This document shows, one piece after another, positions 1 to 48,369 of a stretch of DNA of 48,369 nt. How positions within the stretch are numbered: the first letter of the stretch is position 1; the number at the start of each line of letters is the position of its first letter. The position numbers and the translations under genes were made by a program. The notes beneath the pieces were generated by a model. That model saw only the letters and a list, made by a program, of their open reading frames with translations. It was not told where the DNA came from and did no database searches. The stretch lies in contig JBMOIA010000001.1 of assembly GCA_049317565.1 (NCBI GenBank), positions 1 through 48,369 of the forward strand, in the 5' to 3' direction. Source of the stretch: Terrimicrobiaceae bacterium. GTDB taxonomy: Bacteria; Verrucomicrobiota; Verrucomicrobiia; Chthoniobacterales; Terrimicrobiaceae.

Positions 1-2459
1 TCGAGGGCGATGAAGGTGATGGTGGCGCCGGCGCGGTTGCCGTTTTTCAGGAGGAAGGGGGAGGCGCGGAGGAGGATGGTTCCGCCGTCCCCGGCCGGGA
101 GGCGGCGGATGGCGCGTTCCGCGCCGGAGAGGACTTCGCGGGCGGCTTCGGCGGCGGCGGCGAGGAGCGGGTGGGCGAGCGCGGAGATGTTGCGGCCGGT
201 GTCGTGCGGAAGGAGGCCGGTGCGGCAGGCGGCGGCGGGGGTGAAGCGGCGGATGTTGAGTTCGGTGTCGAGGAAGAGCGTGGCGATGTCGGAGCTGGAG
301 ATGAAGTTGTCGAGGTCGTCGCGGGCCTTGGTGAGTTCCTTGATTTTCGTCTGGTGCTCGATGTTGAGGGTCTGAAGTTCCTCGTTGAGGCTCTCGAGTT
401 CCTCGTTGGTGCTGTGGAGTTCTTCGTTGGAGGCGTGGAGCTCCTCGTTGGTGGTCTGGAGTTCCTCGTTGGTGGCCTCGAGGGCCTCGATGGCGGCCTT
501 GAGGCCGGCGCGGCTTTCGCGGAGGTCCTCCTCGAGTTCGGAGATGCGCTGCATGCTGTCGCCGGGGCCGAACTCGGATTCCGCGCCCGCTGATTTTTTC
601 GACCTGTCGTCGATGAAGACGAGCAGGAGCGGGCGTTTGGCGTTCGCGGGCTGGAAGGTTTCGACGACGAGGCTGGCGCCGGAGCCGCCGGGGGCCTTGA
701 GGCGTGTGTAGCGGAAGGGCTTGCCGGTGGACGAGGCCTTCGACGCGGCGTTCGAGAGGGCGAGGGAGAGGTTTTTCGGGAGGAGGTCGGCGAGGACGAT
801 GGAGGCGCGGCCCTGGCGCGGGGCGGCGTAGCGGGCGGTGTCGCCGAAGGAGTAGAGGATTTCGAGTTTGTCGTTGAGGACGAAGCAGGCGCTGCCGATG
901 TTGGCAAGGATGCGGCTGGCGAGCGCCTCGTCGAGGTGCGGCGGAGGCTGGCTCTCCGGGCGGGTGCCGGGTGGCGGGAGTGCGGGGGTGCAGAACGAAG
1001 TGAAGCGGATGGGGTCCGGGGAAAAATGGCTGGAGGTGGTTTTTTTGAAGAAGAGGTGGTGCTTGGAATCGATGTGGCCGAAGTCGTCCTGGAGTTCGCC
1101 GAGGGTTTCGCTGGAGCCGAGCATGAGGGCGCCCTCGTGGCGGAGGGAGAAGTGCATGATCGAGAGGGCGCGCTGCTGGGCGTGTGGGCGGAGGTAAATG
1201 AGAAGGTTCCGGCAGCAGAGGAGGTCCAGGCGAATGAACGGGGGGTCCTTGAGGAGGTTGTGGCGCGCGAACACGATGCGCTCGCGGATGTGGCGGGCGA
1301 TCTGGAGGTGGCCGCCCTGCGGGGTGAAGTATTTTTTGGCGAAGCCGGGCGGGAGGGATTCGGCGATGGTGGAAGGGTAGGTGCCCTGGCTGGCGATGGC
1401 GAGGGCGCGGCGGTCGAGGTCGGTGGCGAAGATTTTGACGGGGAGGCCCTGCTCGCCGAGTTCCTCGAGCGCGTGGTCGATGAGCATGGCGAGGGTGTAA
1501 ACCTCCTCGCCGGTCGAGCAGCCGGCGCACCAGACGCGGAGGGTGCGGCCGCGGGCGGCGCGGACCATTCCGGGGATGACGGTTTCCCGCAGGCGGTCGA
1601 ACGCGGCGCGGTCCCGGAAGAACGAGGTGACGCCGATGAGCATGTCGTTCGCGAGGAGGTCGCACTCGGCGGGGGTGCGCTGGAGGTGGGTCGTGTATTC
1701 GCCGAAATCCGGGATGCGGCACAGGACCATGCGGCGGGCAATGCGGCGCGAGGCGGTCTCGGGCTTGTAGTCCGAGAGGTCGAACCCGGTGTGGCGCTTG
1801 AGTGTGGACTCCAGGCGGCGCATCCGTTCACTCGCGGGATCCGTGCCGGCCTTCGCGGGCGGGGCGTCCGCCTCGAGTGCGGCGAGGTGGGCGAATTCCG
1901 CCGCGAGGGCGGCGGGTGCGGCGGTGAAATCCGGCGCGCCGGAGAGGATGGCGGCCTCCGGCATGCCGCTGGCTGGTGCGGATTCCGGCGACTCGACGAG
2001 AACGAAGCCGCCGGCCTCCTTCACGGCGCGGGCGCCGCGGGCGCCATCGCTGCCATCACCCGAGAGAACCACCGCCACGGCGCGTGGGCCGAATTCGGAG
2101 GCGATGGAGGAAAGAAGGGAGTCGAGGGGCGCTGTGCCGCCGGGGGACGCGGCGAATTTGCCGTTGCGGACGGTCAACCCCGAGCCGGGCTGGACGAGGT
2201 GGATTCTACCGGGGCTGATGGGGGTTCCCGCCTTGGCTGCTGCGACGGGGAGCGGAAGTCCGTCCGGGGGCGCGGGGATTTTTCCTGGCGGACTGGGAGG
2301 GTCCTGGACTGCGGCGACAATGACGCAGTCCGGCGTGGCGGGCAGCGCGGCAAGGAACGCGTGGAGCGAATCCGGCGGCTCCGCCGAGCAGGCGATGGCC
2401 AGGACGGTGGGAGACGCGGAAGCGGTGAGGCGCGTTTTTTTCGGGGATTTTTTTGTCAA
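1..2459 (-). CDS. CheB-like methylesterase / CheR methyltransferase / PAS fusion signalling protein; C-terminus cut by the left window edge
   Basis: Not in the ORF track because it is open at the window edge. I hand-translated the minus frame, which is the same frame as the upstream regulator. The CheB-like blocks are VLAIACSAEPPDSLHAFLAALP and LSGDGSDGARGARAVKEAGGFVLVESPESAPASGMPEAAI. The CheR blocks are FFRDRAAF, LRVWCAGCSTGEEVYTLAMLIDHALEELG, VKIFATDLD and LDLLCCRNLLIYL. These are followed by five NEEL heptads and a PAS-like segment (LFLDTELNIRRFTP...ATITFIALE) that runs off the window. The only canonical start after the upstream stop is TTG at 2459, so the start is uncertain. Confidence 0.8.
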   Translation of the reverse strand, partial: MTKKSPKKTRLTASASPTVLAIACSAEPPDSLHAFLAALPATPDCVIVAAVQDPPSPPGKIPAPPDGLPLPVAAAKAGTPISPGRIHLVQPGSGLTVRNGKFAASPGGTAPLDSLLSSIASEFGPRAVAVVLSGDGSDGARGARAVKEAGGFVLVESPESAPASGMPEAAILSGAPDFTAAPAALAAEFAHLAALEADAPPAKAGTDPASERMRRLESTLKRHTGFDLSDYKPETASRRIARRMVLCRIPDFGEYTTHLQRTPAECDLLANDMLIGVTSFFRDRAAFDRLRETVIPGMVRAARGRTLRVWCAGCSTGEEVYTLAMLIDHALEELGEQGLPVKIFATDLDRRALAIASQGTYPSTIAESLPPGFAKKYFTPQGGHLQIARHIRERIVFARHNLLKDPPFIRLDLLCCRNLLIYLRPHAQQRALSIMHFSLRHEGALMLGSSETLGELQDDFGHIDSKHHLFFKKTTSSHFSPDPIRFTSFCTPALPPPGTRPESQPPPHLDEALASRILANIGSACFVLNDKLEILYSFGDTARYAAPRQGRASIVLADLLPKNLSLALSNAASKASSTGKPFRYTRLKAPGGSGASLVVETFQPANAKRPLLLVFIDDRSKKSAGAESEFGPGDSMQRISELEEDLRESRAGLKAAIEALEATNEELQTTNEELHASNEELHSTNEELESLNEELQTLNIEHQTKIKELTKARDDLDNFISSSDIATLFLDTELNIRRFTPAAACRTGLLPHDTGRNISALAHPLLAAAAEAAREVLSGAERAIRRLPAGDGGTILLRASPFLLKNGNRAGATITFIAL
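373..495 (-). repeat. 21-nt periodic coding repeat (coiled-coil NEEL heptads) inside the CheB/CheR fusion gene
   Basis: The reverse complement translates to ATNEELQT TNEELHA SNEELHS TNEELES LNEELQT LN. The nucleotide units ctcgttgg/gagttcctc recur every 21 nt. Confidence 0.85.
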
Positions 2460-2477
2460 CCGGCGTGCATGGGAGCA

Positions 2478-3161
2478 TCAATCCGGTCGGAGAGCGACAC
2501 TTTGCTGTGCAGTCCATTTCGCGGCGGCGGCAACCAATCCGGTGAGGCCGGGGGTTTCCATCTTTTCCTTGATGCGGCTGCAATGGGTATCGACGGTTTT
2601 CGGGCTCATGTTCAGGCGCGCGGCGATGAGGCGGGTGGGGACGCCTTCGCCGAGAAGCTTGAAGACCTCGAATTCGCGGGGGCTGAGGGATTCCGCCCCG
2701 GTGCGGTGGGTGCGGGACTTCGCGCCGATGAACTCGAGGAGGCGGCCAGCAGCGGACTCGCTGACATGGATGCGGCCGGAGAGGACGGTGCGGATGGCGC
2801 CGAGGATTTTTCCGCCCTCCTCGCTTTTCATCACATAGCCGCGGGCGCCGACCTCGAGGGCCCGCCGTGCGTAGGCGGCCTCGGAATGCATCGAGACGAT
2901 GAGCACGGGGACGCCCGGGCAGCGGGCGGCGAGGTCCTGGACGAGTTCGAACCCGCTGCGGCCCGGCAGCGAGACATCGCACAGGACAAGGGACGGCGAG
3001 AGGCGGATGCAGGCCTCGAGGCCCGATGCGGCGGAATCCGCCTCGCCGCAGACTTCGATGTCGCGCTCGCAGCCGATGAGCATTTTCAGGCCCATGCGGG
3101 TCATGGGGTGGTCGTCCACCAGCAGGATGCGGTGGCGCCGGCTTTTTTTTCGGTTTTTCAT
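2478..3161 (-). CDS. NarL/FixJ-family response regulator (receiver + LuxR-type HTH)
   Basis: ORF of 227 aa. Receiver motifs are ILLVDDHPMTRMGL and LVLCDVSLPG. The C-terminal HTH is LSPREFEVFKLLGEGVPTRLIAARLNMSPKTVDTHCSRI. Its start overlaps the kinase stop by 4 nt. Confidence 0.9.
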   Translation of the reverse strand: MKNRKKSRRHRILLVDDHPMTRMGLKMLIGCERDIEVCGEADSAASGLEACIRLSPSLVLCDVSLPGRSGFELVQDLAARCPGVPVLIVSMHSEAAYARRALEVGARGYVMKSEEGGKILGAIRTVLSGRIHVSESAAGRLLEFIGAKSRTHRTGAESLSPREFEVFKLLGEGVPTRLIAARLNMSPKTVDTHCSRIKEKMETPGLTGLVAAAAKWTAQQSVALRPD

Positions 3162-4729
3162 GGCTTGCGGAAAACGCAGTGGACGCAGGCGCCGCCGCCC
3201 TTGGCCGAGATGACGCGGACGGTGCCGCCGAGGAGTTCCGCGCGGTGGCGCATGATTTTCATGCCCATGCCCCCGTGGCCGTTTCCATTACTATGGCCGT
3301 TGCCGCCGTTGTTGGGGTGGGGGAGCGGGGTGGCGGGGAGGCCGTTTCCGTTGTCCGTGACGGTGAGGATGCCCTCGGGGCCGGCGCAGTCGAGGAGGAC
3401 GCGGATTTTCGTGGCGGCGCCGTGCTTGGTGGCGTTCTGGATGGATTCCTGCGCGATGCGGAAGAGGTTCGTGGCGGCGTCCTCGTCGAACGGCGGCAGG
3501 TGGCCCTTGAGGCGGAAGGCGCAGTCGATTTGGAAGAGTGAGGCGGAGTTCGCGGCGAGTTCCTCGAGGGCGATGTCGAGGCCGCCATCCTGAAGGGCGA
3601 GGGGCGCGAGGCCGCGGGAGAGGAGGCGGGTTTGGTGGATGGCCCGGGCGACGGCGGCGGCGGTCTCGGCGAGCTGCAAGGCGAGGGCTGCTTTTTTCAT
3701 CCGGGCCTTCGACATCGCCTCGATGGAGAACCGGATGCCCGCGAGTTCCTGGCAGATTCCGTCGTGGAGGTCGTGGCCGATGCGGCGGTGCTCGCGTTCG
3801 CTGATGGCGACGAGGTCGCGTTCGAGGCGGCGGCGGGTGTCGATTTCCGCATGGAGTTCCTCTGCGGTCCTGCGGAGCATGGCGGTGCGCTGGGCGACGG
3901 TTTCCTCGAGCTCCTCCTTCATGCGGCCGAGCGAGACGAGCGCCTTCTCGCGGTCCGTGACATCGTTGATGAAGCAGAGGATGGAGAGTGGGGAACCGTC
4001 GGAGTCGAGGAGGCTGGAGAGATACCATTCGCCGAAGGAGACCTTGCCGTCGTGGCCGATGAAACGGCTGGTGACAAAGCTGCTCACCTCGCCGCCCGCG
4101 CGGAGGCGGTGGTAAACCTCCTCGAAGCGCCCGCGGTCCTCCGGGTAGAGGAACGAGAGGAGCAGCGAGGCGGTGCGGTCGTCGCCGGGCGGTTGGCTGT
4201 GGCCGAACATTTCCTCGGCCTTGTGGTTCCAGGAGAGGCAGCGTCCCTCGCAGTCGAATTCGACGACGGCGAGGGGGGAATTGTTCGCATGGTGCACGAG
4301 GCGCTGGCTGGCCTCCTCGAGGCGCATGTCCCCATGGTGGTGCGCAGTGGTGTCGCGGATGGTGGCGACGACCGAGGGCGCGCGGCCGGGGAGTTCCATG
4401 CAGGGCGCGGCGCGCATGGAGAAAAACCTGTTCCCGGCGGCGGTGAGCAGTTCGAACTCGCGCTCGAAGGTGCCGCCGAGACGCAGCGTTTCCGCGGTGA
4501 TTTTTTCGAAGAGTGCGCAGACCGGTTCCGGCAGGCCGAGTTCGGCGGGGGTTTTGCCGGGGATGGTGGCGGCCGGGACGCCGAGGACATCCAGAGCGCG
4601 GTTGTTCGCGTAGAGGAAGCGGAGGTCGGCGCCGATTTCGAGGATGGTGTCCGGCGAGGCGTCGGCGAGCGTGCGGAAGTGGAGCAGTGAACCGAATAAA
4701 AAAGATAAAAAATGTTCGGGGATTATCAT
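3158..4729 (-). CDS. PAS-domain sensor histidine kinase (HisKA_3 / NarX-DegS type)
   Basis: ORF of 523 aa. The H-box is EHRRIGHDLHDGICQELAGI, the N-box is IAQESIQNATKHG, and the G-boxes are VTDNGNGL and GMGMKIMRHRAELLGG. There are two PAS-like segments in the N-terminal half. A Gly/Asn/His-rich insert (NNGGNGHSNGNGHGG) sits in the ATPase lid region. Confidence 0.9.
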   Translation of the reverse strand: MIIPEHFLSFLFGSLLHFRTLADASPDTILEIGADLRFLYANNRALDVLGVPAATIPGKTPAELGLPEPVCALFEKITAETLRLGGTFEREFELLTAAGNRFFSMRAAPCMELPGRAPSVVATIRDTTAHHHGDMRLEEASQRLVHHANNSPLAVVEFDCEGRCLSWNHKAEEMFGHSQPPGDDRTASLLLSFLYPEDRGRFEEVYHRLRAGGEVSSFVTSRFIGHDGKVSFGEWYLSSLLDSDGSPLSILCFINDVTDREKALVSLGRMKEELEETVAQRTAMLRRTAEELHAEIDTRRRLERDLVAISEREHRRIGHDLHDGICQELAGIRFSIEAMSKARMKKAALALQLAETAAAVARAIHQTRLLSRGLAPLALQDGGLDIALEELAANSASLFQIDCAFRLKGHLPPFDEDAATNLFRIAQESIQNATKHGAATKIRVLLDCAGPEGILTVTDNGNGLPATPLPHPNNGGNGHSNGNGHGGMGMKIMRHRAELLGGTVRVISAKGGGACVHCVFRKP

Positions 4730-4921
4730 TTTTTATTTAGTTTAAAAATCGTTTCCGGATAGGGGTTATAAAAACGCAAAATCCTATTTTTGAAGGATAA
4801 AGCGTAAATTTGCCCCCCCCCGCGCGCGCGCAGAAAACCACATTTGATAAATTTTTTTCTGCATACAATCATCATACGCAGTTTCTGGCAGTAGTTGCTG
4901 AATTTTTTTTAAAAATGATGC
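4730..4921 (-). promoter_or_regulatory. AT-rich intergenic island; presumed promoter/leader of the kinase-regulator-CheBR operon
   Basis: A 190-bp stretch that is visibly AT-rich (runs such as ttttatttagtttaaaaatc and aattttttttaaaaatg) in an otherwise high-GC window. It lies directly upstream of the kinase start at 4729 and contains a C9(GC)5 tract at 4813-4831. No -35/-10 pair could be assigned with confidence. Confidence 0.45.
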
Positions 4922-5578
4922 TCATGCGGCCGAGGCCTTGAGGGAGCGGAGGCGGACGCGGAGGTTTTCGGCGAAGTTTTCGACGAGTTCGAAGGCGGTC
5001 TGGCGCGTTTCAAATTCGGTTTGCTGCGCGGAGCCGGGGCGCCATTCCTCGGTTTCCGAAACGCGGATGCGCGGGGAGTCGGCGAGGGCGGGCTGGGAGT
5101 CGGCGGCGGAGCCGAGCTCTGCGGCGTCGAGCGGGGGATGGCAAAAGAAGTCGATGCCGCGGGCGAGGCTTTTACGGCGGAGGTAGGTGGCCATGGAGAG
5201 CGCGGAGGGGCCGATGTGGTCGCCGAACAGCGCGAAGAGGGCGCACTGCCGGCCGCGGTTCAGCCACAGCCAGGCGTCCACCCACGCGCGGAAGGCCGGG
5301 GGCACGCCGTCACGGGCGGATGCGGAGACGATGACGACATCCGCGCTGGAGGCGGCCGAGGCGGCCTGGGCGCGGTTGTCGGCCATGCCGAGGAGGCCCA
5401 TGTTCCAGACATTGACATCGAAGGACGGGTCGCCCGGAACCTCGCCGCGGAGGAACTCGCAGGCGCGGAGGGCGCGCGCGGCGGAGACAAGGTTCTCGTA
5501 AACGATGGCGATGCGGAATTTCCTGGCGGGCGGATTCGCGCCGGCGATGCCGGAGCACTGTTCGATGAGGTGGTCCAT
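4922..5578 (-). CDS. hypothetical protein (about 218 aa), alternating beta/alpha-like pattern
   Basis: The track ORF is 4922..5674. I prefer the internal ATG (MDHLIEQCSG...) at 5578 because the upstream 32 aa are Arg/Pro-rich junk. The composition is non-degenerate (FRIAIVYENLVSAARALRACEFL, ADVVIVSASARDG, ALFALFGDH). I did not recognise a family. Confidence 0.55.
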   Translation of the reverse strand: MDHLIEQCSGIAGANPPARKFRIAIVYENLVSAARALRACEFLRGEVPGDPSFDVNVWNMGLLGMADNRAQAASAASSADVVIVSASARDGVPPAFRAWVDAWLWLNRGRQCALFALFGDHIGPSALSMATYLRRKSLARGIDFFCHPPLDAAELGSAADSQPALADSPRIRVSETEEWRPGSAQQTEFETRQTAFELVENFAENLRVRLRSLKASAA

Positions 5579-5774
5579 GGATGGTTGGTCGGTTGGTTTT
5601 GGTTGTGGTGCCCGGTGCGGGCGGCGGCCGGTGTTATGCGCCGCGGGAGCGCGCAGCTCCATGGGGTGAAGCACCCATACGGTCCGGAAGGGCTTTAGCG
5701 GCTGCCGCGCGGGGCGGGTTGGGGTTTTTCCCCCATGGTTTGGCGCAGCGCCGCCGCGCTAACGATGCGTGTGT

Positions 5775-5972
5775 ATGAACCACCAAGAAATGGAAACAGC
5801 CGAACAACTGGAACTCTTCGATATCGTGCCCGACCGGCCGCTGCCGCCGCCGAACCTGCCGTGGCGCGGGCACACGGACCCGCATGTGGAGTGGCTGCGG
5901 CAACAGTCCGAGGACCAGCTCCGCATCCTGGTCGAAATCCTGCAAAACACACCGGGATTCCGCAGGCCATGA
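5775..5972 (+). CDS. small hypothetical protein (65 aa), translationally coupled to cfa
   Basis: Sequence is MNHQEMETAEQLELFDIVPDRPLPPPNLPWRGHTDPHVEWLRQQSEDQLRILVEILQNTPGFRRP. The composition is balanced and the stop TGA overlaps the cfa ATG (ATGA at 5969-5972). No family recognised. Confidence 0.45.
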   Translation: MNHQEMETAEQLELFDIVPDRPLPPPNLPWRGHTDPHVEWLRQQSEDQLRILVEILQNTPGFRRP

Positions 5973-7156
5973 CGGCGGGCGCGGGAACTGCGGAGGGCGC
6001 CATCCGGCCGGCGGCGCGGATTTCGGAAAAATCCCGGCAGCCGAGGGCGGAGCGGATCATCACGGAACTCTTCGCCGAGGCGGACATCGAGATCGGCGGC
6101 GTGCGGCCGTGCGACATCCGGGTGAACGACGCGCGGTTCTTCCGGCGCGTGCTGGCGGACGGCACGCTCGGGTTCGGCGAGTCCTACATGGAGGGCTGGT
6201 GGGATTGCGACGACCTGGAGGAACTGTGCTACCGCGCGATCCGGAGCAAAATCCACGCGCGGTTCCAGCCGAGCCTGCGCGCTCTGGTGGAGGTCTCGCT
6301 CACGCTGTTGCTGAACCTGCAGACGCGCATGGGCGCTCGTGTGGTGGGGCGGCGGCATTACGACCTCGGGAACGATTTTTTCGGCGCAATGCTCGATCCC
6401 TCGATGCAATACTCGTGCGCGTATTTCCACAACACGGCGGACCTCGCCACGGCGCAGGAGTTGAAGATGGAATTGATCTGCCGCAAGCTCGGGCTCTCGC
6501 CCGGCATGCGCGTGCTGGACATCGGGTGCGGCTGGGGCGGCCTCGCGCGCCACATGGCGACGAACCACGGCTGCGAGGTCGTGGGACTCACGATTTCGGC
6601 AGAGCAAAAAAAATACGCGGATGTGCTGTGCGCGGGGCTTCCCGTTGAAATCCGGCTGCAGGACTACCGCGACGCGGATGGGGAGTTCGACCGCATCGCG
6701 AGCGTCGGGATGTTCGAGCATGTGGGGCCCAAGAACCACGGCGCCTACATGCGCGCGGCGCGGCGGCTGCTCAAGGGCAACGGGCTTTTCCTCCTGCACA
6801 CGATCACGGCGAACGAGGCCTCGCCGATGTGCGACCGGTGGATCTCGAAATACATCTTCGCGAATTCCGCGCTGCCCACCGCATCGCGCGTGCTGCAGGC
6901 GGCGGAGGGTCTGTTCGTCGTCGAGGATCTGCACAACCTCGGGCAATACTATGTGCCCACGCTGCGGGCGTGGGAGGCCGGCTTCATGCGGTCGTATGCG
7001 GACTTCCGCTCGCGGTTCGGCGAGGAGTTCGTGCGGATGTGGCGGCTCTACCTGCTGAGCTGCGCGGGAGCGTTCCGCGCCCGGAGCCTGCAGGTGTTCC
7101 AGTTCCTGCTCTCGCCGGAAGGCGTGGAGGGCGGGGAGCCGCTCCGCATCCAGTGA
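5969..7156 (+). CDS. cfa: cyclopropane-fatty-acyl-phospholipid synthase
   Basis: Characteristic blocks are GESYMEGWWDCDDLEELCYR, HYDLGNDFFGAMLDPSMQYSCAYF, VLDIGCGWGGLARHMA (SAM-binding), SVGMFEHVGPKNH, YYVPTLRAWEAGF and MWRLYLLSCAGAFRAR. I chose the start at the internal ATG 5969 (395 aa). The 78 aa upstream in the track ORF look like non-coding GC-rich read-through. Confidence 0.9.
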   Translation: MTAGAGTAEGAIRPAARISEKSRQPRAERIITELFAEADIEIGGVRPCDIRVNDARFFRRVLADGTLGFGESYMEGWWDCDDLEELCYRAIRSKIHARFQPSLRALVEVSLTLLLNLQTRMGARVVGRRHYDLGNDFFGAMLDPSMQYSCAYFHNTADLATAQELKMELICRKLGLSPGMRVLDIGCGWGGLARHMATNHGCEVVGLTISAEQKKYADVLCAGLPVEIRLQDYRDADGEFDRIASVGMFEHVGPKNHGAYMRAARRLLKGNGLFLLHTITANEASPMCDRWISKYIFANSALPTASRVLQAAEGLFVVEDLHNLGQYYVPTLRAWEAGFMRSYADFRSRFGEEFVRMWRLYLLSCAGAFRARSLQVFQFLLSPEGVEGGEPLRIQ

Positions 7157-7166
7157 ACCTTTCCGA

Positions 7167-7203
7167 GCGGGGCGGGGAAGACCCCATACAATCCCCGCCC
7201 CGC
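7167..7203 (+). other. perfect 11-bp GC stem-loop between cfa and the EPS operon
   Basis: GCGGGGCGGGG (7167-7177) pairs with CCCCGCCCCGC (7193-7203), with a 15-nt loop. There is no U-tract after it. It lies 11 nt after the cfa stop and 20 nt before the GTG at 7223. Confidence 0.6.
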
Positions 7204-7222
7204 CGGAAATAGGGTCCGCGCC

Positions 7223-9481
7223 GTGAAAACCAAACCCTCTTTTATAATGCTCCCGGCGATGGCGGCGGCTTTTGCGGCCGTGCTGGCCGGACCGCTCCGC
7301 GCGGCGGAGAAATCGTTCGAAACCCCGTTTGTCCCGCCCGGCGGCGGGCGACTCGGCGGCGCACTTGCGAAAAAGGAATTCGCATTCCGGCTGCCGGAGC
7401 ATGTGCGTTACAGCGGGGGCAGCCGGCTCGCGCTTTCTTGGCGCTCCTCGCCGCTCCTGCTGGACTCTTCGACCCTCACGGCGTCGCTCAACGGGCGGCA
7501 GCTCGGCAGCGCGCGGCTCGGCCACGCTCCGGAGGCCGGTGAGTCGCAGGGCGGTGGATCCCTCGCCGTGGAAATTCCGGACGGCGTGCTGCAACCGGGA
7601 TGGAACCGTATCGCGGTGGAGTGCCTGCTGCAAACGACCCAGGTGCCATGCCGCGATGTGGACAACCCCGCGGCATGGGTGGACCTCGACGAGGCGAGCG
7701 GGGTTGCTGTGGAGTATGAAACGCAGCCGATCTTTCCCGAGCTGCAGCGCTTCCCGCACTCGGTGGCGGAAACGGTGCTGATGGAATTGCCGGAGTTCCG
7801 GGCGTCCGGAGAAGGCGTCCCCGAGCCTGTTGTCTCGATCCTGCTGCCATGGGATGCGGGCGACTCGGAACTCCGGTGTCTGGTGATTGCCGCCGCGCGG
7901 GTGGGACAGACCGGCTACACGCCGCGCGACGCGGTGGGCGTGGGTGACATTTCGGAATTCGCGGCGGTCTCCGCTCAGCGCAACGGCATCCTCATCGGTC
8001 TGCGCGAGGAGTTGTTGGAACTTCCGCTTCCGCCTTCGGCGGCCGGTTCGCTGGAGCGGTTGGGCGATGGCGAGGGACTCGTAGCGGAGGCGATCATGGG
8101 CAAGGACGGGGGGCGTCAGACGCGGTGGGTCGTGGTTTCCGGCGCCGACCCGGCAGGGCTCGAGCGTGCCGCGCTCGCTCTGGGGAATTCCGTGGCGCTG
8201 CGCAACGCGCCATCGAATTCATGGATTGTTTCCGCGGACCCGCAGATTTCGCCGATCGCCGAAAAGCTCGCGCACCCGCCGGTCGGTCCGGTGCGGCTCG
8301 ATACGCTGGACGGGGGCGGTATCGCGATGAAAGGTGTTTTCCGCAACGCCGCGTCGCGCACGGTGCATTTTCCGCCCGGATACGAAACGGTGGGCGGGGG
8401 ATTTTTCGAATTGGATTTCAGCCACGCGGAGAACCTCGCGGGAACCTCGGCGCTCGAGGTGAGGTTGAACGACACGGTGCTCGGGGGCATATCGCTGGAT
8501 GCGGGTAACACGGGCGCGGCCAAGCGGCGCATCGCCATTCCGGCGGGAATTTCCGGGCGCGACCCGTCGTTGCTCGCTGTCTCGAGCTACCTCGACATCG
8601 GCAGCGTGGACTGCACGCACCGGAACAGCGAGCGGGCGTGGCTGGACATCGCGGGCGGATCGTTGCTCGACATCAAATCCTCTCCGCTCCGCATCGATGA
8701 TCTGCGCAAACTCGACAGAATCTGCCTGCGCGACGCGTTCCTGCGGCGCGCGGCCATCGTCGCCCCGGCGGAACCGGGCGGCGATCGCGACGGGATGCTC
8801 AAGTCGCTTGCCATGGACCTCGGCTCGCGCCTCACGCAAATGCCGGTGCTGTGGCCGCAGGTGGCCACCTACAGCGGCATCACTCCGCCGGACGCTGCGC
8901 GGCTTCGCGGGAGGTCGGGAATCGTGCTCGGCTCGGCGGACCAATGGGCGGAGGCGCTCGGCCCGAAAACGCGACTCGTGGTGGAGGAGTCCGCTTCGGA
9001 TTCCGAAAGACTGGTCATGCGCGGCGAGGATGTGCCGAAGGATTCGTTCGATCCCGGGCTGGTCTTCGCGCAACTGCTGCCGTCGCCCTGGTCGGGCGGC
9101 GAGGTGTTCGCTGCAGTGGGAGGGATTTCGGGATATGGCGGTGACAATGCTGTGGCGATGCTCACCGATCCTGGAATTTCCGATCGGCTCGGTGGAACCG
9201 TAGCCGCCTACGACGGCCGGTCGGTGGTCACCTACGATGTGCGCACGATCCAGGAGGCTTCGCTCGCGGAGGAATTCCGCGGGGCGTTTGCGTTCGGAGG
9301 CGGCACCGATCCCGAGCAGCAGGTCATTCAAAAGGCGGAGGCCGGGCTTGCGGCCGCGAACCACAGCGTCTGGGTGCTCTCGGTGGCGATAGCCGTGCTC
9401 GGCGCGCTGTTCGTTTCGCAGCGGTTACTAGTCCGCCGCCGCAAAAAGAACGGCAAACCCAGCGAGGGGAGCGAACTGTGA
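7223..9481 (+). CDS. BcsB-like periplasmic subunit of a polysaccharide synthase (signal peptide, C-terminal TM anchor)
   Basis: 752 aa with a GTG start. The signal peptide is MKTKPSFIMLPAMAAAFAAVLAGPLRA/AEK. Two blocks resemble the BcsB carbohydrate-binding repeats (LALSWRSSPLLLDSSTLTASLNGRQLGSARL and ALEVRLNDTVLGGISLD). The C-terminal TM helix plus basic tail is VWVLSVAIAVLGALFVSQRLLVRRRKK. Size and topology match BcsB/YdaN. Confidence 0.65.
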   Translation: MKTKPSFIMLPAMAAAFAAVLAGPLRAAEKSFETPFVPPGGGRLGGALAKKEFAFRLPEHVRYSGGSRLALSWRSSPLLLDSSTLTASLNGRQLGSARLGHAPEAGESQGGGSLAVEIPDGVLQPGWNRIAVECLLQTTQVPCRDVDNPAAWVDLDEASGVAVEYETQPIFPELQRFPHSVAETVLMELPEFRASGEGVPEPVVSILLPWDAGDSELRCLVIAAARVGQTGYTPRDAVGVGDISEFAAVSAQRNGILIGLREELLELPLPPSAAGSLERLGDGEGLVAEAIMGKDGGRQTRWVVVSGADPAGLERAALALGNSVALRNAPSNSWIVSADPQISPIAEKLAHPPVGPVRLDTLDGGGIAMKGVFRNAASRTVHFPPGYETVGGGFFELDFSHAENLAGTSALEVRLNDTVLGGISLDAGNTGAAKRRIAIPAGISGRDPSLLAVSSYLDIGSVDCTHRNSERAWLDIAGGSLLDIKSSPLRIDDLRKLDRICLRDAFLRRAAIVAPAEPGGDRDGMLKSLAMDLGSRLTQMPVLWPQVATYSGITPPDAARLRGRSGIVLGSADQWAEALGPKTRLVVEESASDSERLVMRGEDVPKDSFDPGLVFAQLLPSPWSGGEVFAAVGGISGYGGDNAVAMLTDPGISDRLGGTVAAYDGRSVVTYDVRTIQEASLAEEFRGAFAFGGGTDPEQQVIQKAEAGLAAANHSVWVLSVAIAVLGALFVSQRLLVRRRKKNGKPSEGSEL

Positions 9482-10680
9482 GGCGCGCTGCGTCGATTGC
9501 AGTGTTGGCGGCGCTTCTGGCCGTCGAGGCGGGCGCCAAAACATTGGTGATCTTCGATACCCCGGCGAAACCGTTTTCGATGGTGGACGAGGTCGCTCCG
9601 GTGGCAATTTTGCTCACGCGGTTCGATCCGGCGCCGTTGCGCAAGGCGGCCGCGGAGATCACGACGCAGGATATCACCGATGCCGACCGCGTGGTTTTGG
9701 TCGGCGTCGCCGGCGTGCCGAAACTTTCCAAGGAAGTCCTCGCCGCGCTCGAGGGCAAGCCGTTGCTCGGCATCGGCGCTGCGGCGTCACTCGCGGCCGG
9801 AGCAAGCGGTGAAAGCAAACCGAAGGCGGTCGCCGGCGGGCATGTGGTGCTGGGGGATTCCGAGTGGGAGGCGAGGATAGATCCATTCTACGCATCGGCG
9901 CCCGCTGGCGCGGAGGCGACGGCGAATGTCGTCCGGGACGGGAAGGCGCAACCGCTTGCGTGGAGCAAGGGCGATCGGTTCGGGTTCGGCGCCTTGCCGG
10001 GTGCCCCGCCGTTGTCGGATATTTTCAGCGACCTGCTGGTGGATTTTTACGGCGCGCCGGGGAAACCCGCCGCGATGTATTTCCTTGTCGAGGATTTCAA
10101 CCCGTCGTCCGGGAGTGCGGCGCTGCGGCGGCTTTCCGATTACTTCGCGCACCTCGGCGTGCCGTTCGCCGTGTCCACTCAGGTGCGGAATGTGCCGCAG
10201 GGGACCGCGATCGAGCCGAGGGAGGAATTCCTCGCGGCGCTGCGCCACGCGCAGTCGCGCGGCGGCGTTGTTCTTTTGCGCGGGGCGGATTCGGCTGCGG
10301 ACATCGAGAAGTTCCGCGCCGACGGCATCGCGCCCGCCGGGTTCGACGATGCCCCCGCGGCCGTGGGCCTTCCGCTCCACACCGGCCGGATTTCCTACAA
10401 GCCATCGCCCGATTCGGAGCCGGAGCCGTTCCCCGCATCCACCGCGCTGCTGCTGCCGGACGGGGCGAAGTTGCTCCCCGCGAATGTGCGCGGGGGCGCG
10501 GATGGCGTGGCGCTCGATGTGGTGGCCGAACGCATCCGCGGGATCGCCTCCATGCGCGGCGGCGTGGCCGGCGTGGTGATCCCCGCCTGGCTGCCATTCC
10601 AATCCATGCGCGACATCGCCGATGCCGCGCGCTCCTCGGGCGTCCCCGTGGCGGAACCCCTGATCCTTTCCCAACAATGA
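9478..10680 (+). CDS. secreted DUF2334/YdaL-like (polysaccharide-deacetylase-type) protein
   Basis: 400 aa. The GTG start overlaps the upstream stop (GTGA). The signal peptide is MRRAASIAVLAALLAVEAGA. The core MYFLVEDFNPSSGSAALRRLSDYFAHLGVPFAVS aligns with AFFRIEDVAPVGDVTALKQLGNTLDSLDVPFTIS of the second copy at 20605-22212. The family assignment is from memory of DUF2334. Confidence 0.5.
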   Translation: MRRAASIAVLAALLAVEAGAKTLVIFDTPAKPFSMVDEVAPVAILLTRFDPAPLRKAAAEITTQDITDADRVVLVGVAGVPKLSKEVLAALEGKPLLGIGAAASLAAGASGESKPKAVAGGHVVLGDSEWEARIDPFYASAPAGAEATANVVRDGKAQPLAWSKGDRFGFGALPGAPPLSDIFSDLLVDFYGAPGKPAAMYFLVEDFNPSSGSAALRRLSDYFAHLGVPFAVSTQVRNVPQGTAIEPREEFLAALRHAQSRGGVVLLRGADSAADIEKFRADGIAPAGFDDAPAAVGLPLHTGRISYKPSPDSEPEPFPASTALLLPDGAKLLPANVRGGADGVALDVVAERIRGIASMRGGVAGVVIPAWLPFQSMRDIADAARSSGVPVAEPLILSQQ

Positions 10681-12281
10681 AAACCATTCCCCTGATCCTC
10701 GCCGCTGCCGCGGCGGCCGCACTGCCCGTTCGCGCGCAATCCGCGGACCCCATCCAAAAATCCATGCAATTTTCCAACGAGGGCCGGCACGGCGAGGCGG
10801 TCCGCATCCTGGAGGAGGCCGCAGCCGCGGAACCTGGCAACGAAGCGCTTTCGTTCCGCCTGGCGACCGCGTTGGTTTTCGAAAGGCGACCCGCTGAAGC
10901 CCGCGCGCGGTTCGAGCAGTTGTCGCGCTCGTGGGATTCCCAAATCGCTTCCATGGCTGCGTCCAGCCTCGCCGCGCTCGACAAGGCGGAAGCGGAGGAA
11001 CGCATTGCCCTCGCAGCCCCTCCGTCCGCCGAACAAATCCGCCGCGAACGCGAATACGCCGAAAGGAAGGCGCGCCTCGAACGCCAGCAGGCGGCCTATG
11101 ACCTCGCGGCATCGGGCAGCGATGCGGAGGCGGTGGCGGCTATCGGGGCGCTTGAAGCGCGCGGCGAGGCCTTGCCCGACATGGTCCGCGCGAAGGCGGC
11201 CGCTCTCGATCGCCTCGGCGACACCGCGGGCGCGGTGGAGGTTTTGCAACGCCTTTGCGAAACGGAAAACCCGGCGCGCGAGACGCGGGCGCAGTTGGCG
11301 GCCTTGCTCCGCAGGGAGGGAGACCACGAGGAGGCGTTCGGGATTTGGCAGGACCTCCGGGACAACCACGGCGACACGGACGAGGGGCGGATGGCCGCGC
11401 GGGAGATCGCGGCACTTGCGCCGCCGCTCAACCTGGAGCGCTGGTCCTGGGGGGAACTCGACCTCTACACCGCCTACCTCTCGCGATACGGGATCGGTGT
11501 TGGCGGCGGGCGGTTGAGGCAGGGGACATTCGTCCCCGGTGCGCGGTGGATCGAGCCGTTTGTCCAAGCCGATTTCACGCTCGATTCGAGCAGCGCGGTG
11601 TCCAACCAAGGGATTGCCACGATCTACAACGAGAACCTCGCCGGCTTCCATGCCGGGGCCCGTATCAGGCCTTTCGCGGACCAGAGCTTCACCCTTTATG
11701 TGCTCGGCGGCGTGCAGAACAACCTGCGCGGCGTGGACCGCTATCCCGGAATCTGGTTTGCGGAATTGGTAACCGGGTTGAACGGGTTTTGGGCCTGGGG
11801 ACCCGGAAAGGAATGGGCGTTCGCCGATCTCGAAACCGAATCGCCCGGCGGGATGCCGCCGTTGCCGCCCGACGGGGTGAATTGGATTCCGCACGCTTGG
11901 GGACCGGTAAGCGCCAGGTTCGATTGGTTCACCGAGGCCGGGTTCGACGCGTCCTACTACACGCGGCTTTCCGATTGCATCGGGTATGTGCAGGCGCGGC
12001 AGGGGTTCCGCCTGCTGCAACTCGGCCGCGCCGGGGCGGTGGACGCCTACGCCCTCGCCAATGCCGCGATGGATACCGGCGGGAGCTACTATGACAACTA
12101 TTTCGAGGGCGGTCCCGGCATGCGTTTCGTCGCGGCTCCGGTGGGCGCTGCGATTTTCACGACGAGCCTGGACTATGTCCTTGGCGCCTACCTCGGGCCG
12201 AATGCCGGCGACTCGCGCGGATCCGCCAGGGCGACCTACTCGGACTTCCGCATCACCGCCTCACTGTCACTTCGCTGGTGA
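10677..12281 (+). CDS. outer-membrane TPR + beta-barrel polysaccharide export protein (NfrA/BcsC/PgaA-like)
   Basis: I chose the internal ATG at 10677 (ATGA overlap with the upstream stop). This gives 534 aa with the signal peptide MKTIPLILAAAAAAALPVRA/QS. The N-terminal half is helical and TPR-like. The C-terminal half is rich in aromatic/Gly alternating strands and ends ...DFRITASLSLRW, a typical outer-membrane barrel terminus. The first 271 aa of the 805-aa track ORF are Arg/Gly junk. Confidence 0.65.
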   Translation: MKTIPLILAAAAAAALPVRAQSADPIQKSMQFSNEGRHGEAVRILEEAAAAEPGNEALSFRLATALVFERRPAEARARFEQLSRSWDSQIASMAASSLAALDKAEAEERIALAAPPSAEQIRREREYAERKARLERQQAAYDLAASGSDAEAVAAIGALEARGEALPDMVRAKAAALDRLGDTAGAVEVLQRLCETENPARETRAQLAALLRREGDHEEAFGIWQDLRDNHGDTDEGRMAAREIAALAPPLNLERWSWGELDLYTAYLSRYGIGVGGGRLRQGTFVPGARWIEPFVQADFTLDSSSAVSNQGIATIYNENLAGFHAGARIRPFADQSFTLYVLGGVQNNLRGVDRYPGIWFAELVTGLNGFWAWGPGKEWAFADLETESPGGMPPLPPDGVNWIPHAWGPVSARFDWFTEAGFDASYYTRLSDCIGYVQARQGFRLLQLGRAGAVDAYALANAAMDTGGSYYDNYFEGGPGMRFVAAPVGAAIFTTSLDYVLGAYLGPNAGDSRGSARATYSDFRITASLSLRW

Positions 12282-14944
12282 ACGCCATGGATACGCTGCA
12301 CGCGGTTTTTCTTGTCTTGGCCTACACGGCGGCCATCGGGTTTTTCGTCTTCGGGGTGGACGATGTGTTTTTTGACATGCAGTTCCTCCGCCATCTCTTG
12401 AAAACACGGCACCGCCGTCCGCTCACTCCGGCCGAATTGGCGCAGGAACCGGAGCGGCTGGTGGCCGTGTTCATCCCGGCGTGGAACGAAGGTGGCGTGG
12501 TCAATAAAATGGCCGACTACGCCGCGCGCACGCTCCTCTACGAGCGCTATGATATTTTTATCGGGGTTTATGCGAACGATGCGGAGACCAACCGCTGCGT
12601 GGACAGTCTGGTCACTTCCTCCGGGCGCATCCACAAGGCGGTTGTGCCGCATGACGGTCCGACCTCGAAGGCGGATTGTCTGAACTGGATTTATGCCGCG
12701 ATGAAGGCTGCGGAAATCCCCGGCCGGCGTGAATACGAAATCATCGCGCTGCACGACGCGGAGGACATCCTGCACCCGCTCACACTCAAGGTTTACAACC
12801 GGCATGTGCCGCGGGAATACGACATGGCTCAACTCCCGGTTCTTCCGCTCGAGCTTCCGCCGCTGACGCACTGGGTCGGAAATTCCTACATCGACGAATT
12901 CAGCGAACTCCATGTGAAGGACATGTTCAGCCGCACGGTGGTGGGTGGTGTGGTCCCGTCCGCCGGTGTCGGAACAGCTTTTTCGCGCCGCGCCATCGAA
13001 CACCTCGCCTCCCTCCGCGGAGACGGGCCGTTCGCGGTGGAAAGCCTCGCCGAGGACTACCTCGTCGGCCTCCAACTCCGCCGCGCGGGCTTCCGTGTGG
13101 GTTTCATCGACAGCAGGGTCGAACGCCGGTTGCCATCGGTCGGTGGCGCCGGGCCGCGCACCGTGTCCGAGCGCATCGCGGTCCGCGAGAGGTTTCCGAC
13201 GCGGTTTTTTGCCGCCGTGAGGCAAAAGACGCGCTGGATCATCGGCACCGCATTCCAAGGATGGGAGCACGGCGGTTGGGAGGGCAGCAGCGCGGTGAAA
13301 TACACGCTCGTCCGTGACCGTCGCGCTCCGGTGGTCCACACGGTCAACGCGGCTGGTTATTGCGTGGTGGCCTACATGCTCGCGGAGTTCGGCGTCCGGC
13401 ACACGCCGCTCTCGAACGCGATTTTCATCAAGCCGCTGATCGGTGCGGACACCATGCTTTGGAATATCGTGCTCGCGGATACCGCGCTGCTGCTCTACCG
13501 CGTGGGGCAAAAGGCCGCATGCGTTGCGGAGGTTTACGGAGCGAAGCAGGCCTTTTTTTCCCTGCCACGCTATCCGGTCTCGAGCTTCATCAACATGGCC
13601 GCCACGCTGTGGGCCTCGGTCCTCTACACGCGCCACAGGGTCTTCAAGAGCCCGCTTGTCTGGGCGAAAACGGCGCACACCTTTCCTGGGACGCGGGAAC
13701 TGGGCGAATTCCACCGGTCGATCGAGGACCTGCTCGTCGAACAAGGCTACGCCACGCACGGCGAGATCGGGAAGCTGTTGGAAAAAAACCACGGCAGGTC
13801 CGCGGCGCGCGCCCTGCTGGACTCCCGGCGCATCGGCGAGGACGACTTCGCGGAAATCTGGTCCCGCCAATCCGGCCTGCAGGTGAAGGCGGTTTCCGCG
13901 GGCACCATCGACCGCGAAATGCTGGCATTGTGGACGGAGGGGATGGCGGTCGAGAACGAAGCGCTGCCGCTTGCCGGGCGGAACGGAAACCTGTGCTCCT
14001 TCGCCTTCGCCGAACCGCCCGACGAGGCGCAGTTGGCGCTGATTTCGGAAACCGTGGGCATGCCCGTGGCGGCGTGCTTGGCGAGGCCATCGAATTTGAA
14101 ATACGCTCGCGATGCGGTGTATCCGCTCCGCGCCTTGCAGAAGGTTGTTTGCAATCCGGTCGCGGACCTCGTTGCGGCGCTTTCCGCGGACCAGCGCGAG
14201 CGTCTTGGCCGCTTTTCCTGCCAACACGGAATCCGCGTGGACGAGGCATTGCTCCGCCTGCGCATGGCCTCGGCGGAACGCGTGAGAAACATGATGGCGG
14301 AATCCTTCCGAGCCCGCCCGTCCGAGATGTCGAACACCACCCCGAGCGTCTCGATCGCGGAAGCGCTTGGCGGATTGTTCTGCGAAGTCCACGGACTTGT
14401 GCCCCTGCACGACGGGACGATTGGAATCGCCGACCCGGTGCACCCCGCGGTGGCCGCGCGGGTGCGGCGCATTCTGAATGGTGCGCTGCAATTTTCTGCC
14501 GACACTCCGGCCGGGCATGCGGCGGCCTTCGGCCGCCTGGCCGAATTGCGGATTCCATCCGGCAGTCTGCTCCGCGGACTCGAGGAAGCCGGGATTATCT
14601 CGGCTGACAACGCACGGCGCGTCGCAAACATGTCCGGTTTCGTCCAGGGTCCCGTGGACCGGTTGCTGATCCAGCTGGGACTCAGCACGCGCCAACAGGT
14701 GTCCAAGGTCCTCCGTGCTTCCAGCGGGCTCGAAGTAGCCGGGTTCGACGATTCGCCATCGGCCCCCGACGGCGGCGGCGTGCTCGCGCCGGGATTTGCC
14801 GAGCGGACCGGCATCCGCATTCACGATGTCGGCCCGGCGGGAGTGACGCTGCGGATCAGTTCGTTGCCCGCCGCGGACGACCTCGCCGAGGTTCGCCGCC
14901 GCTGCGCCGGTGTGCCTCTCCATTTCGAATTTTCCGCTTCATGA
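12278..14944 (+). CDS. nfrB: NfrB-like family-2 glycosyltransferase (polysaccharide synthase) with C-terminal MshEN/T2SSE_N-like modules
   Basis: 888 aa. There is block-for-block similarity to E. coli NfrB as I remember it: FGVDDVFFD, LVAVFIPAWNEGGVVNKMADYAARTLLYERYDIFIGVYANDAET, GPTSKADCLN, LHDAEDILHPLTL, SYIDEFSELHVKD, VVPSAGVGTAFSRRAI, FPTRFFAAVRQKTRWIIGTAFQGW and WAKTAHTFP. Start is GTG 12278 (GTGA overlap) or ATG 12287. Confidence 0.85.
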   Translation: MNAMDTLHAVFLVLAYTAAIGFFVFGVDDVFFDMQFLRHLLKTRHRRPLTPAELAQEPERLVAVFIPAWNEGGVVNKMADYAARTLLYERYDIFIGVYANDAETNRCVDSLVTSSGRIHKAVVPHDGPTSKADCLNWIYAAMKAAEIPGRREYEIIALHDAEDILHPLTLKVYNRHVPREYDMAQLPVLPLELPPLTHWVGNSYIDEFSELHVKDMFSRTVVGGVVPSAGVGTAFSRRAIEHLASLRGDGPFAVESLAEDYLVGLQLRRAGFRVGFIDSRVERRLPSVGGAGPRTVSERIAVRERFPTRFFAAVRQKTRWIIGTAFQGWEHGGWEGSSAVKYTLVRDRRAPVVHTVNAAGYCVVAYMLAEFGVRHTPLSNAIFIKPLIGADTMLWNIVLADTALLLYRVGQKAACVAEVYGAKQAFFSLPRYPVSSFINMAATLWASVLYTRHRVFKSPLVWAKTAHTFPGTRELGEFHRSIEDLLVEQGYATHGEIGKLLEKNHGRSAARALLDSRRIGEDDFAEIWSRQSGLQVKAVSAGTIDREMLALWTEGMAVENEALPLAGRNGNLCSFAFAEPPDEAQLALISETVGMPVAACLARPSNLKYARDAVYPLRALQKVVCNPVADLVAALSADQRERLGRFSCQHGIRVDEALLRLRMASAERVRNMMAESFRARPSEMSNTTPSVSIAEALGGLFCEVHGLVPLHDGTIGIADPVHPAVAARVRRILNGALQFSADTPAGHAAAFGRLAELRIPSGSLLRGLEEAGIISADNARRVANMSGFVQGPVDRLLIQLGLSTRQQVSKVLRASSGLEVAGFDDSPSAPDGGGVLAPGFAERTGIRIHDVGPAGVTLRISSLPAADDLAEVRRRCAGVPLHFEFSAS

Positions 14945-16125
14945 ATACAGCCATTACTGAAAAAAAAACCGTAGCCGTCGTTGTTGGAACCCGTCCCGAG
15001 GCCATCAAGCTCGCGCCGGTGATCCGGGAACTCGGGAAATCCCGTCTTTTGAACCCGCTCACCATTTCCACCTCGCAGCACGGCGAAATGGTGGAACAAA
15101 TTTTCAACAACTTCGGGATCTCCGCCGATGTGGATCTGCATGTCATGCAGCCGCGCCAGAAACTCTGGGACCTCACCTCGGTGCTCTCGCGGGAATTGGG
15201 TGAACTGTTTGCCGCGCGCCCGGTCGCGGCGGTTGTCGTCCAGGGGGACACGACCAGTGCGCTCATCGGCGGACTCGCCGCGTTCTACCACAAGATTCCC
15301 GTGGGTCATGTCGAGGCTGGTTTGCGGTCCCACAACCGCTATTCGCCGTTTCCCGAGGAATTGAACCGGACGCTTCTCGGCAAGCTCGCGGACTGGAATT
15401 TTGCGCCAACGGACCATGCGGCCGAGAAGTTGCGCCGCGAAAATGTGGACGGGGATTCGATCTTCGTTTGCGGCAACACGGTGGTGGACGCGCTGCAGTG
15501 GATGGTTTCCAAACTCCGCAACCGGGAACTTCCCGCCGGCCTCGCGGATGGGCGCCGCAGGCTCGTGCTGGTCACCTGCCACCGGCGCGAGAACCTGGGG
15601 CTGCCGATGCGATCGGTCGCGCTGGCCGTGAAGCACCTCGCAGACTCACATCCCGAGGCGCACTTCATTTTTCCGGTTCATCCGAACCCCGGCGTTCGGG
15701 AATTGGTCATGCCGATTCTTTCGCACCAATCAGGCGTCACGCTGTGCGAGCCGCTGAACTACGAGGAGTTTCTTTCGGTCCTGCAAAGCGCCTACATGGT
15801 GCTATCGGATTCCGGCGGCGTGCAGGAGGAGGCGACCGCGCTTGGCAAGCCGGTGCTCGTTCTGCGCCGCGAAACCGAGCGCCCCGAGGGGGTGGAGGCC
15901 GGAACGCTCCGGCTCGTGGGAACCGATGTGCAGGACATCCTGCGTGAAGGGCATGCGCTGCTCGTCGATGGGGAGCGCCACCGCGCCATGGCGAATGGTT
16001 CGAAGGTTTTCGGCGACGGCCATGCGGCGGAGCGCATCCGTAAAATCCTCGAGCAAAAGATTGCAGGTCCGCGCGGCGTTTTGGAATTCCCGGTTCCGTC
16101 CGCCACCACTGCGCTTTTGCAGTAG
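14941..16125 (+). CDS. wecB: UDP-N-acetylglucosamine 2-epimerase (non-hydrolysing)
   Basis: 394 aa. Motifs are VVVGTRPEAIKLAPVI, VVVQGDTTSAL, GHVEAGLRS, PFPEELNR and LSDSGGVQEEATALGKPVLVLR. The ATG overlaps the nfrB-like stop (ATGA). Confidence 0.9.
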   Translation: MNTAITEKKTVAVVVGTRPEAIKLAPVIRELGKSRLLNPLTISTSQHGEMVEQIFNNFGISADVDLHVMQPRQKLWDLTSVLSRELGELFAARPVAAVVVQGDTTSALIGGLAAFYHKIPVGHVEAGLRSHNRYSPFPEELNRTLLGKLADWNFAPTDHAAEKLRRENVDGDSIFVCGNTVVDALQWMVSKLRNRELPAGLADGRRRLVLVTCHRRENLGLPMRSVALAVKHLADSHPEAHFIFPVHPNPGVRELVMPILSHQSGVTLCEPLNYEEFLSVLQSAYMVLSDSGGVQEEATALGKPVLVLRRETERPEGVEAGTLRLVGTDVQDILREGHALLVDGERHRAMANGSKVFGDGHAAERIRKILEQKIAGPRGVLEFPVPSATTALLQ

Positions 16126-16147
16126 CGGCGGAACGGGCGGGTTGGGT

Positions 16148-17479
16148 TTAGAGGCCGGTGGGGAAGGTCTCCTCGACCTCACCCGCCGTGCATAGCACCG
16201 AGCTTTCGAGCGGTTCGACCGCGCGGGTCGTGTCGATATGGAACACGGCGTCGAACTGTTCAGCCAGGGACGCGCTGAAGTAGTGGCTCCGGCGTTCAGT
16301 CTCGGGCTTGTAAACCACGCCGATGGCCCGCTCGAGCATCGGGCCGCGCAGCATGTCGGCAACAGCCGGGTGCTCGCGGAAATCCAGGTAGAACGCGGGC
16401 ATTTCCGAATGGTGGAATATCGCCTCGTAGCTCCTTGGAAGCGCGGGCCGCATTTCCCGGTGTTCCGCTGGACCGTCCCACTCGGAGGCTGCGGTGACGG
16501 TGCCCGAGTAGGTCGTGAAACCCACCGCGACCACCTCATCGCCGAAGCGCTCGCGGCAGAGTTGTCCGATGTTCAATTCGCCGCGCTGCGCCATCTCGGT
16601 CGCGTTCGCGTTGCCGATATGGGAATTGTGGGCCCAGATGACGATGCGGGATTTGTCGTGCAGGCGGTCAAGGTGGTCCATGAGGGCCAGCAGCGTGTCC
16701 ATCATGTGTCGGTCGCGGAGGTTCCAGGATTCTACATCTCCGCGCAGCATCGTGCGGTAGTATTTCTCCGCATTCGCGACGACGGTGGCGTTTTGCTGCG
16801 CTTGGAAAAAGTCCTCCTCCGCGGCCTCGCCGTCGAGGGCGAGGTAGGATGCGCGGCTGCGCCGCAGTTCCGCCAACGCGCCGACGACCTGGCGTTCGCA
16901 CCCGGCGGAAATGCCTGTGCCGGCCATGAGGCCGTAGCGGCGTGCATCGCCGCCGAAATGGTCGAAGCAGGCGTAACGCTGCATGCAATCGTGCGCCGCG
17001 GTCGGGTCGATGTGCGTCAGGTAATCAACCACCGCTTTCATGGATTCGTTGAGGCTGTAGATATCGAGGCCGTAGATGCCGCGACGCGAGGAGGGGCCGG
17101 TGATCGACGAGTTGTGGTCATGCAACCAGCCGGCGAAGTCGAGCATGTCGCTGTTGCGCCACATCCATTGCGGGAAACGCCGGAAGCCGGAGAGGGCATC
17201 GGAGGCGGTCGCGGGACCATCGAGGCCTTTGACGAATCGGTTCAGGTGCCAGGTATCCGGCCAATCGGCTTCCAAGGCGAGGGCGTGGAAGCCGAGTTCC
17301 GCGAACAGGCGCGCCGTGATCCGCGCGCGTGTTGAATAGAACTCGTGCGTGCCGTGGGTGGCCTCGCCGAGAAGGACGATGCGCGCTCCGGCGCAGCGCT
17401 CGAGGAGTGGATCGAAGTCGGCCGGCGACCCGTTCAGCGGGTGCGCGGCATGGCGTATGGTTTCGGGGTCAGGGTTCAT
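16148..17479 (-). CDS. erythromycin esterase family protein
   Basis: 443 aa. Blocks typical of the erythromycin-esterase/succinoglycan family are RIVLLGEATHGTHEFY, ALALEADWPD, FPQWMWRN and IVIWAHNSHIG. Confidence 0.8.
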   Translation of the reverse strand: MNPDPETIRHAAHPLNGSPADFDPLLERCAGARIVLLGEATHGTHEFYSTRARITARLFAELGFHALALEADWPDTWHLNRFVKGLDGPATASDALSGFRRFPQWMWRNSDMLDFAGWLHDHNSSITGPSSRRGIYGLDIYSLNESMKAVVDYLTHIDPTAAHDCMQRYACFDHFGGDARRYGLMAGTGISAGCERQVVGALAELRRSRASYLALDGEAAEEDFFQAQQNATVVANAEKYYRTMLRGDVESWNLRDRHMMDTLLALMDHLDRLHDKSRIVIWAHNSHIGNANATEMAQRGELNIGQLCRERFGDEVVAVGFTTYSGTVTAASEWDGPAEHREMRPALPRSYEAIFHHSEMPAFYLDFREHPAVADMLRGPMLERAIGVVYKPETERRSHYFSASLAEQFDAVFHIDTTRAVEPLESSVLCTAGEVEETFPTGL

Positions 17480-18141
17480 GCGTGGATTGGGCGGCGCAGT
17501 TTTGCGCCCGAGCGTAGAAGTTCGTAAACGGTGTCATCATCCGTCTGGGTGAAGTCGTCATACCATTGGCCGACGCCAAAGAAGTCGCCCGGCTGTATGA
17601 CCGCGACGAACTCGTCCACCAGGGGTTGCATTTCCCAGGCCACGGTGGGTGGAGCGGCAGGTGTGGCGACGACGATACGCTCCGCCTTTTGCTCGCGTAG
17701 AACCTGGATCGCGGCGCGCATGGTGGACCCGGTCGCAATCCCATCGTCCACGAGAATGACCGTCTGCCCCGCGACATGAAGCGGCGGGCGGTTTCCGCGG
17801 TAGAGCGCCTCGCGGCGCATGAGTTCCAGCGTTTCGCGGCGTTCCACCTCATCGAGAACCTCCGGGGTGATACGCAGGCTTTCGATAACGGCGCGGTTGA
17901 GGAAGCGGACGCCTCCACTGGCCACCGCGCCCATTGCGAGTTCCTCGTTGCCCGGCACACCGAGTTTCCGCACGAGCATCACATCGAGCGGAGCGCCGAG
18001 CGCACGCGCGACCTCATGGCCGACGGGAACGCCGCCGCGCGGCAGCGCGAGCACGACCACATCCGGTCGGTGCGCGTATTTTGAAAGTTTTCCGGAAAGG
18101 ATGCGTCCGGCTTCACGGCGGTTTTTGAATCTTCCGTTCAT
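17476..18141 (-). CDS. phosphoribosyltransferase family protein
   Basis: I chose the internal ATG at 18141 (MNGRFKNRREAG...), giving 221 aa. The PRPP-binding loop is VILVDDGIATGSTMRAA, and LALPRGGVPVG is also present. The stop overlaps the esterase start (ATGA). Confidence 0.8.
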   Translation of the reverse strand: MNGRFKNRREAGRILSGKLSKYAHRPDVVVLALPRGGVPVGHEVARALGAPLDVMLVRKLGVPGNEELAMGAVASGGVRFLNRAVIESLRITPEVLDEVERRETLELMRREALYRGNRPPLHVAGQTVILVDDGIATGSTMRAAIQVLREQKAERIVVATPAAPPTVAWEMQPLVDEFVAVIQPGDFFGVGQWYDDFTQTDDDTVYELLRSGAKLRRPIHA

Positions 18142-18146
18142 AAGTA

Positions 18147-18875
18147 TCAAACAGCGGCTGCGGTTTCGGGTTCCTCCACCTTTGCGAGGTGGCGGCCGAA
18201 CCATTTCACGGCGAGGTCGGCGACTTTTTCCAAGGCCCCCGGCTCCTCGAAGAGGTGCGTGGCACCGGGGACGACGGCCAACCGCCGCGCGCAGCGCAGG
18301 TGGTCGCAGGCCTCCTCGTTCAGTTTCAGGACGGCCTCGTCGTTTCCCCCGACGATAAACAGGGTAGGGGCCTGCACGCGCGAGAGGTGCTCGTAGGCGA
18401 GGTCGGGACGCCCGCCGCGCGAAACGATGGCCGAAATCTCCCCGTTCAGCGCGGCTGCGGCGGCAATTGCAGCGGCTGCGCCTGTGCTGGCCCCGAAGTA
18501 GCCGATCGGGTTGCCGTTTTTGAAAGGGTGCTTTTGCACATAGCGCGTTGCCGCGATGAGGCGGCTGGTGAGGAATCCGATGTCGAAGCGGAAGCGGGCG
18601 TCCCCGGAATCCTCGATCTCCTCGTCTGTGGTCAACAGATCGAGCAGGAGTGTTCCGAATCCCGCCTCCGCGAGTTTCGAGGCGACGAAGCGGTTCCGCC
18701 GGCTATGTCGGCTGCTTCCGCTGCCGTGGGCGAAAATGACAATGCCTGAAGCTTCGGCCGGCATGGTCCAGACGCCCTCGATGTGGGCGGCTCCGGCCGG
18801 GATTTGGACGATCCCGGAGATGCCGTCTTCGGGATCACGCAGGGAATTTTTTTGTTTTTCGGGTGTGTGTCTCAT
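18147..18875 (-). CDS. dienelactone hydrolase / alpha-beta hydrolase family protein
   Basis: 242 aa. Motifs are VIFAHGSGSSRHSRRN, the nucleophile elbow GYFGASTGAAAA, FIVGGNDE and PGATHLFEEPGAL. It lies 5 nt upstream of the PRTase gene. Confidence 0.8.
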   Translation of the reverse strand: MRHTPEKQKNSLRDPEDGISGIVQIPAGAAHIEGVWTMPAEASGIVIFAHGSGSSRHSRRNRFVASKLAEAGFGTLLLDLLTTDEEIEDSGDARFRFDIGFLTSRLIAATRYVQKHPFKNGNPIGYFGASTGAAAAIAAAAALNGEISAIVSRGGRPDLAYEHLSRVQAPTLFIVGGNDEAVLKLNEEACDHLRCARRLAVVPGATHLFEEPGALEKVADLAVKWFGRHLAKVEEPETAAAV

Positions 18876-18967
18876 GGTGGTTTGTTTGGCGGCGGCGTGT
18901 TTCCGCCGCCGGAGTTAATCCACAGTTTTGGGCGACGCGGCGAAATGGGGTGAACTCCCTGCGGGGT

Positions 18968-19264
18968 TCAGGCGGCGAAGCCGAAGCGGTGGCGGACTTC
19001 CGCGTAATCAAGGCCGAGCGACGCGCCGATCAGGGCCGCCGAGTGGCGCTCCGCGGCAATGCGGACCATGCGGTCCGAAGCATGCGGTTCAAGGGCGATC
19101 CCGTCGTGTTTGATTTCCAGGATGCGGGATCCGGAGGCCAGAAGCCGGGCGAGGAAGGTCTCCGCCTCGACCGGATCGTCCGTGTGGTGGACATCGATGC
19201 GTTTGTTGTGCTCCGGGAACACGGTGTAGCTGATGGCGAATTTGGCGAGCATTTGGTGGTTCAT
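18968..19264 (-). CDS. small hypothetical protein (98 aa)
   Basis: This is the C-terminal, non-degenerate part of the 550-aa track ORF, starting at the ATG at 19264. Sequence is MNHQMLAKFAISYTVFPEHNKRIDVHHTDDPVEAETFLARLLASGSRILEIKHDGIALEPHASDRMVRIAAERHSAALIGASLGLDYAEVRHRFGFAA. The rest of that ORF is antisense to the regulator gene. Confidence 0.5.
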   Translation of the reverse strand: MNHQMLAKFAISYTVFPEHNKRIDVHHTDDPVEAETFLARLLASGSRILEIKHDGIALEPHASDRMVRIAAERHSAALIGASLGLDYAEVRHRFGFAA

Positions 19265-19382
19265 TTTTGGAGGGCCAACGAACCCGCATCCGCGGCGGGT
19301 GTCGCCTCGGGTGAACGCCCCATGGTTGTGCAAAGGGCGGCAGGGAATTGTCCCGCCCCGCGCCAGACGGCGCACCACCACG

Positions 19383-19682
19383 ATGAAACAACGCAAACGG
19401 AAAAAACCCGCCCCGGCCCCGCAGCATGGGCACGAATCCCGCGAGGACCGCGCCCGCACGGCGGCCGGAAAAACCGCCAACAGCAAAGTCCGCAGCGAGG
19501 GGCGCGCCCTTGCCGCACTCGCAAGAACAGGCCGGACCATGACCGCCGCAGAGGCGGCCGAGGCGCGTCGCCTTGCGGCGCTCGGATGGAATGCTCCCAT
19601 GCGCAAAACCCGAATTTTGTCGGAACAGCCCCCACACCCGTGCGGGAACCCCGGCAGCAACCCGAAAGGCGGGTCCGATTGA
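19383..19682 (+). CDS. possible small basic protein (99 aa)
   Basis: Internal ATG of the track ORF 19233..19682. Sequence is MKQRKRKKPAPAP...SEGRALAALARTGRTMTAAEAAEARRLAALGWNA.... The A-R-A...MT..E..E.AR.AA..W pattern resembles small KGG/stress-type or phage-type basic proteins. The evidence is weak. Confidence 0.3.
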   Translation: MKQRKRKKPAPAPQHGHESREDRARTAAGKTANSKVRSEGRALAALARTGRTMTAAEAAEARRLAALGWNAPMRKTRILSEQPPHPCGNPGSNPKGGSD

Positions 19683-19716
19683 GGACCGCCGCCGAACAAG
19701 CCACACCAACAATACA

Positions 19717-20503
19717 CATGCCAAAACTCCAACTCTCGAAGCGCCCTAAAGCCCGGGCGGAAAAACCCGCCAAATCCATCCATGCCGCCAAGGGGGGGCG
19801 CCACGCGCCACCCGCGCGGACTCCCTCCAAGCAGGTCGCGGTCGGCATCGCCGACGATCACACATTCATCCGCGAGGCGCTGCGCTCCGTTCTGTCCGCC
19901 GATGACTCCATCCGGGTCGTCGGGGAAGCGGAGAACGGGCGGAAGGCCGTCGAAATGGCGGTGGCCGAGCGGCCGGATGTGATCCTCATGGATATCGGGA
20001 TGCCGCGGCTCAACGGCATCGAGGCCGCGCGCCAGATCCGCCAGTCCGCCCCGGGCGTGCGGGTGGTGCTTTTGACCGCGTTCGGGAACGACAACTACAT
20101 CCAGCAGGTCGTCGACGGCGACATCGACGCCTACATCCTCAAGGATTCGCCCGCGAGCCTCGTCACGCACGCGATCCGCGAGGTGGCGGACGGGAAGCGT
20201 TTTTACAGTCCGGTCATCTCGCACCGCATCCGGCGCCTGGCCTCGAACGGTCCTCAGGGCACCGTGCAGAAGCCCGCGGTGAAGCTCACGAGCCGCGAAG
20301 TCGAGGTCCTGCAACTGATCTCCGAGGGCGCGGCCAACAAGCAGATCGCCGGCGAATTGGACATCAGCATCAAGACGGTCGAAAAACACCGCCAGAACCT
20401 GATGGACAAACTCCATATCCACGACACGGCAAGCCTCACGCGCTACGCGATCTCGTCTGGCGTGATCGACAACATGGTCCAGCTTCCGCTGCCGCTCGGT
20501 TAG
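19717..20503 (+). CDS. orphan NarL/FixJ-family response regulator with a basic N-terminal tail
   Basis: The receiver is VAVGIADDHTFIREAL, VILMDIGMPRLNG and AYILKDS. The HTH is LTSREVEVLQLISEGAANKQIAGELDISIKTVEKHRQNLMDKL. The nearest in-frame start upstream of the receiver is ATG 19717, which adds about 39 Lys/Arg/Pro-rich residues. Confidence 0.85.
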
Positions 20504-20528
20504 GGCATCCGGCGAACCGCTCCCCATC

Positions 20529-20574
20529 AACCGGCCGTCCAATGGGCGATGACCCCATGGCGGCCGGTTTTTTC
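20529..20574 (+). terminator. rho-independent terminator or attenuator after the orphan regulator
   Basis: AACCGGCCG (20529-20537) pairs with CGGCCGGTT (20561-20569) and is followed by a T-run to 20574. A GGAGG Shine-Dalgarno for the next gene follows. Confidence 0.6.
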
Positions 20575-20604
20575 GTGCCCGAATGTGCCGGCGGAGGAAA
20601 AACC

Positions 20605-22212
20605 ATGAATACACAAACAAAAATCAAGGCGGGCCGCCCATCCGCATTTCTGGTCCTGTGCGGCGCCATCGTCGCCTTGGCCGCTGCGGGAACATTCCTG
20701 TTCGCGCAGACGACCGGGACTACGACCACAACCGCCACGGGGCCGACCGTGCTGGTCCTTTACGACAACGAGGGTCAATACGGGTGGCTCGGGGAAATCT
20801 ACTCGGCGAAGCTGCAAAACCTGCTCGGGCACTTCGATGCCCGCGTGGTGCGCAAACCGCTCGCCCAATACGCGGCCGGCGATCTGGCCGCGCACGATGC
20901 GTCATTTTATGTCGCGTCGGTGTGGAACGAGACCCCGATGGCCGCGGCGTTGCAAAATGACATCAACGCCAGCACGCGACCGTTCGTTTGGGTCGGCGTG
21001 AACCTGTGGCGCTACGCGTGGGATTTGACCACCTATGCGCCGAAGCCGGCATTCGAGCAAAAATATGGATTCCGGCTGCTTTCCTATTCCGGCGAGCGTC
21101 ACGGGAAGGTCGTTTACAAGGACACCGAACTCGAGAAGGAGCAGTTCGACACCGGCCTGATGCGCTACGAGGTCACCGACCCGGCGAAGGCCGTGGTGCG
21201 TGCGACCTGCCTCGACGCGTCGGGGAAGCCGTGGCCCTACATTATCCAGAGCGGGAATTTCTGGGTGGTGGGCGACATGCCGATGATCTCGACCTCGTTC
21301 GAAAACCGCTCGCTCGCGTTCCAGGACCTGCTGCACGACATGCTCGGGATTTTCCACGAGGAGAAGCACCGGGCGTTTTTCCGCATCGAGGATGTGGCGC
21401 CGGTGGGCGATGTCACAGCTCTGAAGCAACTCGGCAATACGCTCGATTCGCTCGATGTGCCGTTCACGATCAGCATGATTCCGGAATACCGAGACTGGAG
21501 CGGCTACTACAACAACGGCGTGGCGCAGGCCGTGCGTTTCACGGCATCGAATCCCATCGCCAAGGAAATGAAGCGCTGGACCACATTCGGCGGCCAGGTG
21601 CTCCAGCACGGCACGACGCACCAGATCGATGGGTTGCTTAACCCCTACAACGGCGTGAGCGGCGACGATTATGAATTCTACCGCGTGACAGCGGACGAAT
21701 TTGGATTCCTCACGCTGGTGGGGCCGCTGGCGGGGGAGACCCGCTCGGGCACGCGTTCGCGCGTGGTCCGGGGTCAGAACATCCTCAAGAACGCGGGCTT
21801 CAACCCGGTCGGATGGCTTACGCCGCACTACCTCTCGTCGCCGCTCGGCTACCAGGTCTTTGCCGGCCTGTATCCGTTCGCGTGCGACCGCACGATCCTG
21901 TTCGTCAAGGACGCCGCAGGCAAAACCCAGGCGAGCGAGTTGAATGCTCCCTACATCTTCCGCGACACCTACGGGCTGAAACGCATTCCGGAAACGATCG
22001 GCTACATCGATCCGTTCGGGTGGTATGAATTGCAGCCGCCGAGCATGCCGGAAGACCTCATTCGGCGCGCGAAGGCGCTCAAGGTCGTGCGCGACGGCTG
22101 GGCGGGATTCTACTTCCATTGGTATCTCGATCCGGAGTTGCTGCGGCAAACTGTGCAGGGCTTGAAGGGCCTCGGCTATGAATTCACCACACTCAACGGG
22201 AACCTGAAATAA
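20605..22212 (+). CDS. DUF2334/YdaL-like polysaccharide-deacetylase-type protein, N-terminal signal anchor
   Basis: I chose the ATG at 20605, preceded by GGAGG, giving 535 aa. The hydrophobic N-terminus is AFLVLCGAIVALAAAGTFLFA, followed by a Thr-rich spacer. The core is RAFFRIEDVAPVGDVTALKQLGNTLDSLDVPFTISMIPEYRD and LQHGTTHQ. Confidence 0.6.
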   Translation: MNTQTKIKAGRPSAFLVLCGAIVALAAAGTFLFAQTTGTTTTTATGPTVLVLYDNEGQYGWLGEIYSAKLQNLLGHFDARVVRKPLAQYAAGDLAAHDASFYVASVWNETPMAAALQNDINASTRPFVWVGVNLWRYAWDLTTYAPKPAFEQKYGFRLLSYSGERHGKVVYKDTELEKEQFDTGLMRYEVTDPAKAVVRATCLDASGKPWPYIIQSGNFWVVGDMPMISTSFENRSLAFQDLLHDMLGIFHEEKHRAFFRIEDVAPVGDVTALKQLGNTLDSLDVPFTISMIPEYRDWSGYYNNGVAQAVRFTASNPIAKEMKRWTTFGGQVLQHGTTHQIDGLLNPYNGVSGDDYEFYRVTADEFGFLTLVGPLAGETRSGTRSRVVRGQNILKNAGFNPVGWLTPHYLSSPLGYQVFAGLYPFACDRTILFVKDAAGKTQASELNAPYIFRDTYGLKRIPETIGYIDPFGWYELQPPSMPEDLIRRAKALKVVRDGWAGFYFHWYLDPELLRQTVQGLKGLGYEFTTLNGNLK

Positions 22213-22218
22213 CAGCAC

Positions 22219-24060
22219 ATGTGCGGAATTGTTGGATACACGGGCGCCGCAGATGCCGTGCCGTTTCTGCTCGAGGGGTTGTCGCGGTTGGAATACCGCG
22301 GCTACGACTCGGCGGGCATCGCGGTGGTGCGTAACGGACGGCTCGAATGGCGCAAGGCGGTGGGGAATGTGTCGGCGCTGGCCGCCGAGGTGCGGGCGAA
22401 CCCGTTGCAGGGTTCGCCCGGCATAAGTCACACGCGCTGGGCGACGCACGGCGAAGTAACGATGGAGAACGCCCACCCCCACTTCGATGCGAGCGGGCGC
22501 CTGGCGCTTGTCCACAACGGCGTCGTGGAAAACCACAGGGAACTCCGCGCCGAACTCGAGGAGCGCGGCCACCGGTTTGTCTCGAAAACGGACAGCGAAG
22601 TGCTCGCGCGGCTGATCGGCGATGCCTTCGACGGAGGCGACGGCGACTCGTTGCGCGATGCCGTGGCTTCCTCGCTGTCGCGGGCGAAGGGGTCTTTTGC
22701 AGTCGGCGTTGTCCACGCCGATGCGGGAGGCGCGATGGTTGCCGCGCGGCGGGGAAGCCCATTGGTGGCGGGTTTTGGCGACTCGGGGCATTTTATTGCC
22801 AGCGATCCCGGCGCGCTCTCGGGCTGGGTGGGGGAGGTGGTTTACCTGGATGACGGCGAGGCCGCCCTCCTCGATGGGAAGGAATTCCGCGTCTCGCGCA
22901 TCTCGCCGGTGAACACCACGGTTTCGGTGGCCTCCGCCACACCGCGCGCCCCCGTGGAGCCGGGGCTGGGGGGCTTTTCCCATTATATGGAAAAGGAAAT
23001 CCACGAGCAGCCGGAATCGCTGCGCGAAGCCATGCGCGGGCGCCTCGATGTCGAGGAGGGAACCGCGCGGCTCGCCGGGTTCGGGTGCGCGCCGGAGGCG
23101 ATCCGTGCCTGGGAGGAATTGATCCTCGCCTCGTGCGGAAGTTCGTTCCACGCGGCACTGGCTGGAGAATACATCATCGAATCGCTGGCGCGCATCCCGG
23201 TGGAATGCGAATACGCGGGCGAGTTCCGCTACAGGAATTCACCGATGGAGGGCGGTGCCGCAGTCTTCGCGCTCAGCCAGAGCGGGGAAACAGCGGACAC
23301 GCTTGCCGCCGTGCGCGAAAGCCGCCGGCGCGGTTTTCCCGTTTTCGGCATCACGAACAACACGCGGAGTTCACTGGCGCGCGAAACGGCGGGCGGCATT
23401 GACCTGCGGGCGGGTCCCGAGATCGGCGTTGCGGCCACGAAAACATTCACTTCGCAGGTGACCATTCTTTGCATGCTGGGACTGATGCTTGGTCGCATGC
23501 GGGATATGGAGCGGAAGGAAGGGGAGGTTGTGCTCAAGGCGCTCTCGGGGTTGCCGGACCTGGTTGCGGCGACGCTACAGACCGGCGAAGCCGTCCGCGC
23601 CATCGCAGAAAAATACGCGCACTCACAATCGTTCCTATTTTTCGGGCGGCAGGCGCACTTTCCGGTTGCGCTCGAGGGAGCGCTGAAGCTCAAGGAGGTC
23701 AGTTACATTTCCACCTGCGCCCACCCGAGCGCGGAGCTGAAGCACGGGGTCATCGCTCTGGTCAACGAGTCCACGCCCAGCGTGTTCATTGCGCCACGCG
23801 ACGGCTTGTTCGAAAAAAATCTCGGCAATATCGAGGAGGTCCGCGCGCGCAGGGGGCCTGTGATCGCCATCGGAACGGAAGGCGACACCGAGTTGGGCTC
23901 GATCTGCGACGATGTTATTTTGGTTCCGGACGCACCGCCGTTCCTGGCGCCGATCCTGACAGTCGTTCCGCTGCAGCTTCTCGCCTACCATATCGCGGTC
24001 CTGCTCGGGTGCGATGTGGACAAGCCGCGGAACCTCGCCAAGAGCGTTACCGTGGAATAA
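22219..24060 (+). CDS. glmS: glutamine--fructose-6-phosphate aminotransferase (isomerising)
   Basis: 613 aa. It has the MCGIVGY N-terminal nucleophile, GISHTRWATHG, LVHNGVVENH, two SIS-domain blocks (ALSQSGETADTLAA and EGALKLKEVSYI), and the typical C-terminal ...NLAKSVTVE. Confidence 0.95.
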   Translation: MCGIVGYTGAADAVPFLLEGLSRLEYRGYDSAGIAVVRNGRLEWRKAVGNVSALAAEVRANPLQGSPGISHTRWATHGEVTMENAHPHFDASGRLALVHNGVVENHRELRAELEERGHRFVSKTDSEVLARLIGDAFDGGDGDSLRDAVASSLSRAKGSFAVGVVHADAGGAMVAARRGSPLVAGFGDSGHFIASDPGALSGWVGEVVYLDDGEAALLDGKEFRVSRISPVNTTVSVASATPRAPVEPGLGGFSHYMEKEIHEQPESLREAMRGRLDVEEGTARLAGFGCAPEAIRAWEELILASCGSSFHAALAGEYIIESLARIPVECEYAGEFRYRNSPMEGGAAVFALSQSGETADTLAAVRESRRRGFPVFGITNNTRSSLARETAGGIDLRAGPEIGVAATKTFTSQVTILCMLGLMLGRMRDMERKEGEVVLKALSGLPDLVAATLQTGEAVRAIAEKYAHSQSFLFFGRQAHFPVALEGALKLKEVSYISTCAHPSAELKHGVIALVNESTPSVFIAPRDGLFEKNLGNIEEVRARRGPVIAIGTEGDTELGSICDDVILVPDAPPFLAPILTVVPLQLLAYHIAVLLGCDVDKPRNLAKSVTVE

Positions 24061-24080
24061 GGGGAGGGGACGGAAAGGAT

Positions 24081-24116
24081 GGCGGCGCCCGCGTGATGCG
24101 GGCGCCGCCTTTTTTT
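24081..24116 (+). terminator. rho-independent terminator of glmS (between convergent genes)
   Basis: GGCGGCGCCCGC (24081-24092) pairs with GCGGGCGCCGCC (24098-24109), with a 5-nt loop, followed by T7. Confidence 0.85.
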
Positions 24117-25128
24117 ATTCTGTGATGACCCGCACGGGTGCGTCGCCGTAGCCGGTTTGGAGTTTGGTTTCATGCCACTTGAACAGCTTGCGGGCATCGG
24201 CAAATACATCGTCCGGGGTGCTGCCAAGTAGGACAATGATGATCTCGCTTCCGTTGTGTTTCGCGGAGGCGACCAGGCATTTCCCTCCCCAAAGGGTGAA
24301 ACCGCCCTTGAGCCCGTTGAAGTAGGACGGCCAGGACCACACCAGCGAATTTGTGTTTTCGAGAACCGTGTTGCGGCCGTCGCCGTATCGGAACGGGATC
24401 GCCCGCTGCGCGCTGAAGTGCCGTATGAGCGGATCGCGGTAGGCGTGGTAGGCGATGATGGCGGAATCGCGGGCCGTCGAGAATTGTCCTGCCTCGTCCA
24501 ATCCGTGCGGGTTGGTGAACCGCGAATTGCTTGCGCCGAGTTCCCGGGCTTTCGAGTTCATACGGTCGATAAAGCCGCTGTAGTAGCCGTTCCCGTTGCT
24601 GGCGAGGGCGCTGGCGGCGTCGTTCGCGCTGCTGACGAGCATTCCCGCAAGAAGGTCCATGCGGCGCTGTCGGGAATTCGGCGCGAGCCCGAGTTTCGTG
24701 GGCGGTTGCATGGCGTCGCGGAGTGTAATCGTGACCTCGCGGTCCAGGCCGCCCTGCTCGATCGCCACCATTGCCGTAAGGAGTTTTTGCGTGCTGGCGA
24801 CTGGCAGCCTCAGGTCGGGGTTTTTCTCGTAGAGGCTTTGGCCGGTGACCGCGTCGATGAGGATTGCGCTGCGTGCCATGATATCGGGCGCGCGCTGCGG
24901 GGCGTTTTCAGGGCGTAGCGGATCGGCGACCGACGCGGCGGGCACAAAGCCCGGTTCGACCGTCGAGTCGGGGCCGTCCGCGAGTGTGCAACCCCAAAGG
25001 GCGGCAGCCATTGCCGCTGCCATGCCGAATGCCGCGGGAATTCCGCGGGTTCGGGGGGAACGGTCTGCCTGCGTGCGCCATTGGCGCCATGGTTGTGTTT
25101 TCATTGCAGGGGCACGGAACCGCGTCAT
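24115..25128 (-). CDS. D-alanyl-D-alanine carboxypeptidase (serine peptidase S11 / PBP5-like), probable lipoprotein
   Basis: Motifs are the SxxK block ILIDAVTGQSLYEKNPDLRLPVASTQKLLTAMV and the SxN block VSSANDAA. A lipobox-like AALWGC is present. The start is ambiguous: ATG at 25128 or 25104, and the 385-aa track ORF start at 25272 is probably too long. Confidence 0.8.
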   Translation of the reverse strand: MTRFRAPAMKTQPWRQWRTQADRSPRTRGIPAAFGMAAAMAAALWGCTLADGPDSTVEPGFVPAASVADPLRPENAPQRAPDIMARSAILIDAVTGQSLYEKNPDLRLPVASTQKLLTAMVAIEQGGLDREVTITLRDAMQPPTKLGLAPNSRQRRMDLLAGMLVSSANDAASALASNGNGYYSGFIDRMNSKARELGASNSRFTNPHGLDEAGQFSTARDSAIIAYHAYRDPLIRHFSAQRAIPFRYGDGRNTVLENTNSLVWSWPSYFNGLKGGFTLWGGKCLVASAKHNGSEIIIVLLGSTPDDVFADARKLFKWHETKLQTGYGDAPVRVITE

Positions 25129-25233
25129 GGCCGCGGCCTCAACGGGGCGAACGCATAGGAAGGTGAAGTGGGTAGCGGTGCTTCGGGGCATCACCCCATC
25201 GCGTCGGCGAAACCACTGGGCGACCGTCCGGCG

Positions 25234-27339
25234 ATGAAAACCATTCACATCACAGAAGAAGGCGGCCCGCACGGGCGTGGCAGTCTCACCCGAAAAATCC
25301 TCCTGCCCGGGGCCGTGCTGCTGCTGTTGGTGGCACTGGTTTGGCTTTTCCTCGCTGTGCGCGGCGCGGCGCAGGCGGGCGGCACCGTCACATTCCTGTT
25401 TTTCGACAGGAACGGGACGCAGTTGACGCCGTCGCAGGTCCGCGCGGTCTCGAACAACAACGGACTTGCCTACAACAGCGACTTCCTGCTGAACCCGTCG
25501 AATCTGCGGGCGATCACCAGCGGACCGCTCTACACCTCGGGCACGAACCTTGCGTTCAACATTCCTTCACAGGCTGTGGCATTCGCCATCAACTGGCCGA
25601 CGGTTCCCGGCGGGTTCCACCTCCTCATCCTCGACAATGGCGGGAGCGGCTTCTCCACCGGCGGCACGGTGAATTTCACCTACCAGGCGGCCCGCGATGT
25701 GAAGCGGCGCCTGGATGCGGCGCTCGCCGCGCGGCCAGACTACATCCGCTCGTCGAAGTTTTCCACCGCCTACGATGCCGCGTCGGTGCAGTTGAATTCC
25801 GTGGACGCCTACAGCCCCGAATCTGCCAAAGGCAAGGCGGGGCAACTGGCGCTCGACCAGCTTGGAGTCGCCTTCGACGCCCTCCTCGCGGAGCACGGCC
25901 CGGTTTTCGCCCGCAACAACAAGGCTACACTCACACCGTGGCTCGGGTTCACGATCGACACGGTTTCGAACTACCAGGCGAACCTCGATCTGGCCGCCAG
26001 TCTCACCGCGCCCTACGGGTGGATCCGGATTGTTTTCGATGCCGGCGTGGGGCCTTCCACATACTCCGGTCTCGTCACCTATGCGAAGTCGAAGGGGTTA
26101 AAAATCCTCGGGCAGCCGGTGGATTCGAGCTATGACCGCCAATACACGCGGGCTCAATACAAGCAGCGGTTCATCGATTTCATCACCGCATTCCCGCAGA
26201 TCGATGCGTGGGAAGTCGGCAACGAGGTGAACGGAACCTGGCTCAGCAGCGACATCGCCCTCCGCATCGCAGATGCCGCGGCGGAGGTGAAGGCGCGAGC
26301 CCCCGGCGCCCTTACGCTGGTCACCTTCTTCTGGCAGGTGAACACCGATACGGTGGCGAACTCGATGTTCAATTGGATTGCGAACAACCTTCCCGCCTCC
26401 ACGCGCGCAAACATCGATGTGGTGACAGTCTCGCAATACCAGGAGCAGGCGCCCATGGGCGTGGCGTTCGACCAGGTGATGAAAACCCTGCGCGCCGAGT
26501 TTCCGACGCAGAAGATCGGCCTGGGCGAACTCGGATACTGGATCGCGGGGCAAAGATTCTGGTGGGCCTACAATGAAACCGACCCCGCTGCGGCCAAATT
26601 GGCGATCTCCTCACAATACCACGGCGCGGCATTCGACTACGCCGGCAGCATCGGCGGAGTCTTCTGGTGGGAATTCATCACGGATTTCAAATCCAACACT
26701 GCCATGCAGCAGACGGTCACGCGCGTGCGGGACATCCTGAATTCCTCCGGTGGAACGCCAACACCCACACCAACGGCAACGCCGACACCAACACCAATGC
26801 CTTCCCCGTCGCCCAGTCCCACGGCAACGCCCTTGCCGAGCCCATCGCCCAGCCCGTCACCGAAACCCAGTCCTTCGCCGAGTCCGAGTCCGTCGCCCGG
26901 CGGAAATGTTTTCAACGGCACCTGGGCCGCAGTGGCGAAAATTCCCGCAACCGCGTCTTACAACGATCTCTACCAGCGCGTCCCGGTCACGCCCAACACG
27001 AGTGTCAGCGCGAGCGTGTGGGTGAAGGGCAGCGGATCGGTGGATCTGCAAATCTGGGGCGACTCCGCATGGACGCGGCGGCTCGGCGGCATTCGCATCA
27101 ACGCCACCGCGGGATGGACGAAGGTCACCACACCCGCATTCAACACCGGCAACCGCTCGCGCGTTTGGCTGAGCTTTGACAACGCCTACAGCAATGCCGC
27201 GGGCACGATGTATCTCGACGAGGTTTTCCTCGGAACGGCCGGCGGCTCGAACCGCGTGGCGAACCCGGGGTTCGAGTCAGGTGCGGTCTCATGGACCAGC
27301 ACGGCGCCAGCGGTCTTTTCGATCCAGCGGAACCCGTAG
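25234..27339 (+). CDS. membrane-anchored glycoside hydrolase-like protein (clan GH-A type TIM barrel) with PT/PS linker and C-terminal CBM4_9-like module
   Basis: I chose the ATG at 25234 (MKTIHITEEGG...). The TM anchor is ILLPGAVLLLLVALVWLFLAV. The GH-A-like acid/base block is IDAWEVGNEVNG and the nucleophile-like block is KIGLGELGYW. The 48-aa Pro/Thr/Ser linker is followed by a beta-sandwich-like tail (VWVKGSGSVDLQIWG, MYLDEVFLG, NPGFESG). Confidence 0.65.
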   Translation: MKTIHITEEGGPHGRGSLTRKILLPGAVLLLLVALVWLFLAVRGAAQAGGTVTFLFFDRNGTQLTPSQVRAVSNNNGLAYNSDFLLNPSNLRAITSGPLYTSGTNLAFNIPSQAVAFAINWPTVPGGFHLLILDNGGSGFSTGGTVNFTYQAARDVKRRLDAALAARPDYIRSSKFSTAYDAASVQLNSVDAYSPESAKGKAGQLALDQLGVAFDALLAEHGPVFARNNKATLTPWLGFTIDTVSNYQANLDLAASLTAPYGWIRIVFDAGVGPSTYSGLVTYAKSKGLKILGQPVDSSYDRQYTRAQYKQRFIDFITAFPQIDAWEVGNEVNGTWLSSDIALRIADAAAEVKARAPGALTLVTFFWQVNTDTVANSMFNWIANNLPASTRANIDVVTVSQYQEQAPMGVAFDQVMKTLRAEFPTQKIGLGELGYWIAGQRFWWAYNETDPAAAKLAISSQYHGAAFDYAGSIGGVFWWEFITDFKSNTAMQQTVTRVRDILNSSGGTPTPTPTATPTPTPMPSPSPSPTATPLPSPSPSPSPKPSPSPSPSPSPGGNVFNGTWAAVAKIPATASYNDLYQRVPVTPNTSVSASVWVKGSGSVDLQIWGDSAWTRRLGGIRINATAGWTKVTTPAFNTGNRSRVWLSFDNAYSNAAGTMYLDEVFLGTAGGSNRVANPGFESGAVSWTSTAPAVFSIQRNP
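26755..26898 (+). repeat. low-complexity coding repeat (PT/PS interdomain linker)
   Basis: It translates to TPTPTPTATPTPTPMPSPSPSPTATPLPSPSPSPSPKPSPSPSPSPSP. Confidence 0.9.
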
Positions 27340-27495
27340 CCGCCTGCATCCCGGGGGTTCACCCCATTTCGCGGGGAGGCTGAGCGGGCTTGGGTGTGCC
27401 TGTGGACGGGATGCCACAGGCACCCGCCAAAGCGGGGTGCGAAGTGGCGGCCGGCGCATCCCGCGGGAAACAAAAACGGCCGCCGAAAAACACCA

Positions 27496-27945
27496 ATGAA
27501 CACACTGATAAAATGGAATCCCTTTCGGGAATTTGAACTGATGAGCAGCCGGATGAACAACCTCCTCACGAGGTCGCTCCTTCCGGCTACCTTCGATGAG
27601 CCTTTTACATCGACCGAGTGGTGCCCGCTCGTCGATGTGGAGGAGAGCGACAAGGAATACACCATCAAGGCCGAGTTGCCGGAGGTGAAAAAAGAGAATG
27701 TGAAGGTCGAGCTGGAGAACGGCTCGATCCGGATCTCCGGGGAGCGAAAGCTCGAGAAGCAGGAGGCGGGTCGCCGCTTCCACCGCCTCGAGCGGAGCTA
27801 CGGCGCGTTCGAGCGCACATTCACCCTGCCGGAAGGCACCGAGCGCAAAGGCGTCTCGGCGGAGTTCAAGGACGGCCTGCTGAAGGTGCATTTGCCGAAA
27901 GGCGAATCTGCACAGCACAAGACACTGGCGATCCCGGTGTCCTGA
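27496..27945 (+). CDS. Hsp20/alpha-crystallin family small heat-shock protein
   Basis: Internal ATG at 27496, giving 149 aa. Typical alpha-crystallin-domain blocks are PLVDVEESDKEYTIKAELPEVKKENVKVELENGSIRISGER, ERSYGAFERTFTLP and AEFKDGLLKVHLPK. Confidence 0.9.
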   Translation: MNTLIKWNPFREFELMSSRMNNLLTRSLLPATFDEPFTSTEWCPLVDVEESDKEYTIKAELPEVKKENVKVELENGSIRISGERKLEKQEAGRRFHRLERSYGAFERTFTLPEGTERKGVSAEFKDGLLKVHLPKGESAQHKTLAIPVS

Positions 27946-27962
27946 GCAACGGCTGGACCGTC

Positions 27963-27988
27963 GGCGCGCGCCCGGGAGGGCGCGCGCC
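27963..27988 (+). other. GC-rich 11-bp stem-loop downstream of hsp20 (possible terminator without U-tract)
   Basis: GGCGCGCGCCC (27963-27973) pairs with GGGCGCGCGCC (27978-27988), with the 4-nt loop GGGA. Confidence 0.5.
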
Positions 27989-28010
27989 CTATCTCCCCGG
28001 AAACTTCACC

Positions 28011-29369
28011 ATGGAAGACATCCTGCAAACATTCCGCGACTACTATAAGGAGCCCGCCGTGCGTTCGCGCATTCTCGAGTTTCTCGGCGGGGAAACCCCC
28101 GGCAGCACGACCTGCGAATACATCACGGCGGACGGGGTTTCTTCGCCCGCGAGGCGGCCGCGCAGTCCGGAGGAACTTTTTCAACAACTCGATGCGGGGC
28201 TCGATATCTGCCGGTCGCTCTGGGACCGCGAATCACTGATCGCGCACCTCGATGTCGAATATGTGAATTTCGATTTCCCCGCGGAGGCCTACCTTGACCC
28301 GGATCGGAGCTTCGCACTTCAGGAACCGGTGGCGCGGGCGATCAACCGCGTCCTTTCCTTTTACGGTATCCGTGCGCTGCATGTCTTGAGCGGGCGAGGG
28401 CACCATTTCGCCTGGCGGATCGACCGCCGTTCCCCTGTTTTCGCCGAGCTGGAGGCGCTCGGAGCGAAGGTTTGCTCCGATGGTGCGCCGGAAGGCGGAG
28501 ATGCCGGGGTTGCGCGGGCTTTTGCCGGACTGGGGCTCGCGATGGAATTCCTCGCAAGGCTGGTCATCGAACTTTCCGCGCCGGACTGCCCGATTCCAGT
28601 CGAAATGACGGCGGTCGAGGTCGGTCCCTCGCAGCGCGGGCGGGAGATGGTTTCGATAGACATCTCGGAATACGCCGACCCGTTGCGGACACGCACGGTG
28701 CGCGTCCCGTTCAGCGCCTACCTGAAGCCCTGGCAACAACTTTACGCGGTCGGCGAGCAGAATATTTCCAGGATCGGGCCGATCATTTTCATCCCGATCG
28801 ACGGGGTGGACATCCGGCAGGGCATGGTGGCGATGAGGGATCCGCGGGCGGCCGCGCGTTTGGCGCAAACGATTTCCGCGGTGATTCCCGATGGCACCGG
28901 CGGGACGGCCGCGATGCTCCGGCACTACCGGAAGTCGGCACTCTGTCGCTTCCATGAATTTTTTCATTCCGCCCGGCATGATGCTCCGGGGATGTGGCAT
29001 GGCGGATACGACCGCACCCCGTTGGATGATTTGCCCGAGGGGGCGCGGCTGGCATTGAAGCATCCGAACGACCTGCTGCTGCGGCCATCGGGAATGCGCA
29101 TGGTGGTTGACGCCCTTCTGCAGCGTGGATGGCACCCAAGGCACATCGCGGGGCTGATCCGTTCCAAGTTCGAGCGGGACCATGGCTGGGGAACGCAGTG
29201 GGACGAATACTCGCCCGCACTGCGCGCCGATTTCTACGCGCGGATTTTCGCAGGAAGGCGGACGGGCGTTTGTGTGGAGGCCGGTGACATCCGTGCCGCG
29301 GAGGTGGCAGAGATCCCGCGCGGCCAAGCTGAACCTGCACTTGGGGGATCGGAGGTATTGAAGCTATGA
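28011..29369 (+). CDS. hypothetical protein with archaeo-eukaryotic primase (AEP / PrimPol)-like catalytic motifs
   Basis: Internal ATG at 28011, giving 452 aa. The ordered motifs are I = LIAHLDVEYVNFD (DxE), II = HVLSGRGHHFAWRI (sGxGxH), and III = MVSIDISEYADPLRTRTVRVPFSAYLK (hD...R.hR.P.S.h.K). The C-terminal region is Cys/His-containing and helical (ALCRFHEFFHSARHD). The fold call rests on motifs only. Confidence 0.5.
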   Translation: MEDILQTFRDYYKEPAVRSRILEFLGGETPGSTTCEYITADGVSSPARRPRSPEELFQQLDAGLDICRSLWDRESLIAHLDVEYVNFDFPAEAYLDPDRSFALQEPVARAINRVLSFYGIRALHVLSGRGHHFAWRIDRRSPVFAELEALGAKVCSDGAPEGGDAGVARAFAGLGLAMEFLARLVIELSAPDCPIPVEMTAVEVGPSQRGREMVSIDISEYADPLRTRTVRVPFSAYLKPWQQLYAVGEQNISRIGPIIFIPIDGVDIRQGMVAMRDPRAAARLAQTISAVIPDGTGGTAAMLRHYRKSALCRFHEFFHSARHDAPGMWHGGYDRTPLDDLPEGARLALKHPNDLLLRPSGMRMVVDALLQRGWHPRHIAGLIRSKFERDHGWGTQWDEYSPALRADFYARIFAGRRTGVCVEAGDIRAAEVAEIPRGQAEPALGGSEVLKL

Positions 29370-30232
29370 CGAGCTGGCCGATCGGGATTTCCACAGGATG
29401 TTTCCATCAGGTGCCGCTGAAGGATTGCCTCGAAACGATCCGCGCAAGCGGGTTCAGCCTCGTGGAGGTCGTTTTCTCGCCCGCGCACCTCGACTACCGC
29501 AACCGTGAAGCCGTTCGCGAAGCGGCACTGCGGCTCGAGGGGTTGGGTATGGAGGCGTTTTCCTTCCACGCGCCGTTTGCGAATGATATCGACATTTCCT
29601 CGCCCGACCTGGCGGCGCGCGAATACGCGCTCGACGAGATCCTGCGTGCGGTCGAGGCGGCCGCGGTGCTCGGGGTCCATTATTTTGTCATCCACCCCGG
29701 ACCGGAGAATGCCGACACACCGTCACGGGAGGAGCGGTTGTTGAGGATCGAAAATGTGGTCTCCGTGCTGAACCGGGTGGCGATGCGGTGCGCGGAGGCG
29801 GGGATACGGTGCGTGGTCGAAAACAAGTTGCCGCACCTGCTTTTCGGAAGTTCCAGCGACATTCTGTGGATCCTCGGCGCGGCCGAGAGCACGGAGATCG
29901 GCGCGTGCATGGACACCGGGCACGCCTTCCTCGCCGGGGACCTTTACAGTTTGGTTTACAAGCTCGCTCCGTATTTGCGCATGCTGCATGTGCACGACAA
30001 CAAGGGATTTTCCGACGACCACTTGCCGCCTGGAGAGGGAAGGATCGACTGGGGTGCATTCCTGCGGGAACTGGTGCTTGTGGGATTCCACGGGACAATG
30101 ATCCTCGAGATGGCGGGCGGGCCCGCCGATCCGCAGGAAATCATGGCACGGGCTCGACGAGGGAGGGCCTTTCTACGAAGCCACGCCAGACGCCTTGCTC
30201 TGGAACCCCCGCCCGTGGTGCCGCACCGGTAG
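29366..30232 (+). CDS. xylose-isomerase-like TIM-barrel protein (sugar phosphate isomerase/epimerase or AP-endonuclease-2/Endo IV fold)
   Basis: 288 aa. The ATG overlaps the upstream stop (ATGA). The metal-ligand pattern is typical of the fold: FSFHAPF, YFVIHPG, CVVENK, ACMDTGHAF, LHVHDNKGFSDDHLPPGEGRIDW and MILEM. Confidence 0.8.
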   Translation: MTSWPIGISTGCFHQVPLKDCLETIRASGFSLVEVVFSPAHLDYRNREAVREAALRLEGLGMEAFSFHAPFANDIDISSPDLAAREYALDEILRAVEAAAVLGVHYFVIHPGPENADTPSREERLLRIENVVSVLNRVAMRCAEAGIRCVVENKLPHLLFGSSSDILWILGAAESTEIGACMDTGHAFLAGDLYSLVYKLAPYLRMLHVHDNKGFSDDHLPPGEGRIDWGAFLRELVLVGFHGTMILEMAGGPADPQEIMARARRGRAFLRSHARRLALEPPPVVPHR

Positions 30233-30267
30233 ATTCCGAAATGCGGGGGGAATTCTGCTGGTTTGAC

Positions 30268-33200
30268 TCACCTCACGCGCACGATTTGGCACTCGACGGA
30301 GTTTAAGCCCAAACCAAAGAGTTTTGCGGCTGCTTGGCGGTAAATTTCCATTTGCCCGGAGTAGCGCTCATTGATTTCCGAATCGGTTCCGTGGTCGGTT
30401 TTGAAGTCGTAGACTTTTGCGGAGGCGGGCGAACCGTCCTTGTTGAGTTGCGCAACAACCCTGTCGAAAACACCACTGACCCACTGCCCGTCCAGCTGCA
30501 CATCGAATGCCTGTTCCCGCCAGAGGGTGGCAGGGGAATTCGGGCGGGTGAAAGTCGCTCGCGCAGCATGGCTGGCCAGAAAGTTCCGCAACAGGCTTTC
30601 GGCCTCTGCGGATACATCCCCGGGAATCGAATTTTCTTCATCCAGCCATTCGATGCGGGCGAGCGCCGCATGGACCGCGGTGCCAAACTCGGCGGCGTCC
30701 AGTGCATACCCGGTCTGAGGGGAAGTTGTTTCCACGGAGGTCTTGGCTGAAGACGGCGAGATGGGCTTCGGGGTTCCGCACAGCGGTGCATGGAATTCCG
30801 GCTGGAGAGTGCAGTCACCGGCGGGTGATGCGATTTCGGGGTGGCCTTGGAACCAGCCCGCATCGCCGTAGGTGGTTGGAGAGTCTTTGAGCTGGATTGT
30901 CAGGAACCGGGCGAAGTTTTTGGAGTCGGATCCATCGGCCAGTTCGGTGGTGGCGACATACAGGGCTTTCTTGGCGCGGGTGAGCGCGACATACCACTTG
31001 CAGAGGCTGCCGTATTTGTTTTCAGCCTCTTGGATTTCGACTTGTCGGCGAAGGACCGCATCCTGGTCCGCAAAATCCTTGGCGGGCAAAAGGACTCCCC
31101 ATTGGACTCTCTTCGAATCGGGACCCAGTGCGATTTGGGTGCCATCGTTTGCCCGACTTTTTTTGTCCAATCCGGCCGCGATGACCATGTCGAATCCGAG
31201 GCCTTTGGATTGGTGGACCGTCATCAACCGGACAACTCCTGCGGCTTCGTTCCCGCGGGTTTGGCGGGATTCGATGAAGTGGAGAAATTCGGGGATTCCG
31301 TCGGAGGATCTGCGCGTCGAGTCGAATTCCTCCGCGGCGAGCAGGAAGGCTTCCGCGCGTTCCAGCAGGAAAGATTCCGCACCGGCGCAGGATTGGATCC
31401 ATGCGTGGATGGTGGCCGCGTAGCCGTGCTGCGCCAGGGTTGAGAGTGTTTGCCTGCGGAACTTCCATAGATCACCCAATCCCCATGTGGATGCGGCGGG
31501 GAAACCGGAGGCGACGGCGAGGGAGAGCGAGTCGTCCGGCGATGCGGCAACCCGCAGGGCGGCGAGGAGCGCGGCGCCGAGGGGATTGTCCACGCAGGGG
31601 TTCGAAGTTCCCTCCACCGCCAGTGGGATTCCATTTGATCGTAGGAGTGCTGCGAGGGCCGCGATGCCCTTGTTGTCGGGTTTGAGGACGGCGCAGGAAA
31701 GGCCGCGCCTCCAAGCCTGAGTTTGGTTGAGGATTTCGAGAATTTGTCGGTCGAGGGCGCTGCTTTCATCGTCGGCATCGCCTTCGGTTTCCGGAACCCG
31801 AACCCATGCCGCGCAGCCATTGATCTGGCGGGTTTTCGGTGAGGCGGTGTGCTCCGTCCAAGCCTTCGCCCACTTGTCCGCGGTGGCATCGGGAATTCCG
31901 AGGATGTCCTTGGTGGGCGAGAGGTCGCCGAAAGCCTGGTTCACAAAATCAAGGATCGCCGGGCAGGAGCGCCAGGACTGTGCGAGGGGAGGGGCGTCGT
32001 GGATGGTTGGTTGGATTTTGTTCACCTCGTCGAAAATCTCGAAAAACAAATCCGGATCGCCGCCGCGCCAGGAGTAGATCGCCTGCTTGGTATCTCCGAC
32101 ATAGAAGAAACTGCGGTTGCCTGTGGGGTCCATGAGGACTTCTTCGATGAAGGTGTTCAGGACCATCCACTGTGGGCGGCTCGTGTCCTGAAATTCATCG
32201 AGGAGCCAATGCTCGAATGTTTGGTCGATGCGGTATGCGGCGCTGGCGCGCCACGATTCGCCGCCGAGTGGATCGCCGGCCCTTCTGGCGAGGGAGTCCG
32301 TGATATCCGCGAATGTCACAGCGCCGGCCGAGCGGACGAGTGACGAGTATGCCTCCTCGAATTTCCCCATGAAGGCGTGGAGCGAGCGGCTGCGCGCCAA
32401 CAGGGACTCGAACTCGGGCTTGAGCGCGGCGCGGAGAAGTTCGAGGCGGGAGGCCCTGACGCGGGCATTGAGTTCGAGCCAGCCTGTTTTTTTCGCGGTG
32501 ATCCGGAGGGCGCCCGATTTCGGCTCTGCGCAAAGGCGGGACTTCACAAAGTTCGCGATTGCGAGATTCCAACGGGCGCTCGTGTCGAGGGTTTTCAGCA
32601 ATTCCAGGTTGGCCGCGAGGACTCCAACAGCCTCGTCAGAGAAATCCTCGTGGGTCTCCAAAACCGCGTCCATGAAGGCATCCGCCGCGGGCGAGACCTT
32701 GCCGGCGGCCAGAATCGCGCAACCCGAGGTGCCCCAGATCGAGGCTGCATTGCCCCAAACGACGAATGGCGGAGTTGCGAGAAATTTGGCGTGCAGGTTT
32801 TGGGTTTCCCGCAGAAGGCGCGTGAAAATATCGCGTTCGCCGTGGTTGCGGTTGATGCGGCGAAGAAGTTCCACGAAATCGTCAAGCGAGGCTGTGGATT
32901 CTCTTGAGAAGAGTTCCGCAAGGGTTCGCTCACGGGCGGAGTCGAGTTCCGCATCGCCTGCCACGCGGAAATCCTCAGCGAGCCCGGACTCGAGCGGGAA
33001 CGCGCGGGCGATGCGGGCGAAGAAGCTGTCGATTGTTCCCATGCCGAGTCGCCCGGGTTGCAGCGCGAGCTTTTCCAAAATGGCGCTGCATGCATCGGCA
33101 TCAAGGGTGCCGAGGTGCGGGGCTGCGCGGAGCGTGGCGAGTTTTTCGGGATCCAAAACCGCCCCGGCGAGCCGCGCGAAGACAGCCGAGAGAAATTCCC

Positions 33201-33336
33201 CGGCGGATTTCCGGGTGAATGTCAGAGCGGCGATCTTGCCGGGATTCACTCCCTGCGCGAGGAGTTGGATGACCCGGGTTGTGAGGGCATGCGTCTTGCC
33301 GCTTCCGGCATTGGCGATCAGGCGTTCGTTCCTCAT
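30268..33336 (-). CDS. addA: AddA-type UvrD-family helicase with C-terminal PD-(D/E)XK nuclease
   Basis: I chose the internal ATG at 33336 (MRNERLIANAGSGKTHALT...), giving 1022 aa. Helicase motifs are GSGKT, WLLDEFQDTS, VGDTKQAIYSWRGG, TVHQSKGLGFDMV and YVALTRAKKALYV. Nuclease motifs are GVFDRV, VYDFKTD and QMEIYRQAA. The ATGA overlap links it to the upstream gene. Confidence 0.85.
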   Translation of the reverse strand: MRNERLIANAGSGKTHALTTRVIQLLAQGVNPGKIAALTFTRKSAGEFLSAVFARLAGAVLDPEKLATLRAAPHLGTLDADACSAILEKLALQPGRLGMGTIDSFFARIARAFPLESGLAEDFRVAGDAELDSARERTLAELFSRESTASLDDFVELLRRINRNHGERDIFTRLLRETQNLHAKFLATPPFVVWGNAASIWGTSGCAILAAGKVSPAADAFMDAVLETHEDFSDEAVGVLAANLELLKTLDTSARWNLAIANFVKSRLCAEPKSGALRITAKKTGWLELNARVRASRLELLRAALKPEFESLLARSRSLHAFMGKFEEAYSSLVRSAGAVTFADITDSLARRAGDPLGGESWRASAAYRIDQTFEHWLLDEFQDTSRPQWMVLNTFIEEVLMDPTGNRSFFYVGDTKQAIYSWRGGDPDLFFEIFDEVNKIQPTIHDAPPLAQSWRSCPAILDFVNQAFGDLSPTKDILGIPDATADKWAKAWTEHTASPKTRQINGCAAWVRVPETEGDADDESSALDRQILEILNQTQAWRRGLSCAVLKPDNKGIAALAALLRSNGIPLAVEGTSNPCVDNPLGAALLAALRVAASPDDSLSLAVASGFPAASTWGLGDLWKFRRQTLSTLAQHGYAATIHAWIQSCAGAESFLLERAEAFLLAAEEFDSTRRSSDGIPEFLHFIESRQTRGNEAAGVVRLMTVHQSKGLGFDMVIAAGLDKKSRANDGTQIALGPDSKRVQWGVLLPAKDFADQDAVLRRQVEIQEAENKYGSLCKWYVALTRAKKALYVATTELADGSDSKNFARFLTIQLKDSPTTYGDAGWFQGHPEIASPAGDCTLQPEFHAPLCGTPKPISPSSAKTSVETTSPQTGYALDAAEFGTAVHAALARIEWLDEENSIPGDVSAEAESLLRNFLASHAARATFTRPNSPATLWREQAFDVQLDGQWVSGVFDRVVAQLNKDGSPASAKVYDFKTDHGTDSEINERYSGQMEIYRQAAAKLFGLGLNSVECQIVRVR

Positions 33337-36104
33337 TCCGTCCCCTTCAAAAACGCAATCGTTTCCTCTGTGAAGCAGGCCTCTGGTTTGCCGTTTAGGA
33401 AGATCGCCCCGAAGGGATCGTTCCAAGATCCGTTGAAGGGTTGCGGCGGCCAGAATCTTCCCTTGTTCACCAAGGCGGCGATTTCGGCGGCGCACCGCAT
33501 CGCCGACTCTATGGTGTCGTTGTTCAGTTCGGTGAATTCCTCCACGGCGGTCTCGGCTGGGTCGGCGGGCAGGGTAAAATAGGCCGTGGACGGAGGATGG
33601 TCGCCGATTTCCGGTCCATACCAGTGGCTGAGGATGTGGCGGTAGAGGGGGAGTTGCAGGTCCATCCAGCGCCGTTTTTTCGTTTTTCCGGACACGGTGT
33701 GGTCGAACTCCGCAGAGGGGAGCCATTCGCCATGCAACTGCGGGCCGAAATGTTTTTTTGAGGGCTTTGTTGCCTTGGGATGGGTCTTGTAGTCGAGGAC
33801 GCGCCAGGCGCCGGTGACTTCGTTTTTTTCGATGCGGTCGATTTTTCCCGACAGTTTGAGCGGACCGATCCGCAGGGCATCATCGCTCCCGGCGTCGAGT
33901 TTGCGCTCGACCGCGACGATGCGCCACCCTGCGGCGAATTGTTCCGCCTGGATGCGGGCGAACGCACGCAACCGGGCCTTTGCGGCTTCCATTTGGATGG
34001 TAATCGCCGGCGACGGATTCGGGCCGAATGCTCCGTGTGCGATTTCCCGGAGGTGCCCAAGGACGAGCAATTCGATCTTGGCTGGATCCGCTTCGTTCGG
34101 CGTCTCCCTGCCGAAACGCTCGAGTGCCTCGTGAATGAGTGTGCCGAAGCGCCTGGCGTCCATTTCGCGGGCGTCCGGGGTGAACGCGTCGAGCCATTGG
34201 ACTCTTTTCAGATAGTAGCGGAATGGGCAGGCGAGATATTCCGCAAAATCGGTAGGGCTGATTTTCTCCACCTTGCGGCGAAGATTTTCGGGGAGGCTCC
34301 AACGCCAGGCGCTTCCGCGCGGGGCGGGCGCCCTGCCGGGCGGTGGCTCGCCGAAAAGCTCCAAGACCCGCTCGGGGAGAGCTTCCCGTCCGCAACGCAG
34401 GAACAGACTGGAAGGCAATGCCGGGCTGCCCTCGGCGTCGAACCGGCTGAACGACACACGGAATTCAGCGGCCGACCGCGAGAGGAGTTGGCATTGGAAA
34501 AGGTAGGCGTCGCGGGCGAAGCGCGAGGCGTTGTCGGCGAGGCCCAAGGATTTCCTTTTGGAATCCGGCAGGAACGGGTGACCATCTACCGACGACGGCA
34601 GGATGCCTTCCACACACCCGCACAGGACGAGCCTCTTTGCTTCGATCCACGGGGCCTCGAGCCAGCCTTGCAATTCCACATCTCCCGGGTTCGAAGAGCT
34701 GAAGACGCTTTCGGCCTTCAGCGCGCGGGCGAACGCGTGGTCTGCTGCTTCCCTGCGGCCGCGGTAAAGCGGGGATTCCCGGATTGTGCGGTGGAGGGTT
34801 GCCACCTTCCGAGCCTCCTCCAAACCGTCGCCGCCGGATCGCCATGCTTTGGCGAGCAATTCGGGAGCGGCGAGTGGCAGGAGGGATTTTACCAAGGCGA
34901 CAAAAACCGCCGATTGCGCCCGGCGCTGGGATTTTTCCTTTTCGGGACCGGCTTCCACGGGAGCGAACGCGTCGGCTTGGGGGAAATCGGAAAGGACGGC
35001 TTCTCCGATCAGGTAATCGCAGACGGCGAGGCAGTCGTCGCTGGTGAGTTCCGATCCGCCGCGCACCAGGTTGTTGAAGCGCGGCAATTCGAGCAAGCGC
35101 CGCAGCGTGCGCAGTGCTCCTGAGGAACGGAAGCGCGTCCATTCGAGGGCGAGCACACCCGCTTCGCATGTTTCCAGACGCGTGCCGTTCGGCAGGAAGG
35201 CCGTGCCGCCTCGGGATTCCACGACGGTTCGGAAAGCGCTGCCGAGGTTCGGGTCGGCGAGAACCACGGCGTAATCGCCGGGCGGTTGCGCGGAGACGGC
35301 ACAGTCGATGGCCCGAGTTGCCTCGTCCTCCGCCGAACCCGCCATGGAAATCTGATGCGGTTCGATGTCGAGGCGGCATTCCGCCCATTCGACGGGATCC
35401 GGCCTGCCCCACGCATCGAATCCGCCGAACAGGCCTTCGGGCATCCACACGAGCACCTCGACCCGCACACCGAGGGATTCCAGTGATTGCGCATAATGCT
35501 GCGCGACCAACGGCAAATCCGGGATGCAGGCGATCACCAACCGTTGCAGTTCACCGGCGCGTGCGGGGCGATCCATTTGCGTCAATCGGGCTTCGTTAGG
35601 ATCCTCCAGCCCGCCATCCTCGAGCGCGGCGAGGTAGCATTCGTAAACCCGGGCGAGCACCTCCCATCGCGCCGAATCCCAGGCGCAAACTTCATGCACG
35701 CGCCCATCGCGCGGGCTCCGGCCGGCTTCCGCAAGGAGATCGCACAAGTCGCAAAGGACGCCGCCGCTTTTGTGCCGTGCCTGCTCGGAGTCCAACTTGG
35801 CGCCGGAAAAAAGGGGCTCAAGGAACGCGGGGTTCAGTTTTTCCAAAGCCAGGGCCCATGCACCCTCGCGTTCGAATCGTTCCGCGGTCCGCGTGCCACA
35901 GGGCAGCAGCGCCTGCATCGGCTGGGTGAAGCGCGGCGAGAGAACCCCTTTTTCAGCCAATGCCCGGCGAATCCGGCGGCCCGCACCCGCTGTGGGAAGC
36001 CACACCTCGAGACGGCTCAGGTCGTTGCTGCCGCCGCCGAGCAAGATCTCGGCGACCTGTGCGGCCAGCGGGGATGTTTTGCGCAGAAAAATCCGTTCGG
36101 CCAT
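33333..36104 (-). CDS. addB: AddB-type inactivated-helicase / PD-(D/E)XK nuclease subunit
   Basis: 923 aa. The P-loop is degenerate (LPTAGAGRRIRRAL). The C-terminal RecB-type nuclease has FGTLIHEALERF, LSGKIDRIE, WRVLDYKT and LQLPLYRHIL. It pairs with the AddA-like gene. Confidence 0.75.
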   Translation of the reverse strand: MAERIFLRKTSPLAAQVAEILLGGGSNDLSRLEVWLPTAGAGRRIRRALAEKGVLSPRFTQPMQALLPCGTRTAERFEREGAWALALEKLNPAFLEPLFSGAKLDSEQARHKSGGVLCDLCDLLAEAGRSPRDGRVHEVCAWDSARWEVLARVYECYLAALEDGGLEDPNEARLTQMDRPARAGELQRLVIACIPDLPLVAQHYAQSLESLGVRVEVLVWMPEGLFGGFDAWGRPDPVEWAECRLDIEPHQISMAGSAEDEATRAIDCAVSAQPPGDYAVVLADPNLGSAFRTVVESRGGTAFLPNGTRLETCEAGVLALEWTRFRSSGALRTLRRLLELPRFNNLVRGGSELTSDDCLAVCDYLIGEAVLSDFPQADAFAPVEAGPEKEKSQRRAQSAVFVALVKSLLPLAAPELLAKAWRSGGDGLEEARKVATLHRTIRESPLYRGRREAADHAFARALKAESVFSSSNPGDVELQGWLEAPWIEAKRLVLCGCVEGILPSSVDGHPFLPDSKRKSLGLADNASRFARDAYLFQCQLLSRSAAEFRVSFSRFDAEGSPALPSSLFLRCGREALPERVLELFGEPPPGRAPAPRGSAWRWSLPENLRRKVEKISPTDFAEYLACPFRYYLKRVQWLDAFTPDAREMDARRFGTLIHEALERFGRETPNEADPAKIELLVLGHLREIAHGAFGPNPSPAITIQMEAAKARLRAFARIQAEQFAAGWRIVAVERKLDAGSDDALRIGPLKLSGKIDRIEKNEVTGAWRVLDYKTHPKATKPSKKHFGPQLHGEWLPSAEFDHTVSGKTKKRRWMDLQLPLYRHILSHWYGPEIGDHPPSTAYFTLPADPAETAVEEFTELNNDTIESAMRCAAEIAALVNKGRFWPPQPFNGSWNDPFGAIFLNGKPEACFTEETIAFLKGTE

Positions 36105-36163
36105 GCGTCTTTCAGATCCTTCCGGCTAGTGGCGCAACGAAGGCCGCGGAAGTGTGGGGCGGA

Positions 36164-36826
36164 TTATTGCCCCGGTTGTGATTGTTGCTGGGGTTGGGCG
36201 CCGAGGCGGGAGAGTTGGTTGGCGGCCATGCGGGCGGCGGCGGATTGGGGGTAGCGGGAAGTGACCATGTTGAAGCTGCGACGGGCTTCTTCGCGCTGGA
36301 AGCTGCGCAACAGAAGTTCTGCTTCGCAATAGGCGGCGAATGGGGCGGCGTAGCTGTCGGGGAATTGCGTGACGACTTGTTGGTAGGTGGCGATGGCGCC
36401 CTTTTCGTCACCCGAGGCATCCTGGTTCTGGCCAACGCCGAGAAGGGCGCCGCCGGCGAGTTCATGGGCCGGGAATTTTTGGAGGAATTCCTTGAAGGCG
36501 GCTGTGGAGGCGGGGAGGTCGCCGGCTTCGCGGTGTGCGGCGGCGAGGAGCATGAGGGCGTCGGCGGCGGGATTCGAGCGCGGGTATTTTTCCACGACGG
36601 CGCGGTAGCCTTCGATGCCGGTGGCTTCTGCGAGGAGTTTTTCGGCGGCCTCGTTTGTCAGCGTGGAGTTGATCCACCAAACGAAGATGGCTATGCCCGC
36701 CACGGCGATGGCGGCTGCCGCGGCGAGGATGGTTTTTTTGTGTTTCTCCCAGGCGAGTTCCCAATCGTCGATGGCGGGATCGTCGATGGGCGAGGCGGGG
36801 AAGGGGTTCGGGTTTTGCGTTTCCAT
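36164..36826 (-). CDS. membrane-anchored TPR-like protein (YfgM/YbgF-like)
   Basis: 220 aa with a single TM helix (ILAAAAAIAVAGIAIFVWW), then helical repeats, then a Gln-rich tail. The start ATG shares one base with the cysK stop (TAATG). Confidence 0.65.
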   Translation of the reverse strand: METQNPNPFPASPIDDPAIDDWELAWEKHKKTILAAAAAIAVAGIAIFVWWINSTLTNEAAEKLLAEATGIEGYRAVVEKYPRSNPAADALMLLAAAHREAGDLPASTAAFKEFLQKFPAHELAGGALLGVGQNQDASGDEKGAIATYQQVVTQFPDSYAAPFAAYCEAELLLRSFQREEARRSFNMVTSRYPQSAAARMAANQLSRLGAQPQQQSQPGQ

Positions 36827-37809
36827 TATCCGCCGACCTCCGCGCGGGCTTCGTCGGCGAGGGCGGTGCTGAGGTAGCGTTCGCCGGTGGAGCAGCCGAT
36901 GGTGACGATGAGTTTGCCGGCGTTTTCGGGGCGGCGGGCGACCTCGATGGCGGCGTGGACATTCGCGCCGGTGCTGATGCCGCCGAGGATGCCTTCCTCC
37001 TTGGCGAGGCGGCGGGCCATGGCGAAGGCGTCATCGTTCGAGACCTGGATGCACTCGGTGATCTGCGGGTCGCCGGAGGCGGTTTTGAGGTGGAGGTTGT
37101 TCGGAACGAACCCGGCGCCGGTGCCCTGGATTTTATGGGGTCCGGGCTTGAGGGGCTCGCCGGCGAGGGTTTGGGAAATCACGGGGGAGTCCTTGGGTTC
37201 GACGGCGATGGCTTGGAAGGAGGGTTTGCGCGGGCGGAGAGCTTCAACGACGCCGCTGATGGTGCCGCCGGTGCCGACTGCGGAGATGAGGATGTCCACT
37301 TTTCCATCGGTGTCTTCCCAGATTTCCTCGGCGGTGGTTTTCGAGTGGATGGCGGGGTTGGCGGGATTGCTGAATTGCTGGGGCATCCAGGAGTTCGGCG
37401 TTTCCTGGAGGATGGCTTCGGCCTTGGCGATCGCGCCGCGCATGCCTTCGGGGCCCGGGGTGAGGACGAGCTTGGCGCCGAGCATGGCGAGGAGGGTGCG
37501 GCGCTCGAGGCTCATGGTCTCTGGCATGGTGAGGATGACCTTGTAGCCTTTTGCCGCGGCGACAAAGGCGAGGGCGATGCCGGTGTTTCCGCTCGTGGGC
37601 TCGACGATGATGGTGTCGGGTTTGAGTATGCCGCGCTTTTCGGCATCCTCGATCATCGCCATGCCGATGCGGTCCTTGACGCTGCCGAGTGGGTTAAAGA
37701 ATTCGCATTTGAGGGCGATGGTGGCGGGGAGGCCGGCCGCGACGCGGTTGAGGCGGACGAGCGGGGTGCGGCCGATGGTGTCGACGATGGAGTTGTGGAT
37801 TTTGCCCAT
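36826..37809 (-). CDS. cysK: cysteine synthase A (O-acetylserine sulfhydrylase)
   Basis: 327 aa. Motifs are [22 protein letters not shown] (PLP lysine), [12 protein letters not shown] and GTGGTISG. Confidence 0.9.
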
Positions 37810-37879
37810 GGGATTCGAGAAAGGATCGGAAGAATAGGCGAGGCGGCTTCCGCGGGTGAAGCCCCAAGTTTGCGGGGCG

Positions 37880-40627
37880 TCAGCCGGTGGTGCGGAGGCC
37901 GCTGGCGATGGCGTTGATGCTGAGGAGGACCTGGGGGAGGAGTTTTTCGCGGGCGGGGGAGTCCTTCGCGGTGGCCTCGCGCCAGGCGGCGAGGAGTTCG
38001 ACCTGGTGGCGGTGGAGGGAGCGGAGGCCGGCGTCGCGGAGTTGGAGGGTTTTCAGCATGCGGGGGCGGCGTTTTTCGAGCGGGGCGCCGAAGACTTCGG
38101 ACATCATTTGCGAGGTGGCGTCGAACTCCGGGAGGATGATGCCGAGGATGGAGGCGCGGATTTTTTCGTCACGGACGAGGCTGGCGTAGAGGCGGATCAT
38201 TTCGCGGTCGGCGCTGGCGAGGTTCGTTTCGACATTCGTCAGGACATAGTAGAGGAACGGCGATTTTTTGAGGTTCGCGGCAAGGTGTTTGAAATGGCGG
38301 GGCTTTTCGGAATTGAGGCGGCGCAGGGCGGAGCCGACGCCGAACCAACCGGGGAGGTAGTGGCGGCTCTGGTTCCATGCGAAGACCCAAGGGATGGCGC
38401 GGAGGTCGGCGAGCGTGCGCTGGCCGGTGCGGCGGGACGGGCGGGAGCCGATGCGGCTGGTCTCGAGGGCGTCGATGGGCGTGGCCTGGGAGAAGTAGGC
38501 CATGAAATCCGGATGGCCGACGAGGGAGTCGTAGAATTCGCGGCTGGCGGCGGCGAGGAAATCGCAGGCTTCGGCGAGCAGGCCGGTCGGGCCGTTTTTC
38601 GGGTGGTTGAGCGTGACGCCCGCGACGCCGGCCTGAAGGAGTTCGAGGTTGTGGAGGGCGAGGCTGATGGTGCCGTATTTTTGGGAAATGGTTTCGCCCT
38701 GCTCGGTCATGCGGAGGTCGCCGCGGACGGAGCCCGGCGGGAGGGCGTCGAGGAAGCGGTGGGTGGGGCCGGCGCCGCGGCTGATGGTGCCGCCACGGCC
38801 GTGGAAGAAGCGGATTTTCGCGCCGGCGCGGCGGGCGGCCTCGGCGAGGGAGCTCTGGCATTGGTGCAGCGCCCATTGGGAGGCGAAGATGCCGCAATCC
38901 TTGTTGCTATCGCTGTAGCCGATCATCACCTGCTGGATGGGGATTTTCCCGCGCGGGGATTTCATAAGGCGCAGGCTGCGGGCGGTAACGGGGTGGGCGA
39001 GGAACTCGGAGACGATGCCCGGGCCCCGCTCGAGGTCGTCGAGGGTTTCAAAGAGCGGGACGACGGGGACTTCACAAACAAGACCCTGTGCGGTCCAGCG
39101 GGCGAGGCCGGCCTCTCGGGCGAGGAGGTAAACGGCGAGGAGGTCCGAGAGGCGGCGCGTCATGCTGACGATGAGCGAGCCAACGCCCTCGCGGCCGTGT
39201 TTGTCGATGTGAGTGCGGAGGACGGCGTAGCAGGAGAGGACGGCTTCCGCCTCGCGGCCGGCATTCGAGCCGGAGGCGAGGAACGGGCGCGGGGAGCGGA
39301 GTTCGGCTTCGAGGAATTCGAGGCGGCGTGGCTCGTCCCATGAGGAGAACGAGGAATCCTCTGCGCCGCCGGCGGCAAGGAGTTGGTCGACGGCGAGGTC
39401 GTGGAAGCGGCTGTTCTGGCGGATGTCGAGGGCGGCGAGGTGGAAGCCGAAGCAATCGAGCGTGCGGCGGACGGGCGAGACGGCGCTGTCGGCGAGGCGG
39501 GCGGCGCCGGATTTTTTCAGGGATTCGGCGAGGGCCTTGAGGTGGGAGTCGAGTTGGTGCGGGGTGCGGAAGCGGGCGGGGTCGTCGAGGATTTTGGCGT
39601 CCTCGATTTCGCCCGTGGAGATGGGGAGTTTCGCCTGGAGGTGGAGGGCGAGCTGGCGCCAGGGTTCGTCCGAGTGAGCGGCGCGGAGATGGTCGGCGAG
39701 TGCGGGGTTTTCGCGGCGGAAGCGATCGAGGGATTTCTGGAGGGGTTTCGGGAACTCCTGGAAATTGCTCGAGAGCGGGAGCATTTCGGCGAGGGCGCCG
39801 AGTTTGCGATGGATGACGACGAGGGCGCTGACGCGGAGCTCGCGCAGGGTGGTTTCCGTAACTGCGGCCGTGACGAATGGATGGCCGTCGCGATCGCCGC
39901 CCACCCAAGTGCCGAAGCGGGTTTTCGGGCGGCGGAGGGGGTCTGCAATGAGAGCGGGGTCGAAGTCCGCGGCGCGCCAGGCTTGCAGGAGGCGGAGGTC
40001 GAGCTGGGCCACGGCCTGGGGGAAAACCTCACGCAGGTAATACACGACGCCGCGGCGCTCGGTGGCGATGTCGGGTTTCTCGAGCAGGATTTCGCCGGTG
40101 CGCCAGAGGCGTTCAAGGACGAGTTTGATTTCCTCGCGGAGGGATTCGAGGCGGGTGGGCGATGGCGGAGCGGTTTCGCGTTCGAGAAGGAGGCGGTAGA
40201 TGGCGCGGTGTTGCTCCAGGACCGCAGAGCGCTTCGCCTCGGTGGGGTGGGCGGTGAGGACCGGCTCGATGCGGATGGAGGGAAGGGCAGCGGCGATTTG
40301 TGCGGGCGACATACCGGAGGCTGCGAGGAGGGAAATCTGGCGTGGCCAGAGACCTGGTTCGGCGGCCGGGCCGAGTTCGATTTCGCGGAGCGTGCGGCTG
40401 CGTGCGGCGGTGATTTCCTCCACCATGTTGAGGAGCTGGAAGGCGATCGAGGCGGCCTGCTCAAAGCCGTCGCAAAAATCCTTTTTCGATCCGACCCATG
40501 GAAGGCGGTCGGCGATTTCCTTTCGCCCCATTTCCACGAGGACCTCGCGCAGGCAGCCCATGAGGAAGTCCAGGTCTGCCGTGATTTTTTCGAATCCCCT
40601 GACGATGTAGTCCGCCGTCGTTTTCAC
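37880..40627 (-). CDS. ppc: phosphoenolpyruvate carboxylase
   Basis: 915 aa. Motifs are [22 protein letters not shown]-like ([15 protein letters not shown]) and [13 protein letters not shown], with the C-terminal ...[11 protein letters not shown]. Confidence 0.95.
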
Positions 40628-40682
40628 CCTGGGGCGGGAGTGTGGCGGCGCGGCGCGGAAAATTCAACCGCGGCGTTGCGGG

Positions 40683-41219
40683 TCAGGCGGATTGGCGCTT
40701 GGCCGCGATCGCGAGCATGAGCATCGAGACGCCGCTGAAAAGGGCTTGGATGCCGTAGAGGATGCCAATGACCCATTCCGCGTCCATGGGCCATTTCGAA
40801 AAAATCATCCATCCGAGGATGGCGGCGACGATGCCGTTGAGGAGGAGCCAGACCCAGGCGGGGTTCGAGCGCATACGGAACGAGGTGATGATGCAGAACA
40901 CGCCTTCCACCAAAAAAACAGCACCGAGGATGAGGGTGAGCGTGAGCATGCCCGAGCTTGTGAAGAGGAACAACGCGGCGCCGGCGGCGAAGCGGATGGC
41001 GGCCGAGAGTCCCGAGAGGAAGCGGTGTGCGGTGTCGTGGCCGAAGACGGCCTGGAACAGTCCGATGCCGCCGCTCACGAGGCAGAGTGCGCCGATGAAG
41101 GCAGTGAGGATGTAGGAAAACATCCCCGGGATGATGACGGCGAGGATACCTGTGGCGATGGAGAGGATGCCCCCGAAGAGGAGCCATCCGCGGGAGGGGG
41201 TGGGTTTGTTTTCGGACAT
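40683..41219 (-). CDS. HdeD/DUF308-family small membrane protein
   Basis: Internal ATG at 41219, giving 178 aa. It has six predicted TM helices with repeated GxxxG-rich segments (WLLFGGILSIATGILAVI and VWLLLNGIVAAILGWMIF). Confidence 0.65.
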   Translation of the reverse strand: MSENKPTPSRGWLLFGGILSIATGILAVIIPGMFSYILTAFIGALCLVSGGIGLFQAVFGHDTAHRFLSGLSAAIRFAAGAALFLFTSSGMLTLTLILGAVFLVEGVFCIITSFRMRSNPAWVWLLLNGIVAAILGWMIFSKWPMDAEWVIGILYGIQALFSGVSMLMLAIAAKRQSA

Positions 41220-41230
41220 GTGGGTTGGGA

Positions 41231-43375
41231 TTATTCGCCGTAGACGCCTTTCGCGCCGTAGGAGCCGTAGTATTTTCCAGAGTAGTAGTAGGCGTAGTAG
41301 CCGCCGCGGCCGCTCGGGAGGAAGTTGAGGATGAGGCCGGCGGGTTCGGTTTTGGTTTCCTCGAGGGATTTGATCGCGCGCATGACCATCTTGCGCGGGG
41401 TGCCGAACGCGCGGCAGACGAGCGTGCAGAGGTCCACAAACGGCGCAATGAGGAGCGTGTCGCTCACAGCGAGGAGCGGTGCGGAGTCCACGACGACTCG
41501 GTCGTATTTCGAGAGCGCCTCGTTGAGGACGCGGGTGATGTTTTCGGGTGTGAGGAGTTCGGAGGGGTTCGGCGCACGGCCGCCTGCGGTGAGGATGGAG
41601 AGGTTGTCGATGTGTGTGGAGAGGATGGCGCCCTTGAGGGTGCAGGATTGCATGAGGACTTCGGAGAGGCCTGGCTTGCGGTTCTCGCCGAAAAAGACGA
41701 TCGAGCCTCCTGGTTTGCGAAGGTCGGCGTCGATGAAGAGTGTGTTGAAGCCCTGCTGCGCGAGGGTGACGGCGTAGTTCGACGAGCAGAATGTTTTGCC
41801 CTCGCTCGGCATGGAACTCGTGAAGAGAAAGGTGCGGGCGTTCTCGTTCAGGCGGTGGAGGGTTAGCGAGGCGCGTAACGATCGAAAGGCCTCGGCCACC
41901 ATGCCGGATCGTTCTTCGTTTGTGACCAGCACGCTCGCGCGGGTCGAAAGGCTCAGCTTCGGAATCGCGGCGAGGACATTGACGCCGGTGAGGTGTTCGA
42001 TCTGGTCGACGGTTTTGATGCTGGTATCGAGCAGGAAAATGACAATGGCGAGTGCGATGCCTGCGGCCAGGCCGGCGAGCAGGCTTTGGGTCCATTTTTT
42101 CGTGGCGCTGGGGCGCATGGGAACGGCACCGGTGGCGTTTTCGTGGATGCGGACCGGGGATTCCGTGAGTTGCTTGGTGAGGTCCACTTCCTTGAGGCGG
42201 GAGAGGACGGAATTGTAGAGCGCCTGGTCGGTTTCCTGCTCGCGCTTGATATCGTTGTATTCGATCGCTTTTTCGGTCACCTCGAGGAGGCGTTTTTCCG
42301 CGGTGTCGCGGGCGTTTTTGGATTCGGCGGCCTGGATTTCGAGTCGGCGGCGGGTGTTTTCGAGGAGACCCGAGGCGTCGGTGAGTATACGGGCGAGATC
42401 GGAGCGGGTGAGGTCGATCTGTGTCTTCAGCATGATGTAGGTCGGGTGCTTCGAGCGGTAGCGCTGGGAGACGAGGGTGAGTTCGCGCTCGCGGGCGTTG
42501 AGCGTCTCGACATATTGCATGACCTTTGGTTCCGAGGCGACGCTGGGAAGAGAGAGGAGTTGGTCGAGGTCTTGTTTGTTCGCTTTGATGACGGCGAGGT
42601 CGCTGTCGATCTGGCGGAGGCGCTTGTCGATTTCGATCTGGTTGTTTGTGATTTCGGAGACCTGCGACTGGGCGGATGCCATCATGTTCTCGATGGAGGC
42701 GGCGCGTTCGCGTTCGCGGAAACTTTGCATCGCCTCCTCGGAGACGCGCATTTTTTTGCGGAGGCGGTCCGCCTCGTCCATGAGGAACTGGGTCGCGGAT
42801 TTCGAGGCCTCGCTTCGACGCTCGAAGACATAGCGGATGTATTCATCGGCATAGGAATTCGCGAGTTTCACCGAGAGGTTCGGGTCGAGCGTGGTGATCA
42901 TCACATCGATGAGGCGGGTGTTTGTGCGGTAAACCGCAGCCACCATCGAGGTGAGGGCGCCTGCAACGCGGTCCGGCGTGGCATCACGGGCCGGGATGCC
43001 GGCGGCGGAGAGGAACCGGGGATCCTGATCGAGTTTGTAGCGTGCGGCGACGCGCTGGGCGAACGGGTAGCTACGCAGCAGGTCGACGACGGTATTGATC
43101 ATGTCGATGGAGCGTATGGCTTCATCACGGACCTGCTGCTGCTCGATGATTTTCGCCTGTTCCTGTTCGATGAAGAGGACGGCGCGTGCGCGGTAGGTCG
43201 TCTCGATTTTGGAAAGGCTGTATCCGGCGTAGATTCCTGAAATGATGACGCAGAGGATGACGATCCACAGGCGGTCAATGACGGCGTGGAAATACTCGCG
43301 CCAATCGATGGCATCGGTGACCGTTTGGACGGCGGTTTTTGCCTTGGAATTCGGGGAGAGGGTTTCGTTGCTCAT
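41231..43375 (-). CDS. polysaccharide co-polymerase / tyrosine autokinase (Wzc/GumC-type)
   Basis: 714 aa. It has an N-terminal Wzz-like TM segment plus a long coiled periplasmic region and a second TM helix. The kinase domain has Walker A FTSSMPSEGKTF, Walker A-prime FIDADLRKP and Walker B VVVDSAPLL. The C-terminal Tyr cluster is GGYYAYYYSGKYYGSYGAKGVYGE. Confidence 0.9.
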   Translation of the reverse strand: MSNETLSPNSKAKTAVQTVTDAIDWREYFHAVIDRLWIVILCVIISGIYAGYSLSKIETTYRARAVLFIEQEQAKIIEQQQVRDEAIRSIDMINTVVDLLRSYPFAQRVAARYKLDQDPRFLSAAGIPARDATPDRVAGALTSMVAAVYRTNTRLIDVMITTLDPNLSVKLANSYADEYIRYVFERRSEASKSATQFLMDEADRLRKKMRVSEEAMQSFRERERAASIENMMASAQSQVSEITNNQIEIDKRLRQIDSDLAVIKANKQDLDQLLSLPSVASEPKVMQYVETLNARERELTLVSQRYRSKHPTYIMLKTQIDLTRSDLARILTDASGLLENTRRRLEIQAAESKNARDTAEKRLLEVTEKAIEYNDIKREQETDQALYNSVLSRLKEVDLTKQLTESPVRIHENATGAVPMRPSATKKWTQSLLAGLAAGIALAIVIFLLDTSIKTVDQIEHLTGVNVLAAIPKLSLSTRASVLVTNEERSGMVAEAFRSLRASLTLHRLNENARTFLFTSSMPSEGKTFCSSNYAVTLAQQGFNTLFIDADLRKPGGSIVFFGENRKPGLSEVLMQSCTLKGAILSTHIDNLSILTAGGRAPNPSELLTPENITRVLNEALSKYDRVVVDSAPLLAVSDTLLIAPFVDLCTLVCRAFGTPRKMVMRAIKSLEETKTEPAGLILNFLPSGRGGYYAYYYSGKYYGSYGAKGVYGE

Positions 43376-43399
43376 GGAAGAATGGAGCTGGCGCCTGGA

Positions 43400-44128
43400 T
43401 CAATACCAACTTTCGCCGACGGTGATAATGTCGCCGGGCAAGACCTTGAAGCCGCCGCCTTTTTCGTCGTCGAGGCGTTTGCTGTTGACCTTGATGACTT
43501 CGGTTTTGCCGCCGATCTTGCGTTTGATTTGGATGTTTTTCGTATCGGCGATGCGGGTGAAACCGCCGGCCATGCCGACGGCTTCAAGGATTCCGAGGGA
43601 GTCGGTGCCCATCAACTCGTAGCTGCCCGGGCTGGAGACCTGGCCGATGACGGTGATCTTCCTTTGAACATACGCGGCGATGTTCAGGTAGATTTGCGGA
43701 TCAACGAGGTAATCGGCATTGTAGAGGTCGCGGATGCGGTTTTGCGCTTCGCGGACGCTGAGGCCTGCGACGGCGACTTCGCCGAGGAGCGGGAGTTGGA
43801 CTCGGCCGTCGCGGGCGATTTTCGAACGCATGGAGAGGTCGGGTTCCTTGTAAACCATAAGGTCGAGTGTGTCGCCGGGAGCGAGGATGTAATCTCCTTC
43901 GCCCGCCATGAGCGCGGGAAGCGCGCCGTCAGGGCCGGGAGACGGGACATTGCCCGGGGCGACTCCGGGCTGTTGGCCGGGGTTTTGGGAAAAGGGCGAG
44001 GGGACCGCGGTGGTCGGGTTTGCATTTGTCCGCGGGGGCGGAAGTTCCGGTGGGGCGGCCTGGGATTGGGTGGCGGCCGCTGCGGCGATGGCGAGGAGAC
44101 CGGAACGGGCGAGGAAACCGAAACGCAT
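43400..44128 (-). CDS. periplasmic polysaccharide export protein (Wza-like; Poly_export + SLBB)
   Basis: 242 aa with a signal peptide. Blocks are YILAPGDTLDLMVY, DGRVQLPLLGEVAVAGLSVREAQNRI, ITVIGQVSSPGSY and VLPGDIITV. Confidence 0.85.
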   Translation of the reverse strand: MRFGFLARSGLLAIAAAAATQSQAAPPELPPPRTNANPTTAVPSPFSQNPGQQPGVAPGNVPSPGPDGALPALMAGEGDYILAPGDTLDLMVYKEPDLSMRSKIARDGRVQLPLLGEVAVAGLSVREAQNRIRDLYNADYLVDPQIYLNIAAYVQRKITVIGQVSSPGSYELMGTDSLGILEAVGMAGGFTRIADTKNIQIKRKIGGKTEVIKVNSKRLDDEKGGGFKVLPGDIITVGESWY

Positions 44129-44154
44129 GAGGCGCGGAAGCTAAACCGTGCGCC

Positions 44155-45687
44155 TTAGAAGTTCAAATTCAAACTGGTGGTGAACCAGGTGGCCATGCCG
44201 TCGTTGTTGCCATAGCCGGTGGAGAGATTGAGCGAATTTTGCCAGGAGAGCCACTCACGGATGCTCCAGTAGAGGGAGGCGTTTGCGAGCCAGTATTGCG
44301 AGGGACCTTCGACAGGCGCTGGCAGATTGTTGGCTGAGCTCATGCCGATGTATTCCGATTGCTCCCAGCCGCCCGAGAGGGAGAGGTCAACGCCTTTGAA
44401 CAGGCGCTGCGAGACGGTGCCCATGATGCCGCGGACGAGGTTCCATTCGTCCGGCGAGAGCTGTGAGAAGCCTTGGTTTTGGTAGAACGAGACAGAAAGG
44501 CGGGTTTTCTCGCGGGCATTCCATCCGGCGACGAGGCTGAAATTCGGACGGATGTCCACTCCTTGGAAGCTGGCGCTGGCCTTGAAGTAGGTTTTCTCGG
44601 TGGGGGTGTAGTTGATGGCGCCTTGCCAGACGGGGCGCCACCCGGTGAATTCCGCATCGGGGATGTTTTGGTCCTCGACATAGCCCGCGCCGGCGCCGGC
44701 ATCGACAGAGAATTTCGGGGCGATCTGGTAGGTGAGGACGACCTTCGCATCGATGAATCCTCGACCTTCGTTGGTTCCGTATTCGGTGAGGAAGTTTTGA
44801 ACATCTTCGCCGGCGCTCAGGACGAAGCGTGCGTTGGTTTTCGGAGTGACGAGCCAATCGGCATAAACGCTGGCCGAGTAGGAGGCGCTGTTGGTGTTCG
44901 GTTGGGCTGCTTCGCCGGGGGCCACCTGGGCGTCCGCGTTGTTCGAGAAGGAGGCTGCCGCGGCGGCTCCAACACTGACTTCGTCGGTGATGATGTAACG
45001 GCTGGTGATGCCGGCCGCGACGGCGGTTTGCCAATTATTCGCGCCGGCGATTACATCGTAGCCGGGGCCCCAGGAAGCCGACGAGGACAAGTTCACCGAG
45101 AGGCGGCCGGTATCGTAGCCGATGTCCAAGCCCGCCGTCATGAAGAGCGGGTTGCGCTGGCTGCCGGTGCCCGCGGCCGTGTAGTCCTGATTGAAGTAGT
45201 AGGTGTAGCCGGCGGAGTAGCGGGCGTTCACGCTCCAGACGCCGATTTGGCGCTCATAGCTCACACCGAAGGACGGGGCGGCGAAGAAGCTGTTGTTGTC
45301 GGCCGCGTTGGTGTTTGTGCCGACGGAATTTTGGTTCGAGTATTGCCAGCCGGTTGAAAGCCCCAGCGAGAAGTCCAGCGGGCCGAAGCGGAGCCCGTTG
45401 TCGATGTTGCGGGCGAGGCGGTCCATGTTCTCGACGAGATTCCAAGAGTCCTCGGCCGCGAGTTGGCTGGATTCCTCGCCGAGACCGCCACCGGGTTCGA
45501 AATATTGGGGAGTGAGTTCGCGATCGACCATTTGACCGGCCCAGCGGTTGCGGAATTCCGCTTCGCGCACGGTGAGCACGGTTTGCGCCGTGGCTTCGCT
45601 GTGGATGGTCAGGAGAGCCAATGCCGCAATGGCTCCGGCTGAAGGGACTTTAAAAAATTTCGGGCTGTGTTTATTCCAGGAGGACAT
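44155..45687 (-). CDS. outer-membrane beta-barrel protein associated with the EPS export module
   Basis: I chose the internal ATG at 45687 (MSSWNKHSPKFFKVPSAGAIAALALLTIHSEATA/Q), giving 510 aa. Alternating aromatic/Gly/Ser/Asn strands run throughout, and the protein ends ...TTSLNLNF. Confidence 0.7.
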   Translation of the reverse strand: MSSWNKHSPKFFKVPSAGAIAALALLTIHSEATAQTVLTVREAEFRNRWAGQMVDRELTPQYFEPGGGLGEESSQLAAEDSWNLVENMDRLARNIDNGLRFGPLDFSLGLSTGWQYSNQNSVGTNTNAADNNSFFAAPSFGVSYERQIGVWSVNARYSAGYTYYFNQDYTAAGTGSQRNPLFMTAGLDIGYDTGRLSVNLSSSASWGPGYDVIAGANNWQTAVAAGITSRYIITDEVSVGAAAAASFSNNADAQVAPGEAAQPNTNSASYSASVYADWLVTPKTNARFVLSAGEDVQNFLTEYGTNEGRGFIDAKVVLTYQIAPKFSVDAGAGAGYVEDQNIPDAEFTGWRPVWQGAINYTPTEKTYFKASASFQGVDIRPNFSLVAGWNAREKTRLSVSFYQNQGFSQLSPDEWNLVRGIMGTVSQRLFKGVDLSLSGGWEQSEYIGMSSANNLPAPVEGPSQYWLANASLYWSIREWLSWQNSLNLSTGYGNNDGMATWFTTSLNLNF

Positions 45688-45762
45688 GGGTGGGTGGTGG
45701 TTTGTCCTGATGTTGCGGCGGGTTTTCTGCACAGGAGTTCGAGGGTTGTCAACAACGGGTGT

Positions 45763-45784
45763 CAAAATTTTCGCAAAAATTTTG
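45763..45784. promoter_or_regulatory. AT-only perfect palindrome upstream of the export operon
   Basis: CAAAATTTT-cgca-AAAATTTTG. On the minus strand, two TTGACA hexamers lie immediately downstream at 45765-45760 and 45752-45747. The palindrome lies 76-97 nt upstream of the ATG at 45687 and 40 nt downstream of the tRNA 3-prime end. Confidence 0.4.
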
Positions 45785-45823
45785 CATTCTGAGGGATTAA
45801 ACTTTTGTGTAACCGGTTCGGCT

Positions 45824-45895
45824 TGGGCAGTGAGGGGATCGAACCCCCGACCAATAGTGTGTAAAACTACCGCTCTACCGCTGAGCTAACTGCCC
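45824..45895 (-). tRNA. tRNA-Val (anticodon UAC)
   Basis: I hand-folded the reverse complement GGGCAGT-TA-GCTC-AGCGGTA-GAGC-G-GTAGT-TTTACAC-ACTAT-TGGTC-GGGGG-TTCGATC-CCCTC-ACTGCCC-A. It is 72 nt with a 7-bp acceptor stem, a GG in the D-loop and a TTCGATC T-loop. CCA is not encoded. Confidence 0.9.
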
Positions 45896-45970
45896 GGCGC
45901 CAAATCCATGGCGAGAGGGGATTGTGCCTGTGTGGTGCGCGGGCATCAATTCCATTTTGTTTTTGTGGGA

Positions 45971-46007
45971 AAGAAAAAACGGCGCCGAATTTCTTTGGCG
46001 CCGTTTT
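45971..46007 (-). terminator. rho-independent terminator of the lysine-rich protein gene
   Basis: On the minus strand the sequence reads AAAACGGCGCC-aaagaaattc-GGCGCCGTTTTTTCTT. It lies 37 nt after the stop at 46044. Confidence 0.8.
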
Positions 46008-46043
46008 CCGGTTGGGCGGTTGAATCGTGCGCCCGTGAATGCT

Positions 46044-46466
46044 TCAGGATTGTGCGGCGCCAGATTTTTTAGCGCGCCAGTGTCCGCTCTCGAGGCGTTC
46101 GAAGATGTTGAGTTTTTTGCCGGTGCCGCTGAAGAAGACTTGGACATGGTTGACCGGCTTGTCGATTTTGGCGGCGATGTCCTTGGCGGTGATTCCGGCG
46201 TCGCCGGCTGCGGCGATGATTTTTGTGATCTGGGTTTTCAGGAACCCGCGCGGGGCGCGCTTGGCGGACTTGCCAGCTTTCTTTTTTGCGGCGCCGCGGC
46301 GCTTGCGTCCGGCGCGGACCGCATTTTTGGCGAGGTTTTCCTTGCCCGAGCTGAGGAGTTCGATTTGTTTTTCGACTTCCTTGATCTTCGCATGCAGGCG
46401 TTCTTTTTTCTTTGTCAACGACGCAAGATAACTGAATGTCTTGCTGCTGAGGTCTGTTATTTTCAT
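46044..46466 (-). CDS. small lysine/arginine-rich protein with coiled-coil N-terminus and winged-helix-like C-terminus (possible nucleoid-associated protein)
   Basis: Internal ATG at 46466, giving 140 aa. The N-terminus is MKITDLSSKTFSYLASLTKKKERLHAKIKEVEKQIELL. The basic stretch is RAGRKRRGAAKKKAGKSAKRAPRG. The C-terminal part is ITKIIAAAGDAGITAKDIAAKIDKPVNHVQVFFSGTGKK. A strong terminator follows. Confidence 0.6.
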   Translation of the reverse strand: MKITDLSSKTFSYLASLTKKKERLHAKIKEVEKQIELLSSGKENLAKNAVRAGRKRRGAAKKKAGKSAKRAPRGFLKTQITKIIAAAGDAGITAKDIAAKIDKPVNHVQVFFSGTGKKLNIFERLESGHWRAKKSGAAQS

Positions 46467-46532
46467 GGGGCGCGGAGTTCGCCATATTTCCATGTCGCAA
46501 GGCAAGTTTTTTTATTAGATAATTTTTAGATT

Positions 46533-47192
46533 GTGTCGCGAGGAATTGTTAAAATGCCCATTGGAAAGGGGGAAATCGATGTGTGGCGGATCGGCGGAGA
46601 GCCGAATCCGGGGCATTTGTCCGAAGCGGAAAAATGCCGTGCTGATACCATTGTATGTGCAAAAACACGAAAAAACTTTGTGTTATCGAGAGTAGGTATC
46701 CGTTTTATTGCAGGGAAATATCTCGGAGAAAAAATTCCGGTTTGCGATTTTGTGTTGTCGGGGGACGGCAAGCCGCATTTGGAGGGGGTTGGGGATTTGC
46801 ATTTCAACCTAAGCCATTCAGGCGATGAGGTGGCTGTGGCGTTTTCGCGGTCGCCGGTGGGCTTTGATATCGAAACAAAAGTCCGGAGGGTCAATTGCGG
46901 AGGGCTTGCGCGGCGGTTTTTCACGGAGAGCGAGGCGCGGCGCGTGGAGGGGGCTGGCGGGGAAATGCGCGAAGTTTTTTTCGGAATTTGGACAGCAAAG
47001 GAAGCGGTTCTTAAGTTGGAGGGAAGGGGAATTGCGGGGGGATTGCAGCGCGCGGTGGTGGAGTCGGACCGTCGCGCCGTGCTGGATGGGCGCGAGGTTT
47101 TTCTCGGGCGCGTGGAGTGGGACGGCGTGAGCGGCGCGGTGGCTTCGTTCGATGAAATTTCCCGGCTACGGGTTCGAACCGAGATTTTGTAA
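46533..47192 (+). CDS. 4-prime-phosphopantetheinyl transferase (Sfp type)
   Basis: 219 aa. Motifs are GKPHL, HFNLSHSGDEVAVAF, VGFDIE and FFGIWTAKEAVLKLEG. Start is GTG 46533 or ATG 46554. Confidence 0.85.
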   Translation: MSRGIVKMPIGKGEIDVWRIGGEPNPGHLSEAEKCRADTIVCAKTRKNFVLSRVGIRFIAGKYLGEKIPVCDFVLSGDGKPHLEGVGDLHFNLSHSGDEVAVAFSRSPVGFDIETKVRRVNCGGLARRFFTESEARRVEGAGGEMREVFFGIWTAKEAVLKLEGRGIAGGLQRAVVESDRRAVLDGREVFLGRVEWDGVSGAVASFDEISRLRVRTEIL

Positions 47193-48369
47193 GTCGGCTT
47201 CCTTGCCGCTGCGGACGATCTCCAGATTTTTCCGGGCGTCCTCGAGGTTCGGATCGATCGCCAGGGCGCGGTGGAAGGCGTCGATGGCTTCGCGGGTGCT
47301 CCCGGTGCGGTAGAGGGTGACGCCGAGGTTGCACTGGAATGTGGCGTTGGCGGGGAATTTCTCGACGAGGCTGGCGTAGAGGTCGCGGGCTTCTGCGAAA
47401 TTTCCATCCAGCACGAGCGCGTTGGCGAGGTTGGATTGGATCGCGATGATGTCGGGCGAGAGGCGCATGGCTTCGCGGAAGTGGCGGATCGCGCCTTTCG
47501 TGTCTTTTTTGGCGAGAACGGCGGAGCCGAGGTTGTTCTGGGTTTCCGCGAGGTCGGGTCGCAGGCGGACGGCTTCGCGGAAGTGCGCGAGCGCGGGATC
47601 GACCTCGCCGCGGTTGAATTTGCGGGCGCCGAGTCGGTTGTGCGCCTGCCAACAGTCGAAGTTGTGCTCGAGCGTGTGGGTCCACATGGACTCTTCGTTT
47701 TGCCAAATCGCGGCGTAGTTGTAGGACAAGGTGGCGAGCGCGAAGCAAATGGCAGCGGCGGCTCCGAGGAGGAGAGGTTTGACGGCGGCTGCGGCGAGTT
47801 CGAATGCGCGGGTTCCCGCGGCGGCGACGAAAGCGAGCGGGCCGATCATGGGAATATAGATAAAATGGTCGGCGACCCAGCCCACGCGCATGTAGGACAT
47901 GGGAACGAATCCGAGGACCGGCAGCAGCATGAGGAAGTAAAACCCGAACGCCATGAGCGCATTCGCGCCCCAGGTTTTTCGTTTCATCCAGAAAATCCCC
48001 GCCGCGGCGGCGATGACGGGCCAGGCGAGGAATTGTGCGGGCTGCGGCGGGTTGGCATCCCACTGCGGGTAGATTGGCAGCAGCAGCGCGGGCCAAAAAA
48101 TCTTCGAGAGGTAGAACAGGACGGCCATGCCGGCGATGGCGAGGCGGGAGTCAAAGCCGCCGATGGGGATCGGTTCGTCGCCGATGGCGCGGGAGTGCTG
48201 GAAATTCAGTGTCACGAGTCCGAGGACGAGCGAGACGAGGAAAAACGGTGCGGCCAGTGCGATGTCCTGCCAACCGATGCGCCCGCGCCGCCACCAGGCG
48301 TGCAGAAGCATGGCGACCGGGAACATCACGGGGGAACTTTTTCCGAGCATCGCGAGGATGAAAAAAACG
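47166..48369 (-). CDS. polytopic membrane protein with C-terminal TPR repeats (PMT/TMTC/GT-C-like); N-terminus beyond the right window edge
   Basis: The frame stays open through position 48369 (..FFILAMLGKSS..). About 8 TM helices are followed by 4-5 TPR units (AHNRLGARKFNRGEVDPALAHFREAVRLRPD, NNLGSAVLAKKD.., SNLANALVLDGNFAEARDLY, CNLGVTLYRTGSTREAIDAFHRALAIDPN). Confidence 0.75.
   Translation of the reverse strand, partial: VFFILAMLGKSSPVMFPVAMLLHAWWRRGRIGWQDIALAAPFFLVSLVLGLVTLNFQHSRAIGDEPIPIGGFDSRLAIAGMAVLFYLSKIFWPALLLPIYPQWDANPPQPAQFLAWPVIAAAAGIFWMKRKTWGANALMAFGFYFLMLLPVLGFVPMSYMRVGWVADHFIYIPMIGPLAFVAAAGTRAFELAAAAVKPLLLGAAAAICFALATLSYNYAAIWQNEESMWTHTLEHNFDCWQAHNRLGARKFNRGEVDPALAHFREAVRLRPDLAETQNNLGSAVLAKKDTKGAIRHFREAMRLSPDIIAIQSNLANALVLDGNFAEARDLYASLVEKFPANATFQCNLGVTLYRTGSTREAIDAFHRALAIDPNLEDARKNLEIVRSGKEADLQNLGSNP

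Follow-up and report, generated by a model that had tools for sequence, protein, structure and literature searches.

Do the five consecutive genes at 7223-16125 of the window (i.e., the whole stretch of Terrimicrobiaceae DNA that was analyzed, 48,369 nucleotides) encode a single polysaccharide machine and, if so, what would this machine make and how would it be controlled? The results described below indicate that this operon is real and conserved, serves the synthesis and export of a sugar polymer and represents a variation on the NfrB systems of E. coli and Acinetobacter. It probably encodes an NfrB-family machine for synthase-dependent exopolysaccharide production, with an accessory configuration typical of Verrucomicrobiota.

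Organization of the operon

Genes A to E are five plus-strand ORFs, all of which were present at the coordinates and with the lengths (752, 400, 534, 888, and 394 aa) given in the first-pass annotation. Domain searches against Pfam and NCBIfam also agreed with its list of parts, which are, in order, a BcsB-like protein, a DUF2334-related protein, a TPR and beta-barrel protein, an NfrB-like GT2 with MshEN, and WecB; the DUF2334 relationship was rescued by a profile-profile match. The features are as follows.

7223..9481, plus strand: gene A, BcsB-like periplasmic protein, 752 aa (Pfam BcsB, BLASTP, hhalign, hydropathy)
9478..10680, plus strand: gene B, degenerate DUF2334-family protein, 400 aa (Pfam DUF2334 below cut-off, hhalign, AF2, motif table)
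10677..12281, plus strand: gene C, outer-membrane export protein, 534 aa (Pfam TPR, AF2, fold search, hhalign)
12278..14944, plus strand: gene D, NfrB-like processive GT2 synthase, 888 aa (E. coli NfrB homology, NCBIfam, motifs)
12455..13384, plus strand: GT2 catalytic domain of D, ~aa 60-369 (Pfam Glyco_tranf_2_3, 116.8 bits; Glyco_trans_2_3, 96.6 bits)
13691..14152, plus strand: MshEN-like module 1 of D, aa 472-625 (phmmer vs. 5HTL, Pfam MshEN, motif table)
14153..14941, plus strand: MshEN-like modules 2 and 3 of D, aa 626-762 and 763-888 (pairwise hhalign)
14941..16125, plus strand: gene E, WecB, non-hydrolysing UDP-GlcNAc 2-epimerase, 394 aa (TIGR00236, Pfam Epimerase_2)

The genes had been described as a unit coupled by four start/stop overlaps. 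All four tetranucleotides (GTGA at 9478, ATGA at 10677, GTGA at 12278, and ATGA at 14941) were found, each giving a 4-bp overlap, but one of these overlaps is probably not real. In all homologues the start of D is the residue equivalent to M4 (MD/ME...), and P0001, which is 99% identical to D, is 885 aa long. The true start of D is thus likely ATG 12287, with which the C/D junction becomes a 5-nt spacer and the overlap probably vanishes. The relatives in loci L003 and L005 also have a short spacer at this junction. With either start, all four junctions are overlaps or spacers of no more than 5 nt.

The synthase and WecB

Over 617 aa, D and E. coli NfrB shared 33% identity (E 1e-90), and the sequence blocks quoted in the first-pass annotation aligned between the two proteins. 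NfrB-type models were the best NCBIfam matches of D (397-436 bits), and a weak PilB match came from the MshEN-like region, while neither BcsA nor PgaC models of NCBIfam matched at E <= 0.01. The scores of D are below the equivalog cut-offs (396.6 bits vs. 1170 for NF008411 and 436 bits vs. 537 for NF012033); D is therefore a member of the NfrB-like family, as proposed, and not an equivalog. The catalytic motifs DxD, (T/A)ED, and QxxRW are conserved as LHDAED, LAEDY, and VRQKTRW, respectively. The T to A change in LAEDY is that of the subclade of D, and the ED is invariant.

The identification of the last gene as WecB was confirmed by TIGR00236, against which E scored 430.4 bits (equivalog cut-off, 210.15), and by Pfam Epimerase_2 (346 bits). 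Its start overlaps the 3′ end of D. In Granulicella, an NfrB-like GT2 and WecB are fused in a single ORF, which supports UDP-ManNAc as the donor.

The BcsB-like, TPR/barrel and DUF2334-derived proteins

A is BcsB-like, as annotated. It scored 82.1 bits against Pfam BcsB (cut-off, 21), and it matched the BcsB of locus L025, which was used as the canonical reference and itself scores 253 bits in Pfam, by BLASTP (2e-10 across 446 aa) and hhalign (98.8%). Hydropathy analysis gave two hydrophobic segments, a signal peptide at aa 7-25 and a C-terminal TM anchor at aa 718-736 followed by RRRKK. The sole GT2 of the operon is NfrB-like and lacks PilZ, and A has no cellulose synthase partner of the BcsA type there.

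The layout proposed for C, i.e., a signal peptide, a TPR region and a barrel ending in ...SLSLRW, was also found. The TPR solenoid spans aa 25-245 and a beta-barrel of ~12 strands spans aa 257-533; Pfam returned TPR matches only, and both parts are present in the AF2 model (pLDDT 77), whose best whole-chain fold match was BcsC (9b8a, E 5e-8). Known polysaccharide porin barrels have 16-18 strands and are larger than the 12-strand barrel of C. The identification of C as NfrA did not hold. Pfam NfrA_C did not match C, while the E. coli NfrA control scored 227.6 bits, and HMMER profiles of the C-type and NfrA-type barrels gave no cross-matches. Comparison of the C barrel family with the NfrA C-terminal family by hhalign (96.4%, E 1.3e-9, 170 columns) shows that they are remote relatives only.

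B scored 22.6 bits against Pfam DUF2334 (PF10096), below the cut-off of 26, and this weak match recurs in 23 of the 27 B-family members. The assignment of B to DUF2334 is based on a profile-profile match (hhalign E 7.8e-60) to the long DUF2334 proteins at the same locus position in L008 and L009, both of which exceed the PF10096 cut-off. B has a signal or anchor at its N-terminus and further contains a flavodoxin/GATase1-like domain and a CE4-like barrel that is truncated; the fold matches of its AF2 model (pLDDT 79) were HisH-like, with a weak CE4 match. The DUF2334-conserved motifs R[IL]ED, HG[YT]THQ, and FHP[FW] are replaced in B by VEDFN, LRGADS, and IPAW, and B carries a deletion of ~100 residues relative to canonical DUF2334. 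The longer relative of B in L008 retains an HGCGH motif. As it lacks the His motifs HGxTHQ and FHP as well as these ~100 residues, B is probably a non-catalytic protein. We know of no experimental definition of the catalytic residues of DUF2334, and the label "pseudo-enzyme" for B therefore rests on the loss of family-conserved His. Thus, the DUF2334/YdaL-like core that the first-pass annotation recognized in B stands as a family relationship, but with a Pfam score below cut-off and without the His motifs; the lost motifs and large deletion argue against the partly de-N-acetylated product that this annotation had considered possible.

Conservation of the gene order

All 10 Verrucomicrobiota genome loci whose flanking sequence is long enough keep the order of BcsB-like, DUF2334-like, C and NfrB-like genes, and nine of them have wecB adjacent. 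This order is conserved across divergent Verrucomicrobiota (41-67% D identity) and is also found in metagenome contigs in which D identity is as low as 42%. The co-occurrence expected by the first-pass annotation is hence Verrucomicrobiota-wide, and the order conserved in related genomes is therefore not a chance adjacency. The Verrucomicrobiota locus L018 has no adjacent BcsB, and in L009 and L015 wecB is absent within 10 kb.

Most other NfrB homologues have NfrA and YbcH (DUF4434) as partners, and the two accessory kits segregate. Of 22 loci with the C-type barrel, 14 also carry BcsB and/or DUF2334; the other eight are mostly on truncated contigs or belong to Acidobacteriota/Gemmatimonadota, where C is accompanied by NfrB and WecB alone. 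In 44 loci, the NfrA-type barrel accompanies YbcH. Only L013 and L028 matched both barrel models, and there the NfrA-type match lies elsewhere in the locus.

The MshEN region

The C-terminal region of D matched Pfam MshEN at aa 542-617 (33.4 bits; cut-off, 23.1), and module 1 could be aligned residue by residue with V. cholerae MshE 5HTL (phmmer E 6.6e-5). The c-di-GMP-contacting RLG triplets of the two canonical 24-residue motifs are both replaced, the first by SIE and the second by SAA. The substitutions are R9S, G11E, Q32E, R38S, L39A, G40A, and L58W, while several hydrophobic motif positions are kept (L10I, L25I, L29, L54F, and Q61). These replacements span the whole clade of D, whereas other NfrB homologues, with few exceptions, keep the LG of both motifs. 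Mutations of G11 and G40 abolish c-di-GMP binding by MshE, and XpsE, which has analogous motif changes, does not bind c-di-GMP (PMC5013675). NfrB G491L abolishes N4 infection (PMC8669472). Because the RLG motifs of D are replaced, its control is probably not via canonical c-di-GMP binding, and the activation by c-di-GMP through MshEN that had been assumed from E. coli NfrB is not supported, given the clade-wide replacement of both motifs, including the essential glycines. It should be noted that the replacement motif RS[IV]ED is itself strongly conserved in the clade, which makes another mode of c-di-GMP binding possible. D contains three MshEN-like modules (pairwise hhalign, 97, 97, and 91%), and modules 2 and 3 extend its C-terminus beyond that of E. 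coli NfrB.

Comparison with known systems

The operon shares with NfrB-NfrA-YbcH and WecB of E. coli (PMC8669469, PMC8669472) a GT2 with the same catalytic motifs, a synthase laid out as TM, GT, further TMs and a cytoplasmic MshEN region, the link to WecB and an outer-membrane exporter made up of TPRs and a beta-barrel, the barrel being a remote relative of NfrA_C. It differs in its BcsB-like subunit, which E. coli lacks, in having a DUF2334-derived periplasmic protein instead of YbcH, in its shorter exporter (534 vs. 990 aa), in its three MshEN-like modules with replaced RLG motifs, and in the location of wecB inside the operon. The PGR locus of A. baumannii (pgrA-G), a phage receptor pathway that was validated genetically with bcsB and wecB mutants in 2025, is alike in its domain-level description, i.e., a GT2 synthase, BcsB, WecB, an NfrA-like porin and a periplasmic accessory protein, and its predicted product is also a ManNAc-containing surface glycan (PMC12507263). 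In contrast, PgrC is only 16-17% identical to NfrB (PMC12507263), PgrE is similar to YbcH and to the C-terminal part of PgaB rather than to DUF2334, and the locus includes a separate, degenerate DGC-like PgrA. In the nfr cluster of Achromobacter xylosoxidans, nfrA, nfrB, and wecB sit together with a gene for a BcsB homologue, as noted in 2021; unlike the operon described here, this cluster has periplasmic O-acetyltransferase genes, and no DUF2334 is mentioned for it (PMC8669472, Fig. S5).

Like the cellulose synthase BcsA-BcsB-BcsC, the operon pairs a GT2 of the inner membrane with a BcsB that has its TM anchor at the C-terminus and adds a TPR and barrel exporter, for which BcsC is the best whole-chain fold match. 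Its synthase is, however, of the NfrB type without PilZ, its barrel has ~12 instead of 16 strands, and a gene for UDP-ManNAc supply lies within the operon. The DUF2334 family also includes YdaL, and ManNAc forms the backbone of the Listeria Pss polymer. Listeria pssA-E (PMC4125290) and B. subtilis ydaJKLMN (PMC13274460) likewise pair a GT2 with a BcsB-like partner outside cellulose synthesis. These systems differ in that they are monoderm and without an outer-membrane exporter, in their GT, which is nearer IcaA and PgaC than NfrB (PMC4125290), and in the presence of GH8 hydrolase and of a separate degenerate GGDEF protein (PssE, YdaK) as c-di-GMP receptor; Pfam detected neither a degenerate-GGDEF receptor nor a GH8 hydrolase in the operon or scanned flanks.

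Given the BcsB genes in the A. xylosoxidans nfr cluster (PMC8669472) and A. baumannii PGR (PMC12507263), the view that the combination of Nfr and Bcs parts is novel and uncharacterised was overstated. The literature searched contained no example of precisely this arrangement of five genes with a partner derived from DUF2334.

Proposed mechanism and alternatives

In the mechanism that we propose, WecB would convert UDP-GlcNAc to UDP-ManNAc, an activity expected from its family assignment, and the inner-membrane D would polymerise a ManNAc-containing chain and, with the single-pass A, move it over the inner membrane, as BcsA/BcsB do. The periplasmic B, with its His motifs lost, would most likely serve as a non-catalytic glycan-binding or scaffolding subunit. 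Such a role was proposed for E. coli YbcH, and the resemblance of PgrE to the PNAG-binding C-terminus of PgaB suggests a similar one (PMC12507263). C, judged by its modelled fold, would pass the polymer through the outer membrane. The cytoplasmic tail of D may respond to another ligand or partner instead of c-di-GMP, or control may be transcriptional, via the conserved neighboring PAS kinase and LuxR regulator. Consistent with this mechanism is E. coli genetics, which connects NfrB, NfrA, and WecB with a glycan based on ManNAc (PMC8669469, PMC8669472). Against it weigh the scores of D under the NfrB equivalog cut-offs, the small barrel of C, the missing adjacent BcsB of L018 and a canonical DUF2334 gene downstream of the operon.

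That c-di-GMP activates the machine through MshEN, as in E. coli NfrB, and that the ManNAc polymer loses part of its N-acetyl groups to the DUF2334 partner appears unlikely to us. D retains the MshEN fold and several of its hydrophobic positions, and B belongs to a family that is grouped with CE4-like folds and whose longer members, such as that of L008, keep HGCGH; yet the binding-essential glycines of D and the His motifs of B are gone, XpsE sets a precedent for lost binding, and no GGDEF/EAL gene was detected among the Pfam-scanned subset of window ORFs. We give even less credence to the alternative that D makes another polymer, cellulose-like or PNAG-like, with WecB serving a separate pathway. 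Although a GT2 sequence alone leaves donor specificity unfixed, BcsB is classically a cellulose synthase subunit and wecB is missing near the operons of L009 and L015, the NCBIfam matches of D and the overlap, adjacency or fusion of wecB with the synthase gene all argue against it, and BcsB-like proteins, among them PssD of Listeria (PMC4125290) and PgrD of A. baumannii (PMC12507263), are also partners of non-cellulose synthases. Promoter and terminator scans were uninformative, which leaves some room for five mere neighbors without a single function, but the order kept across divergent Verrucomicrobiota and the tight junctions make this hardly credible.

The NfrB-family machine with a Verrucomicrobiota-type accessory configuration is thus the reading that we favor. 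It may be extended, if rather doubtfully, to a scenario in which the Verrucomicrobiota branch of NfrB left canonical c-di-GMP sensing, its tripled MshEN-like tail, with the conserved motifs RS[IV]ED and SAP, came to bind another ligand or partner, and a DUF2334 deacetylase turned into a non-catalytic co-subunit of BcsB. If true, this branch would be a fourth way of equipping synthase-dependent glycan export with accessory proteins.

Flanking genes

The genes upstream of the operon are as follows.

2478-3161, minus strand: LuxR-type response regulator (Pfam)
3158-4729, minus strand: PAS histidine kinase (Pfam)
4922-5674, minus strand: 250-aa protein without Pfam match
5735..7156, plus strand: CMAS-family SAM methyltransferase, possible extra operon member (Pfam CMAS, 276 bits)

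The first three (2478..5674) are divergent from the operon and are candidates for its regulators; the same trio flanks the operon in L003 and L005. The methyltransferase gene lies 67 bp upstream of gene A; its position is the same in the closest relatives, L003 and L005/L013, but not beyond them. In addition, a canonical DUF2334 gene is located 4.4 kb downstream of the operon, and its product could act in trans.

A Conserved Five-Gene Operon

The five genes at 7223–16125 of the plus strand are a real, conserved operon. All five ORFs were confirmed at the following coordinates:

7223–9481, +, A, BcsB-like protein, 752 aa
9478–10680, +, B, DUF2334-related protein, 400 aa
10677–12281, +, C, TPR/barrel protein, 534 aa
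12278–14944, +, D, NfrB-like GT2, 888 aa as annotated, GTG start
14941–16125, +, E, WecB, 394 aa

The first-pass annotation had joined these genes by four start/stop overlaps. All four tetranucleotides are present, but that between C and D is probably not a real overlap. Because all D homologues start at the counterpart of M4 and a database protein that is 99% identical has 885 aa, the true start of D is probably the ATG at 12287 and the annotated GTG (12278–12289 region) wrong, which would leave a 5-nt spacer and no overlap between C and D. The C/D junctions of L003 and L005, two loci around D relatives, are likewise short spacers. The window is 58–68% GC; a promoter/terminator scan yielded the same counts as shuffled sequence and was uninformative, and an Rfam scan of the window for c-di-GMP or other riboswitches found none, its sole match being a tRNA (45824–45895, −).

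The best-named relatives of D belong to Terrimicrobiaceae, Spartobacteria, Chthoniobacterales and other Verrucomicrobiota MAGs. On metagenome contigs, the order BcsB-like, DUF2334-like, TPR/barrel and NfrB-like is kept from 67% to 42% D identity, with wecB adjacent, nearby or absent. The accessory genes were surveyed around the best 80 of at least 544 NfrB relatives on one-genome-per-species contigs, with profiles built in this analysis. Among these, the full set of BcsB, DUF2334, C and NfrB genes co-occurred in each of the 10 Verrucomicrobiota loci whose upstream DNA was long enough, and wecB came next in 9 of the 10. In one further locus, L018, no BcsB gene adjoins DUF2334, C and NfrB.

The NfrB-Like Synthase and Its Altered MshEN Domain

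D is 33% identical to NfrB of E. coli K-12 over 617 aa (E = 1e-90), and the NfrB sequence blocks on which its first assignment was based do align with the E. coli protein. It matches two GT2 Pfam models and MshEN; its scores to the NfrB-type NCBIfam models are 397–436 bits, every one under its equivalog cut-off. The cytoplasmic tail is longer than that of E. coli NfrB and contains three MshEN-like modules (pairwise hhalign 97, 97, and 91%).

It had been proposed that D is activated by c-di-GMP through MshEN. Residue alignment of D with MshE of Vibrio cholerae (5HTL) revealed the changes R9S, L10I, G11E, Q32E, and R38S, followed by L39A, G40A, G47R, L54F, and L58W. In MshE, substitutions of G11 and G40 abolish c-di-GMP binding, and XpsE, which has analogous changes, does not bind c-di-GMP (Wang et al., PMC5013675). 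The G491L substitution in NfrB abolishes N4 infection (Sellner et al., PMC8669472). In an alignment of ~85 NfrB homologues, all members of the Verrucomicrobiota clade have RS[IV]ED in the first of the two RLG c-di-GMP motifs and SAP/SAA with a 2-residue gap in the second, whereas in nearly all homologues of the other sampled groups both motifs retain their LG dipeptide. Given that both motifs are replaced throughout the clade, including the positions of G11 and G40 that are essential in MshE, canonical c-di-GMP activation is doubtful in this clade. That the replacement motif is itself strongly conserved suggests a function kept in altered form. A sequence search of the PDB returned no structure of NfrB, DUF2334 or NfrA, and only fragments of MshE, BcsB, and BcsC.

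The Accessory Proteins

The assignments of A and E held. A scores 82 bits to Pfam BcsB (cut-off 21), carries a signal peptide and a C-terminal TM anchor, and is homologous over ~450 aa to a canonical BcsB (Pfam 253 bits) of a proteobacterial MAG, L025 (BLASTP 2e-10; hhalign 98.8%). E matches the WecB model TIGR00236 with 430 bits, above the cut-off of 210.

C had been suggested to be NfrA. Its TPR and barrel regions are borne out by the structural model (pLDDT 77), in which a TPR solenoid (aa 25–245) precedes a barrel of ~12 strands (aa 257–533) and whose top whole-chain match is E. coli BcsC (E = 5e-8). Its identity as NfrA is not, as Pfam gives TPR matches only and NfrA_C is not reached. A cross-match between C and NfrA in full-length jackhmmer searches was driven by the TPRs and was discarded as evidence. 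After this drift, the relation was retested with barrel-only profiles; HMMER profiles of the two barrels gave no cross-match, while profile-profile comparison linked them (96.4%, E = 1.3e-9). Judged from these comparisons, C is a remote, shortened relative of NfrA and not its orthologue.

B was likewise only partly as first described. Its own score to Pfam DUF2334 is 22.6 bits, under the cut-off of 26, but a weak match of this kind is found in 23 of the 27 members of its family, and profile alignment relates the family (E = 7.8e-60) to proteins of 534–543 aa that occupy the same position in more distant loci and bear PF10096 outright. The AlphaFold model of B (pLDDT 79) has an N-terminal flavodoxin/GATase1-like domain, with matches to HisH at TM ~0.53, followed by a (beta/alpha) barrel with weak matches to CE4 deacetylases. 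The canonical DUF2334 motifs R[IL]ED[VI], HG[YT]THQ, and FHP[FW] correspond to VEDFN, LRGADS, and IPAW in B, which also lacks ~100 residues between the motifs. Motif loss is graded across the clade, MHGCGH being retained in the L008 locus. Given that the histidine motifs are gone and ~100 aa deleted, the partial de-N-acetylation first proposed for B is doubted, and B is best read as a putative pseudo-enzyme or scaffold. The B family is small: HMMER searches of 1.84 billion representative proteins gave 302 matches at E ≤ 0.001, 32 at E ≤ 1e-30 and only ~10 full-length short forms.

The window has a second, canonical DUF2334 gene 4.4 kb downstream of wecB, among genes that may constitute a second UDP-GlcNAc-linked module:

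18863–20503, +, REC and LuxR-type regulator, 546 aa
20542–22209, +, canonical DUF2334 protein, 127 bits, HGTTHQ and FHW intact
22219–24057, +, glmS

L007 and L022 also have a similar second DUF2334 gene, ~9 kb downstream.

Accessory Kits of the NfrB Family

At least two accessory kits exist in the NfrB family, one of NfrA plus YbcH and one of a short TPR-barrel plus BcsB and/or DUF2334, and the two are essentially mutually exclusive. The E. coli-type kit, with an NfrA-type barrel, was found in 44 loci, mostly of Proteobacteria, and this barrel travels with YbcH (29/44). Of the 22 loci with a C-type barrel, 14 also have BcsB and/or DUF2334. L013 and L028 match both barrel models, the NfrA-type match lying elsewhere in the locus. 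Intermediate forms comprise C, NfrB and canonical BcsB in two delta/proteobacterial MAGs, canonical DUF2334 (146–167 bits) adjoining NfrB in Myxococcota and one Ramlibacter, and C, NfrB and WecB in Acidobacteriota and Gemmatimonadota. In two genomes of Granulicella (Acidobacteriota), the NfrB-like GT2 and WecB share a single uninterrupted reading frame:

L051, 9968–13342, Granulicella GT2-WecB fusion
L078, 9182–13363, Granulicella GT2-WecB fusion

These Rosetta-stone fusions independently support UDP-ManNAc as the predicted donor.

Relation to Known Systems

NfrB, NfrA, YbcH, and WecB were defined in E. coli by Junkermeier and Hengge (PMC8669469) and Sellner et al. (PMC8669472), who also noted that wecB is often linked. 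The third E. coli subunit, YbcH, was considered as the DUF2334 part and rejected, as it is a DUF4434 protein and BLASTP against B found nothing. This makes the DUF2334 partner a truly distinct accessory; had YbcH been a DUF2334 protein, the merging of Nfr and Bcs/Yda parts proposed in the first-pass annotation would have been trivial.

The novelty of this merger is narrower than was thought. The identical five-gene architecture is uncharacterised in the literature searched, but an Nfr-like synthase with BcsB, WecB, and a porin has been published and genetically validated. The PGR locus (pgrA-G) of Acinetobacter baumannii, defined in a 2025 phage study, encodes the GT2 synthase PgrC (16–17% identical to NfrB), the BcsB homologue PgrD, the YbcH/PgaB-C-like PgrE, the WecB PgrF, the NfrA-like porin PgrG and the degenerate DGC-like PgrA, and pgrD and pgrF mutants lost phage adsorption (PMC12507263). 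At domain level, it shares synthase, BcsB, WecB, and porin with the operon described here, whereas a DUF2334-derived protein takes the place of PgrE. The nfr cluster of Achromobacter xylosoxidans contains a BcsB homologue and O-acetyltransferases (Sellner et al., PMC8669472), and in Listeria Pss BcsB already serves a non-cellulose GT2 (PMC4125290). The literature searched yielded no report of a DUF2334 partner for an Nfr-type system, of NfrB in Verrucomicrobiota or of altered MshEN motifs.

The operon is thus best classed as an architectural variant of the Nfr/PGR kind of synthase-dependent exopolysaccharide system, new in its architecture; it extends a known theme and does not overturn current understanding. 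Beyond this, the point of most interest is that the c-di-GMP motifs are replaced throughout the clade and that the DUF2334 subunit is degenerate. To our knowledge, NfrB-type enzymes are a recently recognised class of exopolysaccharide synthase whose polymer and translocation mechanism are still undefined. The Verrucomicrobiota branch is a natural experiment on what BcsB contributes to a non-cellulose synthase and on the role of an MshEN domain that has lost its c-di-GMP motifs. Verrucomicrobiota are abundant, poorly cultured bacteria of soil and freshwater, in which a conserved glycan at the cell surface could have a bearing on aggregation and phage adsorption.

Neighbouring Genes

Other genes of the window include:

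3–2477, −, CheB methylesterase-CheR methyltransferase-PAS fusion, running off the window start
4922–5674, −, 250-aa protein, divergent, no Pfam match
5735–7156, +, CMAS-family SAM methyltransferase, 67 bp upstream of A
16148–17479, −, erythromycin-esterase-family gene, convergent with wecB
30268–36104, −, two large genes, annotated as a UvrD-type helicase bearing a PD-(D/E)XK nuclease domain and as another PD-(D/E)XK protein
41231–43375, −, Wzc-like gene with Wzz, GNVR, and AAA_31 domains
43400–44128, −, Wza-like gene, Poly_export and SLBB, adjoining the Wzc-like gene

The positions of the CMAS gene and the 250-aa protein are conserved no further than the closest relatives (L003, L005/L013), and the methyltransferase was rejected as a core member on this ground. 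In these loci its ORF call is 393–394 aa long and is preceded by a small ORF. The stops of wecB and the esterase-family gene are ~22 bp apart (16125–16148), and the sequence between them showed no terminator-like hairpin. The CheB-CheR-PAS fusion adjoins a PAS kinase and LuxR regulator pair flanking the operon. The Wzc-like/Wza-like pair (41231–44128) marks a separate Wzy-type polysaccharide export system, and the two genes at 30268–36104 resemble AddAB.

Follow-up and report, generated by a model that had tools for sequence, protein, structure and literature searches.

A putative AEP-type polymerase gene translationally coupled to an Endo IV-like TIM-barrel gene in Terrimicrobiaceae and other bacteria

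What a protein resembling the archaeo-eukaryotic primases (AEPs) might do when its gene overlaps that of an endonuclease IV (Endo IV)-like TIM barrel is the question raised by a locus of a Terrimicrobiaceae bacterium (assembly GCA_049317565.1, contig JBMOIA010000001.1), which was analyzed within a stretch of 48,369 nucleotides, referred to here as the window. The known bacterial AEPs are the LigD/LigC-associated repair polymerases, the replication primases of plasmids and phages, and the CRISPR-associated enzymes, and surveys indicate that most other bacterial AEPs ride on mobile elements (PMC5862659). The family of the window protein (ORF1) is set apart from these, as it is chromosomal, is missed by current domain libraries, and is tied to an Endo IV-like enzyme (ORF2) rather than to a ligase or Ku. 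A published description of an AEP paired with an Endo IV-like protein was not found in the searchable literature, outside of which the key 2005 survey of AEPs lies. The two genes are arranged as follows:

28011-29369, plus strand: ORF1, AEP-like protein, 452 aa
29366-30232, plus strand: ORF2, TIM barrel, 288 aa, PF01261
29366-29369, plus strand: ATGA stop/start overlap of ORF1 and ORF2, 4 nt shared, translational coupling

Both reading frames, their coordinates and the ATGA overlap are as claimed in an earlier note made from the sequence alone, and the ATG at 28011 corresponds to the N-terminus common to the ORF1 homologues. The earlier note had also called for a check of whether the pair is conserved across genomes. 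Relatives from several phyla supply 82 distinct loci (83 in all), and in every one of the 82 the TIM gene lies directly downstream of the AEP gene; the two frames overlap in 79 of them, with the same 4-nt overlap in 38 of these. Across the relative loci, AEP and TIM identities are correlated (r = 0.90), and in two relatives (P0128 and P0135), which share a mutual identity of only 37.6%, the two proteins are naturally fused. Mobile DNA yielded no AEP homologue by tblastn (0 in 72,556 plasmids and 0 in 50,697 phages), ORF1 has no match among the PADLOC defense or PHROGs phage models, and neither an integrase nor a helicase is present among the neighbor clusters examined around the pair. The AEP-TIM pair is an obligate, translationally coupled, chromosomal two-enzyme unit, and the two proteins may also form a physical complex. 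Its carriers include Verrucomicrobiota, among them Candidatus Udaeobacter and freshwater Terrimicrobiaceae, as well as Planctomycetota, Fibrobacterota, and Acidobacteriota. Candidatus Udaeobacter is reported to be very abundant in soils, and a cultured carrier is available in Roseiconus nitratireducens JC645 (L082).

Whether ORF1 is an AEP at all was approached through its motifs and its predicted fold. The following segments of the protein are relevant (residue numbers are those of ORF1):

28245-28262, plus strand: putative AEP motif I, HLDVEY (residues 79-84; D81, E83), on the long strand 75-86 of the model
28386-28421, plus strand: putative AEP motif II, LSGRGHHFAWRI (residues 126-137), SGRGHH in the window, family consensus (T/S)G(R/Q)G(Y/H)H
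28650-28727, plus strand: putative AEP motif III with the segment after it, VSIDISEY...RTRTVRVPFSAYLK (D217, R228, R231, K239)
28728-29321, plus strand: C-terminal helical domain of ORF1, with invariant PNDLLL and WHPRHIAGLIRSKFERD blocks

The AEP superfamily is defined by motif I (hhhDhD/E, metal ligands), motif II (sxH, nucleotide binding), and motif III (hD/E, metal ligand) (PMC4538821), and ORF1 fits all three with AHLDVE, SGRGHH, and SID, respectively. VSIDISEY spans residues 214-221, with D217 at the end of the modeled strand 212-217, and RTRTVRVPFSAYLK spans residues 226-239. Conservation was measured over 95 family representatives that are 27-48% identical to the window protein. In motif I, D81 is present in 90 of the 95, and position 83 is a glutamate in 58 and an aspartate in 32; in motif II, G130 is invariant (95/95) and H132 is found in 89; in motif III, D217 is again invariant (95/95), followed by R228 (91/95) and R231 (89/95). 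The three motifs, found where the earlier note had placed them, are therefore also the best-conserved positions of the family. This does not hold for the Cys/His cluster that the note had listed as a feature (CRFHEFFHSARHD, residues 312-324), as C312 is replaced by arginine and H319 by tyrosine in most relatives, and only H315 is invariant. Searches by sequence profile returned little: ORF1 matches no Pfam or NCBIfam model, none of 38 family members has a meaningful match to an AEP-family model of either library, and a PDB profile search with ORF1 found nothing. Comparison of the ORF1 family with LigD-Pol by hhalign gave a probability of 0.9-1.2%, with only motif II aligned, to SGSKGLH. ORF1 is most likely a divergent polymerase of the AEP superfamily with an intact D-x-E / G-x-H / D catalytic center.

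According to a template-free AlphaFold (AF2) model (pLDDT 89.9, pTM 0.90), ORF1 begins with a helical segment, followed by an AEP catalytic core (approximately residues 38-240), an all-helical C-terminal domain (approximately 240-437), and a disordered tail. The earlier note had proposed Foldseek as the means of testing the AEP fold, and with this model AEP structures rank first in both the PDB and the viral structure library (BFVD). The top eight PDB matches are Prim-PolC (6sa0, 6sa1, 5op0) and the LigD polymerase domain (2r9l, 4mky), with E-values of 4e-4 to 1e-2 and a probability of 1.00. These are followed by CAPP, pRN1, AsfvPrimPol, PriS, and human primase, and in BFVD by phage primase-polymerase/helicase proteins. 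The match is moderate, with TM scores of 0.29-0.34 by query and 0.42-0.47 by target for the top eight and an rmsd of 7-12 Å; CAPP (7nqd_A, rank 11) reaches a TM of 0.55 by target. An AEP core consists of an (alpha-beta)2 unit and an RRM-like unit (PMC4538821). The order of elements in the ORF1 model, namely strand (motif I), helix, strand, motif II, strand, helices, and strand (motif III), is read as fitting the RRM-like palm, and as modeled the fold is AEP-type, with a moderate match. The C-terminal domain, modeled alone at a pLDDT of 77.5, found no structural relative (best E 3.1) and bears no likeness to PriCT, PriL, or helix-bundle domains. In most of the ORF1 family, this domain carries four co-varying cysteines in two parts (68 members have both parts, 119 have neither, and no member has only the triad); the window protein and its clade lack the site.

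ORF2 belongs to PF01261 (E 3.9e-40, 247 of 249 model positions covered). All of the metal-ligand motifs named in the earlier note are present, at HAPF (68-71), IHPG (109-112), VENK (151-154), DTGH (183-186), HVHDN (208-212), DDH (217-219), PGEG (222-225), and LEM (247-249). They supply nine Endo IV-type ligands (H68, H110, E152, D183, H186, H208, D217, H219, and E248), whose conservation across 59 partner sequences is 97% or higher. The reference set is that of the three metals of E. coli Nfo (H69, H109, E145, D179, H182, H216, D229, H231, and E261). Seven of the nine ligands align directly by BLAST, and MAFFT adds E248 with E261; H68 is equated with its Nfo ligand by the HAPF motif only, as the automatic alignment set it at Nfo H60. 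The segment following HAPF resembles the Endo IV pattern. ORF2 is not an orthodox Nfo, with 28% identity to the E. coli protein over 178 residues and a score of 34.9 bits with the nfo model TIGR00587 (cut-off 129.65), and its scores with the PRK01060 models are far below their cut-offs. Its best NCBIfam score is with CbiR (NF041277), at 57.1 bits against a cut-off of 105. By sequence, the closest solved structures are MJ1311 (3wqo) and TTHB071 (3ayt), both of which are predicted AP-endonuclease homologues according to the literature; ketose 3-epimerases are also among the PDB matches, at approximately 1e-8, and the relatives of ORF2 are named 'sugar phosphate isomerase/epimerase' in databases.

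Assignment of ORF2 to a specific sugar-metabolic family, which the earlier note had named among the outcomes that would count against its proposal, was not borne out, and neither were the other two, a lack of AEP fold in ORF1 and a lack of conservation of the pair. Equivalog models for fructoselysine 3-epimerase, hydroxypyruvate isomerase, IolO, IolE, psicose epimerase, and others scored 13-44 bits against cut-offs of 200-450, and a carbohydrate set (epimerase/GT2/UDP-glucose dehydrogenase/GH16) lies downstream of the pair in only about 6 of the 82 loci. An MNIO/DUF692 protein, of the same TIM clan, was likewise considered for ORF2 and rejected, as PF05114 was not detected and PF01261 was the only family reported at E-values up to 1. 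Both ORF1 and ORF2 are small, soluble-looking proteins with clear residues for mutation (D81, E83, and D217 in ORF1; the nine ligands in ORF2).

The setting of the pair within the window is defined by the following features:

27353-27369, plus strand: promoter-like element GGGGGTTCACCCCATTT, GG-N5-10-CCC(C/T)AT, 134 nt before the ATG of hsp20
27496-27945, plus strand: hsp20 (small heat-shock protein), Pfam HSP20, E 1.6e-24
18943-18959, minus strand: second copy of the element, GGGAGTTCACCCCATTT, about 68 nt upstream of a minus-strand operon
18875 down to 16148, minus strand: dienelactone hydrolase (DLH)-phosphoribosyltransferase-erythromycin-esterase-like operon

In about 35 relative loci, an hsp20 gene precedes the AEP gene by approximately 60-100 nt, and no terminator-like site was found in the 65-nt spacer between hsp20 and ORF1; in the window's clade, hsp20 probably heads an operon with the AEP and TIM genes. 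The element at 27353 resembles a sigma-32 type -10 box (CCCCATnT). In 35 of 37 near-clade loci, a CCCCAT element stands no more than 200 nt ahead of the unit, which usually begins with hsp20 and otherwise with the AEP gene itself; the background is 0.047 per 200 nt. The exact 12-mer of the element is found twice in the window, with 0.00 expected. Besides hsp20, which is next to the pair in 42 of the 82 loci, no gene is conserved there in more than 14. Recurring neighbors include tandem USP genes, an erythromycin-esterase-like gene, a P-type ATPase, a phosphoribosyltransferase (PRTase), a CBS pair, and a LuxR-type regulator, and in one relative (P0229) the CBS pair is fused to the AEP. CBS domains have adenine nucleotides as ligands. 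DNA-repair genes, such as those for a ligase, Ku, or a glycosylase, do not consistently adjoin the pair. Ligase and Ku are absent from the 9 clusters checked with Pfam among the top 40 neighbor clusters (those in at least 6 of the 82 loci), and no helicase or replication gene was found near the pair in the neighbor clusters examined. The AddAB genes next door, to which the earlier note had drawn attention, are peculiar to the window, and no relative locus has AddA beside the pair.

Taken together, these data suggest that the pair takes part in a stress-induced form of repair of damaged nucleic acid, DNA being the most likely, in which lesion cutting would be combined with gap filling, a reading to which we assign a probability of about 0.5. 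ORF2 would serve as an Endo IV-like tri-metal phosphoesterase that cuts abasic sites and/or strips blocking ends of the 3'-phosphate type. ORF1 could then extend the resulting 3'-OH across the short gap, perhaps adding ribonucleotides in the manner of LigD-Pol and Prim-PolC. The nick would be sealed by a housekeeping ligase, as the neighbor clusters examined around the pair contain no gene for a ligase or Ku. In the window's clade, the unit would be transcribed with hsp20 from the conserved heat-shock-type promoter element, which would make it part of a response to stress or to the non-growing state. DNA as the substrate, the order of the reactions, and the nucleotide preference are what we infer for the pair by analogy. 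If this function is right, the pair would represent a repair cassette of the minimal 'cut and fill' kind, controlled by heat shock or stress. It would provide a new family for the study of AEP evolution, a testable example of DNA patching in non-growing bacteria, and a function for approximately 1000 proteins annotated as 'hypothetical protein' or 'sugar phosphate isomerase'.

Other readings of the same data can be weighed against this one. That the resemblances are coincidental, with ORF1 owing its match to a generic palm/RRM likeness and ORF2 being an ordinary sugar phosphate isomerase/epimerase, could be argued from the database names and the ketose 3-epimerase matches of ORF2, from the sequence-profile searches that miss AEPs, and from TM scores below 0.5 for most matches. 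This is very improbable, since AEPs account for the top eight PDB matches and, in both libraries, for most matches of appreciable probability, since conservation over deep divergence is highest at the three motif positions of the family, and since ORF2 passes no sugar-enzyme equivalog threshold. The better-known epimerase metal sites use four metal ligands, whereas ORF2 keeps nine. A substrate other than DNA is unlikely. In this reading, the targets of the pair would be RNA ends, or else a small molecule or polymer that contains nucleotides and a phosphodiester bond, with ORF2 as a CbiR-like phosphodiesterase and ORF1 as a nucleotidyltransferase; the AEP fold would be put to use outside DNA metabolism. 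CbiR demonstrates that PF01261 includes non-DNA phosphodiesterases (PMC7733943), and ORF2 scores higher with its model than with that of nfo, although far below the cut-off and with no cobamide gene among the recurrent neighbor clusters checked with Pfam. The phosphoribosyltransferase neighbors, the CBS-AEP fusion, the polysaccharide genes downstream in a few relatives, the nucleotidase gene surE adjoining that of the Thermus relative TTHB071, and the lack of conserved DNA-repair neighbors point the same way. However, the few loci with flanking carbohydrate genes, the nine retained ligands, and the Endo IV-like segment after HAPF speak against this reading, as does the fact that every characterized AEP polymerizes nucleotides on nucleic acid (PMC4538821).

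A distinctly unlikely proposal is that an AEP-fold nucleotidyltransferase and an Endo IV-fold tri-metal phosphodiesterase make up one self-contained stress-response complex whose target is something other than canonical DNA breaks. The target could be RNA with damaged ends, or it could be a nucleotide-linked small molecule or polymer that dormant cells make or remodel, and control would be exerted via the four-cysteine metal/Fe-S site in most members and a fused CBS domain in some. If true, ORF1 would be the first AEP with a role other than DNA replication and repair. It is also quite unlikely that ORF1 is a damage-tolerance or restart primase, which would re-prime or bypass lesions like PrimPol while ORF2 removes the abasic or blocked lesion. 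The Foldseek matches to priming AEPs (pRN1, AsfvPrimPol, PriS, phage primase-helicases) are consistent with this role, and in primer initiation the co-varying cysteines of most members would take the part of the zinc finger of PrimPol/UL52 or of the Fe-S cluster of PriL. In PrimPol, the zinc finger is needed for priming and not for polymerase activity (PMC4538821), so that the cysteine-less clade of the window would keep only the latter. On the other hand, the best structural matches of ORF1 are repair gap-fillers and not primases, its C-terminal domain is unlike PriCT, PriL, and helix-bundle domains, helicase and replication genes were not found in the neighbor clusters examined, and the window protein lacks the cysteine site entirely.

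Among TIM-barrel proteins, Endo IV (Nfo/Apn1), MJ1311, and TTHB071 share the PF01261 family and the nine tri-metal ligands with ORF2; ORF2 differs from Nfo in its sub-threshold score and low identity, and the TTHB071 gene of Thermus, unlike that of ORF2, has no AEP neighbor. CbiR, a PF01261 phosphodiesterase first described in a verrucomicrobium, acts on a cofactor and not on DNA, and its genes are placed among cobamide genes (PMC7733943), whereas the ORF2 gene always follows an AEP gene. With the AEPs of the PrimPol and herpesvirus UL52 type (C-terminal zinc finger), and with the Fe-S cluster of PriL, ORF1 has in common an AEP core followed by a C-terminal region, which carries four cysteines in most members. 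However, neither the cysteine spacing nor the helical domain is detectably related to these, and the site is missing from the window protein.

LigD, the polymerase, 3'-phosphoesterase, and ligase that works with Ku in bacterial NHEJ, likewise joins an AEP polymerase to a metal-dependent, 3'-end-cleaning phosphoesterase, and its polymerase domain is among the top fold matches of ORF1. The LigD phosphoesterase fold differs from a TIM barrel. In contrast to LigD, the pair has no ligase or Ku in the neighbor clusters examined, and PF21686 (LigD_Prim-Pol)/PF01896 is absent from ORF1 and all of its relatives, while being present in every LigD relative listed. The LigD-Pol consensus also has an N-terminal LTNxDKVLYP segment, which we take to hold the lysines of the 5'-phosphate pocket; the N-terminus of ORF1 is helical, MEDILQTFRDYYKEPAVRSRILEFLGG, and is without that segment.

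The closest likeness is to the mycobacterial Prim-PolC/LigC excision-repair complex (PMC5663958, PMC7442782), as Prim-PolC is the best structural match of ORF1. In this system, the filling of short gaps in stationary phase uses rNTPs, LigC and Endo IV co-purify, and reconstituted repair proceeds best when Endo IV is included (PMC5663958). An AEP short-gap polymerase, an Endo IV-type processor of ends or lesions, and a link to stress or stationary phase would be common to both. On the other hand, Prim-PolC has no detectable sequence similarity to ORF1, no LigC-type ligase gene accompanies the ORF1-ORF2 pair in the neighbor clusters examined, ORF2 departs from the orthodox Nfo, and ORF1 carries a large, unrelated C-terminal helical domain. 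Finally, whereas the Endo IV of Prim-PolC/LigC is a separately encoded interactor, the putative nuclease partner of ORF1 is genetically obligate, with a gene that adjoins, overlaps, and is sometimes fused to that of the polymerase.

The two genes under study overlap on the forward strand of the window, which has a G+C content of 64%:

28011-29369, forward strand: ORF1, the archaeo-eukaryotic primase (AEP)-like gene, 452 aa; homologues share the N-terminus set by the ATG at 28011
29366-30232, forward strand: ORF2, its TIM-barrel partner, 288 aa; ATGA overlap with ORF1 at 29366-29369

An earlier note had described both reading frames and their overlap; the coordinates were confirmed, and each motif that it quoted was found where it had been placed. 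The closest relatives of the window are Verrucomicrobiota metagenome-assembled genomes (Terrimicrobiaceae, Chthoniobacterales). Conservation of the pair across genomes, which that note had left as a check, is complete, as the TIM gene lies directly 3' of the AEP gene, on the same strand, in 82/82 distinct relative loci (83 loci in all). The two reading frames overlap in 79 of the 82, with the identical 4-nt overlap in 38, and the identities of the AEP and TIM proteins to the window pair rise and fall together (r = 0.90). Two ORF1-family relatives, P0128 (747 aa) and P0135 (724 aa), are AEP-TIM barrel fusions, barring frameshift artefacts; as the two share just 37.6% identity, the fused form occurs in two deep lineages. 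The ORF1 and ORF2 genes are an obligate unit. As labelled, its carriers at the 82 loci are mostly Verrucomicrobiota, with some Planctomycetota, Fibrobacterota and Acidobacteriota and a few bins labelled otherwise; Roseiconus nitratireducens JC645 is a cultured Planctomycetota carrier. ORF1 relatives occur in 413 of 185,579 species genomes. No ORF1 homologue was found in 72,556 plasmids or 50,697 phages, and no PADLOC defence-system model matches the pair; with these searches all negative, a mobile-element or defence-system reading was rejected.

ORF1 has no match in Pfam, NCBIfam, PADLOC or PHROGs, Pfam scans of 38 family members taken singly gave nothing meaningful, and a profile search of PDB sequences with ORF1 was negative. 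The family comprises 1207 proteins at E <= 1e-3 in a clustered protein collection, the named ones all being 'hypothetical', and an exhaustive HMMER search gave 649 clusters (50% identity), of which 259 reach E <= 1e-30. An AlphaFold2 model made without templates from an alignment of 38 sequences is confident (pLDDT 89.9, pTM 0.90) and is disordered only at residues 438-452. When this model was compared with the PDB by Foldseek, as had been proposed, AEP structures ranked first, with a moderate match. The top eight (E 4e-4 to 1e-2, probability 1.00, TM-scores by target 0.42-0.47) are Mycobacterium smegmatis Prim-PolC (6sa0, 6sa1, 5op0) and the M. tuberculosis LigD polymerase domain (2r9l, 4mky), followed by CRISPR-associated Prim-Pol (7nqd_A, rank 11, TM-score 0.55), pRN1 primase, AsfvPrimPol, archaeal PriS and human primase. 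In an independent viral structure library, ORF1 matches phage primase-polymerase/helicase proteins. The modeled elements run in the order strand 75-86 (motif I), helix 97-118, strand 123-126, motif II, strand 130-138, helices, and strand 212-217 (motif III), which we, rather than a tool, read as a probable RRM-like palm.

Defining features of the AEP superfamily are a core of two modules and three motifs, hhhDhD/E, sxH, and hD/E (PMC4538821). In 95 representatives that are 27-48% identical to ORF1, D81 is kept in 90, position 83 is glutamate in 58 and aspartate in 32, G130 and D217 are present in all 95, and H132 in 89; across the family, motif II reads (T/S)G(R/Q)G(Y/H)H. These motif positions are the best conserved of the family, and R228 and R231 are also among the best-conserved positions. 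The three AEP motifs first noticed in the sequence alone are thus borne out by family-wide conservation together with the fold match. Sequence-profile comparison stays below significance: in hhalign against the M. tuberculosis LigD PolDom (identical to 2iru/2r9l; used alone and as a profile of 20 sequences), the probability was 0.9-1.2%, and the aligned region was limited to motif II and the helix preceding it. The single-sequence alignment set LigD motif I against 'SFALQ'; since profile hhalign and the secondary structure of the model place 'SFALQ' in the helix after motif I, loss of the catalytic aspartates is not inferred. Membership in the AEP superfamily therefore rests on fold and motifs, not on sequence statistics. 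On the predicted structure, ORF1 is an unannotated family with the AEP fold and AEP motifs, and it falls outside the LigD-Pol/Prim-PolC family proper.

The C-terminal half of ORF1 (residues ~240-437) is all-helical and contains the invariant blocks PNDLLL and WHPRHIAGLIRSKFERD. Residues 240-452 modeled alone (pLDDT 77.5) found no relative in a PDB structure search (best E 3.1), and the expected likeness to PriCT, PriL or a helix bundle was not seen there. The Cys/His cluster that the earlier note had pointed out is present at its position in ORF1 and is unconserved in relatives, and it was for this reason rejected as a zinc site. Most family members outside the window's clade instead have four cysteines: one belongs to an 'LPxC' a short way ahead of PNDLLL, and the tail supplies the other three as C-x8-C-x3-5-C. 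The two parts co-vary (both in 68 sequences, neither in 119, the triad alone in 0), which points to one metal or Fe-S site; the window's clade would have lost it entirely. The corresponding positions are:

29030-29045 (DLPEG) and 29265-29366 (tail): window equivalents of the four-cysteine site, which is seen in relatives P0111-P0120, P0128, and P0229

The last of these relatives (612 aa) carries a CBS pair at its N-terminus, fused to the AEP.

ORF2 belongs to the xylose-isomerase-like TIM barrels of PF01261 (E 3.9e-40) and passes no curated NCBIfam threshold, the best scores being those of CbiR (57.1 bits, cut-off 105), fructoselysine 3-epimerase (43.7, cut-off 305), and nfo (34.9, cut-off 129.65). 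The solved structures nearest to it by sequence, MJ1311 (1e-16) and TTHB071 (1e-12), are both uncharacterised and appear in the literature covered solely as predicted AP-endonuclease homologues; further PDB sequence matches are ketose 3-epimerases (~1e-8) and E. coli Nfo (7e-4). Against the Nfo reference sequence, which was checked against 1qtw, H110, E152, D183, H186, H208, D217, and H219 of ORF2 align to H109, E145, D179, H182, H216, D229, and H231. Together with H68 and E248, these residues show conservation of 97% or more across 59 partner sequences taken from relative loci and make up the complete nine ligands of the Endo IV three-metal site, so that the Endo IV-type pattern first recognized in ORF2 is present in full. 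The ketose epimerases with metal sites that are known to us have four ligands. Given the complete nine-ligand set and the lack of a curated match, ORF2 is best described, from its sequence, as a putative Endo IV-like multinuclear metallo-phosphoesterase of its own subfamily. An MNIO/DUF692-type oxidase was rejected, as there is no PF05114 match. On Thermus thermophilus plasmid pHC11 (comparison locus L084, 4965-9185), a TIM-barrel gene of the TTHB071 type, the second-closest solved structure to ORF2, adjoins the nucleotidase gene surE, with an Argonaute gene close by and no AEP near.

In the window's clade, hsp20 sits 60-100 nt 5' of the AEP gene, and no terminator-like site was found in the 65-nt hsp20-ORF1 spacer. 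An element GG-N5-10-CCC(C/T)AT occurs within 200 nt 5' of the unit's first gene in 35/37 near-clade loci, the background rate being 0.047 per 200 nt; this first gene is hsp20 if present, or else the AEP gene, in which case the element lies near -50 or -82. The window has two copies:

27353-27369, forward strand: promoter-like element copy 1, GGGGGTTCACCCCATTT, ahead of hsp20-AEP-TIM
18943-18959 (12-mer 18943-18954), reverse strand: promoter-like element copy 2, ~68 nt 5' of an operon for dienelactone hydrolase, a phosphoribosyltransferase, and an erythromycin-esterase-like protein

Both read GG(G/A)GTTCACCCCATTT, and the exact 12-mer TTCACCCCATTT is present twice in the window (expected 0.00). 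The core resembles the sigma-32 -10 box, CCCCATnT, and the two copies look like a shared sigma-32-like promoter element that would define a small regulon. A sigma-70 promoter scan around the operon gave nothing, and an Rfam scan of the window found one tRNA and no other RNA element. A distinct conserved element, TTTG(A/C)GCAG(T/C)AAAACGCAA-N6-GGCTAGT, lies ~60-100 nt 5' of the AEP gene in three Udaeobacter-type loci (L044, L046, L056); it includes an inverted repeat (TTGCG...CGCAA) and is a possible binding site for a regulator.

Genes that recur near the pair in Udaeobacter-type loci encode a tandem universal stress protein (USP), an erythromycin-esterase-like protein, a P-type ATPase, a phosphoribosyltransferase (PRTase), a CBS-pair protein, and a LuxR-type response regulator. 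With dienelactone hydrolase and HSP20, the genes near the pair (window 16148-20503; relative loci L042-L080) resemble the mycobacterial DosR dormancy regulon in composition. We take its erythromycin-esterase-like member to be Rv2030c, its CBS protein Rv2626c, and its HSP20 HspX. A table of DosR-related genes and upstream sites includes USPs, ctpF, Rv0571c (PRTase), and Rv2626c (hrp1) (PMC7753917). By its context, the pair would thus belong to a stress or non-growth neighborhood. The remaining features of the window are:

7223-16125: exopolysaccharide-type locus with BcsB-like, DUF2334, and TPR proteins, a family-2 glycosyltransferase with an MshEN (c-di-GMP-binding) domain, and UDP-GlcNAc 2-epimerase
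25168-27339, forward strand: protein of 723 aa; hydrophobic segment at the N-terminus, linker rich in Pro/Thr/Ser, no Pfam domain
30268-36104, reverse strand: AddA-like (UvrD helicase + PD-(D/E)XK nuclease) and AddB-like genes, converging on ORF2 across a 35-nt gap
41231-44128, reverse strand: Wzz/tyrosine-kinase-like chain-length determinant and Poly_export/SLBB polysaccharide exporter
45824-45895, reverse strand: tRNA gene, the sole Rfam match

The gene for the 723-aa protein, which may be secreted and glycoside-hydrolase-like, is conserved 5' of hsp20 in 7 close relatives. The AddAB genes do converge on the pair, as had been noted, in the window; AddA lies beside it in no relative locus, and the adjacency was on that ground discarded as functional evidence. 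A polysaccharide-operon reading, taken from the first two relative loci, was rejected after neighbor clustering of the 82 loci, in which hsp20 is kept in 42 and no further gene in more than 14.

The best explanation of the pair, to which we give a probability of about one half, is Endo IV-type incision or 3' cleaning followed by AEP gap filling and sealing by a housekeeping ligase. ORF2 would incise abasic sites or remove 3' blocks via three-metal phosphoester hydrolysis, ORF1 would then fill the short gap starting at the 3'-OH, and the nick would be sealed by the housekeeping enzyme. Heat and oxidative stress increase the load of abasic sites, which fits the linkage of the pair to hsp20. A non-DNA substrate is unlikely; PF01261 also includes phosphodiesterases acting on such substrates, as the study of CbiR describes (PMC7733943), and ORF2 carries the full Endo IV ligand set. 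A PrimPol-like role in re-priming or damage tolerance is a little less probable still. Coincidence or artefact is very improbable.

In the literature covered, no paper was found that links an AEP with a PF01261 protein; the 2005 AEP survey of Iyer et al., a possible earlier mention, lies outside that scope, and a 2018 survey of bacterial AEPs treats mobile-element families only (PMC5862659). Three features appear to be new: the family of AEPs, the Endo IV-like protein as its obligate partner, and a stress-linked architecture that lacks ligase and Ku. The kind of system, an AEP polymerase with an end-processing phosphoesterase for repair, is already known. Stationary-phase mycobacteria use Prim-PolC/LigC to fill gaps of 1-3 nt with ribonucleotides. 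Endo IV and LigC co-purify, and the pathway, once reconstituted, performs best when it is Endo IV that processes the gap (PMC5663958). Prim-PolC/LigC with Endo IV is the closest functional precedent for ORF1 and ORF2; LigD, too, unites an AEP polymerase with a 3'-phosphoesterase.
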